NCBI GenBank assembly: GCA_038496445.1
Contig: JALMLS010000414.1
Location: 1-64,000 of the forward strand
DNA from: Trichosphaerium sp. ATCC 40318
Taxonomy: Eukaryota > Protista > Tubulinea
Direction of reading: 5' to 3'
Length of the DNA: 64,000 nt
The notes beneath the pieces are model-generated. The model was not told the origin of the DNA and searched no databases. It was given only the letters and a program-made list of their open reading frames with translations. Positions 1 through 64,000 of this stretch are shown in pieces. A program made the translations under genes and the position numbers. Position 1 is the first letter of the stretch, and each line of letters begins with the position of its first letter.

Positions 1-606
1 AGCGAACGTAGAAAGAACGTGCAATCAAATACCGAAAAAACCGGACTTGATTTTCGCACAACTCGTATCTGATACGAGTTGATACGGTTTTTGCATTTAG
101 TCACGCGTAACTGTTTTATTGTTGTGCTTTACTTGTTTGCTCGAGTAAAGAAAGAAAGCTAATATCACGTGATGAATTATGTTCTACTACATGCGCCAAA
201 AGAATGCAGAATATGAGTGCATTAGAAAACCATTCGGATTTGAAACAAGTATCAGCAGCTGCAAACAACTTGCTCCCATGCTCCTCAAAACCCATATAAC
301 ACCAACACAGAGTAAAAATTAGTGGTAGTTATCAATCATAAGGCGATATTTGGACAGTGGTAGTTGTCTATTAACCTGTAGACGTTTTTGCTTTGATAGA
401 ACCCATTTTCATCCCTTGTGCACTGTTACTGCTTCACAGCGCAATGACGCGTCTATTTTGGAACCTATAATGTTCTCTTATTTGAAAGAAAGTATAGTAA
501 ACTGTTTGTATGTCTTTTTTGTGGAATCACATTCGTTGCTTGCGTTTAGGCGAACCATTTACTTTTTTGTTTCCAAGCTTCAAACATAGTCTCAAACACA
601 ACCTCA

Positions 607-1982
607 ATGGCAACACAAATAAAACTCGTTGTAGTAGGAGATGGCGCTGTTGGTAAGTAAACACTCGGAGATATATTCTATGACGGTTGGCGCACGTGGG
701 GCGGCTCCGCAATCGTAAATAGAAGACAACAAAATCGTCTAGTTAATTTTTTTTTTGTATACTTTTACTACACCCGCGTCTATGCTTCTCTTGTAGTTAC
801 TTACCTTCGTGTATAGGTAAAACGTGCCTCTTGATCAGTTATGCTAATAACAGTTTCCCTGATGATTACGTACCTACTGTATTGTACGACCTCATAGAAC
901 CACGTTTTTTTCAAAATTAACAAATATCAAAAAAAACCAACAATCCAAATTTTTTTTGGTGTTACGGATAAAACATCGAGATGTTCAATTTTCTTTTCTG
1001 TTTTGGCCTCGTTCGTATCCCCACTATCTTATTTCTCTTTATAGCGATAATTACGTGGTAACTGTGACTGCAGGTGATCAATCTATCGAATTAGGATTGT
1101 GGGATACCGCAGGCACGTGATTTTGAAACCAGTAGCAAAATCGTCCATTGTTTAGAATTTTTGTGGGCACAACACCCAAAAACTCAATTAAAAATTGTTA
1201 TCTTCTTTTCAAGACTTTTACACCATCACTGCGAACAGTGTGAACGATTTTAAACAAATATTTGTAAATGTACAGACCGAAACGAAACTTTCTTTGTTTT
1301 TTTTTTTCTTCGTGGATTGCAGTAGAAAAATGGGAAACTCATTTCTTTTTAATAGGGCAGGAAGAATATGATAAATTGAGACCATTGTCTTACGCAAACG
1401 CAAACGTATTTTTGATATGTTTCTCTATTGTAAACCCTACTTCATATGAAAACGTGCAAGCCAAGGTACCCACACGTGATAAAATTTTTAAGAAAACAAC
1501 GTTTTTCTTTAAAGGAAAAACGCCACCAGTAGGCCTGAAAATAAGCACGTGCTTGGCCGATTTTTTCGATTATACCACCAAGCGTATTTGAACTGACAAT
1601 TACCATTAGTGGTACCCAGAGCTAGTACACTACAGTCCTGGAGAGGCCATTATCTTGGTCGGCACAAAAGTCGATTTGCGTTCAGACAGCGCCATTCAAG
1701 AAAAATTGAAGGCTGTTGGACAGAGCCCAATCACTGTTGAACAAGGTAACGACCTCGCTAAAAAAGTAAGCGCTGTTTCCTACATGGAATGCAGTGCTAA
1801 AACCCAAGAAGGTCTAAAAGAGGTACCACCAAAGAAAGAAAAGAGAGCAAAAAAAATTCCTAAATGGTTCCTTTTTTTTTTGATCAGTTTGCTTAACAAG
1901 ATGGTAGGTATTCGATGAGGCTGTAAAAGCTGTACTCTTTTCTAGCAACAAGAAGAAGAGAGGAAGGTGTACATTATTGTAG
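607..1982 (+). CDS. Rho-family (Rac/Cdc42/ROP-like) small GTPase, 6 exons
   Basis: Spliced translation [16 protein letters not shown]|[22 protein letters not shown]|DNY...LGLWDTAG|[12 protein letters not shown]...|WYPEL...VGTKVDLR...YMECSAKTQ|...[11 protein letters not shown]1-G5 motifs, polybasic tail and CAAX box present. Intron 3 is GC-AG. Confidence 0.95.
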
Positions 1983-3382
1983 AGGGCTAATACTTTGAAA
2001 TTATAAGCGGACTACTGTATATCGTATGATCGTCTCTATGATGGCGGTTGTAATTTGAGTTAGAGGATTTTCCAAAAAAGAAAAAAAAAAGAAAAAAAAA
2101 GACAAAAAACCCAAGACGGCTTGTGGGCTTTGTTGACACTTAAAAAAAACACTGTAACTTGTTAATCCCACACCAGTTTAAATTAATTATGTGTACACCT
2201 ATTATTTGTCAAGTAATCTAGAAATATCATCGCCGTACATGCTCCTCAGATTGACAGGAAAAATTGTATGATTTTTTTGTCTCTGGAGTATTCAGACGGG
2301 ACAGGACTTGATAAACTGCTATTCACTTTACTATAAGATATTTCACGTGAACGTTTCGAGGTACAACACGTGGTGACGCTTGCCTCAAGATACAATCTCC
2401 AATTTCATTGGGAGGTGCCTGTGGTGCAAGTATGCGAGCAGCGAACAAAGTGGAAGATATATTAAGTGAGCGTTTATAAACCTGTGCAGTTGGTGTTCTA
2501 CTGAATTGCAGAAAAACTGAGAAAACTACACAATTGAATTGGAGTTTTAGGCATTATGCGCTTCTACTATTGCAATAATATGCGACGTAGTAACAATCTA
2601 AGACTTCCAAAAAAGAAAACAACAAGTTAAATTTAACTCAAAGTATACCCAAAACAATACTTCATAGTATCCAACACACGACTCGTAATGGTGTTACGTA
2701 ACGTATACGTTGTAGAACGAAGCGTAGTTTCGTTTTTTGTTTTCAGATTATCTCTTTGTATCACCATCAAACAAACGCTTAATGTATATCACATGAACAC
2801 TGTGTTGAGAACCCAATTAGAAAACTATAGGCCACTTTTGTTGTTGATAAAAATGTTTAGTTTGCAACTTGCAAACACTTGGTTTTACACCACCCTACAA
2901 TACGTATACTTCTATGTAATCTAAACACCTCAAACGAATAAACGAAATAGCGCTAGTTGCGGAAATTCTGACTCAAACAAAGAAAAAAAGTCGCGTAGTC
3001 ACCGTAACTTGTAGTGCAACAATCATTGCTACCTTTCATGTCCAACAAGTGCTGTCTAACTTGAAAAAGTAGTAAACTAGCGATATAAACTGTTTATGCC
3101 AATAGAACAATCGGAAAGGGAGTTGCAACCATACAATAGGTTTTTCGTACGCAGTAGAAAACTCGCTTTTTTTTTCTTTTTTTGGTCAAATCCTCACACC
3201 AAAAATCCAAAACAACACACGTCTTGGATTTCTTATTTCACAAATGGTACGGGTGTATACATATCAGAGAAAATACCGCAGTTGCGGTATTGTTTTTTTT
3301 TTTTTTTGTTGCTTTAAGCTTTAAATCTTTTCCCTCGCTTTCCTGGTACACAAAACACAACCACAGTTCCTTTAGATACCCT

Positions 3383-5910
3383 ATGGTATCCCCACAACGC
3401 CCCAATTTTATCCGGAATACCTAGTTTTCGATTAACAGGAATTTGATACGCAAAACATCTACCCACTACTTGTTGTTTTTTTTTTCTCGTACGTATGCTA
3501 ACTAGTCGCTTAGTCACTCACTAAAGCCATTTTACTGGCTCTGTTCGCCGTAGTGGTTCTATCACAATCTATTGATTTGAGCCGTTGCCCTGAAGTAGAT
3601 CTCGTGTTTTTATATGGTAAATTACGCACTCTTATAGTAACAACCCTGTGCAATTGCCTTTTTTTTTTTGCTGCAGTTTTCTTTCATCGCTTTTTGTTTA
3701 ATTCTGCTAGATTTGTCTCAATCAATGGACGAAGAGGGCGGAAACGCTTGCGAAAGTATCGCTACTTTAACACAAGCACTAACAGAAGAAGGTATTGGTA
3801 TTTCGTCAATTCAAAATTGGGCCATGGGTAAACCGGATGATTGGAAAACCAGTGACCTTGTGGATCGTTTTGAGTGTGTTGCAACTAACCCAGACGGCCA
3901 GTACTTGACTGAAGAAACCGTCTACTTTCAGCCTGATCTACCGAACCAAGAGAGAGGGGAAGCCTACGACATATGCCAATGGCCTAACGATGAAAATCGT
4001 GGTAACGATGAGAATTGGGCTGCAGCAAGTAGTAATGCCGCTGTATACTATGAATGGACGCGTTGTTCTATGCGTGTAGTCATTCCTTTCGGTGATGAAT
4101 CCGGCTGCCATGGTAGCGGAGGCTCCGATACTACTGAAGGTGTTTGGCCTTGCCCTTTTGCAGGTGGCTCAGAGGGTTGCTGCCGTGCGTTTTTTTTTTT
4201 GAATATTTGAAATCAGTTCTCTTCAATTAAGTAAACCTCCTTAACCTCCTTGCATAGTCACTGGTTCTGCGCAAGATACCAGTAGAGAGTATCTGGTAGG
4301 AAGACAAGCTGGTAATATTGCTTCAGAGATGGGGGTTACACTATTTCCAATTAGCGGTGACGTTCCTGGTACGTTTTCTAGCGAATGATTGTTTTATGTT
4401 AACATCCTTTTGTTTAGACGTACAAAATGGCTTTACAACAGCTTGCTTAGTAGATCAAATGACGGGAATGGTAAACAGAGCTCCATCTGGAAGCGCTTTC
4501 CTTGCAGATATTGCAGCTGACAAGGAAACGTTCGTGAATTCCATTAAGAACTCAATTGAGTCATTGTGTCAACTTATTGCGAGCAATGAGGGTTCTGTTG
4601 ATCCACAAACCGGACGTTATTGCTACAGTACTGGTGCTAGACCATCTACACTAACTGCTATATCTGCAAATAGTGTTATTAAAACGATAGACGGATCCCT
4701 AACAGGCGGTGAACCACCTTCTGGTTACTTAGCGCAAGCTGACTCTATGAACTATGCTGGATGGTCTGATTACCAATTCCCAGCTACCCACAATGGTACA
4801 TATCGGTTTAAAACAACTTCTTGTTATTGTGGGGTTTTTACTAATTCTTACAAACAGACAATGATAAATTTTTCCGTATCGACTTTCAAATGGATACAAG
4901 CGAGTTGGGTTCCTTTAGACCAACTGATGACTTTCCTCCTGTATTTTGTGTATTAGGTGGTAAAACAAGTACGCAATCAGTACCCCCACACTAGATTGAT
5001 TGTTTGGCTAACAACTTTGTTCAAAGTTAGCGCCTGGATGAACACAGAACGACTTGTAGAAAGTGACCAATTTTCTTCAGGCCGCTATTCCTCCACAACT
5101 GGCCTCAAATACAAAAAATGGACACAATGCTGGGAATGGCCAAAGGGCTTTGTACACACAAGCGAAGGTCTTAATGCTGAGCGTGCATGGGGTGGTAGTT
5201 TCGTACTTGTTCACATTAGTGACATTGATACATCCGTTAACAACCAATTCGACATGAAACTCGTCGTACCTAGAGAAATTGGTGAACTTGTCGATCCAAA
5301 TGCTCCACCAACGCTTCCTCCTACTAGGCGTACTACAAGTCCTCCTGTACCGCCAACACCTGCACCTACTCGTGCTCCAAATACTCTTCCTCCTACTCGT
5401 GTTGCTCAACCTACAACTCCAGTAGCACCTACAGCACCAATAGTATTTACAGCCCCACCTACAGCAACACAATCCCCAATCTTTAATCCAACTGGACCTC
5501 CAACAACAGAAGTACCAACGCCACCAGTAACCCCAACTACTGCCGTACCAACTACTGTAACCCCTACTATACCTACAACTGAGGCCCCAGTATCACCTAC
5601 TGAGCGTGCTACTCTTCCTCCACTAGGAGTTGGACAAACATATTCTCCGTCTCAGATTGCTTCTACAGCTATACCTAGCGAGGGTGTTACTCTTCCTCCA
5701 CTAGGAGTTGGACAAACGTATTCTCCAGCTCAGATTGCCTCTACAGCTACCCCAGGTGGTGATGGAAGCGGTCCTTCTGCACCAGTTGCTCCTGATGCTA
5801 TTAGGACTACGTCTCCTAACGGTAACAGCGGATTTATTGGCAGTTTCTCTTCCCGTGTAGTCGTTTCATTGGCAGTAATCTGTTTGGCTTTTATCGCTGC
5901 ATTGCTTTAA
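3383..5910 (+). CDS. Cell-surface VWA-domain protein with Pro/Thr-rich mucin-like stalk and C-terminal hydrophobic (GPI/TM) anchor
   Basis: M|SLTKAILLALFAVVVLSQ signal peptide; spliced DLVFLY|DLSQSM gives the MIDAS DxSxS motif; later RVVIPFGDE; long P/T tract; C-terminus VVVSLAVICLAFIAALL*. Start exon inferred. Confidence 0.75.
5611..5748 (+). repeat. Intragenic direct repeat (78-nt period) encoding TLPPLGVGQTYSP(S/A)QIASTA twice
   Basis: actcttcctccactaggagttggacaaac... at 5611 and 5689. Confidence 0.9.
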
Positions 5911-6357
5911 AAAGCATGAAACACGGCATTTCCATTCAAACAACGAGAGAACTGGAAAACTTATCTTATTTTCACACAAAACAAAAAAAAAGAAAAAAGA
6001 ATCACCAGATCAAAAGTGAAATGTATCAACAACCTTTTAAATAAATTCTATTTACAACAATTTGTCAATCTTATTCCTTCAACCAACAATTTGAAATAAT
6101 TCAGCATGAATTACACGCTACACGCCTACGTGCTCTGTATTTTTCTCGTGGAATAAAGTTATCTTTCCGGTGGCGACCGGGAGTACAAGACAGTTCCATT
6201 CAGGTATTTAAAAAGCCTTCTTTGGTTGTAATAATAACTAAGACAATGTTTATTGCATGAATGGCTTGAGTTTACATCTTTTTTTAGTTTGCCGAATAGA
6301 AATATTTATTTAAACGGTGAGGTGTTTAAGGAGGGGTTTGGGGGTTCCTAGCCTACC

Positions 6358-8019
6358 TTATAAGTCTAGGAGGAGTGTTCTTGGGTCCTCTACGCCTTCT
6401 TTGATCTTTCTCAAAAAGAGGACAGCATCACGACCGTCAATGAGACGATGATCGTAAGTAAGAGCCAAGTACATCATAGGACGGATAACGATTTCGCCGT
6501 TTACTACAACTGGTTGCTCCTGTATACCGTGCATACCTAGAATAGCGGATTGCGGTGGGTTAATGATAGGTGTGCCCATCATAGATCCGTATACGCCTAA
6601 TTAATAGCTTAGATCTATTATCAATACAAAAGAAGACTGTCAAAGTTGTTTTTAAAGGGATTTGCGTACCGCCGTTTGAGATTGTAAAAGTGCCTCCTTG
6701 CATCTCTTCTACGCTAATCTTGTTTTCTTTGCCCTTTTTGCCTAGTTCACCAATAGTCTTTTCAACGTCGGCAAAGGACATATTCTCTACTTGTCGTAGC
6801 ACAGGTACAAGAAGACCGCGTGGTGTAGCAACAGCAATGCTGATATCAACTGAATCCTTGTGAACAATATCATTTCCATCAATATGAGCGTTAACGATTG
6901 GAAATTGTTGCAAGGCGTTGCAAGAAGCCTAAAAAAAACCAACGCGTAAATAACAACATGAATGATGATTCCAGGGTACCTTAACAAAAGCGGACATGAA
7001 GCCCAACTTAACACCATGCTTCTTCAAAAATGCGTCTTTGTGTGTGGTACGCATGTCAATCAAGTTACCCAAGTTTGCGTGTTGGAACGTTGTGAGTAAT
7101 GCAGCAGTGTTTTGTGAAGCCTTCAATCTCTCTGCGGTACGTACACGAATAGGTCTCATTCTTTCCTATTTTTCGAAAAAAAAAGTCAGAACTCTCTACG
7201 AGATCATCTGGAGGCACTCAAACAGTTGCCTATGGAAAGGATACGTACACGACGTTCGCCTGATCCTGCTGGTTTATCTACTTTAGGTGCTGTAGGAGGT
7301 GGAGTTGGTGCTGATTTTGGTTGTTCGGGTTTTTTGGCTTCTTCCTTCTTTGGTGCTTCCGTTTGGGCCTTGGCTGGTTCTGCAGACTTTGCTGGCTCGG
7401 CAGGCTTGGCAGCAGCGGCACCTTCGGTGAGCACAGCAATCTTTTGATCTACTTGTACTGTGTCTGATTCTTCGACCAATAGGTCGGTGATGGTACCAGC
7501 AGTAGGTGCTCTAATGTCTACTTCAACTTTATCCGTTTCGATTTGTCCAATCGTCTCGTCGACGTCTACTGAGTCTCCTTTTGCTTTGACCCAAGTGTGT
7601 AATACACCCTCTGTAATAGAATCACCCATTGGTGGGACTTTGATGTCAATTACATCTAATAACGCGTCAGAAGGAGATAATGTAATCTTGAGGTTATTTC
7701 GGAGACTGTGTCAGCGAAAACGCCATTGGTGCGAATAGAAAGACCGTGGTGAGTACCTCCAGTCGCATACCACCTAGTTGCGTTCGTAGACGCAGCTAGC
7801 GGTGTTTTAATCTCGTTTACGCTGTTTTTTTGCCATAGCGAATAGTTTGCTGATAGTACTTTAGGTTGGCTTGTAGTACGTATTGTTGTACGAGTATTGT
7901 GCTGTACAACACGCTAAACAACACAGTTAAATAATTTAAACGTGAAAAAACGGCTTCACTAATTTCATTACCTGACTGTACGTTGATGAAAACTTTGTGG
8001 CAGTGCGTAGTAAAGCCAT
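6358..8019 (-). CDS. DLST: Dihydrolipoamide succinyltransferase (E2 of 2-oxoglutarate dehydrogenase), mitochondrial, multi-exon
   Basis: Lipoyl domain (MGDSITEG...IETDKV), Ala/Pro/Lys linker, catalytic domain [28 protein letters not shown]; N-terminal presequence-like [10 protein letters not shown]. Confidence 0.95.
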
Positions 8020-8099
8020 TGATACCTATTTGTATTGGTAGAAACGACAGTAAGCGAGCACTTATCGAGACTTAAGCATTTTATCAACAAAACCAAACA
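8020..8099. promoter_or_regulatory. Probable bidirectional promoter between DLST and mitochondrial RRF
   Basis: Only 80 bp separate the two inferred divergent start codons. Confidence 0.55.
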
Positions 8100-9408
8100 A
8101 TGTTGCGTGGAGTGGCTTCGTTACGGATTCAAGCAGTACGACAATACAAAACAAAACAAATTTAACCGTATGGCCACATGTTAACCGTATTAGCGTGTTG
8201 CGACTCGCCCATACACTACTAGCACGCGTGGTGTACAACGTGTGAGCGTTAAAACAGGAAACAATACACTTCGCAAGAATCTGGCTCAAACAGACTTTAA
8301 CTCCAGTCCTTGGCAACGAGTGAGGACCTACCATACGACTAACTTCGCTTTGAAGAAAGGTGGTGGCAAAGGAGGAAAGGGAAACAAAAAAAAAGGTGGT
8401 GGAGGCGGTGGACAAAGTGACGCAGAGCCTACAGGTGGTAATGAAGCTGAAGGTGCAAAATAAGAGACAAATAACCGTATTTTTTGAAAAATGACATTCC
8501 TCCTAGAGTTTGACTTTAAAGCGTTCTCTAAAGCAACAGCCGAAGTAATAAGTGAATGTGAGGAGGAACTTCGCGGTCTGGTACGTTTTCTGACACCTAG
8601 AAAAAAGCTGTTTTCTCAATTTTGTTTTGGCAAGTTTGGGTTTCAGTTGGACTTACATGCATATTTTAGACCCTAGGTAGGGCTGATCCAAAGACTGTTC
8701 GTAATATAGAGTGCGAATCAGGTACTATAGCCTCTTTGGGACAAGTTTCTGTTAGAGACAGAAATACAATGCTTGTATCTCTCTATGACCCTGATATGGT
8801 CAGTGAAGTTGTTGAAGGTTGTCGTGATGCTGATATGGGACTTAAAGTCAGTATCCAGGGTGGTACTGTCTCAGTTTCTTTCCCAAAGTACGTTTTATTT
8901 TAAGTTAAAAAAAATGGCATGTTTTTCACGTGTTTTTTTGTCTGTTTTGTACTTGTATTATCTGTGGTTTCTGTGTTTTTTAAACCTGTGCATAATGAGC
9001 TATTAGACCAACAAATGAAGTACGACAAAAACTGATAAAGAAGGCGAAGGAAACTCAACAAGAAGTATGGATTTTTTGGTTTTTTTTAATTTTTGTTTGG
9101 ATATAGTACAGTCTAGGGCTCATTATGCTCTTCTAGTATAAAGATAGTATAAGAGAAGTACGTCATGAGCATATGGACCTTTTATCCGAATTGGAAGGAG
9201 TTCCAGAAGACGCAATACGTCGTAGCAAATCAAGGGTAAGCGCAAACCGCTTTGTGCCATTTCTCACTATTTTTTTTCAAACTTTTTGCTATCCTTTTTA
9301 CTCACCCTTGTTTTACCCTAGATTCAAAATAATGTTACTGAGTCGAATGCTAAAATTGATAAGATGATAAAGGAAAAAGTGAAAGAAATCGAAACACAAC
9401 AGACATAA
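8100..9408 (+). CDS. MRRF: Mitochondrial ribosome recycling factor, multi-exon
   Basis: Presequence and KKGGGKGGK; spliced ...EEELRGL|TLGRADPKTV...IASLGQVSVRDRNTMLVSLYDP...VSFPK|PTNEVRQKLIKKAKE...KDSIREVR...KIDKMIKEKVKEI fits the RRF motif layout. Confidence 0.85.
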
Positions 9409-10300
9409 TCAAATATTACGTTAAATCAATTCAAACAACAATCGAAAGTGGCTACATATTAATTCTTGAGTAAGTAAAATCACAAATAAAAACACGTGAC
9501 AAGATATGTTTTTCAGTTGTTGGAAGAAGATTTGACATATTTCCTTTTTACTTTTTGTTGCAGTCAATCCATTTGTGTCAAAGCGTTGTAACTAGTCTTC
9601 TCTTATTGTGCGTTTCAAGTACTAAACACTTATTTATTTGCGACTCTGAAATGATGTTGTACCATCAAACCCAATTGAAGGCTGAATGATTTGCAACAAG
9701 TAAAAAAAACTAAGTTGGCAAATGGCTCTTTACTTGAGTTGAAACGCAATAAGTCTATGGATAGTTTGTATAGCTATAATTTGGCCCTAGAAAACGCTAG
9801 GGGAGCATGTTGTTTTGCTTATTAATCAATTGTAGTGTGGGTTAATGGAGAAGTCCACCTCCCTTAAAGCTTTCAAACAAAGTTTGATTACAATCCAGAA
9901 TTGAAACAAGAATTTGATTGTTGAAGAACTCATGCGGTTATCTGTTGTCGACTTTTCACACCAGACTGGTGAATAGTAAAATACCACAAGCTACCATTAG
10001 TCGAAAAACAAAAACTAAAATTTTATCAGTTAGAGCCTACAAGTATTGAAGAACGCGCAAGATATTTAAACAACCTAGTCTCACAAAAAAACAGATTCGA
10101 GTACAACATTTACTTTGCTTGTTACATAAAACCCAGGATCCCGATTTCAAAAAAGAAATACTCTACGTATCACTCTTTTTTAACAGTATCATCTATTAAG
10201 ATTTTCCACATATCTTGTGCAAGTGTAAATCAAGTGACAAAATTAAATTAATTTAAAATTCTTCTATTTGTTACAACAGTGCTTATCATTGGTTTAGTGT

Positions 10301-11850
10301 TTACGCTACAGAACATCTTTCATTGGAAGGTTGACTAGGCTCACTATCACCATCCTCATCATCATTATTACTATCAGGATCATCGCTTTCAAGGGCAGGG
10401 TCATCCTGGTCTTCACTTTCAGACTGTTCATTATTACTGTCATCACTATCTTCCATAACCTCGTCATCACTGTCATCACTGTCACGACTATGTTCCACCA
10501 CATCATCGCTGCCATCACTATCTTTCAAACCTTTTTTATGTACTACAACGTTACTAGCAAAAAAGTAAGCTTTTGATATGATGCAACATTAAAAGTTTTT
10601 CAGTTACCTGTGAGTTTTATAATCTTTGTCTCCAGGATGACTAAAATGAGCCAAATGACGTTTATGCTTCCTGTAACATTTTGAACCATACATACACTTT
10701 TTTCTTCCTGTAGAATTTTGTTGTTTTTTTAACGTGTTTGGCTACAATGTGCATGTTAAGTTTGGTTCTTAAAACTTGACTTAATTATTTTTTTTCTTCA
10801 GATTTTTGGGATGTAGTTAACTCACCTCTTGTGCTATTTCATCATCATCATTATCATCATCATCACTTGTACTATCTTCATTATTGTCTTGACTATCTTC
10901 TTCCATATCATCATCATTATCTTTACATGTCCAAGCCAATGATTCATACCTGACCATCAACTTGTTGCAATCCGCTTTTTTTCCTAATTTCAAAATCTCC
11001 AAAAAAAAGTTTCCATAATGACTTAATTTCTTTTCGCCTATACCCTTGATAGCAAGCATATCTTTATAGTTCTTTGGTTTATAATGACATAGAGATAATA
11101 ATGTAGAATTATTAAAAACACAATAAGCAGGTAGACGCTCCTTACTACACAGTAAAAGTCGCAATTCAACAAATTTTTTGTATAGCACTTTATCATCGTC
11201 TGACAGGTTTTTTGGAACAATTATTGCGTTTTTCTTACCACCACGTGGTGATGCACGTGATGATGACGAAGTGCGTGCACGTTTTCTTGCAGGTGAACCA
11301 TTTGGTAATCCGCGTTTTTCAGGTGCCTAGAAGGATAAGAGAAAGCAACAGAACGCACGGGATGTCAAAATAGAAGATTTCACTCATATCTATGACGTTT
11401 ATAATATTTCACTGTTTACGCGTTCGGCTTGGTTACGCGCGTAAACGTTTGAGTCAGTTTTTGAAAAAAAATGACAAATCTAATGACGTTTTTTCTACGA
11501 ATGTGTATTGGCGGTTTTCAGCGCGTGTCAAAAAGTTCAAGGAATGGTTTACAAAATAAAAAAGATGCTTACTTGCTTTGCCAGCCTTCTAGACCTTCGG
11601 CTACCTTGTAAAGGACTAGAAAATGGCGATCTCTTGCGTTTTCGGTTTGCCTGAGGAGTGTTAGTGCTTATCAACAGCTTTTCTCGTATTATGCCTTTGG
11701 TGGTGTTTTTTTAGCCTTTGCAAACAAAGCAGCAGACCCTGTGTCGTCTGTAAGTCCTAGTTTCTCGAGTAGGGCTTTGTTTCTCTGTATTTTTGCTAAA
11801 CGTTGCGCTTCGTAATCGCTTACTTCCGAATTAATGGTCTTGGCGCTCAT
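10301..11850 (-). CDS. Acidic nuclear protein with HRDC domain and PBZ (poly-ADP-ribose-binding) zinc finger
   Basis: N-terminal DYEAQRLAKIQRNKALLEKLGL; HRDC LYKKFVELR...LPAYCVFNNSTLLSL...IKGIGEKKLSHYGNFFL; exon at about 10631-10698 encodes CMYGSKCYRKHKRHLAHFSHPG; D/E/S-rich tracts. Confidence 0.75.
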
Positions 11851-12844
11851 GACAGGTCAGACACGTTACGGAAAAGTTACAAACTATGATGAATGTTTAA
11901 GTTGTACAACTAAGTTACAGCCACAGTAGAATTAATACGAATGCTTTCAACCACTACTAGGAGCTCTGTGTTATTACTACAAGTGATCAAAGCCGTTTTA
12001 ACTAACAAAATTCACAGCTTTCATTTTTTTGCCTTATTTGAACAAACAAGCGTTGACCGATCTACTTGCGATGTTAACATTCTATAATAGTCACGTGTTC
12101 ATATCGTTGATAACTTTTATAACTACCTAATCTTGGCAGTACTCAGTAAGTGTTGCAGTATCCAAAAAAAAAATAAAGTACCCACGTTTGTGTATGTAAT
12201 TGTCCGTACGGTAAGCGTTAATTATTTGTACTGGTTATGAACCTAAGCAAGCTTTTCGCAAGGTACCGACGCTATTAATTAAATTGAGCTACAAGAAAAT
12301 GAACGGTGCAGTTGCAACAACTCACATTGTGCAACGCGTCTAAAATAAGTGTAAACTATACTTAGGTGCAATCTGTAAGTGCCACATTTAGCACGTAACA
12401 GCAGTTACTCCGCTCAGGTATAGCACTCGTAAAGTAGCAAATAGGTACTTGCGCAAACACTGAGACAGCTACTGAGTGTTTGTACTGGCTTTTTGGATAG
12501 AGTCAGTCAGTACATGTCAATCCCTCAGTTTTTTTACAAAAACGCACCTGCACCACAAGTTTTGCAATAAAAGGGGTTATTTTTGGGTCACGCTAGTAGG
12601 CTAAATGAATGGCAGGCCAAAGAGGCGCTCTAGAACGCATCGCTTAAAAAGACAACACCGTATAGTTAGTTTACCTCATTATAATCAATACCACACCTGG
12701 GTACGTTTTATAGCTCTTGTAATCTATTTTGTGATGAGGTTTTCACGCGAAATTTTTTGACTTTGCACGTTTAATGTTTGTGAACTTTGGCCGTTATTTT
12801 TTTTGATTGGCCAATAGGCAAACCAGAAACGGCGTAAGCACGCC

Positions 12845-15582
12845 ATGGAAGTAGTAATACGATCAGCAAAGGAAATACCAACCAAAGCAGGTATGGTATA
12901 AAAGCACTACATCCATTTTAGTTACAACGTAAAGGAAAAACAAAAGGGCTGCATGTATCAATAGAAGTGAGGGATGTGAAGGTTATTGTTCATGCTAAAA
13001 AGCTATTGCGCGACGAAGAAACCAATTTACTCACAGCAAAGTTTCCAACAGAGACACACAAGATATTTCCGAAGAAATTAGACTACAAGAAGGATAAACT
13101 CTCGTTTACTTTATATTCGGAGGAAGACTCTAAAAAACCCAAAGAACTGGCTAAGGCGTCCCTAGAGATATCAAGACTGCCTCTAAATGAAGAAACGGTA
13201 CTACAACTACAAATATAGCATTACGACGCTAATTACTACTCAAGCGTTTGAACATAAAGCTCAAGGATAACAAGGGAATAGTAAAAGGTGCGCAGTAGCG
13301 ACAAGATAAATCTGCATCCAAAAAAACCCCTAAACATCAAAAATAATGCTTGGGTCTTTATAAAACTCGTCTAGAACGCATTAAAACAAAGCAATACGCT
13401 GTGCTTAACCGAATACGCAAATTGCAGTAAATCTTTTTCCAACATCCTCAAGTACTTGCCAAACTAACCTTTTTTAGCTTACGTGCGCGTATTCCCTGAT
13501 CCTAGGCGGTCAAATCCTGGAACTAGAGGCTCTCCTACAAGATCTCCTAAAAAAGCCCGTGGTCACAATAGATCACTTACAAGCGCTTCACAGCGTAATT
13601 CACAGCGTTCAGAATCAAACTCTCAAGAAGGATCAGAAAACGCTCTTCAAGAACTACAAGATGGCCTTTTACGCACTGATACGCTTAAAGACTGCAATGG
13701 AAAACCAAAACGCAGTGTAAAGAAACTAAAAGCAAACGCTATAAAACGAGATTTTCCTCATATTGCCACTGGCACTTTTGGCAAGATTTTTACTGGTAGA
13801 GTCCCAGGAATAAAGGAAGATATTGTAGTAAAGGATATGACATTATCAGGAGAAGATGCAGTAGAAGAATGGCGGAATGAAGTCAACATGATGGTGTACG
13901 ACACTCTTTTTTTTATTTTTTTTTTTTGCATCAAAAAAATCCTGAGTGATTTCTTTATTGCTGTTTTTGCTATTACCTCTATTTTTATAAACGTGACTTC
14001 TGGTCCTTTTCTATTTTCTTGAATTTCCAAATTTGATTTCTTCGTTTATTTGGCTACGCGCGTAGACAAAATGAATTTATGTACATAAAGTGTTTAATTG
14101 TTTTTACGACTATGGAGAAGCTTACGTGTTTTTTTTAATAGTGTTGGTGAGAATCCGTATGTAGTTAACATATACGGCTTTGCAAAGAATAAACGTACTT
14201 TGTCCATTATTATGGAGTATATGGAACGAGGAAGTGTGTATGATATAATTCACAGAGATAAAATCAAGTTATCTTTTATACAAGTACGTCAAAACAAGAA
14301 ATGCTTTTTCAGCACTAGTTTTTCAGTGAACTACAAAGTAGCCATTGTGGTCCTTCTACTCGTTTTCATCCCACCTTTACGCACTATGTAATATTCTTCT
14401 TAGAAGTTGCGTATGGCACGACATGCTGCGTTAGGTCTTGCTTACTTACACTCTTGTAATATGATGTATGTTTTTTATTATTTCTTTTCAATTGCGAATG
14501 TACACGTTACTAATGCGTTTTTATATAGGCACCGAGATGTTAAGAGCTTAAATTACTTGGTACGCACAACTTAAACTTAACCAAGATGCGCGTAGTCCTA
14601 AATCAACTACGCATTGTTGCATTTTTTTAGATGCAATTACTTTTTGATACTTATTGTTGCTTTTCTAGGTGAATAATGACTTTGTATGTAAATTAACAGA
14701 CTTTGGTTGTGCCAAGCTCGTAGAGCAAGGTCTTAAATCACATACTCTTAATAGAGGAACACCATTATGGTACGTGACAGCTCTGAAACAGTTTCGCTAC
14801 CTCTAAAATGATTTTTGAAGAAACTTATTTATTTATTCTCTAGGATGGCTCCAGAAGTTAAAGTGGGTATTTATCAGTATGAAGCTGATATCTACAGCTT
14901 GGGAATTGTTTTCTTTGAGATTTTTGAAGCAAAGTTTCCAGAGTGGGATAAACTCAAGATGGAGATTGTCCTTCCAGAATCCTTTGAGGTATGTTATTAA
15001 TTGATTTCAACAACCTGTTGCTGTTGTTACTTTAAGTCACAGACGAGGCTTCCTTAACCCATCATTTTCTTGCTTTATTGTTGTTGTTAATGCGCTTATC
15101 CTAGTCGTCTCATGTAATACAACCGCTTTTACAAAAGGATCCAGTTGAGCGACCCAAGGCAACCGAAGTTACAAAAATGCTTGACGAAAACCTACGAAGC
15201 ATACTACGGAAACTAAAGTATGTATTCTTTATTCAAAACTCCATTTACAAACAAAACAAACTATGATAGTTTTTCTTCTTGTTCCATTTTTTGCTTTCTG
15301 ACACTCCTCTTTGCCAATTTAAACGCTTCTATCACTTTCATTACTCGCTTAGTGCATTTTTTTGCTACTTTTTTTCAATGCGTAGACGCCCTCTACTCAC
15401 TACTTGCTATTTGTTTTCCCTGCTTACAAACTATTTTTTTTAGTGATGTGCTACCAGAGGAGCATAGTACTCAAGGTAACTCTGTTGAAGAGCAACTGTC
15501 TTCTTTGTATCAGAGTTTTTTGAAAAAAGATGCTGAAGAGGTAGACAACCTCATCTCTGAAGCTCTTGCAAACGCATCTTAA
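12845..15582 (+). CDS. TKL-group protein kinase with N-terminal C2-like domain, multi-exon
   Basis: IATGTFGKIF, VVK, HRDVKSLNYL, KLTDFG, GTPLW|MAPE, DIYSLG. N-terminal MEVVIRSAKEIP...LSFTLYSEED...LAKASLEISRLP resembles C2 (less certain). Confidence 0.85.
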
Positions 15583-15909
15583 TTGTTTGGTTGCATATCT
15601 CTTTGCTCAAGATAAAAACCAAACACAACCCTGAGAGGTCCCTTTTTTTTTTTTTCTTCCCTCTATGTAGTCTGTAGTGGTGGTAAATGCATTGCCTTCT
15701 TACCAAAAAAAGAAAAAAAAAGACCCAAAATAAGTGTACAATAAAACATAGTATTAATCTCCTGCCTGTGTTGTTAAGAGCCACCTAGGTCTAATGTATT
15801 GAGACAGTAGCCACACAGCCTTAGCTTATGCCCAGATTGTACTGTGCACAAAGCAATATGCTCACTTGCATAAGTAATTCTAAACAGCCTTCAATTTGTT
15901 GTTCTCATC

Positions 15910-16148
15910 TGATATCTCCTTTTGAATTTACACTCCATGCACATGCCGGCGTTATATGATCATAATTTATTGTACTGTAAAACTGAATAGAAGTCGAATT
16001 TCTTGTTTAAAAAGTCAAGTATTGTAAAACCATTTTCACTGACTGTTTTACTGTGCTGTTAACTTAAATCAATTTTCACTGTTTAACTTAAAGCCATTTC
16101 ACAGACTGGTGTACAAAGAAACACCACACAGAACAAAGAAAGCAAGTC
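15910..16148 (+). repeat. Conserved upstream block shared by the three intronless F-box paralogues (other copies about 28590-28785 and 31195-31432, minus strand)
   Basis: gatatctccttttgaatttacact...tgatcataatttattgtactgtaaa...gaagtcgaatttcttgt...ttttcactg present upstream of all three ATGs. Confidence 0.85.
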
Positions 16149-17030
16149 ATGGCACAAACACGCCCTTTAAATAATTCACTTCTAAAGACCACCACAATTA
16201 CGAACTTACCTGTTGAGATCATTTACGCTATTTTTAAAGAGGTAGCAACTGGAAAAGTCGTAATTGTTGCTCTACGAAGCCTACATAACCTATCAGTGTG
16301 TAAACAATGGCATACAATAGCTGCAGATGATGTATTATGGCGTGAGGTTTACAGTATCCATTACAACCTGGAAAACTCCGGCTACACAAGTGGATGTTTC
16401 TATCCTCCATTTTTCAACCAAAATCCACCAAATCCAAGAAGATTGGACTTGTCACTCACGTGGAAGCAAAAATGTTTCACAGAGTGTGTCTTTATTGACA
16501 AAATGCGAATTAGTGGTTTCTTGATGTACTACACCATGGAATATCTTTATTCTGCGTCAGATAGCTCAGCAGAGGATTTTCTGAGCTACCAGCAAGATAT
16601 TATCGAGGAATTCGATGCACTCGTTTCTACTCACATTGATGCTGTTCATACTTTCTTGGAGAAAGTACTTCTTGATAAAAAGTACCATGATGCATTCTTG
16701 GTTTTGTACGATACATGGGATAAAAAAGCGTCCTTCATGGCGGATGGGTTTTATACTGATGCTCGCATAGACCACCCTCCATCTGATGTTTTACGTCCAA
16801 TGATAGGGGTAGTATTTACTGGAAATACACTCAAGAACAATAAGCCAGCATGGTTAGAGTTTTTGAAAGATTTTACTGAAAGCGATACATATCTGCAAGT
16901 GTGTCCTGAATATTTTGGTGAAGATATGTTTCAGGTGGTCGACGAATATACACCAGAAGATACAGAACTTCTAAAATTAATTAGTGATACTATGAGTGTT
17001 GGGTACATGCTTGAGGATCTCAATCAATAG
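16149..17030 (+). CDS. Intronless F-box protein, paralogue 1 (293 aa)
   Basis: ITNLPVEIIYAIF...LSVCKQWHTIAADDVLWR F-box; C-terminal region not recognised. Confidence 0.85.
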   Translation: MAQTRPLNNSLLKTTTITNLPVEIIYAIFKEVATGKVVIVALRSLHNLSVCKQWHTIAADDVLWREVYSIHYNLENSGYTSGCFYPPFFNQNPPNPRRLDLSLTWKQKCFTECVFIDKMRISGFLMYYTMEYLYSASDSSAEDFLSYQQDIIEEFDALVSTHIDAVHTFLEKVLLDKKYHDAFLVLYDTWDKKASFMADGFYTDARIDHPPSDVLRPMIGVVFTGNTLKNNKPAWLEFLKDFTESDTYLQVCPEYFGEDMFQVVDEYTPEDTELLKLISDTMSVGYMLEDLNQ

Positions 17031-17441
17031 TCTTAAAAGAAAAGAAGCAAATACAAAAAAAAAAGAAAAGTAATTCAAATTGTTTTGATTTTTTGAATCT
17101 TTTGCGTTGCCATTTTGCACGTGGTATTGAACCCAAACAGTAAATTCGCAAGTTCACTTGGTAAATAAACGTGTGCACAATAAATAAGAGCTATGCTTTT
17201 TTGTGTTGTAGCTTTAGCATACAAAAAAACGATCACGTGATTTTGCAGTGCGAAATAAGTTTCTATCACACAAAACCAAAGATGTCATGCAATACAATTA
17301 CTACTTATTACAAACGGAAAACTGGTTTTATTTTTATTTGGTTATAACCCCACTAGCGAATCCATTGAAGAAATATTTGATTTTCTCTTTTTTGGTTCAT
17401 AAAAACAAGAAATCCAAAAAAAAAGTAAAGTAATTTTTTTC

Positions 17442-18863
17442 TCAGAAAAAGTGTGACTTTTGAGAGTTGTTTACAATACGTCTTAGCCAGAAAATTTGAC
17501 CAAAGATAGCAAGACCCAAGACTACCATTTCCATGATTGACCAGAAGAGTACTTGAGAGTTTGTACCTTCAGCAACTACGATTTTTAAGTCAGTTTTCTG
17601 CACACCATGAATTCAAAAAAAACTGAACCAAATGAATTTTCTCGTCTACTACGTGAACTGAACAACAAGTAGACTACATGCGTACCATTTCTGTGAATTC
17701 TCTCCTTTGAGATGAGATGATGTTGCATATTCTGGACTTGAGAAACTTCATGTTCAGCATCAGCCAGCTCACGCATAGTAAACTCAAGATCCTCTAAAAA
17801 AGAAAAAAAAAATTAATAATTCAAAAGCGAACAACTAAAACGTGCCACACGTGATAAAAATCAAAAGATAAAAGAGAACGAATACAGCACTAAAACAAAA
17901 TTATGATGCGTACTTGGTACTAGCTTGTCCTCTTGGTATGGTTTCCATACTTCAACATCAACTGATACAGTCTTGGCTGTGAATCTAGAATAATCCGTTT
18001 AGTTTGACACAGAGTTTGATAATGAAAGGTGTCAAGCGTTGGCGTTATGTTTTGATCGTGTTTAGAAGTAATAATTATGGGAAGAAGAAAAAAAACACCA
18101 CCAAGGATATCAAATAATAGTAGATGATTCGGTACAGCGATTTTTGATGATGTGCAACGTGGCAAGTAGTCAAAAAATTGAATGCTGATGTGGAAATGCT
18201 TTCAGTGCGTTTTTACGTGGTCTTACCTTGCCATATGGTTGCTAAAACACACGGAGTATGTGCCAGGGGTCTTTACTTCGTAAATAGTATCAGACTCGTC
18301 TCTATTGGAAAGTTAAACAGACAACGCCAATAATGAGTCTGATTTCGCTTTGATCAAACGCATTTGAACTGGACGGTTGTTTTTAAACGTTTTTGGTCAA
18401 TGTTGGATTTGTCATGTGTTGATTGGCTCAATAATACAGCCAAAGTAAATATTGATGCGTCGTAGGTGTGAAAAGGGCGTTCATGCGTCTTCACAAAAAA
18501 AAATAGGTAAAACGTCGACACTTGCCTGCCCTCGAAATACATCCTGTTAAACACTGTATTACCATTGTGTTTGATCTAGACGATATTGGTGGTATGAATA
18601 AAAAATAGAGCGTTTTTTTACCTCCACGCTAATATCTAAGAGTCCACCTTCTAATACTGCCCAATCTAATTCAATTTCGTGGCCGGCTTCCAAGTCCTCA
18701 TAAAAGCACTCCGCACCACGCGCTTCAACTCTGAAGGATACCTTGAATACATATTAGTGCTATTTCAACGATGTTGTGCATTATTGACACGTAAGCAACT
18801 ACATACCTCTAGACAAGTGCAAGCACAAAAGAGAGCGAATAATACAAGCGTTAACTTTACCAT
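17442..18863 (-). CDS. p24/emp24/gp25L (TMED) cargo receptor with GOLD domain
   Basis: MVKLTLVLFALFCACTCLE signal; VEARGAECFYEDL, GGLLDI, GTYSVCFSN; coiled coil; TNSQVLFWSIMEMVVLGLAIFGQIFWLR TM; C-terminal FF. Confidence 0.9.
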
Positions 18864-18996
18864 CGCGGGTTTTTGTCGCATTAGGGCTTAAACACCTTTA
18901 AGTCGCACGCAAACAAAATAATAGCCTACAACAAACTGCTGTACGTTAAACGTATCGCAATATGTTACTTACCGGTATGTTTAGGCTTAGTACACA

Positions 18997-21900
18997 ATGG
19001 AACCAGCTGAATGGATTGACCGTTTAGAAATTCAATCGTTACCGCGTCTACCTATCCCTGATTTAAAGGTGACGTTAGAAAAGTATTTATGGACTCTGTC
19101 ACCCGCACTTTCAAAAGAGGAGTTTGAGAAGACCCGAAAGGAGGTTGCAGTGTTTCTAGAGAAAGAAGGGCCACTTTTACATGATGAACTGCTCAGACTA
19201 GCCTCCGACGCTAAGACCAGTTGGCTAGAAGGCTTCTGGGACTCTATGTACCTAGAGATTCGCGATCCTTTGCCTATCAACGTAAATCCGTTTTTTGTAT
19301 TCCAAGACGACCCGTTACCAGCTAAAAACACGCAAGTACGAATTTTGCAACGGTAAAAGGGTCTATACCAGATCACACATCAAATTCACTCTTTTTTTTT
19401 AAACTCGGGAAGAATTTAGTATTCTAACGCTCGAGCGCATTCTTTGCGATAGACAACTCTAATTTTCCGTTTTACGTTTTAATACCATGTGTTTTTCTTT
19501 TTTCGCTTGTTGGCCATCACGTGACCTTTTTATCTTTTAGATAGCACGTGCGGCTACATTGACAAGGAGTACGTTATGGTTTATAAAACAGATAAGGAAA
19601 GGACAACTAGAACCAGACAGGCACGACCATTGTTTTTTTTCAGTCTTTTTTTTGGTGGAGCTAAAAAATGTGATGGTCCTCAACAGAACCTTTATACCTC
19701 ATTATGACGTGCTAATATTATATCTAGAGAACGCACTAAAACATTGTGTATGTCACAATATAGGAACATGTTTGGGGTACGTGTTTACGAGACACCAAGC
19801 AAAAACTTCTTTTTTTTTTTGTCAGAACGAAATTGCTTTTGCTGTTTTTTGAAACAGTCGAGGATATGTTATACCTTTGATTTAACTCTACGTAGTCAAT
19901 GCGCATACCAAGATATGGTCGAGATATCTATGTCACAAAGTAAGTTTGATATTATTGAGAATAGACTAAGAAGAAATCAACAAAATAATATATTCTAACC
20001 AATTTTTTATAGCTTTGAGTCCAAGCACATTGTCGTCCTAGCATTGGGCCAGTTTTATAGTTTTCAAGTATTAAACAAGAATAATAAGCCAATGCAAGAA
20101 GGTGCCTTGAGAGCATATATGCAAGCAATCCTCGAAGATGCATGGACGACCAGAGAAGAATCGCCAGAAACAATTTTCCCAGTAGGCACGTGTCATTCTC
20201 CCTCAACTTTTATAATCTCCTTGGTGTTTGATTCTACCTTGTTCCTTTATTCTTATTCAAATGTATCTAGGTATATTCACAACTCTTCCAAGAGATGAAT
20301 GGGCATCACAACACAATAAATTACGAAGCTTGGATCCTAAAAATGCTGAAACTTTAGATGTTTTAAAGTCAGCTTTATTCGTTGTTTGTCTTGATGACGT
20401 TAACCCTGTCAGTCTTACTTCAACGGCTAAAACAATGCTACGTACGTATATTAATAATAAAATGAGAAAAACCAAGCGAACATGGATGACAATGAACGTG
20501 TTTTAATTTTGTTTTTTGGTACAGATTCCGACGGTAAAAATCGTTGGTTTGATAAGACTATACAGCTCATTATTTGTGGAAACGGAAAGAGTGGTATCAA
20601 TATGGAACACACAGGTATTGATGGTCATACTTGTCTGCGATTCGCGTACGTAAAAACCTACAACAATGAGAACAAGAGCAAACTTTGTTAATGATCTCAT
20701 TCTTTCTTGTTGGCCTTGCTACTTTGTTGTTTCTCTTTCTGATATTCTGTGTAGTACTGATGTATATAATCACTCTGTTCGTAACAGATGCACTTCTCCA
20801 CTTGATCCTGGAGCTAGACCAATTGCTCAAGACCAAGATGAAGTGATTATTAATTTTGATAAATTGAGTTGGGTTCTCGACCCACAACTTCGAGATGCTG
20901 TTGATAGATCAGCTATAATATTTGATAAATTTATTCAACGTACTCAAACAGTCACACTCCACTTCACAGGGTATGACTATAAGCGACTCAGAGCTGGAAT
21001 TTTTACTTTTTTGGAAAAAAACATTTTTGTCTCTGGTTTTTTTTTAATGTGTTTCAAGGTATGGCAAGCGCTTTATTGTAAATCATCGTATGAGTCCTGA
21101 TGCTTTATTACAAATGAGCTATCAATTAGCTTATTTCAGACATACTGGTAAACCAGCTGTATCAACGTACGTCGAAGGAGAAACTTAGAGAACTAAGAGA
21201 AAAGGAACAAAAAATTCGAGTTTTTTTTTGTTGACGCTATTCTACTAGGTACGAATCTGCTATGACAAAAGCTTTCTATCATGGAAGGACTGAATGTTTA
21301 CGTACAGTTACCCCAGATGTGATTAACTTCTTGAATGGTACAACTCAAAACTCCAAAAAACAAAGATTTTTTTTGGATCTTTTGGATCTTTTTGTTGACA
21401 TGTTTTTTTTTTTTCTTGCAGTTATGGCTTCATCATCCAGCACACCTGAGGACCAAGTTAAAGCATTGAAACAAGCAGCAAAGACACATGTTATGGTGAT
21501 GAAATCATGCAAGAGTGGTAAAGGTGTAGATAGACACTTATATGGTCTATATTGGCTTGCTAAGCAGAAACAACAGCGTACTGCAAATTATGAGATTCCT
21601 AGCATGTATACTGATGCAGCATGGTCTAAGATTCGTCATGACGTTCTCAGGTGAGGTTTTTGTTGGTGTTTTTAGGGTTTTTTACGTGCTCTACGGAATC
21701 GTTGTTTATCGTTCTAAAAACCTTCTAGTACATCTAATTGTGGTGGATATGCGTTGTCGCTCTTTGGATTTGGGCCTACAGCAAGTGACGGCTTTGGTAT
21801 TGGATATATTATCAAGGATACATGCGTGCATTTGGCTGTAACTAACTTTAACGATGAAGCACGTCAGTTTGTGAATACGATCACAAAAACGCTTCTAGAT

Positions 21901-22026
21901 CTTGGTACGACATTCTACAGCCTTGTTTTTATACGCTATGTTAAGCTTATGCAGTATCTAGGCAGTCTATTAGAAGAACATGTGCCAGTACGTACATTAG
22001 AGAGACGTATGAAAGCCAGTTTGTAG
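18997..22026 (+). CDS. Carnitine/choline O-acyltransferase family protein, multi-exon
   Basis: SLPRLPIPDL, WLEGFW...YL...PLPINVNP, LCMSQY, NRWFDK, catalytic EHTGIDG, SPDAFIQ, YESAMTKAFYHGRTE, GKGVDRHLYGL, GFGP...DGFGIGY. Confidence 0.93.
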
Positions 22027-22363
22027 AGTGTAAGCAAGTATAAAAAGAACCGTATACCATAACCGCCCAATCTTGTTGTTTTTCTTCGTTTCAACTTTTT
22101 CCGTTTTTTTTTTAAACTACTCGGCTTTGTCTACGTGCCGGATATTACACCGTTTGACGTACAAAACACCGAAACTGTCAAATCATCAGTGTTCACGCGA
22201 TCACACGATAAGCGAACTATTTTTCACTACGCGTGTGTACTTTCACTTTGTTTCTCGGTTTCACACGTTTGACCGGCGTCAAGTGCTGTTTTAGATCGAA
22301 TTTGGGCGGAAAAATTCAGAAGGGTTTTTCAATTCTTTTCCATTTTGTTTAAACTGCGACACG

Positions 22364-25300
22364 ATGGAGAAAATACCAGTGCCTAATACGGCAGACCCTT
22401 CGAAGCGCAAAGAAGTGGTGTCTCTTTTTGTTCAAGTTGTAGAAGGTGAAGGCTTCTTAACAGGTACGCAATCACTTATAAGCGCGTGAAGGTGGTTGTT
22501 TTAAAGTAAAATGCAGACAATGGAGAAGAACCGGACTTGTATGCAGTTGTTTTATTGCCGGATAAGAAATTCCGTGTAGCTACAGATGGTACGATTGAGT
22601 CGTGGCGCCATTTGGCACTATCAACTTACAAAACGGGCGTCGGCGCATTTGCCGTATTGTTACACCCTACACATCACCGTAAATCAACTAACGCTATTAG
22701 TCGTCCCTAAAACACTTGCGCCAAAATGGTGGGCTGAAACTGTCATGTTTTTTGAGTCGGAACAAAGTATGGCGTTGAGACATATTGTTATTAAAGTGAA
22801 AGTACGTTTAAAGCATGTTTTGTTTTTAGACAAAATCTCAAATTTTATTCTGTAAACGAACCACACCCTCAACATGATCTGACAACTATTGTCTATTTTA
22901 GCATGTATTTTCATACTATGAACTTGTTTTTTGTTCACGGCGTGAACCACACGTTTTTTTTTTTTTTTTGATTTGTTTGTGTTTTTTAATCCCAGTTGAC
23001 ATTTTTTACCTTCTAGGCACGTGAGAAGTTAATGAAAAATATAAAGAATAAGACAGCAGGTGGTAAAGAGGTAGAGTATTTGAAATTTTCGAAAAAACTG
23101 CAAATCGCTTTGACGCACGTGTTTTAAATTATACATTGATATATATGTTTTTTTTTGGGTGCTAGCACGAATAATTTAAATTCGGAGTTTGTTTTCTCTT
23201 CCACCTGATTTCCCTAAATACCTAAACTATTTTCTTATGCTCCCTTTGTAGCTTGCTTCTTTCTTATATCAAGACTTTGGTTCTTTAGCATTGAACGAAA
23301 CAAGGTATGGTCGAGAAGAAGAAATTTCTCTTTCGGTTTTTTTTTCTTCCGTTTGAATGGGATATCATCCTTAGTTCCTTTTTTTTAGGGATGTGTGGAT
23401 AAATGCTGAAGAAGGAGGGTTCGGTAAACTACATATAACACTTAGATGGTCTAAAAAAATGGTACCTGTGTCATTCAAGTGCCTTGCAAAGTACGCTAGT
23501 TTATTCTTAGTTTTTTTTTGCTAGTGATGTTCTAGTCGATTAAACAATTTTTTAAGGTTGCTTCCACGCATGAGAATCAGTGTAAAAGCAAAAGCGTATC
23601 ACCCAGGAGAAGTCGTCAGTGGGTTGTTAACCTACACCCCTACGAAATCAGTAAAGGTACGCTAGTTAGACCTACTCCTTGTCAAGGTTTTTTTCGATTG
23701 TTTTTAGTTCCCGCTCTCGCAAAAGCACGTGTTTTTTTCTCACTTCGTTAACAATCTTGAAAATAGATGAAAACGGGATTGTATATTATGTTGTACATAG
23801 AGGTACCTAAGCGAGAATTTTTTTAGCTCTTGAAGAGCGTTCACTTTTTTTTTGCGGCTTTTTCCGAGGAACTCAAACCAAGCGTAGGAAAATGTTTCGT
23901 GGTCAGAGAATAATGGTAGCTCTTCGAACACTCACCAAGCAAGACATGTACATAGTTCTCAGAGTATGCTTGTAAAAGATGTGTCAAAGAACGGAACGGT
24001 ATGTTCGTTGTGGCTCCTGCAATGGTCTGAACACTAATAATTCTTTTACAGAAAATTATTCATGCCGGACTTCATCAATGGACGTTTCAGTTTAAATTGC
24101 CTTTGAGGACACCACCTAGTTTTAGATCACCTCATGGTCGTATCACTTACTCGTTGATGGCTTTCGTGGATAGGTTCAAAGTGGGCTCGGAGAAGAATGT
24201 TCGAATCGACATAGATGGTAAGCTTTTACTCTTTTTTTCTTTCTTCTTTGTTCTTGCTCTGTTACAGAAACCTTTTTGAGCTAATAATATGTTACAGTTA
24301 TTAGACCAATATTAGAGAAAATGGATGCTGATGGCAAACCACGTGCTTACGTATGTAACAACAGCAGGAATATTTTTTTATTCCATGAACGACTTGACTT
24401 TTGAAGTTCATGCTTTTTGTCTCGGATTGTGAAGCATCGCTAATGCTTTTTTTAGGAACACGTGGATGAAAAGACTAAAGTGCGAGTATGGTGTAGACCA
24501 AATCATCACGTGTTCTTCACTGATGATACTAAAGAGCTGTCTGTTGCTGCTGTAAGTTGGGTGTTTTTTTTGAGCTCTTTCCTTTTGGGTATTTTGTGTT
24601 GTCTTCGGGTACTAATGTTAGTTTATAGCAAGTTCATAACCCTACAAACAGTAAAATTAAAGTGCGACAAGTCAAGTTGTTGGCACAAGGGGTCTACAAG
24701 GCGAAGAAAAACCAGAAAACTCAAATGTAAGTGTTCGAAGAGCCATTATTTAGATGTTCAATCACACTCACGTGCTCGTAGAAAAACTATTGGAAAAGTG
24801 ACATACGATAGAACTATAGCTCCTTTTGACCAGTACGTACTAAGAGAGGATAAATGATACCAATTGCAGAGCAACAGCTCAACTTTGTTGATACTTCTTG
24901 TTGTTTTTGGATTTTGTTTTCTGACTTTCCTTTAGGTTTCAAGATACAGCTGTTATACCTTTTGATAGTTATAAGGCTCTATATCCATCTATAAATAGAA
25001 GTCTTTCTCATATAATTCATATTGAGTACTTCCTGATTGTGTCATGTAAACTACTAAAAGGACTCAAAGGTAATCTCTTTTTTTTGTTTTTTTTTTTGGT
25101 TTCACTTTTTTTGTTATTTTCATGCTCATTCACGCGTGGTAAATTGTTTGTTTCGTTGAACAGCAATTCAGTGTTTACATTGAAGTTTGTTTTTTTTTTT
25201 GAGTGGCCCATGGGAAGTTCACTTTTTTGAAGAGTTTTTTTTTGGATTTTATGCTAAGGATTTGTTATAGGCAAGAAAATAAAACTCATTGTCCCTATAT

Positions 25301-27131
25301 TTATATCTGGCCATAAAAGACATTATAAACCTATTTTTACAGTACCTATAAATGGATTAGATAGCTCCTTTGCCATTGAACATCAGAGTGCGTCTTTTTT
25401 TTTTTCAGTTTTGTTGTTCTTTCTTTCCTTTTTTCTCGTTTTGTTTGTTGTTTTCTGACTTTCTTTGTAGCATTTGCAACATTACAAACATCAGATCCAC
25501 AGCGTAAACATACAGATTCTTCATCTAAATATGCTTCTGGGTCAGTATCTCCTGGTGTGTTATCACAATCTGGTTCTGGTTTGGGTACTGATTCGGGCTC
25601 AGATTCGAGCTCTGATTCTGATGTACAGATTGTACCATTTGATCCAAGGATAGAGCCTGTTATTGATACAGGATTATCACGTGCTCAAAGTGGTACGTCA
25701 TCAAAATATTTTAGTTACTTAGACCGGAGCTGCTTAATGTTCATTTTTTTTCTTTTTTTTTTTTGGATCTGTTCCTTCGCTTATACCTATTTTTTAGTAC
25801 CTGTTAAAAGTCGCATGTTGATAGATGTTGGTAGAAATACAGATTTAGTAAGAAGTACACCTAAAGAGACAGTAACAAGGACGCCTACTATGAATAGTGC
25901 GCATTCTTTACAATGATTTATATTTCCTATTTTTTTCTTAATTCTGACAAATCCTAACCACATACACGTGTTTTATCATTTAATTTCAAGACCCCTTTTT
26001 ATTGATTAACTTCTATTTTAGAGAGACATCACAGAAATAGATCACAATCACAAGTACCACGTCCTACAATTACAATGCAACAAAGAAGTAGACCAACGAG
26101 TCCAAGAGACATTGTTCGTGCTGTTTCTACCAATAATAGACAGAGAACACGTGCCAAGTCGATGAGGCGTCCTAAACGGGTTTTATCTAACCCTTTCGTT
26201 GATGAATTATCTAAAACACCTACACAACAACGTGCTATTGGGTACGACTCAAATCAACTTCAACAACCTTTTCTAAAACCTGCTTGTAATTTTTTTCTTT
26301 TTGTGTTCATGTAGCATGAGACCACGTTTTTTCACTTTAAATATGTTGGTGTTGAATAATATCTCTTTACTTTTTTTGGAAGGGCCTTGATGACGCTCAA
26401 AAAAAGCGATTAAAAACTTTAGGGCAGTTTTCTTTTTTTTTCAATTAGCGATTTTTGTCTTGTTTGCTAAGCAGAATATTAGGTCTACACCTCAAGCAAT
26501 GTATTCTCCTATTACAACAAAAGCTGTACCAGATGTATCTGGCACTAATCCTTTTGATTTTGGATCGACAAAGCAAAGCAAAGGTATGACCACGCATAGT
26601 TTTTTATGAAAACGATTTTTCGTGTTCACAGAATTCTTCGCTAATAATCACCTTTGTAGTAAATACGTCTGTTGCAAGCCCTGGTTCAAGAAGCTTAGCG
26701 CATTCTAGGCAATCGAGTACATTATCTAATCCATTCTTACCTATCCTTGGTACGTGTCCGCTGACTTATCAACCTTTTTTTTTTTCAGTTGTATTTTTTT
26801 ACAAACAGCATTTTTCTGAAAAGACAAAGTTCTTGAATTTTGAAAACAATACTTTTTTGATACTGATACATTGTTGTTGATTCATTGACATATCAATCAA
26901 ATTCTATTTTTTCGTTTGCTTTGATGAAATTGCCAAAACTTTTTTTTTTTTGGTCTTTGTATTTATTTTTTTTGTTTAGAGGAAGATACACGAAAGGCTT
27001 CTTTTAGTGAAGTTGGAAATACATCTCCAACAGCATTGCATAATTCTAGTAATAGTATATCATCCCTAAGCTCAACAATATCAGCAAGTCGCCAAGATAT
27101 TGACGCATGGTTTGATCCTTTATTTCAATGA
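22364..27131 (+). CDS. C2-domain plus arrestin-fold protein with long S/T/R-rich tail containing NPF motifs
   Basis: C2: FVQVVEGEGF...PDLYAVV...ATD|VVPKTLAPKW. Arrestin-N: YHPGEVVSG...AGLHQWTFQFKLPLRTPPSFRSPHGRITYSL. Arrestin-C: YPSI...HIEYFLIV. Tail has SNPF, TNPF, SNPF and ends WFDPLFQ*. Confidence 0.8.
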
Positions 27132-27684
27132 AAACTTGAAAAAAAAACCACATATTTTGTGTTTTTTTAACAAGCTACGTTTGCCGTCACCTCAAAATAT
27201 TAATTGTACATATAAATAAAAATAAGTTGTAAAGCATATTGGTACTTTTTTCGGTTTAGCCTCCTTCCATAAACCTACAGCACTCACCAAATATATGTAT
27301 CTTTTTAAACTGCCAACCAATTTGTAGCAAGCATGTGATTTTCTGTTTATAGGCATGTCTAAGTACTGTGTGAAGATACACTAACATCATAGCTTGCAGA
27401 GCTGCAAAAGGTTACATCACAAACCATCTCAAGTCAAACTCAGTGTACTTTTTATTTTGATTAAAAAATGGTACATAATCGTTTAAATATTACTTGTACA
27501 TCAGTGAGGAAAGCGGTTACCGGTAACATGTTGCAGTATCCATGACGTGGGTCCGTGCAAGGACTAATGGTAGTGATTCTAGAAACGTGGTTCAAAAGAT
27601 GACAACAGCATTTGATACTAAAGTTGCTTTACAATAAAAAACTAGGTTCAACCTTTATTTGTTTTTTCATCGTTTCTCTAAAGT

Positions 27685-28572
27685 TTATTGATTGCGATCC
27701 TCAAACATGTACTCAACACTCATAGTATCACCAATTAATTTTAGAAGTTCTTTATCTTCTGGTGTATATTCCTCGACTACCTGAAATATATCTTCACCAA
27801 AATATTCAGGACACACTTGCAGATATGTATCGCTTTCAGTAAAATCTTTCAAAAATTCTAACCATGCTGGTTTATTGTTCTTGAGTGTATTTCCAGTAAA
27901 TACTACCCCTATCATTGGACGTATAACATCAGATGGAGGGTGGTCCATGCGAGCGTTAATATAAAACCCCTCTTCCATGAATGACGCTGCTTTATCCCAT
28001 GTATTGAGCAAAACCAAGAATGCATCATGGTACTTTTTATCAAGAAGTACTTTCTCCAAGAAAGTATGAACAGCATCAATGTGAGTAGAAACGAGTGCAT
28101 TGAATTCCTCAACAATTTTCTGCTGTTGGTTAGTAATATCCAGAGCTGCTAAGCTAGTATGTGATACAGAACAAAGATATTCGATGGTATACTCCATCAA
28201 GAAACCAGTATGACGCATTAAATCAATAAAAACACACTCTGTGAAACATTTTTGCTTCCACGTGAGTGACAAGTCCAATCTTCTTGGATTTTGTGGATTT
28301 TGGTTGAAAAATGGCGGATAGAAATATCCACTTGTGTAGTCGGAGTTTTCCAGGTTGTAATGGATACTATAAACCTCACGCCATAGTACATCATCTTTAG
28401 CAACTGCGTGCCATTGTTTACACACTGATAGGTTATGTAGGCTTCGTAGAGCAACAATTATGACTTTTCCAGTTGCTACCTCTTTAAAAATGAGGTAAAT
28501 GATCTCAACAGGTAAGTTCGCAATTGTGGTGGTCTTTAGAAGTGAATTATTTAAAGGACGTGTTTGTGCCAT
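27685..28572 (-). CDS. Intronless F-box protein, paralogue 2 (295 aa)
   Basis: Aligns end to end with 16149-17030. Confidence 0.85.
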   Translation of the reverse strand: MAQTRPLNNSLLKTTTIANLPVEIIYLIFKEVATGKVIIVALRSLHNLSVCKQWHAVAKDDVLWREVYSIHYNLENSDYTSGYFYPPFFNQNPQNPRRLDLSLTWKQKCFTECVFIDLMRHTGFLMEYTIEYLCSVSHTSLAALDITNQQQKIVEEFNALVSTHIDAVHTFLEKVLLDKKYHDAFLVLLNTWDKAASFMEEGFYINARMDHPPSDVIRPMIGVVFTGNTLKNNKPAWLEFLKDFTESDTYLQVCPEYFGEDIFQVVEEYTPEDKELLKLIGDTMSVEYMFEDRNQ

Positions 28573-29017
28573 GACGTGGTGGCAACAAACAGGCTGTGAA
28601 ATGGATTTAAGTCAAACAATGTGAAATTGATTAAGTTAAAAAGCAATCAGTGAAAATAGATTTACAATACTTGACTTTTTTTACAAGAAATTCGACTTCT
28701 ATTCAGCTTTACAGTACAATAAATTATGATCACATAAACCCAGTGTATGCGTGGTAGATTGTAAATTGAAATGGAGGTATAACAGATTGTTCTGTTACAC
28801 GTGTACATTGTAATTCAATCTCATATGCATCTGCTAGTACGGCACCTTACGCCACTCTCTAAACTTGCTTGGTAAGAACATTGAGGATATTGCAATGTTA
28901 TTCAGGCCGCTGTCAAGCCAGACGAGTACTGGCTACCTCATCAAACCCACAAGACGGGAGTCCGACAACCTAACACCAACACCCATCAACCCTTTCAAAA
29001 ACAAATGAATCCATACT

Positions 29018-29130
29018 GTATCATTCAAGTTTGCAAAACTTTGTACCTTTTTACCGTCTGTAACTGTTGGTTTTCGTTTTTAGTCAGATCTTACAGATCG
29101 TGCAAGTTCTGTTAGTTCTTGCAAGATCTA
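29018..29130. repeat. Dispersed repeat of about 110 bp; inverted diverged copy at about 59522-59630
   Basis: gtatcattcaagtttgc...ttggttttcgt...tctgttagttcttgcaagatct matches the reverse complement of 59522-59630. Confidence 0.7.
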
Positions 29131-30318
29131 TCAAGAACTACAAGATTAGTTCTGGAAAAAAACAAACACGCACATATTATTGCAACACCACGTGTTTTAA
29201 CCACCATTATATTTTGTTTGGTATGTTAACTTATGTAGTTCTGTCGATCTCTAAGGTCCAACAATTGTCTCCTACACTCTAAAACGTATTATTACGCTAT
29301 GTAAATACCGTACTCAGCGCAAGATACTTTGGAAGCGGTTGTAATTTTCTTGAGGTTTTAACGTTAGACGACAACCTAGGTTAGAACCAACAAGAGACAG
29401 AGTAAGCAACAAGATAGATTTGGAGGAAGACTAACGTCTCGGTGGCTCAAACGCAACACACGAGTAAGGATTTATATCTTGTACATGTGCTATTTATGCA
29501 AAAAAATGGATCGACAAATTCAGTTTTCAATAAATACAGGTTTTATGGATCAGAAAAAGTCCCTTTTTCAAGGGCGGAAAGTGGGATGATTGTTGCTTGC
29601 CATCTGTTGATCTGTGCGTGCCGGTTGCGGTAATGTCAGATTATGGTTGGTCAGATAGTTTCTTCAAACGCCTGGAATTCCAGCGGAATATACAGACATT
29701 TTCTCACGGTTAATACTTCTCTATGCGCCTGAATGTGCCAGCATTCGCGGGTGGTGTGCACCACCCATTAGACATGTATCAAGCGTTGTGATTAGTGGTT
29801 TTGCAAACCAGTTAAGCGAACATACTCAAATGTGGTTGTCGACAATAGCTTGTATGCCTTTGTTTGAGAATAGACTGGTCAATATAAACAGTTTAATGAA
29901 AGTATGTTTCAAAACATAGCTCCTGATTAGTAGCAAGCATGTACATTCTTATCCTACAAGAGTACTTAATGAGAATAAATCAATACACGAGCATGAGAAA
30001 ATCACATGCTAAAAATTGACTTAATCCGCGTCAACACGTGCCATAAGGAGAAAGCCAATAAGCATTACAATATCTCAAATCTCTTGCAAGACTGTACATG
30101 CTCATAATAACTGCTACATGAGAGGTGCTAGTTTCCACCACGGCTTTACTTTTTTTGCAAAACATTGTTTTTATTGTCTCACTTTGTTTTACTTGGATCT
30201 TTAGGGAACTAAGAAACGTTTATTATCTTCTAAAGTAAACCAAGTTGATCTCATAGTTGCTAACATCTTCTCCATGGAGGATCAGTCTATGTTTAGTTTT
30301 TTGATTGTGATGAGTACA

Positions 30319-31194
30319 TTATTGATTGCGATCCTCAAACATGTACTCAACACTCATAGTATCACCAATTAATTTTAGAAGTTCTGTATCTTCTGGTGTA
30401 TATTCATCGACTACCTTAAACATATATTCACCATAATCATCAGGATGCATGTAAAGATATGAATTGTTTGCTGCAGTATAATCTTTCAAAAACTCTAACC
30501 ATGCTGGTTTATTGTTCTTGAGTGTATTTCCAGTAAATACTACCCCTACCATTGGACGTATAACATCAGATGGAGGGTGGTCCATACGAGAGTCATAAAA
30601 AAACCCATGATTTTCCATGAATGACGCTGATTTGTCCCATGTATCGTACAAAACCAAGAATGCATCATGGTACTTTTTATCAAGAAGTACTTTCTCCAAG
30701 AAAGTATGAACAGCATCAATGTGAGTAGAAACGAGTGCATTGAATTCCTCGATAACATCTTGCTGGTAGTTAAGAAAGCTATCTACTGCAGAACAAAGAT
30801 ATTCCATGGTGTAGTACATCAAGAAACCACTACATCGCATTTTGTCAATAAAGACACACTCTGTGAAACATTTTTGCTTCCACGTGAGTGACAAGTCCAA
30901 TCTTCTTGGATTTTGTGGATTTTGGTTGAAAAATGGCGGATAGAAACATCCAGTTGTGTATTCGGAGTTTTCCAGGTTGTAATGGATACTGTAAACCTCG
31001 CGCCATAGTAAATCATCTGTAGCAATCGTGTGCCATTGTTTACACACTGATAGGTTATGTAGGCTTCGTAGAGCAACAATTACGACTTTTCCAGTTGCTA
31101 CCTCTTTAAAAATGAGGTAAATGATCTCAACAGGTAAGTGAGTAATTGTGGTGGTCTTTAAAAGTGAATTGTTTAAAGGACGCGTTTGTGCCAT
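30319..31194 (-). CDS. Intronless F-box protein, paralogue 3 (291 aa)
   Basis: Aligns end to end with paralogues 1 and 2. Confidence 0.85.
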   Translation of the reverse strand: MAQTRPLNNSLLKTTTITHLPVEIIYLIFKEVATGKVVIVALRSLHNLSVCKQWHTIATDDLLWREVYSIHYNLENSEYTTGCFYPPFFNQNPQNPRRLDLSLTWKQKCFTECVFIDKMRCSGFLMYYTMEYLCSAVDSFLNYQQDVIEEFNALVSTHIDAVHTFLEKVLLDKKYHDAFLVLYDTWDKSASFMENHGFFYDSRMDHPPSDVIRPMVGVVFTGNTLKNNKPAWLEFLKDYTAANNSYLYMHPDDYGEYMFKVVDEYTPEDTELLKLIGDTMSVEYMFEDRNQ

Positions 31195-31833
31195 GACTTG
31201 CCTTCTTTGTTCTGTGTGGTGCTTCTTTGTAAAACAATCAGTGAAATGGATTAAAGTTAAACAGTGAATATTGATTCAAGTTAAAGAGCACAGTAAAACA
31301 ATCAGTGAAAATGGTTTTACAACCGACTTTTTAAACAAGAAATTCGACTTCTCTTAAGCTTTACAGTACAATAAATTATGATCATATATTGTCAGCATGT
31401 GCATGGTAGAGTGTAAATTCAAAAGGAGATATCGGCAGTTGAGATCAAAGCTCATCTACTAACTTGTCTACCCACGTGCAGATAAATTTAAAACGTTGTG
31501 GTAGTGTATTTGTGGTACATACAAAAGGCTCTTGACTGTGGAACGTAAATGTAGGAAGGAAATTACAGTCAATACAACAGTTGAAAGGGTATCAGTTTCC
31601 ACGCTTTTAAACAAACTAAGCTCATTAATAATGAAATTCTTTGTTTGCTATTTCTAGCCCTCATTGCGAACAGCGTACTTTTCAGCTATTTTTTAGTGTC
31701 TTTATCCTCGCTTCATAAACCACGTGTTATCTGTTTATGTCAATAACAAAGGATCAACTTGTCTCAGTAGTACCTTTATTCTAAATAGATATTTTATTAA
31801 AGGCACCTACAAGGCGTATGTTCAAAGCAGAAT

Positions 31834-32985
31834 TTACAGCCTCTGAGAAAGTGAGAAAGGAATTTTCTTCTCAACAGGTTCTCCAAACATATTCCATCTT
31901 TTGGTTTTACTGCTCTTCTTATCATCAATAAAAGTATTTGTTAACCTGAGTTGTCCATTAGGATGCCACACTCTATGACTACCGTTCTTTTTGTCATTAG
32001 CATAGGTAGTTTCTGACTTGGTTTGTCCATTCTCATACCAACTCTTTAGTTGCCCGTGTTTCTTACCATCAACAAATGGAACTTCTATTTCAAGTTGTCC
32101 ATTCTCATACCACTGTTTGTGATCACCGTTTTCCAAACCATTAACATATGTTGAATGCATCTCGAGTTGTCCATTATCATACCACTGATTAATCTCACCT
32201 TGTTGTTTACCATTTACAAACCAAGTTTCCATACTCTGCTGCCCATTTTCGTGCCACTCATTTACCTTGCCATCCTCTAACCCTTCATTATACATACGCT
32301 GTATCTTCAACTGTCCATCTATGTACCACTCCTTAACCACTCCATTTTCTTTACCTTCTTTATATTCGGTTTGCATTTGGACTTGTCCATTCTCGTGCCA
32401 TGCAGTATAACCGCCATTCTTCTTGTCATCCATATAATTACTATCTACCTTAAGTTGTCCACTCTCATACCAACACTTCACTTTACCGTTCACTCTATCA
32501 TCAACATACATGCTCTCAACTCTCATTTGTCCGTTGCTAAACCAATTGGTTTGCTTGCCGTTTTTCTTTCCATTGACAAGTGTGCTTTGCGAAAGAAGCT
32601 GTCCGTTTTCATACCAACAGTGGCGTATGCCGTTCTCCTCACCGTCAATATACATGCACTGAACAGCGAGTTGTCCGTTGGCATGCCATTCCTTGAACTC
32701 ACCGTTTTCTGTCCCATCACGCATCATAGTTTGGGACACCAATTGTCCGTCGTTATTCCAGAAGAGCCACAAACCTTTTTTTTTGAGATTTGTGTCGAAA
32801 TGAGTGTTGGTAGCTGCTTTTTTCGAAAGAGAATGGAACTTATTGAATGTTTCAGCAGTAAATGTGCATAAATAAAGTTGAATATCTTTAGGAAGATCTA
32901 ACAGAGTCCGATTAACGGTGTTTGTTCTGTGGAGTCTTAATTTAGACTCTTTTGTTTGCATCGTGGCCTGATTAAAGAACCTCAT
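31834..32985 (-). CDS. Intronless F-box-like plus MORN-variant (MORN_2/YwqK-like) repeat protein (383 aa)
   Basis: LLDLPKDIQLYLCTF at the N-terminus followed by about 12 repeats of 24 aa, G-x-x-K-x-W-Y/H-E-N-G-Q-L. Confidence 0.85.
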   Translation of the reverse strand: MRFFNQATMQTKESKLRLHRTNTVNRTLLDLPKDIQLYLCTFTAETFNKFHSLSKKAATNTHFDTNLKKKGLWLFWNNDGQLVSQTMMRDGTENGEFKEWHANGQLAVQCMYIDGEENGIRHCWYENGQLLSQSTLVNGKKNGKQTNWFSNGQMRVESMYVDDRVNGKVKCWYESGQLKVDSNYMDDKKNGGYTAWHENGQVQMQTEYKEGKENGVVKEWYIDGQLKIQRMYNEGLEDGKVNEWHENGQQSMETWFVNGKQQGEINQWYDNGQLEMHSTYVNGLENGDHKQWYENGQLEIEVPFVDGKKHGQLKSWYENGQTKSETTYANDKKNGSHRVWHPNGQLRLTNTFIDDKKSSKTKRWNMFGEPVEKKIPFSLSQRL

Positions 32986-33395
32986 ACAAGTTAACCAGTG
33001 AATGCTGCAGGTGTGTTTGTTTAATCAAAAAATATCATAGGCACACCTGTAGTGATTTAGAAAAACATTTTTGCAGCGTGAAATGTTGTACACGTGATGT
33101 GGCTTTTCTTTTAACTGCCGTTTAAGTCACTGGAAAATATGCAAAAATCCAGCACCCCCACTATTACGCCAAAGGGTATTTGCGGTACATTTGTCTGTTT
33201 AGCACTTGTAGTGAATTATGTTTTTTCGCATTCCAAACCTTTGATATAGTGGTTTACCAACGACAAATAATAGTTTGATGACAAATAAGTGAGTACTTTT
33301 TTTTATTTTACATTGCAAAAGAGACAGTACAAAGCTGTAGGACCTTTGAGTTGCTCTACCTATAGGTTACTCAACAAGATTTTGTGGAACATCTA

Positions 33396-33647
33396 TCAGG
33401 TGCAGTGATTATTAAGTTTAAAACAACAAAGGCTAAGTAGTAAAAACACTAGTTTAAGCAGGATTGTAAACTTGAGTGTTCTCCAATTCAGTGTTTTCTC
33501 TATACCGTTTACGTACTGACAAGCTGCCATCAGAATCCAACGTTTGTATTCACCGTGCTTACAGCCACTAACAATGGTACCACTCATATGGGTGACTTGC
33601 TTTTCATAAAGCAATTGACCAACAGAAGTACTTGTAATAAAATCCAT
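33396..33647 (-). pseudogene. Degenerate MORN-repeat fragment
   Basis: SGTIVSGCKHGEYKRW...CQYVNG resembles the neighbouring MORN repeats; no full gene. Confidence 0.4.
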
Positions 33648-33777
33648 TCAAACACACAGTACTTTTGTCTATGAAGCTTCGCAAGTGCCACACGGTCAAA
33701 AAGCTGTTGATGAGATGGCGTTTTTAGAAGTGAGAAAAGTAGTATTTGCGGAAATTGATGTTTATTAACAACTCAAC

Positions 33778-34703
33778 TTAGTCAGTAAGTACTTTAAGAA
33801 CACGAGCAGTAACAATAAGTCTTCCTCTCTCAAACTGCCTACAATAGTTGTTTCGAAGAGGGAGTGTACAAGCTGCACAGCTGAAAGTTTGAGCGTTTAA
33901 ATCAGCAGAGCCAGGTAGTCCCAGGTCACCGTACTATGCCTGTATTAATATAAACTTTATAATAAAAGAGTATCAATCATACGCTTTTCAAGTGGCTAAT
34001 ATTGCTAATCACACCAGTTGGTGATATTGATATACAAACTGTATAATTGAGATGACTATCACTAGTATACATAACGTCAAAAATGATTAGCCATGAATTT
34101 TTCTCGCTTATTTCTTCCTGATGCAATGCACTTTCAAGCTTAGAAACACGTGATGATAATTGTTTTATCAATTCACATTGCTCAGCGGATATTTTGCTTA
34201 ATCTTCTTATTAATTCATCTGTATCAGCAGGTATACTTGTTAATATCAAAGTAAACGACTCAGTTACCACATGCTTTAAACTGCACTTTAACAATAAACT
34301 AGCACCCTTGAAGTCACGTGTCAGTTAATCTTACTGCCGTTTTTTCTCAGTAGTACCTGCTGTTCAACAGAAAGAGTTGATTCAGTGAGAGATGTATCAA
34401 CAGCACTCTCAAGGAACTTACAAAGAATGCCACCAGTTCTTTAGTCGTTTAATTAAAAAACACAAAAAGACTTCTCGTACTTGATGACATGATCTGTTTC
34501 AGCTCGTAATTGTTCCAGTGTGAATACAGCCTTGTATTGTTCCATCGTACTTGAAGACAATCAGTATTATCCGGTTTTACACTTTTTTTTTTGTAGCCGC
34601 ACGTGTCATTGGTAGCTATGATAGTTACAGCGTTGTTGCTGTCTTTTACAGATATTTCGAACGGTTTAATAGTGAACGAAACTGTTTGGTGTTCTTCTGC
34701 CAT
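33778..34703 (-). CDS. Spliced gene with XRCC4/SAS-6/CCDC61-like head, short coiled coil and Cys-containing C-terminal domain (paralogue A)
   Basis: MAEEHQTVSFTIKPFEISVK...IIATNDT|TMEQYKAVFTLEQLRAET...|TGGILCKFLESAVD...FTLILTSIP...LSSRVSKLE...|FSCAACTLPLRNNYCRQFE...VLTD*. Paralogue at 58411-59290 supports the exons; the fold call is by resemblance only. Confidence 0.6.
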
Positions 34704-35034
34704 GTGTACGCGTCTGTCTTCGAAGATTGAATTATTCGTCAGCAGGAACTGTACTTTGGTTTTAAGTTAGTAGCTAAAGAAATACAACTTAATGACATCT
34801 TTTAATTCTCTTTCGTCTTGTAGTTGTCGTTGATGTGGATGCAGGATTTTGTTATTGAGTTTGAGGAAACGTTGTATGCGAGCTCCCAAAGCGTTCTTTT
34901 TTGAACATACAGAACTATGACTGTATTCTTCAACAGCTGACAAACGGTAGAGCTTGGGAATAGATCTCATCTAAAGTGAAAACTGTTGTGACTATATATT
35001 CCAAGTCGAGATATCTTGCATCTGTTACAACTTA

Positions 35035-35223
35035 GTGGTACTGGTGGAATGTGAACGCAACTTTATAAAGAGTACACTACATTTCCGTGGTCAGGTTTAT
35101 GGTTACCTAAAGATATGGGATATGAATGGTACTTTATTTGTGAGATATTATGTTTATTTAATGTCGTTCAGGAACCTATTGTCATTTACACTGAGTGTTA
35201 AAGTGGACCAGGAAGAAAGCTAA
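35035..35223 (+). pseudogene. Possible degenerate MORN-repeat fragment
   Basis: FRGQVYGYLKIWDMNGTL resembles one MORN-variant unit. Confidence 0.3.
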
Positions 35224-36183
35224 ATTGCACTGTGATTGAAATGAAATGCCTATCAGAATTTGAAGTTTCTACAAAGGGAGGATTTGTGTTGACTTTGCGC
35301 TAAATGAAAAACAGTCAAGTCTTTTTAAACTGGCATGAAGTTACTCACAGCATTAATACTTACTTTAAATACTTGTTTATTAGGTCATTAGAAATACAAC
35401 CATAACAACACTTCTTAACAATGCCATACCTTTTGAGTTTGGTGATGTCGATAAAGTAATTTCTAAATCAACAGCAATTTTCTACTAGATATTCTTTCTG
35501 TTTTTTTGCTTGCTACATCGTTGGCATGGATTTTTATAATGCCAAGGTTAAAATTATCCAAATCAAATACTGTAACGCAAAGCGCTGGACGCAATATCGC
35601 CACAGAGGTGCAACCAAATAGTAACGAAGAACTTGGTATGAGTGAGGAAGTTGAAGACAAAGTTGACAGCTTGAAGTGATCACCATTCACCTTTCACCTA
35701 AAAAAAAAACCGCAAAGTAGTCCAATAACTAATCTATTCTAAAAAATTCTCAGGCTATAGCTGATTGAACCTCAACAGTGGTATTCCCATGTTCTAATCA
35801 TAATAATAGTTTACATAAACTTACAATAGTACTCTTCAGAGTTCACCAATACAATACAAGGCTTAGCATACTGAAACCTGCCATTATTTTACAACTGCTA
35901 TTGCTAAAAATGTACTCTTCTCATCTGACTGATTGAAAGAGAAAGAATGCACTTTCAATACCTTGTTCATGTAAAATCGATAGTACTTCAATACTGGATG
36001 GACAATTGATCTTGTCATCAGCCCCAAAAAGGTAGCAGTGATCAAGATACCACTCAAAGGGGCTTGTGAGGGCAATTTTTCAAAAAGAAATGACACGGGA
36101 CGTTTGAAGGCACAGTGGGAAGATACTGGTTTTTGCACTGACACTTGTGTACAACTATACACCATTCAGTTATGCCAACAAAC

Positions 36184-37072
36184 ATGATGTACAGCAACGC
36201 TTTGATTATTGGTATTTTATGTTGTATTTCAGTTCAGCATCTTGTACTTTCACAAAGTGAGTGATGGTTGTAAACGTATTCCCTCCAATAACCTTTCTTT
36301 AGGTTATCCCACTCCTTTCTGCGCATCTGAATACTGGTCAAAATGGTAGGTTAGAAGCTGCGCTTTCAGTATATTTTAACGGTTTAAACAAAACAGGCTC
36401 AATGCAGACACCCCTACTGGGAATGGCGAGTATGAGACACCAAATAATCATAGACTCATAAACAGTGGTCAACTATGTAAGTTCATTCTTTTACTAATCA
36501 CACTAACATAAAAAGGTCCTGATGGTTACAAAGCCACAAATGTTCAATGTGTGCATTATACCTCTGGAACAGATTGGAGAGCATACACAAACTATGTTTT
36601 TAGATCCCGATGTACATTGGCAGGCGGATTACAGTGCAGGCATAGTGATAATTCAGAGACATGTCCAGATATGAAAGTGAGATACTGTTGCGAACCTGTT
36701 CCTTGCAATGGAAAGTGGAGTCAATGGTACTTTGTTTTTTCAAAACTGATTTGTCACCTCTGTACAACTTCTCATCTTCTTTTGAGGTACAATGACGACC
36801 GACCATATGGCAGTGGCGAATATGAATCTACATACAACCACAAGCGATTCCATGGAGGAAATGTATGCCCAAATAACTACAATGCAAAGCCTCCTACAGG
36901 TGCTCAATGTGTGTCTGTTGCAAGTGAACAAAATTGGTCAAACATTCCACGTGTGACTTATAGAGTACCATGTACGCCTACTGGAGGATTGGAATGTATT
37001 AGAAGTGAAAATGGTAGAAATGGCTTTATGTGCCCTGATATGAAAGTCCGATACTGTTGTCAAGCCGACTAG
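36184..37072 (+). CDS. Small secreted protein made of two mucin CysD (Mucin2_WxxW) domains
   Basis: Signal MMYSNALIIGILCCISVQHLVLSQ; two units WSKW/WSQW-x-N-x-D-x-P-x-G-x-GEYE...C...QC...C...GGL(Q/E)C...CPDMKVRYCC. Confidence 0.85.
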
Positions 37073-37557
37073 TCAATAAAGTACTAAGTTTCCCTTCAAT
37101 AGTTTGTCTTTCTGTTTTTAAATCGTTCAGTTCCTGTATTCAAAAGCGTACCAATCCCACAACGTCACTACCTAGTCAAAAAAAAGCAGCTAAAAGCGTA
37201 CATTCAAAATGAAACTTCAAGCTGCTTTGATAGCTCATCCCTTCATAACCTTGTATTTTTGGTGAATGACTAGCGTTTCAGCTTTCAGAAACCGAAAATC
37301 GATCAAAGCGCTCCTCAAACTCAAGTAAATTAGCGAGTATCTCTGCTGGGCTATGTAATAGCTTTTGTATCGTTCATTTGTTCTTTGCAACCTTACCATT
37401 GCTTTGTTTTACAGTCAAAGGCTTACGAAAAGCGAGAATAAAATAAGTGGTTATTATTGGAATAAGGAAGGCGAGTTGTTTGTGTCACGTGATTAATTTA
37501 TTTGACCGTTACATACGTATGTAGTTGTCAACATCACTTTGAGCGGCACTTACAAGT

Positions 37558-38421
37558 ATGAGTCTAAATAAACAACTGCGAGAAGAAAAACAGTCGACAA
37601 TCGATAAAAAATATCAAACACCACAAGCTCTTCTTGTTACCGACATTTTAGGCGAGATAATCAAATATCTGCTATATACAGACGTAAAGAGCGTTGTAAA
37701 GCTCAAATCAACGAACAAGCACTTTCGCAACATCATTTCTGGTATGGCACGTGGTAAAACACGCCTTTTAAAGGATGTCTCTGTACTTGAAGTAATTCAT
37801 GATGAAGATACGGAAGAAATTAAAGAAAGGTTAATTACGCACGTGTTACAAGAAGATGTTTTATTTTTTTCTGTTTTAAATGATGAAGGACCGAAAGAGT
37901 CATTGTGGGACTTGGCTGTATCTCACGTTATCCGTTGGGCAAAATACGAACATTACGAAACTGCATTAGAAGACAACCTTAGCGACATTGACTATTCTTT
38001 GCCTGAACCAAACCACGAGTTTGAATTCGTAGATTCTCGCCCCAAAACATGTGATGTTTGTAGAAAGCCCACAAAGAATTGTGTGTGCGTGTACAAACCG
38101 GACCTCAGAGTATACTGTCCTAAATGTTACTATTTGCGATGTCCGCTGGTAGCTCTGCCTATTTGTGGGGGAGGTTCTGGGTACTACTATAGTGCAGCTA
38201 ACTTGTTTCGAATTGATGATGTACGTGATCATTATGAAGAAAATGAAGAATGTTTAAGTTGTATTGGAGAGTGTTTTAATGATACTATGAAAGCTCTAAG
38301 CAAATACCCAGAATTGGCATCTAAATGGATATCTGCTGGCATTGAAATATATGTTTTATTTGGTATAATGTACTACGGAGAGAACGATGATTTAGCAGTT
38401 ATCTTTGTTCCAAAACAATGA
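37558..38421 (+). CDS. Intronless protein with divergent F-box-like N-terminus and Cys-rich (putative zinc-binding) region
   Basis: LVTDILGEIIKYLLYTDVKSVVKLKSTNKHFRNII; CDVC...CVC...CPKC; 287-aa open frame. Confidence 0.6.
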   Translation: MSLNKQLREEKQSTIDKKYQTPQALLVTDILGEIIKYLLYTDVKSVVKLKSTNKHFRNIISGMARGKTRLLKDVSVLEVIHDEDTEEIKERLITHVLQEDVLFFSVLNDEGPKESLWDLAVSHVIRWAKYEHYETALEDNLSDIDYSLPEPNHEFEFVDSRPKTCDVCRKPTKNCVCVYKPDLRVYCPKCYYLRCPLVALPICGGGSGYYYSAANLFRIDDVRDHYEENEECLSCIGECFNDTMKALSKYPELASKWISAGIEIYVLFGIMYYGENDDLAVIFVPKQ

Positions 38422-38471
38422 CACTCTTACTAGACAACATAGAAACTAATTTAATTTTGATTTGTATACTC

Positions 38472-38900
38472 TTATGATCTTACTTTGCTCTCGAGACTTG
38501 CAATTCGGGCAAGTAGTTCAGCAATTAGATTGCATTGGTTGGCATTTTCTTGTTCCAGTTTGGCCTTGTCTTCCTCTAGTTTGGCATTGTGGTCCTCCAG
38601 TTTAGTGACCTCTTCTTTTAGTAATCTTTCATGCTGATCTTGTATACATGGCTCATCAGGTTGATCCAGCTTTGCAGCTGCCCATAATTTTCTTCAGTAA
38701 ATGAATAAGCTATTGTTTGTTGTGTAGTCTTACCGTTAGTGATAATGAGTCTACATCAGACAACTCACTATCATCTTCCGAATGCGAAATCTCTTTGTGT
38801 TCTATTTTATCACCTCCAATCTTTTTGTTGATCTCGACCTTCTTTGGTTTGTTTGATTTCTTCTTTGCTCCTTCCCTTTTTTTCTGAGGCACTCGTTTCT
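38472..38900 (-). other. Putative small spliced gene or fragment: Lys-rich/acidic exon plus coiled-coil exon
   Basis: KKREGAKKKSNKPKK...EDDSELSD| then LLKEEVTKLEDHNAKLEEDKAKLEQENANQCNLIAELLARIASLE; start not resolved. Confidence 0.4.
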
Positions 38901-39476
38901 TTGACTTCTTTACAACTGTAATTATGTAACGTGCGACAGCTTGAACATCTAACTTAACAGTAAAAAAAATTCACTGTTACAAGTCATCACATGAGACTAT
39001 ATTACCTTGAGCCACAACCAACTCATCCCATTTGAGTTTACAGCTTCTCCCTTTTTGTTTACCACTGCATAATGACTTGGCACCCAGGTTTAATAGGCTT
39101 ACCCTGAAAGTTGATAGCATCACTAGGTTTTTCTATTACTTAGTGCTATTGTAAATAAACAAACAAGCATATGTCACAGGATACACATTGCCAGGTGTAA
39201 CTAAACTCAAAATGAGTGTTTTTTCACCTTGAAATCTATCTTACGAGCAAGCATATGTTAGGCTACTCTGTGATACATATTATAAAAGAATAACATGATG
39301 TAAATTTATATCAGGCGATTTGTAACTCAGTCCCTTTTTGATATCTGTCAAACAACAAAGAAAAAAAGCTGAATGAAACAATAAGTAATTTGTTTATTCT
39401 TTAATTGTATTGATGAATACATCAACACATAAGACATTAACTATGTACTGCCTATTGTATTTAGGTAATCTGAAAT

Positions 39477-41325
39477 CTAATCAGTGCTACCGCTGAAAAC
39501 CTAAACATAAAATCACCACACAAACCAACGAACAAGTCATCAAACAAAAAAAAAAAAAAAAGAAGCAAAAACAAAAAAAAGAGTTGTTTCATCGTCTCAC
39601 AACTTACCTTTGCTTTAGATTCCATTCTAATACGTTGCAATCCAGTAACAACCTTATCAAGCTCAGTAAGAGAGTTAGCATTTTGCTTTTTGTAATCCCT
39701 AACAAATGGATGCTCCATTACAGAAACAGCTGTAGGTCTCTTTTCTGGATCGACACGTAATAGCTGAGCAATCAGATCTTTAGCGACATCAGAAACCTGG
39801 ATTTAAAACAAGTAAGCAACAACACGTAGATGGCAAAACACAAGTAAGCAACAACACGTAGACGGCAAAAACACAAGTGAACTTTTCAAAGAAAACTACA
39901 TTGTATGACCGAAGAGTTGATTTATAACAACAAAACAAGGTTGGTGACAACACGTACATCATCAAATTGAGGTGACTTGAAAACAAGTTCTCCCTTCATG
40001 ATAAGACGGAATAAGTCTCCGTCATTGTCAGCATGGAAAGGAAGCCTTCCGCTCAACCTAAAAGCAAGAAATGAGAAAACACAAACAACCCACTGCTTTT
40101 TTGCGCTTAAAACGCCTGTTTCTATGCTCAAACACGTACAAAATGTACATAAGTACACCAGAAGCCCACATATCAATACCAGGTCCATATCCAGCTCCTT
40201 TAAGGATATCTGGAGCAACGTAAAATGGAGTACCGCAAGCAGTGTACATTTCTTGTTTGAGAGCAACTATCTTACTCAAACCGAAATCTGCAAGCTTAAT
40301 TCTCAAGTCTGAGTGATCTTCAGAAACGAGCAATAAGTTCTCAAGCTAGAACAACAGTCAGAAACACCAAGAACAAGAAAAAAAATCGCGATAAGAGATC
40401 AAAATCAAAATAAACACTACGGATCTGTACGCCTACCTTGAGGTCTCTGTGTACTACACCAATCTCATGAAGGTATCCCAAAGCAGAAAAGAGTTGATTC
40501 ATAACGTAAGCAGTATCCCTAAGGAAGCTATCAGCGAGAAATTCAAAAAACAAAAAAAAAGAAAACTCAAAAAATAAACTAAGCCGAAACGCAACGTACT
40601 GCTCACTAAACATCTTTCTGCGCACAATCTCATCATATAATTCGCCTCCTTTCATTCTACAAAAAAGTTACAAAAAAAAACGTTTAATGTCGCTTCTCGC
40701 TATCAAAAAAACCCGTACAACTCCATGACGATACATAAAAACTCCTTTGTATCGAAAATAGCTTCAAGTGTAACGACATGCTCGTGCTGGATTTTAGCGA
40801 GGATCTTAATTTCATTCTCAAGCATTTGAGGCGTTTCTTTAACCTTTTTCTTGTCAATAAACTTGATTGCTACACGGTCTTTGGATTTTCTGTTTACGCC
40901 GACTTTGACGGTAGCAAAGTAGCCCCTAAAGTGAGGATGAGCGAATTAAAAGGTTAAAAAGGCGAATGAGTTTAAAAAATAAAATTTGCTCCAAATGCGC
41001 TGGTGACATTGAATGAAGGTTTATGTGGTTCTAATACTTAATTGATGGTACTTACTTGCCAAGGACCTCTTTAGTGATCTTGTAATAGTCCTTTATGTTA
41101 GACTTCGGGTTAGGCATCTGACGCGCTTTTACTTCATCAGGGATAGCGACCTTTACCTTTTTTTTGCTCTAAAGATGAGTTAGTGGTGATCTTTGCGATC
41201 GCTAGCCAGTAGTATCCCTTGGATATTTAAAATACTATCATAGGCTTTGTTTTAGGTAGTGCAGAATTCTAAACGCTGCAAAAAGGAAATAGAATGAATC
41301 TCTGAGCGGACTAGGTGCTTACCAT
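39477..41325 (-). CDS. CAMK-group (CaMKI/MLCK-A-like) Ser/Thr kinase, multi-exon
   Basis: LGK|GYFATVK, VAIK, MKGGELYDEI, HRDLK, KLADFGLSK, TACGTPFYVAP, DMWASGV, LSGRLPF, DPEKRPTA, HPF. Confidence 0.93.
39806..39879. repeat. Intronic tandem repeat, about 32-bp unit, 2 and a bit copies
   Basis: aaaacaagtaagcaacaacacgtagatggc / aaaacacaagtaagcaacaacacgtagacggc / aaaaacacaagt. Confidence 0.8.
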
Positions 41326-43044
41326 GTTAAATTGTGGTTGTAGTTTGGTGTTTAGCACTAAAATACAAGTCCTTATTAAGGTAGGCTTGCAACTTTTTTG
41401 CGCGTTCTATATTTACGTTCTTTCAAAGCTGTAGCTTCTCCAGATGCCATTGTAGTAACTAACGGATAGTTTCATTTGTTTCTGAAAACCAGAAAAAACT
41501 GCAATTGGCGTCAATGATGACATTTATGTTCCATGTACCTGGTGTAGTGCGTGTCCTATTTTTTAGCTCGTTTTAAACTGATAGTAGTAAACTACAAGTT
41601 ACTTGAAAAAAACTACTAAACCCTGAACTTTGTTAGCCCAAAATCATGTTTTTTGTAGTTTACGCTTACAATGAAACTCTTAAAGTTTTTCCTTTTTGAC
41701 AAAAAACGTGAACGCATGAATTGCAAACTACATTTTTCGTTCAACGTTATCGCACGTGTTTTACAAAAAATTCATCATGTGTTCGCCTGACACTCTGTAC
41801 TACTATTAATGACGTGGGCACTTGCACAAATGATTAGAAAACTAGACACTAGTACCCATTTTTGGGTTTTGTACCAATGTTCGTTCAATAAAAGTGTCTG
41901 CCAACTAGTTATCAGACTTATAGGATATGGTACAATGTTGCACAAGTAGCTATCATACCTGAGAAAGAGTAACTCAGATTCGCTTGAAACAGCAAACTAA
42001 CGTTCGCAGAAGTACTGCACACATCCGTAAAATTTTTGGTGTCAACTAGAGGAAGTATCCACAGTCCTAGTGTTAGTTAAACTTGTCAGACTTTAAGAGA
42101 ACACTAAACTTCTCAGCTTGTATGCTCTTCTAAATTACCAGAACTGAGAACATCTCTAGTATGAAGATAGCTTGCAATTGCATCTCACATCAAATAATGC
42201 AGTACCTCCTTAGGTTCTTTGTCAATAGTACAACGCATGACAAAATGCGTCATAATCTCTCTAAACATTCTATTCTTTTCTTTCCTAATACAGTCATGAA
42301 TTGTTCGGGTACTTCTCTATCTCGATTCGGAGACAACACCAAATAACGCCTCAGTGTTGGATCAACGTCAGTGACTGAGAAGCGCGCAGACATTTGACCG
42401 GTGTTGAATTTTGGCTTGTTGTATTTTTTTGCGTTCATTTATTATAGCCTGATAGCGAACTGACACCTTCGTCCACCTGTCTTGCTGATGGCCATGCGTA
42501 AGCAATTACTTTGGCATTATATGCACTAAAATTGAATAAAACAGCAACAGTATCAATTCTGTCTGTTAAAAAGTCTAAAATAACCTTCGTTGATACTAAT
42601 ACTCCTTGTTTTTAGAAACAAACTTCGAGGATCTTCAAGATTTACAAATTACAGATAACTCCTGGGTAGAGCCGGGCTTCGCTGAGCCAAACGCTGTACC
42701 GCAAGGTTTTCAATACCGACCACACAACCCACACGTACGCGTTTATTCCTTCAACAAATTCTCCCCGCTTGCAGATAGAATTACGCTATATAATTAAACC
42801 ATACAAATTACGCTTCACCAAACGGCAATACCGCACTCAACTTTTGTAAAACAAAAACAGAATCGTTGTGCGGTATCGCACAAAATGTCAAAGAAGAAGC
42901 ACAAACCCTTCAACTTTTTTCTTTTAGTTTTGGTAAACGCACAACCTCTTCAAAAAAAAAAAAAATTAAAACTTTAAATTAATCGCTTCTGGAATGTTTA
43001 ATCGGCCTTTATTTTTAATAATTATTAACGTCATTATGTAGGGA

Positions 43045-46041
43045 ATGACTACATTCAGTCAACAAGATATGCACGGGCTTGGTATGAATCCTATGCGTAC
43101 GTTTTTTTTAATCTTTTTTTTTCTCGTTATCTTGAAAGAAGAACGACCTAAAACCTCCCATTTTGCTTAGAGGGCGTTAGTTTCTTTTTTATAAACTGAT
43201 TTTCTGCAAAAAATAAAATCACCAACATTCGAGCTTATCAATAAGTTTTTTTTTTCCCACTTGAACTGCTATTCTTGTTCAAAAATCAATGAAACAATTT
43301 CTTGTCATTTTTTTTTTTTCTTTCGTCTACGCGCCCACACTAAAAAACTTAACAGACCAAACGATGGATCCACAACAATATATGCTTCAAAAACAATTAG
43401 CTGCACAACGAGGTGGCTCTCCAATGCAAATGGGTCACCAACGCAATTACCCTACATTTATGGACATGTCAGGCGGTATGGGTGCTATGAATGCCATGCA
43501 AGCAGGTATGGGGGGTATGAATGGCGTGGGACTTGTTAAGCTTGAGGGATTACAAGGAGAGGGCGGATTTCCAGATATGCATCAACAGCAACAACCACAG
43601 CATGCTCAGAGCGATTTTGAGGCCCAACATCCAACGCAAACAGATAATTTACTTGTAAAGACATTAGCATCAGTACAAAAGGGTAGAATGAGCCTAAACG
43701 CACATCAACCTAGTCATAGTGGAAGAAAGTATGAAATCAGGATTCTGAACATTCCTGCTTTGGTTCAAAAGATAAAGGCTAAATTTTCCGGTTTCTTCGA
43801 AGTACAAGTACTTGGAGCACAGGTACAGACTCTCGTCTGACTTAATTTTGTCTTTTTTTATTATTTTGTTTACACGCTTTTAACGTACTTTCTAGGTTAC
43901 TGATATCGCTCATGTTGTTGCTACAGCTATGAGGAAGGAGCGTAATAAAGAATTTCCATTGTTGGGCGCACGAGGGGAGCCTGAGACCAAAAAGAGTGTT
44001 GCTACGTATACTTTCAGTAACATGAAGTTTCCTGAGCCTACAAATAATTCCTTGGTATACTTGCGCTTTGTAGTTAAGTTTAAAGATGGTTCAGGTACGT
44101 TAACAGAATGTTTTTGATGAATGAACAGAAAACTCAAGACTTTTTGTTGTTTGCGTCGTGACGTACTCATATTACATTAGAGGAATGCTCAGAGTGTGTA
44201 CCTCTTGTTCCTGTATCTCATTTCAGTCAATTGGCTCTAGCAGAAACTGAGCTCATGTTCCAACACAAGGTGCGTAGTCATGAACTTCTACTCGATAAAA
44301 AAAATGAAGAGTATGGTATCCGTGCTTAAAAGTTTTGTTGGCACAATAGATTATCTCTTAAAATTAAGGAGGCCTTAAGTCAATAATTTTTCTTTGAAAT
44401 GTTTTTATTTTTCTCATTTTCACGTGAAGTTGGTGAATTGGGTTTTACTTTATTTATTCTGTATTTAGGATGAGATTTCAATTAAAGATATTTGCTATTG
44501 TATTATGCAACATGAAAAACGTCCTTGGGGCCGACAAAGAAAAAGAAATAGGAGTCAAGATTTACAACGTCATATCTCTTTTAGTGAAGCTCGAGCTCTC
44601 CTTTCTAAAGCCAGTGAGTATATTTTTTTATACATCTACTCAGCTACTTTGCTTATAACAGTTTAATCTCACTTAATTTATAGTGCAATTGGGTGATAAT
44701 AGCGCTGTAATAAAGAGAGCATCGTTTTTAAGCTTTTGGAGAGGTTATACGCAACTCAGAGAAAAAATAAAGGAAGACATTCAATTAATTACTCTTTGGA
44801 ATGCAGGGTAATACTACTTGCGTCTTTGCAGTACTAACTTTTATCTGTTTAGAGATATTAGAATTTTATCTGCAAGCGATGCTTCACAAGTAATATCAGA
44901 GTACCCCGTAGGCCATTTTATTCTACGTTTGAGTACGTCTTACTTCGACGAAAAGCTAAGGACGGTACGATATTTTTTTATGCCTCGCTTCGCAATCAAA
45001 CAGTCTTTTGTGTTGTTTCTGTTCATTTTTGTGGCTAATAGCAACGTTTTAGGATAAAGGACTAGCACCATTCGCTGTTACATTAAAGAATTCCAGGTTC
45101 CAAGTTGCTCATATGTCAGAACCACTTGCAGGTGCGTGTATTTGAATGACAATAATGCGCTAATCTTTGTTGTTTAAGTCTTGGAAGCTTATGGTCTACA
45201 AAACGCTATTCTTCACAACAACCAATTATCTCACTTTGTTTTCCGCAACGGAGGTACGTTAATCGTATTACTGGCTTTTTTTTTGTCTACGTTTTCTATC
45301 TTGCCTTATTAACTGTTTATCAGCTACTGCGCGTAAGGAAGAAGTGTTTAGTTACAAACGTGGTGAGACTTGCTTCGAACACACGCATTACGTGCATCTT
45401 GGTCCAAATCAGCAACAACCTTCTACAGCATACCCTCAGCAACAGCAGCAGCAGCAACAAGCTGCAGGATTTGTCAAAAAGTAAGTGCGCGTAGCTTGTT
45501 TATTTACTAACTGCAAAACACTAGTAAGCGGCAGAGGACTTCTTCTATGGCTGAACAAGAACAAGAACGTAATGTTTTAGTTGTTTCTTTACAAAGAGAA
45601 TTCCAACACGGAGTGCAAATGATTGGTAATGTAATAATTGGAGAGAACGATACCGTCCAATCTCTACTTCAACACAAAATTCCAGAGGCACGTAGACACT
45701 GCTCTTTTAAAACGTTATTCACTGAAAACCTCACAACTTCTTGTGTGGCTAAAATACTTCTTCTACCCTTGTAATACTTCTAACATCCTCTCTAGACTTT
45801 AGGCGCACGTCTTGGAGAAGGATTCAAGTTTGGCGTGAAGTACTATGTACACAAGAGTGAACGCCCTATTCCTTTTAATATGGATCATCTCAACCTCAAG
45901 GTTATTCGATTCCTGTTCTACAAGTGCTTCGTGATTGAGAAAATTGATGAAACCAATATCACCATGTATAGCATGTATGGACGAGTAATGCCTGATGAGC
46001 GATCTGCTCAATTGGTAGAGAATGATAAGCCTTTGTGGTGA
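43045..46041 (+). CDS. STAT-like transcription factor (Q/M/G-rich N-terminus, STAT-type DNA-binding domain, linker, SH2) with extra C-terminal domain
   Basis: YTFSNMKFPEPTNNSLVYLRFVVKF (DBD-like); VSHFSQLALAE; FLSFW...ITLWNAG linker; SH2 YPVGHFILRLSTS; post-SH2 Tyr in HTHYVHL; poly-Q. An upstream exon is possible. Confidence 0.75.
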
Positions 46042-47165
46042 AAAAGCTGACTTCGAACCGAGTTTTTTCACAGAAGAAGACTGAAAACGAAAAAAAAGCA
46101 TCTTGTTGGAGCGGTTTGTGTTATTTGGATATCAGCTACTGATTTATTTCATTGGTATCCATTTATATCAAATACCCTCTTTCAGGGTATGTTTCTTTTT
46201 TATTTGAACCCCACATTGTACAGTTGTAGTTTTCAAGGATGTTATCTTTTCTAACTTCAAAGTCAAGTTAACCCTTTGGAAAATAAAAAAAATTTCTTTT
46301 CAAAGGAGACGTTGTCTATGTCTTTGCATGTACATCCTACAATTCGCCCACAATATATTTGTCTTGTTTCGCCCTGTTCCACACTGTTTCAACATCTGGT
46401 CTATCGGCAACACTTACATTCAAGTTGTTCTAACCACCATGATTTCTACTATCAACCCACGTCTTCGGGTACCATTCAATGTCTTCTCCTTGTAGTTTAC
46501 CATCTACACATAACCCTTTATATTTCCATTTTTATGTCAGGTAGAACACAGACCACTTTTAAGCCTCAACCATATAAAAATGTAAAAAACGATTTTGGTA
46601 AGGGTTATAATTGGATTCTTTATTCCAAAGCACTTATCACTTTAAAGTTTTGAGCCCATACAATAAACACACTTGTAAAATAACTCTCCATTTGACTTCC
46701 ACTGGTTAAATTCTCCTTCAATTCTACCATTGACCCAAGTACAAACCTCTTTTAACTGTCCATTGTCATGCCATTTCTCACATGTACCATCCCTCAAACC
46801 ATTAACATAATGACTGTACTCTTGTAATTGACCATTGTTGTACCATTTCTTGTACTCTCCTTGCATCTTATCATCAACATGGAAACATTTGACTTTGATT
46901 TGTCCATCTGCATACCATTCCTTGTACTCTCCTTCATGTTTTCCTTTTTGGTAATATTGATGTACCTTCAATTTCTCTCTACTCCACCACACCTTGTATT
47001 CTCCATCGTATTTTCCGTTACTGTAACAAATCTGTCTATGTACTTGTCCATCACCTTGCCATGATACAAACTTGCCATTTAGAAATCCATTACAATAGGT
47101 ACCTTTTTCTGCTAACAAACCACCAACACGAAACACTTTGAATTCTCCTTCTTTTTTACCATTAA

Positions 47166-48369
47166 CTCCCTCATCCTAACAAAAAAAATCTTCACCCTAA
47201 CACTTTTTCACTAAACGCTATTTCGTAGCTTTAAAACGTACAGAAACGCTGTGTAGTCATTGTTGTAAGTAATAAAATTAGCATTTAAGTTTCTTGTACT
47301 GAAATATGAACAAAGTGTATACAAAGTACCTTTAAATGACGTTTATTGCGCGTGAAATGCTGAAAACGTTAGTTTGTGGTGTAAAGAATGAAGAAAAAGC
47401 GAGTTTCCAAAATTAACAATTACACAAGCTTTGCCAAGCGTTTAAATTACTGAAGTGTCACCCAATGCTATTTGTCATGTATAGAGATTAGTTTTAAGCT
47501 TGTCAAGCCTTGTGTAATTGATAAATTCCAATATTCTGTACTAATGGACACAAGAGATTTTTCGATATAAATACCTCAAGAGCTAATCAACCATCCCACA
47601 CTTTTCATGGTGATAGTCAATATGTGTGGTATTGCACAGTGTAATTTATAGCAATAGTGATGACAAATGCGACTTGTATCTTTCAAAAATAAAAAAAATC
47701 AGGTCATATTACTTAGTGAATACAAGTCTTTGCTTCACTTGTAATTTGTTATCTTCAACTATGGCTACAGAAACCATATCTGTTGAGTAAAAAAATGATG
47801 TTGTGGGTAATTATCACTGAATTGAACAGCTTAATCATGAATATCTGAAAACAACTTTTTTTTGGTTTTTTTGTGTTGTCATACACTATACTGACTTTCA
47901 AAAAGTCTTACCACCCTAAAACTCTACAAAATGCTTGACATATATATTTAAGTGTTAGTACACATAAAAGCTGAAGTGTCATTAACTTGCATTGCACAAA
48001 ATATGACATGTAATATGTGCAACCAAAAAAGTGTTCAAGTAAGTAATGCTGGTTTTCTTCACCAATACCATGCTTTTACCATTTGTGAAAGTAATACAAA
48101 CCATATTACAAGATTATGATAAAAGTATAAACCCCATTATTTATCAAGGTACATGTTAAGTGGGGTTTTTTTTATTGCTTTTTTCCATTTTTAAAACAGC
48201 ACTTTTGCAGGTGTGTTTAACTAATTTTTTTTAATTGAAGCACTTGAGCCTTTATACTATTTTGGCATTTGAGAAAACTGTTTAATTATTATGTAGGTAC
48301 ACTTCTTACAGTTGACATCCAAACTTAATTAGGGTGAAGATTTTTTTTGTTAGGGTTAAGGTGTAGGAG
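47166..48369. mobile_element. Non-autonomous TIR element (1204 bp), ATTAA (or TTAA) target-site duplication
   Basis: Ends CTCC...GGAG; shared TIR core cctaacaaaaaaaatcttcaccctaa; flanks ATTAA at 47161-65 and 48370-74; paralogue has a single ATTAA; no internal ORF. Confidence 0.88.
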
Positions 48370-49093
48370 ATTAACATACTTATAAAGTTCCCATGGTTTT
48401 CCATTATGATACCAACGCTGAAAATCTCCATGAACCACACCATTTGAGTAATTACAGTGAACTTTTATTTGGCCATGATAGTACCACTCTTTGTACTCTC
48501 CTTCTTTTATGTCGTTGCTATATGTACAGCATACCACCAACTGGCCATCCTTGTTCCACTCGTTGTACTCTCCTTCTTTCATATCATTAACGTAATAATA
48601 CTCCTCCAACTCTTGTCCATTTGTATGCCACATCTTGTATTGTCCATGACGTTTACCATGTATCCAAGTCTCTTCGACCTATAACAATCTGTTAGCCTCC
48701 ACAGTCTTAATGATTTGTTCAGATGTTGTGTTGGCAACAATTGAGACTGCGCCAATTACAAAACTTGATTTTGTGTCACTTGTTTTACCTGAAGAATTTT
48801 GGTTTGGGCTGTGTTTTCTGTTTCGAGCTTTTCATTCTTAATCGTTCTGAAACGCTTCCATTTGCCATGCTTTTTAAACTGATTATCGAATCTGGTTGTT
48901 AGTGCCGTGTATTTAGATAACAATGGCCATATTAAATAAATATCAGGATCTAAATCGATGATATCAAGTTGTAGTTCAAGTGGAACGTGTAGAAGAAATT
49001 CTATGCCCAATTGTTCGGGTGTTATCTATTATTTGTTAATTAAATATTATTTGTTAAACCAAAGACTTTATTTATTGTAGACACTGCACCATT

Positions 49094-51072
49094 TAGTGAA
49101 AAGTATAAAATGTCCCAACCACAGGTAAAATGTCCCCACTTTTCAACACTTTTTTTGAACAAAAAATTGATGCTACGCTCTTAAAAAAAATACTTTTTTA
49201 TTCTGATTTTAACATGATGTGTCCATTTGCGTTGAGTACCAGTTACCAAAAGATCGCCCTCCTGTACATTCTTCTTCGTGCATTTCAACCATTTTTTTTC
49301 CATCAAATTCTTTTAAGCAGCATGGGCATGACCCATACTGATCACAGACTTCACACCACACCCACATAGATCCTCCCCTCCATAAGCGCTCGCCACATAT
49401 CTGACAGGTCTCACATTCATTTTTGTACTTCTTCTTAGCAGTGGCAAGTTTTTTTTCCTGTTTTTTTTTTTCTTTTTTCTGTCTTGTCTCCTCTCTACGA
49501 ACATTCTCCTCCTCAATTTTTTTTTGTTTAGCATCTCTTTTGAGTTGCCTTAGCTCTGCCTTGTGTTTAATTTCTTGTTCTTTATCTATCTTTTTTTTTT
49601 TTGCTAATTCAACCATTTGGGTAGCAATATAAGCATCCCCTTTTGGTACTGTCATTGGACCGATTGTTAGGGCATTTACTTGATTGCTGTGGCTGTATAG
49701 CTCATCCATAGCGTTTTTGGCTTTTCTAGCAGTATCGGTGATGAAGGAAGGTGATTGTTTAGGTTGGACCCCTACATTTTTTGAAGCATGATTTAAGATC
49801 AACTTTCTGTTGTAGGGTACAATGCCCACGGACTTCCATGCTGATTTTAAGATTTTGGGAGACAGTGCTTTGGTCTCTGCAGCTGCAACAGCCATTATGT
49901 CATAACGTCGTGTTTTATGTTTGATCTCTGTGCCACTTTCAATTGTAATTTTCCTGTTTAATTTATATGCCTGAGCTAGGGTAGCAAATGGCTTGTCATC
50001 TAAGGGTTGCGTGAAATGTGAGGTATGAGGCACCCATGTGATAGTGTGTACATGCTGTTCAAGGCATTTTTGTAACGATTCTGTTTTAATGTGGCTGGCC
50101 AATCTATCAAGGAATAAAAATGCAACCCTGTCCCCTTGAAAAATTTTCAAGTGCTTTAAGAACACATCAAGAATTTTTGGCCAAATTTCGTTGGTCACAT
50201 ACCCTTTACCATGAAATATATAGTATCTAGGCCATGAAGAGCGGGTATTTGTTGGTCTGGGTACTGTCATTTGATGCACTTTTTGTTCATCACCTTTGTT
50301 TTTTGCTGCCATTATATAAATTGACACCAGTACGCGTCCAGAGGCTGAAACAAACGGAATCAACGTGAGAGGGCTGCTTGTGTTATTGTTCAGCCGCCCA
50401 GCAATTTTCATCGTTCTATCTTGAAAGGTAATGTGTTGATACTTGTCACTTGATGCTGTTATCAACTTTTCGTCACAATTGAACATCAAATCTGGGTTCA
50501 TATAATACATCTCTGAGAATCGCTCAAAACCATCACACCAAGCTTCTACACGTGGCAGAGTGACAGGAGATACACGGCAGCGGCGAATTGTCTTCGAAAC
50601 AGTGGCTTTGAGTTCAATATTGTGTCTTTCAGTGAAGCCATCACACCAAGCTTCCATACTGGTCGACTTCTTCTTCTTGTACAGACTTTGTGCCATAGAT
50701 ATCAAGGCTGCACGTGATAGAGGCATATGACGCCCGCTAAAACTCAAACAGTAGCCAACCAACATTTCTTCTTCAAAATCCGTAAAAAGTTGGTTGCCAT
50801 GAGATTTGAAATTCTCCGAATTCTCCTTTGCAAATGCCCTCTGAACACGCTTTCGTAGTGATTCTGATTTAACACAGTGTTTTTTAGCCACTGTGATGCA
50901 AATTTGACGAATTGAGAGTGTTTGTGAAGGTTTACGCTTCTTTAGTTTATAAAGTACTTCCTTTGTGGCCTCTGCCATGTTTTTAGCCTTTGCGGCACTT
51001 CTGCGAGGCATTTTAAAAATTGAAAAGTGGGGACATTTTACCTAGAATTGGGACATTTTATACTTTTCACTA
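49094..51072 (-). mobile_element. Complete pogo/Fot1-like DNA transposon (1979 bp) with about 53-bp TIRs
   Basis: TIR tagtgaaaagtataaaatgtcccaa(ccac/ttct)aggtaaaatgtccccacttttcaa at both ends; ATT on both flanks; absent from the paralogous arm. Confidence 0.93.
49209..51011 (-). CDS. DDE_1 (pogo/CENP-B-type) transposase, DD35D, with C-terminal PHD-like zinc finger (600 aa, intact)
   Basis: N-terminal HTH-like region (LFTDFEEEML...WCDGFTERH); FNCDE, LFLDRLASH, HTSHFTQPLD with 35 residues between the 2nd and 3rd Asp; CQIC...WVWCEVC...CPCC. Confidence 0.92.
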   Translation of the reverse strand: MPRRSAAKAKNMAEATKEVLYKLKKRKPSQTLSIRQICITVAKKHCVKSESLRKRVQRAFAKENSENFKSHGNQLFTDFEEEMLVGYCLSFSGRHMPLSRAALISMAQSLYKKKKSTSMEAWCDGFTERHNIELKATVSKTIRRCRVSPVTLPRVEAWCDGFERFSEMYYMNPDLMFNCDEKLITASSDKYQHITFQDRTMKIAGRLNNNTSSPLTLIPFVSASGRVLVSIYIMAAKNKGDEQKVHQMTVPRPTNTRSSWPRYYIFHGKGYVTNEIWPKILDVFLKHLKIFQGDRVAFLFLDRLASHIKTESLQKCLEQHVHTITWVPHTSHFTQPLDDKPFATLAQAYKLNRKITIESGTEIKHKTRRYDIMAVAAAETKALSPKILKSAWKSVGIVPYNRKLILNHASKNVGVQPKQSPSFITDTARKAKNAMDELYSHSNQVNALTIGPMTVPKGDAYIATQMVELAKKKKIDKEQEIKHKAELRQLKRDAKQKKIEEENVRREETRQKKEKKKQEKKLATAKKKYKNECETCQICGERLWRGGSMWVWCEVCDQYGSCPCCLKEFDGKKMVEMHEEECTGGRSFGNWYSTQMDTSC

Positions 51073-51911
51073 ATTCGTTTTGTTGCCATTTGATGTGCTA
51101 ATGTTGTAATCTGTTAAAAACGTTCATTAACTTTTATGTGAATGAGAAACTTCACTAGATATTACCACAGACCTTAAACACCATTCTTTTAAGCCAGTGT
51201 TAGTAACGTATTTGCTTATCTAAATACTGACCAAGCAAACCACAAAAAAGGTGGGTAATGTAATACTAAACCACACTGCACTTGAATAAGTCTTGAGCTG
51301 TTAAAAATGTTCGATTATGTTAGTGTTGTAATGACCATGCGTTTTATAAGTTCTACTTGCTCTCAATGGCTTTGAAATTACTTTACGCTCGAGACATATA
51401 TCCAAAGCCTAGTATCAAGCAAAAGATGGTGCGTTTTCCCTTATTTTTCGTAGCCAGTTAAGCCAGTCTCAAAAACCGCTAGCCATTTAGCGACCACCTC
51501 TAACTCTGAGCGCCACAGAGATATTTTATAAACGAACGCGTAATAGAAGTAAGGTGTTAACGAAACAGTTTTGTGACAGTCCGATTAACACTGGGCCGGT
51601 TCAGTCTCGAGTCGCGAACTGTTTAAGCCAAAAATTCTGAAATGAAATAACATGTTTTTGGGTTTGGTTTTTTCTGTAGTCTTCTTTGCTAAAATGTTTC
51701 CCGTATTCCAGATAGCCAAAATTGAATCGTGAACCGAATAGGCATAACCACTGAAAAGATATTGAATCTGCCCGAATCACGTGTATTTTTTTTTTAGATT
51801 TATCTAAAAATACCAATACCTTTGTTCTTAAGTGAGAGGAGCGAAAAGTACCAAATCTCCTATTCTAATTATTAATATCCTTTCATATTAATTCTTGGAT
51901 GTTTGTAACCT

Positions 51912-53806
51912 ATGCGTTTATTTGTAAAGGTAATACAATATTTGCTGTTCCTTAACACGTTTCCCCATTTTCGAAATTACATTTCATATTTGGTTTTCAT
52001 CTTCGAATATCACATGACTTCAAGATTTGCCTTATTCTCGCTGTTTGTGTATTTACATCACCGGAAGCACGTGCACAGTTGTTTCGAGGTGTACTTGGGA
52101 AAATACAACATACACGCTCCATAATGATACAGACAATGATTCATGCGAAATGGGTAATGTTTTGTGAGAACGTACTTTTATTCGCCCTAATTGTGTATTT
52201 TCTCTGTTAGGATTCAATCCTCTCGTACTAGATAGTATCATGGAAGCATCTGTAATGACTCTATTTCCCGTACGTACAAGGATAGCACATAATTTATTCA
52301 ACGTTTCATTTCATGTTCCCAAAAACACGTGATTAACAGGTTAATAGCGATTACGATTGAAAATTACCACTGCAAACACTATTGATTACTTTTGGTACGA
52401 CAACTCGCTAGTCAGTGCCATCGCTTTCGAACTGGGATATACTGGGAGCGTCATAAACGATACCAACTGTCCTACGCTTGAGAGAGGCGTGCGTACAATC
52501 GGTTTAGAAACCATATTTAATCGCTTTATTGACAGGTCATACGAAATACTTGCGCATCAGAGTATTTCGTTTGTGAAGCACCCTCTAGCAATTCTCCTTC
52601 ATTACCAACACCTTGTATTCAGATATTGGACAATGTATCTTGTGATCACTATAACAACGTTTCAGGTATTGAGGAACTATCATGTTAAGTCTGTTTTTTT
52701 AATTTATTTCAAAAAACAGGTCATTGCTACAACCCTGTTAATTTGGCTTTTACATGGCCTCAAGCTCAAGGTACCTTCGCAAAAGTAGGTAGCACCGTTT
52801 TTATCAATAACATTTTCATAAGGACATTGCTTACAGCAAGGCGGATACCTTGCAACAGTCACCAACGAAGAGGAGTTTAATTTCATTACTGCAATATTAC
52901 CTTTACAAAGTCTTGCCCATGGTCACAATGCAATGCTTGGATTGACAAGTGGATATAGAACTCATCTTGACTTTCAATGGGTACTAGTACATAACTAAAT
53001 CACAATCAATTAACACCAGTACAAAGGCAGTAACAAACGAATCATTTGATTATGGACAACTACTTTTTGGAACTCCTTGGATGGATGGACAGCCACAAAA
53101 AAACCCTCGTTCCATTGAAAATTGTGTATACATGCGTAATCAAACTAGAAACGGGATAGGTTGGGTTGATATTACTTGTTACAGAAGAGAATTGTTCATA
53201 TGTGAACTTGATTCAAAGCCAACAGGTACAGACTTTTCGCTAAAGAAAAGAAATTTTAACTTTTTTTTTAGCATCACCGACTGATGCACTACTAACAGGT
53301 ATAATTTTACAACATACACCATAGTATCAGGTTAGATGTTTGCTAATGTTTGTTGTTAGATTTTATACCAATGGATAGTGTTATTGTACTTGCTAATGAT
53401 GTTTTTGTTGATGGTACAATAGTTCTTTTTCGCCTACTAAACTTGAAAAGGAGCAGCTAGGTTCAATAATACAGTACTTCAACTGAGCAAAACAAATACA
53501 ATACTCGAAGCGGGCGGCTGTATCATTGGTTCATTCACAATCGACGCAACAGCAATTGAGGTAAACTACAACTTTCTCATTGTTAGTAGTAACATATTTT
53601 AGGAAGCTTCAATAGTGATATCACAACTTAAAGTATGTGAAAAGGTTGCGCCAATGGTTCTCTTGAGTGGAAACCAGTGTACTGAGCAAACAAGATCATC
53701 TACATCGCTTTTAAGTACTCTCAATGTAGAGGTTTTAAGATGTAGTAGTCGAACACTCACTGTGTACACTGTATTACTTCTTGTCATGGTATTTTTACTG
53801 TTGTAA
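51912..53806 (+). CDS. Membrane-anchored C-type lectin domain protein, multi-exon
   Basis: Signal MRLFVK|ICLILAVCVF; GHCY...TWPQAQ|GHCLQQGGYLATVTNEEEFNFI...LGL...FQW|...WMDGQP...ENCVYM...WVDITC...FICE; hydrophobic C-terminus. Confidence 0.8.
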
Positions 53807-53865
53807 AGTCTTCGCCAATAAAAATCACACGAAATGATATATCTGGTGTTAGGCATGTGTTTCTC

Positions 53866-55798
53866 GCTTTGGATCTATGTCTCAAGCGTAAAGTAATTTC
53901 AAACCCATTGAGAGCATGTAGACCTTAAAAAACGCATGAGGTGCATGGTACAACATCAACAAAATTGCACATTTTTAAAAGGTTTAGAAGATTACAGATT
54001 TTGTTGTTGAGTTTATTACCCGTCGGTACCACATGTGGTGGCATTACTACACTAACAAAATCGCACATTTTTAACAGCTCAAGACTTATTTAAGTGCAGT
54101 GTGGTTTAGTACTACATTACCCACCTTCTTTGTGGTTTGATTTGTCAGTATTTAGATAAGCAATACATTACTAACACTGGCTTAAAAGAATGGTGTTTAA
54201 GGTAATATCTAGTGAAGTTTCTCATTCACATAAAGTCAACGTTTTTAACAGATTACAACATTAGCACATCAAATGGCAACAAAACGAATGGTACAGGCTC
54301 TACACAATAAATAATATTTAATTAACAAATAATAGATAACACTTGAACAATTGGGCATAGAAGTTCTTCTACACGTTCCACTTGAACTACAACTTGATAT
54401 CATCGATTTAAATCCTGATATTTATTTAATATGGCCATTGTTATCTAAATACACGGCACTAACAACCAGATTCGATAATCAGTTTAAAAAGCATGGCAAA
54501 TGGAAGCGTTTCAGAACGATTAAGAATGAAAACCTCGAAACAGATAACACATGCCAAACCAAAGTTCTTCAGGTAAAGCATGTGGCAAAAACTCTAGTAT
54601 TGAAATTGCCCGCAGTCTCAATTTTCGGCAACAACATTTGAACAAATAAGACTGTAGTAGAGGCTAACAGATTGTTATATAGGTTGAAGAGACTTGGAGA
54701 CATGGTAAACGTCATGGACGACACAAGATGTGGCATACAAATGGACAAGAGTTGGAGGAGTATTATTACGTTAATGATATGAAAGAAGGAGAGTACAACG
54801 AGTGGAACAAGGATGGCCAGTTGGTGGTATGCTGTACATATAGCAAAGACAAAAAAGAAGGAGAGTACAAAGAGTGGTACTATCATGGCCAAATAAAAGT
54901 TCACTGTAATTACTCAAATGGTGTGGTTCATGGAGATTATAAGAGTTGGTATCATAATGAGAAACAATGGGAACTTTATAACTATGTTAATGGTAAAAAA
55001 GAAGGAGAATTCAAAGTGTTTCGTGTTGGTGGTTTGTTAGCAGAAAAAGGTACCTATTGTAATGGATTTCTAAATGGCAAGTTTGTATCATGGCAAGGTG
55101 ATGGACAAGTACATAGACAGATTTGTTACAGTAACGGAAAATACGATGGAGAATACAAGGTGTGGTGGAGTAGAGAGAAATTGAAAGTACATCAATATTA
55201 CCAAAAAGGAAAACATGAAGGAGAGTACAAGGAATGGTATGCAGATGGACAAATCAAAGTCAAATGTTTTCATGTTGATGATAAGATGCAAGGAGAGTAC
55301 AAGAAATGGTACAACAATGGTCAATTACAAGAGCACAGTCATTATGTTAATGGTTTGAGGGATGGTACATGTGAGAAATGGCATGACAATGGACAGTTAA
55401 AAGAGGTTTGTACTTGGGTCAATGGTAGAATTGAAGGAGAATTTAACCAGTGGAAGTCAAATGGAGAGTTATTTTACAAGTGTGTTTATTGTATGGGCTC
55501 AAAACTTTAAAGTGATAAGTGCTTTGGAATAAAGAATCTAACTATAACCCTTACCTATCATAAAATCGTTTTTTACATTTTTATGTGGTTGAGGCTTAAA
55601 AGTGGTCTGTGTTCTACCTGACATAAAAATGGAAATATAAAGGGTTATGTGTAGATGGTAAACTACAAGGAGAAGACATGGAATGGTACCCGACGACGTG
55701 GGTTGATAGTAAAAATCATGATGGTTAGAACAACTTGAATCTAAGTGCAGTGTGGAACGAAAATGGCGAAACAAGACAAATATATTAGCGAATTGCCT
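53866..55798. repeat. Arm B of inverted segmental duplication (empty-site reference for both TEs)
   Basis: See arm A. Confidence 0.9.
54273..55510 (+). CDS. F-box-like plus MORN-variant repeat protein, 3 exons, intact
   Basis: Exons 54273-54290, 54336-54572 and 54683-55510 join in frame: MATKRM|ITLEQLGIEVLLHVPLELQLDIIDL...LLSKY...KVLQ|VEETWRHGKRHG... then about 11 GEYKEWY-x-x-GQ repeats. Confidence 0.88.
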
Positions 55799-55900
55799 GA
55801 TGAAACGTTCATTGCAATGAGGCGTAGCGTTCTCAAAATACGGCAGTGAATTGTTTGTGAGACAAAATCTCTGTAAACCTTTATACCGTCCTTGTAGCGT
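55763..55900 (+). pseudogene. F-box relic
   Basis: MAKQDKYISELPDETFIAM then early stop; decayed counterpart near 46338-46375. Confidence 0.4.
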
Positions 55901-56819
55901 AAGTACGAATAAATTAGTGATTGGGAGAATTTTATGCACGTGTTACAGGGCTTGTTCACAACTTTTTTTTAGGCAACGTTTTCGCCACGTGAAATGGTTT
56001 TGGAGACTTTTGTGTGCCGTACTCGCGTTACTAGGACTCCAGACTATGTTCCTTTCGAACCAATATGTTGTGAGAGAGTAGTACTAAAGGTACTTCAAGT
56101 CGCATGTTCGTACAAACAACTTTTACGAAAAGTACTTTATTTAGCCAACAACTTTTTTTCTTACGATTCCAAAGAACTTTCTACACGTCATCTTTAGAAC
56201 TTACTGACTGTTTACTAGCGCTCTCTTTACCCTCAGTTTACCCTATACTAGCGGAAGCACTAGCGCTAGTAGGGTGTATGGTATACAAATCACTATCAAC
56301 GAGTATTGTACCCTACCAAGCGCTCAGACACAACTAACACCTATGTTTGGTTGACTAGCGAAAAACAGTATCACTTTTTATCCTCGTTGGTTTGTTCAGT
56401 CTTGTTCTCTCACGTGATCAGTTAAACCTAATGTCTGTTAGTAACACATAAACGTGTTTCGTCGTAGCGATAAAGTGTGAACACAACATACTAAAACACG
56501 TGTTTTTAATACTACAAGAACAATATTCTTACTTGATGCTGGGTAAGTTCTTTCGTTGTTGGAGCAATAAATACCCCGCTTTATAGTGCACATAATAGCG
56601 AGATACTCCACAGCGTCCTCAGTATAGCTTCGATAGAAGACTCACGTTAACATTACCTAAATCTTAGTTTTTGGAGCGCTACTAAGTGCGCAAGTGCAAA
56701 AGCAAAATGTAACACGAATTTTCATCTAATTTTATACCCAATCGGCCAAAACCAAGCGTCATAAACAACCAACAAGCGCAGCAACAACTCCTCAAACATA
56801 CCCTTTAACACTAAACAAC

Positions 56820-58102
56820 ATGCGTGTATCAAGTAATCTGGCAGTAATACTTGCTTTATTTTATTTCTCCTTTTGCGTTTCGGCTGCTTTTCGCGGTTCA
56901 GGTGGCAAAGTGATCATCAATGGGCTTTCTACAACACTTGAAGGCTTTTGGAAGCGTCATAATGTACAAGCTGTTGCTGGAGCGCTTTGGGACGCTCCTA
57001 ATAACAACTACAATGGCGCTATCTCAGACGCAAACACACTTGAGTACGAGTTTACTGTTGACCAAACAGGAACATACTTTATCGGACTTTACTCAGCACG
57101 TGTTCCTGCTGCAAATCCTCCAGACGGTTTCAGAAACGATGAAGGTACGTGTGAATTGTTTTCCTAAGCTCTATCGGTGTGTAGTTTTAACAATTGTATC
57201 TAGGAAACGACGTGTTTGTTTCCATTGTTGCCGGTTCGACGAACATTGTTACACCAACAAAAGTTTTTACAAATTTCGGTCCTGCCAACAACGAGTTGAG
57301 ATGGGGTGATACTTTCGATAAGAACCATGTCAAAAGCAAAGCTAAGGCTGACTTGAGCACTGGTACAACATACACATTGAAAATCGCTGGTCGTTCCGAT
57401 GGGTACTTCCTTAGACGCATCACAATGAACAAAGGAAGCATCTCAAGAGATGCTAATTCTCCTCAATCAAGCCAAGGCGGATCTACTCCTCGACCAACAA
57501 CTGTAGCACCTCCTCCACCAATGAATAGTAATATTTTCACTCTCCGTAAAGGTAACGCACTGTCACATGCTCTTGACGGAGGAAACGGAGGTGCCAACTT
57601 CCAAAACGTAAGCATTGTTTTCTTTGAAAAAAAAGGCCAAAAAAGTTGATTCTTTGCTTGAGTATAATGAATTCGTGTTTATGTGTTTTGTAGGTATATT
57701 TGTGGCAATACAACGCCAATAACGTAAATCAACATTGGGTTCAGATATCACGTGGTAACGGCTTTTTTTCATTCCAAAAGAGAAACACAAACAAATGTTT
57801 GGATGCTGGTAATGGCGGAGCAAATGGTCAAAATCTTCGTATCGTAACCTGTAACGCAAACACCCAAAACCAACATTGGCGTAAAGTCGCTGTTGGAAAC
57901 AACTTCAGACTTGAAAAGAGGAATTCACCTGGATTTTCTATTGACGGGAACAACGGTTCAGGAAACAGCCAAAATGTAAGTTTTTTTTTTTGTTTTTGAA
58001 ACTTTTCTGTACCCTTTTGCGTTCTTACTTACGTTTTAGGTATACATTTGGACGTCTTCCAACACTAACGGAAACCAACAATGGCGTTTTACACCTGTTT
58101 AG
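56820..58102 (+). CDS. Secreted protein with N-terminal beta-sandwich (CBM-like) domain, P/T linker and ricin-B (QxW) lectin domain
   Basis: Signal peptide; three repeats LDGGNGGAN-x-QNV/L-Y-L-W...NQHW, NQHW, NQQW. Confidence 0.85.
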
Positions 58103-58410
58103 TAAAAACATGAATCAATCAAAGAGCAACATTTCACCTGCAATAAAAATTTTTAATCGTGAATCTTTTACTGTTTTCTTTGTTTACTCATTCATTTGGT
58201 TGCCTCGAACCTTTTTTCCAATTGCTTGACCTTGTTTCATTATGAAATAGAATCATTTACAGTACTTTTCCTGACAGAAAAGTAATAAAGGCATCAGCAC
58301 TTGTTTTTTTTTTTAAGCCACGTGTACACTTGTCAGGTTTCTTTTATTTATCAGCACCATGTAAAGTACAAAGGTACAACACGTGTTGTTTTGCTTGAAC
58401 GCTACTGGGC

Positions 58411-59290
58411 CTAGTCAGTAACCACTCTAAAAACACGAGTGGTAACAATGTATGACCGCTTAACATCTTCGAATTGACGACAATAGTTATCACGAAGAGG
58501 TAGCGTACAAATTGCACACTTGAACGTTCGAGTACTTAAATCCACAGTGGTTGGTATTCCCAAAGACAACTAACACAATGACTTGTGAATATAAACTTAA
58601 TACAGTTTCTCTGGGCTTACGTACATTCTTGAAAGTATTTCTAATTTCACCAGTTGGTGATATTGATATACATAAAGTATGACTGTAAGCGCTACTGGAC
58701 GTATGCAGTAAATTGAGGGTAATTAACCATGAATTTTTTTCTCTCTCACATAAAGCGTTTTCGAGTTCGGAAACACGTGACGATAATCTTTTGATTATTT
58801 CATCTTTATCACAAGGTATTGAATCTAACGTCAAAGTAAACGAGTGAGATGTATTATCCAGTAACCAGCACACAAACACTAAAGTACCGCCCTAGAAGTC
58901 ACATGTCAGATAATCTTAACATCCTTTGTTCCACCAATACCTGCTTGTCAAGCCATAGCGTCGCTTCAGATATAGACTTATCAAGGGCACACTCAAAGAA
59001 CTTACAAAGGATACTACCAGTTCTACAATTGCAAATAAAAACACAAAAAAAAATTGATCTCTGGAACCTCATGACATCATCTGTTTTAGTTCGCAATTGT
59101 TCCAGCGTGAAAACAGCCTCATACTGTTCCACATTACTTGAAGACAATCAGTATTATCCGGTTTTAACTTCTTTTTTTTTTAGTCGCACGTGTCATTGGT
59201 AGCAATGATAGTTACGGTATTGTCGCTGTCTTTTACATATATTTCGAACGGTTTAATAGTGAACGAAACTGTTTGGTGTTCTTCCGCCAT
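58411..59290 (-). CDS. Paralogue B of the XRCC4/SAS-6/CCDC61-like-head gene
   Basis: MAEEHQTVSFTIKPFEIYVK...EQYEAVFTLEQLRTKTD...TGSILCKFFECALD...FKCAICTLPLRDNYCRQFE...VVTD*; comparable intron positions to 33778-34703. Confidence 0.65.
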
Positions 59291-59877
59291 GAGTACGCGT
59301 ACACGTGTTGTGTATCTGATACGTTTAAAACTAGGCTACTAAAAAAGTTGACTGAAGAGCGAAAGAACTAACTGCAAAGGTTATTTGTGAATGCTTGCAT
59401 CTACTCTTTAACACGAATCTTTGATGTTTCGTGATCATAATATTATTTCCGTAAAGCGAATAATGACTTGTAGAGATATTGCTCGTTTGTTTATCGACTC
59501 CGTACAAGGTCGGCACAGTGTAAGATCTTGCAAGAACTAACAGAAGTTGCAAGATCTGTCAGACTAAACACGAAAACCAAAAGTCACAAACAGCAGAAAG
59601 TGGCAAAGATTAGCAAACTTGAATGATACGGACTACTTTTGCCTTTTGCAGGGAACCTGTTTTTGCACTATTTACTCAAGTGTGATTTTGGAGAGACTGA
59701 GTTTAATCATGATATGGAAGCTGCTTAGTGGTGACAAAACATGTGATAAACAGATGTGCGCTCAATTGAAGGATGAACGATAGTGGAGAAAAAAAGGGTA
59801 AACCCGGCAACTTCGGTAATAATGTGCAGTTGATGAGCATATCAAATAGCGGTCATTACATTTATTAAATAAACAAA

Positions 59878-60936
59878 CTACCAGGTACCAGATGGTGGCA
59901 TTTTGAAATCTGAAAAACCGCCTAAACCATACCCATAAACATTAAAATAAGTTAACTCAATTGAAGTATAATTATTTGCGTTTAACCCTGTCATAATGAT
60001 GCGAAAAACCCTGTAGAAGTTTTCACAACCTTCTATAGGCCAGCAATATACTCCTAAATCATTTACAGGTATTGTCTCATCTTCAACAATCCATCAGTAA
60101 CAAAAAAACAACAAACAAAGAAGATAATAATACTGTACCATTCACGTGTCTTTTTATTACTTCCCACGTTTCTCCATCATTTGATGCTTCCAAATTCCAA
60201 CTCCTAAGTGCATCACAATTCTTTCTGCTTCTTAATGTATAATGCGTAGGTTTAACCTTTATGGTTCGTAAATTGAGTGCTACCTAACAGCACACATTAA
60301 TTCAAAAATCATAAAACAACCACAAGAAAAAAACAGGAAAAATTCCTTGTTGCAGTGACGATTTTATGGCTTTTATCAGATATCAAGAAAGACCCATAAA
60401 GTCCATTGAATTTCTTTACAAACAAAGAGCTCTTAAAAGTAGAATCTGGGGTTATGAAAAGAACTTTCTTCGAAACCAAAAAAAAAACTCAAAAAAAAGT
60501 ACCCATGAGTTCGCTTCTCCTCTTGTACAAAATTCATACACTTCTGGGCACAATACGGTTTGCGGATCACCTGTTGTGATTGTTTTGCACGTAACTTGAG
60601 CTGTAAAGAGAGTCATAACGGTGTTAAATACAGTTGTTAGCGTTTTTCCGTACCAATAGGCAAACTAGCGCTTTTTATGTATCCAGTGAACCCTTTGAAT
60701 TGTAATTCATGCAAATACGAGCATATTACCGCTTTTTGTTGTAAAACATCCAAAATATTGCCGTGAGATGCTTCATTAGGCAATGCGGTTATCCACGGTC
60801 GCCATAGATGCCTTGAATAGCTAATACAGTCCTTTACACGTTTTGATACCGTTCTAAGCGATACAATGAATGTCAGAGACTCTGTTTGCAAGTGAGAATA
60901 AATTTCTTCCAATAATTCGTTCGGTAAGGACTCCAT
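59878..60936 (-). CDS. F-box protein with C-terminal discoidin/F5-8C/SUN-like galactose-binding-fold domain, multi-exon
   Basis: MESLPNELLEEIYSHL...LRTVSKRV...LW; NSW|VALNL...VKPTHYTLR...ALRSWNLEASNDGETWEVIKRHVN...FYRVFRIIMTGLN...FNVYG. Confidence 0.8.
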
Positions 60937-61155
60937 GCTGAGTTTGAATCACTTTTTTTGTATTGGAGTTTATTGTGTTATTCACTGAAATGTTGACCGC
61001 TATTTACTGTGACAAATACCCTATGTACCTACAACGCAAATATCTTCCAGTATGACACATAGCGAACTTGTAAAATATGCAGATGTCAGAAACAGGACAA
61101 TCGAAAACATTTTTGAACAAAATCAATAAGTAAAGGTTTATTTTCCTTTAATATT

Positions 61156-64000
61156 TTAAGGATCCCAGACAGCTACAGAACGGCCACTTGTTGTAACATA
61201 TACTCTTCCTACATGTATAGGATCAACACCAATACCTGATGTACTCGCAATATGAAAGTTGTCACTTGTCAAACGCTGCCATGTCGATCCTGCGTTTCCA
61301 GAGTAATAAATGCTAAATCCTTCTTTATCTTCCGGACCTTACAATTCACAAATTAAACCACGTGGCTTAACAACTTTAACAAAAATCAATGTACCTTGAG
61401 CATAGATAGCAACTCTACCATCATACACTGACACTGGTGAAGCAAGAGCGTTACCAGGAATAGCTAGAACACAAGGTTAGAGACATACAACAAAAAACAA
61501 AGGTACCTGGATTTGTTACTGAGAAGTCGCCAACAGTGTTCCTACATTAGATTTAACTCTGTAGCTAATACACTATAAATAGAACCATACCAGGTTTCAC
61601 CGCTATCTGTTGAATGCCATAGAGCCTTGCCAGCGTATTTTGAAGTGTTGGTATACATTAATGCCCAAAGATGTCCAGAGCGTGCTTGATCTGAAGCTAA
61701 CCCTCCATATAAGCTTGGGAATACTCCAACTACTTTATCATTTCGTTTAAAAGTATCACCACCATCTGTTGAAGTCCAGAATCCAGAACCGAATCCCATA
61801 ATGTAATACTTGAGGTCCACTTTCGGATCTGAAAGAAAACAATTAAAAAACAAACAAGGGACAATATTACAAGTGTGACATTGATATTGCCAACGCACTT
61901 AAGTTACAATTTTTGGTTCAACAATAAAGATGTAAATTTACTTTCAATGGTATGCGGTAGTGACAGTTGCAAAAACGGACTGTTTGGGAAAGTGTAATTA
62001 AAACGTGATGTCATAAAAAGTCTCGGAATTCCCCAAAAAAAAAAAGGCGGTACCGCGTGTCATTAAGTGCCATTCAACATATTCATTACCAGCAAAATAC
62101 TCCCAGAATCCTTTAGCAACACTATACCAGCTCTTACCGCCATCTTTTGTTCTCCAAATACCTCCAATATCTTTAACAAGAAAGTCGTTTGGATTATTCA
62201 ATGAACCAACACAATCAATAAAGTTCCATCCTTTCATTGTCTGGTTCATAGGTTCCTCAGACTGAAATAATCGTTCCCATGTCTAGAAAATATCGTTTAG
62301 AATACAATAGTAGCAAACAAGAAAAGATAAATAAGCAAACCTCTCCAGCGTCATGTGAAGTTGCAAGCCATCCTTCACCATACAAGACATTTCCAATAAC
62401 AACATAAGTGTCATTCCAAAACATTGCTCTATGAGCTTCTCCTAGTCCATACCTTCATAGGAATTAAACAACATCAGCTACAGTACAAAGAACACAGCTA
62501 TAGGGCCGGAAAGTGCAATATGGTGATGAGAGAACGTACAACAAAGGCGGATTTGTTAATTGTCTTCTCATATTTATATCAATCTTTTCTTTCGTTCCAA
62601 AAAACCCTGCTAAATCCATAGACCCAAAATAAGCCAAATCACGATTAGGATGAAAATCTACCGTGAACATAACAACCTTAATATTGTAGATGAGAATGAG
62701 ATACAGAAAAAAAATAATACCTCGCCAACTCCGTTGGTCAAAAATTGCCATGTGTTGCCTTCGTCTGTACTCTCCATTGGTCCAAATCCGGTTCCCATAA
62801 TCCAATGGTTTGGATTTTTTGGATCTTGTACCTCAAAGAAACAAGTTAACAAGTCAATGCAAGCACCAGAACTGTAAGTAAAACACAACTGAATAGACAA
62901 GAACAAAAGTGTTTGTCATCAGTTACTGGTAGCACGATGTCATCCACAGTATGTTTAAATAGACTCACCATTGTATTTCTACCAAATGGTGGCGTTGTTT
63001 CAGTTGGCTGACGCCATATTGGCTCAGTTCCTGTGACATCCATCTTAGAGTATGTGTAAGTTTCGCCTTTGTCATTTGAAACGCCAAGAGAGTTTTCTCT
63101 GCATCAACAGTCGTTACCTTAACTTAGTATACATATGTACTTAAAGCATACCCATTCGCTGTAGCATATACCAAAGACCCATTGTTCAAAAAAGTTAACA
63201 TGGATGGACCACCATTGGAATGTTTGAAATTCTTCGATATTTCTTCGTATTGATAAGTTGCTACAGAAAAAGAGTTAAGTTACTTGACATCCGAATCAGT
63301 AGCAAGTTTAAACGTACAAATATCTCCCCAATTACTTGAAGTTACTCGGTAGTAACAAGGGTTAGTTTTTGATCCATCCTTAATGGACCCAATAAAGAAA
63401 GTCGTTCCATCTTCCATTCTTATAATTCTTCGTACACTCGCCAGCTCAACGCCACCTCCAACGTCCAATACTGACCATGAATCACCGTTATCAATTGATA
63501 AAAATAGAGCAGGCATGTATCCGCCTACCCAAATATGACCAGAGAACTTAGGATTGGCATGCACATGCACAGAACCGATTGCAGTAATGTTACTAAAAGT
63601 TTTAGGTGAAATCGCTTTCCATGTACTTCCAGCGTCAGTGGACTTGTACAAACCATCTCTAGAACCAGCCCATATATTCTTATTATTGTTTGGGTCTATA
63701 ATTATACATTCACCTCCAGTTCTAACCTTGTCATTGCCTAAAACAGGTTTTAATTTTAAACCTTAAATAAAACAAGTACCCGCAAAGCTTGCCGCTAGTA
63801 CGCGCGTGAAAGACTTTCCACCATCTGTGGTTTTCCATACACCTTGACCTTTATCTGTTGCACTTTTATACTCCCCTAGAGCAAAGTATGCCTAAAATAA
63901 CGCTGTCAAAATAAACAAACTTAAAATGAAAAAAAAGTTCCAAAAACTTTTCAAAACAAAAAAAAACCGATTAGAGACTCCCGTTGGTGTACCGTATCTG
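61156..64000 (-). CDS. GH74 xyloglucanase-like BNR/Asp-box beta-propeller protein, 3' part (continues beyond window)
   Basis: Many S/T-x-D-x-G-x-T/S-W boxes; IMGTGFG, LTNGVGE, FGSMDLAGF (resembles the GH74 second catalytic Asp motif), C-terminal GRVYVTTSGRSV. Confidence 0.7.

Follow-up and report, generated by a model that had tools for sequence, protein, structure and literature searches.

A small family of intronless F-box genes in Trichosphaerium sp. ATCC 40318 combines a near-identical framework with mosaic ancestry and three divergent patches

Lineage-specific expansions of F-box receptors carrying FTH, DUF38 or FBA domains have reportedly taken place in nematodes and plants. In those expansions an N-terminal F-box precedes a variable, putatively substrate-binding C-terminal domain, and the paralogues are clustered, undergo birth and death with the formation of pseudogenes, and vary C-terminally; the gene family described here shares each of these features. 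A second relevant pattern, known from many duplicate genes, is concerted evolution with islands of divergence, in which conversion homogenises paralogues save for segments that stay apart. Giant viruses, moreover, possess large families of F-box and MORN paralogues. The genome of Trichosphaerium has been reported to average 8.7 introns per gene and to contain 1581 putative viral transfers, among which F-box and MORN are the commonest domains (PMC10521059).

We analysed a window of 64,000 nucleotides from this amoebozoan (positions 1 to 64,000 of contig JALMLS010000414.1), which contains three intronless F-box genes, each an intact open reading frame:

16149..17030, + strand: copy 1, intronless F-box gene, 293 aa, intact ORF
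27685..28572, - strand: copy 2, intronless F-box gene, 295 aa, intact ORF
30319..31194, - strand: copy 3, intronless F-box gene, 291 aa, intact ORF

The encoded proteins are 86-87% identical to one another. Copy 1 is inverted relative to the tandem copies 2 and 3, and the G+C content of the copies (35-38%) is the same as that of the surrounding DNA. The initial annotation described these genes as an F-box trio with a constant framework, three hypervariable patches and mosaic ancestry; all three frames are intact, every peptide it quoted is found in them, and both the trio and its mosaic pattern are as it observed. Neighbours of the copies include a multi-exon carnitine acyltransferase gene of ordinary type. 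An intronless MORN_2 gene adjoins copy 3 and a second lies elsewhere in the window; the one beside copy 3 matches generic MORN_2 proteins only, at ~30% identity. The pairing of an intronless F-box gene with an intronless MORN_2 gene is a feature shared with the giant-virus families and with the transfers reported in Trichosphaerium (PMC10521059), although no viral homologue of the trio proteins was found in IMG/VR or by profile search.

Using hmmscan against Pfam, we identified the F-box-like domain PF12937 in copies 1, 2 and 3 with scores of 33.1, 32.9 and 33.2 bits, respectively, against a gathering cut-off of 24.3, which upholds the earlier assignment of all three as F-box proteins:

16197..16352, + strand: F-box-like domain at residues 17-68 of copy 1, aligned to positions 1-45 of the 47 in PF12937
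28369-28524, - strand: equivalent domain of copy 2
30991-31146, - strand: equivalent domain of copy 3

The pattern LPxEI...I/F...L...VCK.W......D..LW, present in the Skp2 F-box (PDB 1FQV, 1FS1) and in PF12937, occurs in the trio as well, and the best matches in the PDB by profile search were Skp2 F-boxes, at weak scores (E 0.13-1.4). Unlike Skp2, in which LRRs follow the F-box, the trio proteins have none after it. The host genome encodes Skp1 (PF01466, 99 bits) in a spliced gene, and the F-box of the trio presumably serves to dock the protein on Skp1 within an SCF ubiquitin ligase.

The remainder of each protein is a C-terminal domain of ~220 aa that is predicted to be all-helical and that would be the substrate-binding part. 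Pfam revealed no family other than the F-box in copies 1-3, and the C-terminal domain matched none of the known substrate-binding types (LRR, WD40, Kelch, FBA, FTH) in Pfam and profile searches. With copy 1 as query, a word-index protein search returned no hit at E<=0.001, and no relatives of the C-terminal domain were found in libraries of 5.8 billion and 1.84 billion proteins, the PDB, the ESM Atlas or IMG/VR. The description of this region in the initial annotation as an unrecognised domain is supported across all of these collections. Three weak matches from a profile search of the 1.84 billion representatives were discarded, these being a repetitive protein of 1509 aa, an unconvincing protein of 205 aa and a match to the F-box only; the best score in an ESM Atlas feature search (0.79) was within noise. 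AlphaFold models reached a pLDDT of 48.9 for the full-length protein and 58.3 for the C-terminal domain alone, and Foldseek found nothing in the PDB at E<=0.001 for the predicted C-terminal fold. We did not accept two further structural candidates: an Arm-like fold (TM 0.53 to an Atlas cluster), which is a generic helical match from which no fold was assigned, and the Munc13 MUN domain, whose best VIA-align Z of 9.3 falls below the noise level that the tool states for helical models.

A search of the 70 Mb genome identified five intact close copies on three contigs (c1-c3, which are copies 1-3, and c4 and c5, which lie outside the window), four relics, one of which is a copy with three in-frame TAG stops, and a single paralogue of 34% identity with an F-box score of just 16.5 bits. 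All family members, this paralogue included, are intronless. Elsewhere in the genome there are 150 or more further F-box-like matches. With five intact close copies genome-wide, the family itself is not the large expanded repertoire expected of an immune-type receptor system. The duplicated unit is ~1.15 kb long, comprising ~240 bp of upstream sequence, the coding sequence and ~35 bp downstream:

15909..16148, + strand: co-duplicated upstream non-coding segment of copy 1, ~240 bp, given as the extent of homology
to ~28787, - strand: end of the upstream segment of copy 2
to ~31447, - strand: end of the upstream segment of copy 3
15960..15981, + strand: 22-nt upstream motif of copy 1
28708-28729, - strand: identical motif upstream of copy 2
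31360-31381, - strand: identical motif upstream of copy 3

The upstream non-coding segment has diverged by K = 0.10-0.27 among four copies. Its 22-nt motif is found three times without mismatch in the window, where 0 occurrences are expected, and genome-wide it occurs only upstream of copies 1-3 and of the copy on contig C72, outside the window. It may be part of the promoter or of the 5' UTR. No terminal inverted repeats were found at the ends of the unit, whose sole content is the F-box ORF, and these two observations speak against a transposon-borne gene.

Differences among the copies concentrate in three patches, at coordinates within a few bases of those initially annotated:

16497..16619, + strand: patch 1 of copy 1, indel-rich core at about codons 134-151
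28096-28224, - strand: patch 1 of copy 2
30736-30846, - strand: patch 1 of copy 3
16704..16775, + strand: patch 2 of copy 1, modest variation, predicted low-pLDDT loop
27940-28011, - strand: patch 2 of copy 2
30577-30651, - strand: patch 2 of copy 3
16872..16937, + strand: patch 3 of copy 1
27778-27843, - strand: patch 3 of copy 2
30412-30480, - strand: patch 3 of copy 3

Within the trio, 71 of 246 ungapped positions vary in the patches, compared with 39 of 618 in the framework (odds ratio 6.0, p=3e-17), and all indels among the copies are multiples of three bases, in frame as originally described. Ser, Asp and Glu abound in the core of patch 1, which contains many in-frame indels; its DNA identity is 12-42% in the core window, where alignment of the gapped core is uncertain. 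Four sequence types of patch 1 exist, and dS in this patch is 0.46-1.08, the c1-c3 pair excepted. At the positions of the patches, the 34% paralogue has changed in length as well. In both AlphaFold models the patch cores fall at predicted inter-helix loops of low pLDDT, a placement that is tentative because model confidence is low (pLDDT 49 and 58).

The mosaic ancestry of the copies is real. Conflicting splits are pervasive among the 65 informative sites, and the PHI test was significant for all sites (p<=2e-4), for framework sites alone (p=0.001) and for patch sites alone (p=4e-4), though not for third codon positions alone (23 sites, p=0.14). Two parsimony breakpoints (at about nt 189/190 and 570/571 of the alignment; permutation p=0.005) separate segments whose topology passes from (c1,c4)(c2,c3) to (c1,c3)(c4,c5) and then to (c1,c2)(c4,c5). 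In addition, c1 and c2 share a tract over patch 3 in which 39 consecutive polymorphic sites agree (alignment nt 736-788, p<=1e-4). The initial annotation, which had named significant recombination breakpoints as a check, also reported that the closest pair switches along the gene. The recombination signal is significant and the mosaic holds statistically when judged against the two additional copies, but three features it took as shared by particular pairs do not stand: NPQN and IGDTMSVEYMFE occur in the C72 copy too and are therefore changes private to copy 1 and not signs of kinship between copies 2 and 3, and the split between LYDTWDK and LLNTWDK is likewise common to C72.

The framework is under purifying selection: its pN/pS is 0.28-0.49, a value that lies significantly below 1 for five of the six pairs tested, and its M0 omega is 0.44. 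Silent divergence, too, differs between the regions. Synonymous differences in the patches are 2-5 times the framework level (pS 0.21-0.38 vs 0.07-0.18), an excess that is significant in six of seven pairs; dS in the framework (0.07-0.14, c1-c4) contrasts with 0.25-0.53 in the patches and with the K of 0.10-0.27 in the upstream non-coding segment; tree length, in substitutions per codon, is 2.4, 1.3 and 4.5 for the patches vs 0.3-0.9 for the framework. Constrained synonymous sites could account for the low framework dS in place of conversion. When the patches were given their own branch lengths, omega was 0.50, 0.69 and 1.04 for patches 1, 2 and 3, none significantly above 1 in a comparison of five sequences with little power. 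The value for patch 1 is significantly below 1 (p=0.03) and that for patch 2 is not significantly different from 1; patch 3 rises from 1.04 overall to 1.21 in its core, neither significant, and to as much as 2.8 in single pairs. Inside the patches, M2a was no significant improvement on M1a (LRT 1.74, p=0.42, five sequences). Over the whole gene M2a beat M1a (LRT 34.3 with one tree, 25.7 with three segment trees), with a class of omega 3.6-5 and candidate sites clustered in the patches, a strong signal that arises because rates differ between regions, dS being raised in the patches. Some patch sites may be positively selected, given this clustering of candidates, but the CDR-like diversifying selection proposed in the initial annotation is not supported by the patch-specific omegas, the M2a result and the raised synonymous divergence. 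Approximately half of the patch codons fit an omega near 1 and half an omega of 0.13-0.19. For c4 and c5, which share a patch 1 type, omega in this patch is 0.15 (p=2.6e-4), the protein being conserved despite a dS of 0.66; patch 1 is constrained within its type and is therefore not junk.

The explanation that we favour, and consider probable, is that the genes form a birth-and-death F-box subfamily with a framework homogenised by gene conversion and old islands of divergence at predicted loops. On this view the trio would be part of a small F-box subfamily, intronless and specific to the lineage, that grew and decayed through duplication of the ~1.15 kb unit in an amoebozoan genome with hundreds of F-box genes. 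Repeated conversion between copies, between inverted copy 1 and tandem copies 2 and 3 as well, would have kept the framework 90-100% identical while leaving every gene mosaic. Homogenisation would have bypassed three short segments, prone to indels and located at predicted helix ends and loops, which would thereby have retained older divergence, synonymous and non-synonymous alike, with the patches evolving under what appears to be relaxed-to-moderate constraint and not under demonstrable positive selection. As it stands, the trio shows paralogue evolution of an ordinary kind. Differences in substrate preference between the paralogues may stem from the patches; a role in immunity to viruses or endosymbionts is speculation.

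Three other readings compete with this one. If the patches were irrelevant linkers that drift neutrally and are prone to indels, heterology alone would block conversion tracts and the paralogues would be redundant. The codons with omega near 1, the coincidence of the cores with low-confidence predicted loops, the Ser/Asp/Glu-rich, indel-filled core of patch 1 and the recurrence of length changes at the same places in the distant paralogue all fit such drift, yet the significantly reduced omega of patch 1, its strong protein conservation between c4 and c5 and the half of patch codons at low omega make it improbable. The opposite proposal treats the patches as one substrate-binding surface under diversifying selection, whose variants are shuffled by conversion into combinatorial SCF receptors for intracellular immunity against giant viruses or symbionts. 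Segment shuffling is indeed real, nearly all members have their own patch 1 and patch 3 sequence, the high-omega class of the whole-gene models lies in the patches, omega of patch 3 is at least 1, patch 1 is constrained within type, and many giant-virus-derived genes have been reported in the host genome (PMC10521059). However, the excess divergence of the patches is synonymous too, no patch has an omega significantly above 1 with its own branch lengths, M2a is unsupported there, and the repertoire comprises five intact copies only; we judge this proposal unlikely. Similarly doubtful is a related view in which the orphan helical domain is a new SCF substrate-recognition module whose target specificity is set by the three loop patches; old patch types, maintained by selection and reassorted by conversion, would yield a small combinatorial receptor set with fast-evolving targets such as giant-virus proteins.

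Horizontal acquisition of the family, for example from a giant virus, would make the copies remnants or recruits of viral host-manipulation genes. Consistent with such an origin, every member is intronless in a genome reported to average 8.7 introns per gene, F-box and MORN lead the domains among the reported transfers (PMC10521059), intronless MORN_2 genes lie beside copy 3 and elsewhere in the window, and protein searches found no cellular relatives. Against it, the IMG/VR scan found no viral relative, profile searching of 1.84 billion proteins turned up just two chance matches and an unrelated match to an F-box, G+C fits the surroundings, an ordinary multi-exon carnitine acyltransferase gene is among the neighbours, and the MORN neighbour resembles only generic MORN_2 proteins. 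On balance we think a viral source improbable as well.

Compared with the nematode and plant expansions, the homogenised subfamily that we favour has just five intact members, its orphan all-helical C-terminal domain is unrelated to FTH, FBA, LRR, WD40 or Kelch, and positive selection is not demonstrable once the regional rate difference is allowed for. Concerted evolution with islands is matched by a framework near-identical even at silent sites and by sharply bounded older islands with raised dS and mosaic phylogeny; unlike the usual pair, five partners on three contigs are involved here, and the islands lie in a putative ubiquitin-ligase receptor domain.

With this family, the known F-box receptor architectures gain a C-terminal domain not recognised before, from an amoeba that has received little study. 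The genes also illustrate clearly how selection tests can mislead: conversion together with old islands produced a highly significant signal of positive selection (p about 1e-6 to 1e-8), which disappeared when the patches were allowed a separate synonymous rate. Should substrate specificity indeed depend on the patches, the diversification of SCF receptors could be studied here in a small, tractable system.

Three intact open reading frames, whose proteins are 86–87% identical to one another, each match the F-box-like family PF12937 at residues 17–68 with ~33 bits (Pfam cut-off 24.3), in keeping with their earlier recognition as F-box genes:

16149-17030 (+): copy 1, intact, 293 aa
27685-28572 (-): copy 2, intact, 295 aa
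30319-31194 (-): copy 3, intact, 291 aa

Differences among these copies are concentrated in three patches (16497-16619, 16704-16775 and 16872-16937 on the forward strand in copy 1), where 29% of positions vary, compared with 6% in the remaining framework (odds ratio 6.0, p=3e-17). In 30-nt sliding windows along the trio, long blocks of 100% DNA identity are interrupted by three short troughs, of 12–42% at the core of patch 1, 63–85% at patch 2 and 53–67% at patch 3, although in the last of these copies 1 and 2 remain 100% identical. Every indel between copies is in frame. The ORF, identity and alignment analyses thus agree with the initial annotation on ORF positions, quoted peptides, the three-patch pattern and the frame of the indels.

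At protein and DNA level, searches of the complete assembly (70.3 Mb in 642 contigs; the published Trichosphaerium draft genome is 70.87 Mb with 37.7% G+C (PMC10521059)) gave the following inventory of further family members, listed by contig:

C72:133341-134216: intact copy
C298: copy with a diverged and shortened C-terminus
C390: pseudogene with three in-frame TAG stops
C463: 5' fragment
C91:70020-70412 (+): internally deleted relic on the trio's own contig, ~6 kb past the window end
C272:40442-40626: internally deleted relic
C39: intact paralogue, 34% identity

The relic on the trio's contig retains the upstream segment and the first ~140 nt and last ~80 nt of coding sequence, with an internal stop. 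Broken relatives coexist in the genome with intact members. The trio are protein-coding genes under purifying selection: framework pN/pS is 0.28–0.49 and significantly below 1 in five of the six pairs tested, and the maximum-likelihood framework omega is 0.44. At least 150 other F-box-like matches in the genome exceed the Pfam cut-off (150 scored of 1809 first-look candidates), a very large repertoire for a 70-Mb protist genome, and the trio's family is therefore one small subfamily within it.

Introns are absent from all family members. The duplicated unit spans ~1.15 kb, comprising ~240 bp of upstream sequence, the coding sequence and ~35 bp downstream; no terminal inverted repeats were found at its ends, and flanking homology beyond it is common only to copy 2 and the C72 copy. 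Homology between copies extends 35–45 bp past the stop and ends in a run rich in A (17031-17075 in copy 1, with corresponding 3' ends in the other copies). This A-rich end and the absence of introns could hint at retroposition; a simple retrocopy is argued against by the ~240 bp of upstream sequence duplicated along with the gene. Within that upstream sequence lies a conserved, exactly matching non-coding motif of 21–22 nt:

15960-15981 (+): motif before copy 1
28708-28729 (-): motif before copy 2
31360-31381 (-): motif before copy 3
C72:133173-133193: motif before the C72 copy

The motif precedes these four members and occurs at no other site in the 70-Mb genome. Lying 140–190 bp upstream of the ATG, with two or three CATTT(T)CAC(T/A)G-like boxes after it, the motif could be a promoter or 5' UTR element peculiar to this family.

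Recombination was examined with the C72 and C298 copies, both from outside the window, as reference. Among the 65 parsimony-informative sites many splits conflict with one another, and they fall into blocks along the gene's length. In permutation PHI tests the signal was significant over the complete set of sites (p<=2e-4) and also when only framework sites (p=0.001) or only patch sites (p=4e-4) were kept; restricted to the 23 third-codon-position sites, the test gave p=0.14. A parsimony search placed two breakpoints, near alignment nucleotides 189/190 and 570/571, with a gain greater than in 199 of 200 column shuffles; the best topology changes along the gene from one pairing copy 1 with the C72 copy and copy 2 with copy 3, to one pairing copies 1 and 3, to one pairing copies 1 and 2, the C72 and C298 copies being paired in the latter two. 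In a GENECONV-style test, copies 1 and 2 were identical at 39 consecutive polymorphic sites spanning patch 3 (p<=1e-4). Together these results uphold the proposed change of closest pair from one part of the gene to another. Three of the features originally listed as shared by pairs turned out to be changes private to copy 1 or splits common to the C72 copy, but the overall mosaic stands.

Among the four closest copies, upstream non-coding divergence (K) is 0.10–0.27 and framework dS is 0.07–0.14; for copies 2 and 3 the values are 0.27 and 0.07, respectively. Patch dS among the same four copies, by comparison, is 0.25–0.53, at or above non-coding K. This is most simply explained if the frameworks understate the true age of the copies. 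On this account, repeated gene conversion would have kept the coding framework uniform, with the indel-laden patches left out of the conversion tracts, either mechanically, if heterology blocks the tracts, or through selection against converted patches. Now and then a whole patch would be copied across; patch 3, shared by copies 1 and 2, is an example.

The patches had been likened to antibody CDRs under diversifying selection. Using self-written site models (GY94, F3x4), M2a was preferred to M1a for the whole gene on one tree (LRT 34.3, p=3e-8) and on three segment-specific trees (LRT 25.7, p=2.6e-6), the latter with an omega 3.6 class holding 17% of codons, clustered in the patches. We rejected this whole-gene signal as evidence for positive selection because it assumes a single gene-wide synonymous rate, and the assumption fails: Nei-Gojobori dS is 0.25–0.84 in patches versus 0.07–0.25 in the framework, and in six of seven pairs the patches have a significant excess of synonymous differences. 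With topology and branch lengths estimated separately for every patch, patch 1 had an omega of 0.50 (below 1, p=0.03), patch 2 one of 0.69 and patch 3 one of 1.04 (core 1.21); none is significantly above 1, and M2a did not improve on M1a inside patches (LRT 1.74, p=0.42). About half of patch codons fit omega 0.13–0.19 and about half ~1–1.5. Tree lengths, in substitutions per codon, are 2.4, 1.3 and 4.5 for the three patches and 0.3–0.9 for the framework. Patch 1 falls into four types in the nucleotide alignment (copies 1 and 3; the C72 and C298 copies; the C390 pseudogene and C272 relic; copy 2 alone). Between the C72 and C298 copies its protein is conserved although dS is 0.66 (omega 0.15, p=2.6e-4), so patch 1 is constrained within one sequence type. 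Taken with the raised patch dS, these omegas give CDR-like diversification no support.

The C-terminal domain (residues ~95 to 293) had been described as unrecognised, and it remains so. It has no family match in Pfam, no match in a word-indexed search of 5.8 billion proteins and no relative in the ESM Atlas or IMG/VR; a profile search of 1.84 billion representatives returned two chance-level matches and one F-box-only match, and the PDB returned only Skp2 F-boxes. AlphaFold models from a six-sequence alignment were all-helical and of low confidence (pLDDT 48.9 full length, 58.3 domain), and fold searches with them gave only generic helical matches. In both models the variable cores lie at helix ends and inter-helix loops:

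residues ~134-150: patch 1 core, predicted helix end/loop
residues 195-206: patch 2 core, predicted helix end/loop, pLDDT <50
residues 245-252: patch 3 core, predicted helix end/loop, pLDDT <50

Other features of the window are as follows:

18997-22026 (+): multi-exon choline/carnitine O-acyltransferase gene, lying between copies 1 and 2; three or more of its ORF pieces match PF00755
31834-32985 (-): intronless MORN_2-repeat ORF (PF07661, E=1e-39), 640 bp from copy 3
37558-38421 (+): intronless 287-aa ORF, no Pfam match
49209-51011 (-): pogo-type transposase, 600-aa ORF with DDE_1 and Tc5 HTH domains
54728-55510 (+): second intronless MORN_2-repeat ORF (PF07661, E=1e-19)

The N-terminus of the 31834-32985 ORF carries a vaguely F-box-like LPxD-I..L motif undetected by Pfam, and database searches with this ORF yield only generic MORN_2/YwqK-type proteins at ~30% identity. 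The 37558-38421 ORF has a Cys-rich middle (CDVCRK...CVC...CPKCYYLRC) and a loosely F-box-like N-terminus. The multi-exon acyltransferase gene within the cluster shows that the trio is located in ordinary intron-rich host DNA.

This setting bears on whether the family came from a giant virus. According to the genome paper (PMC10521059), 1581 genes are putative transfers from giant viruses, with F-box and MORN as their commonest domains, and Trichosphaerium genes average 8.7 introns. The trio genes are intronless, and an intronless MORN_2 gene adjoins copy 3. Yet neither the 1.84-billion profile search nor IMG/VR yielded a viral relative, the trio's G+C is similar to that of the surrounding DNA, and an ordinary multi-exon carnitine acyltransferase gene sits between the copies; we therefore rate viral origin a minor rival. 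As to function, we infer from the F-box alone that the trio proteins would be SCF adaptors; Skp1 is encoded in the genome by a gene spliced over three exons. The suggestion of an immune-type diversifying receptor system is not supported, the family being small and no patch omega significantly above 1. We consider it improbable that the patches act as loops setting specificity and are reshuffled to meet fast-evolving targets. With some reserve, we favour a reading of the trio as a new, lineage-specific F-box superfamily member, probably evolving in a mode known for paralogues, by birth-and-death, gene conversion and islands of divergence.
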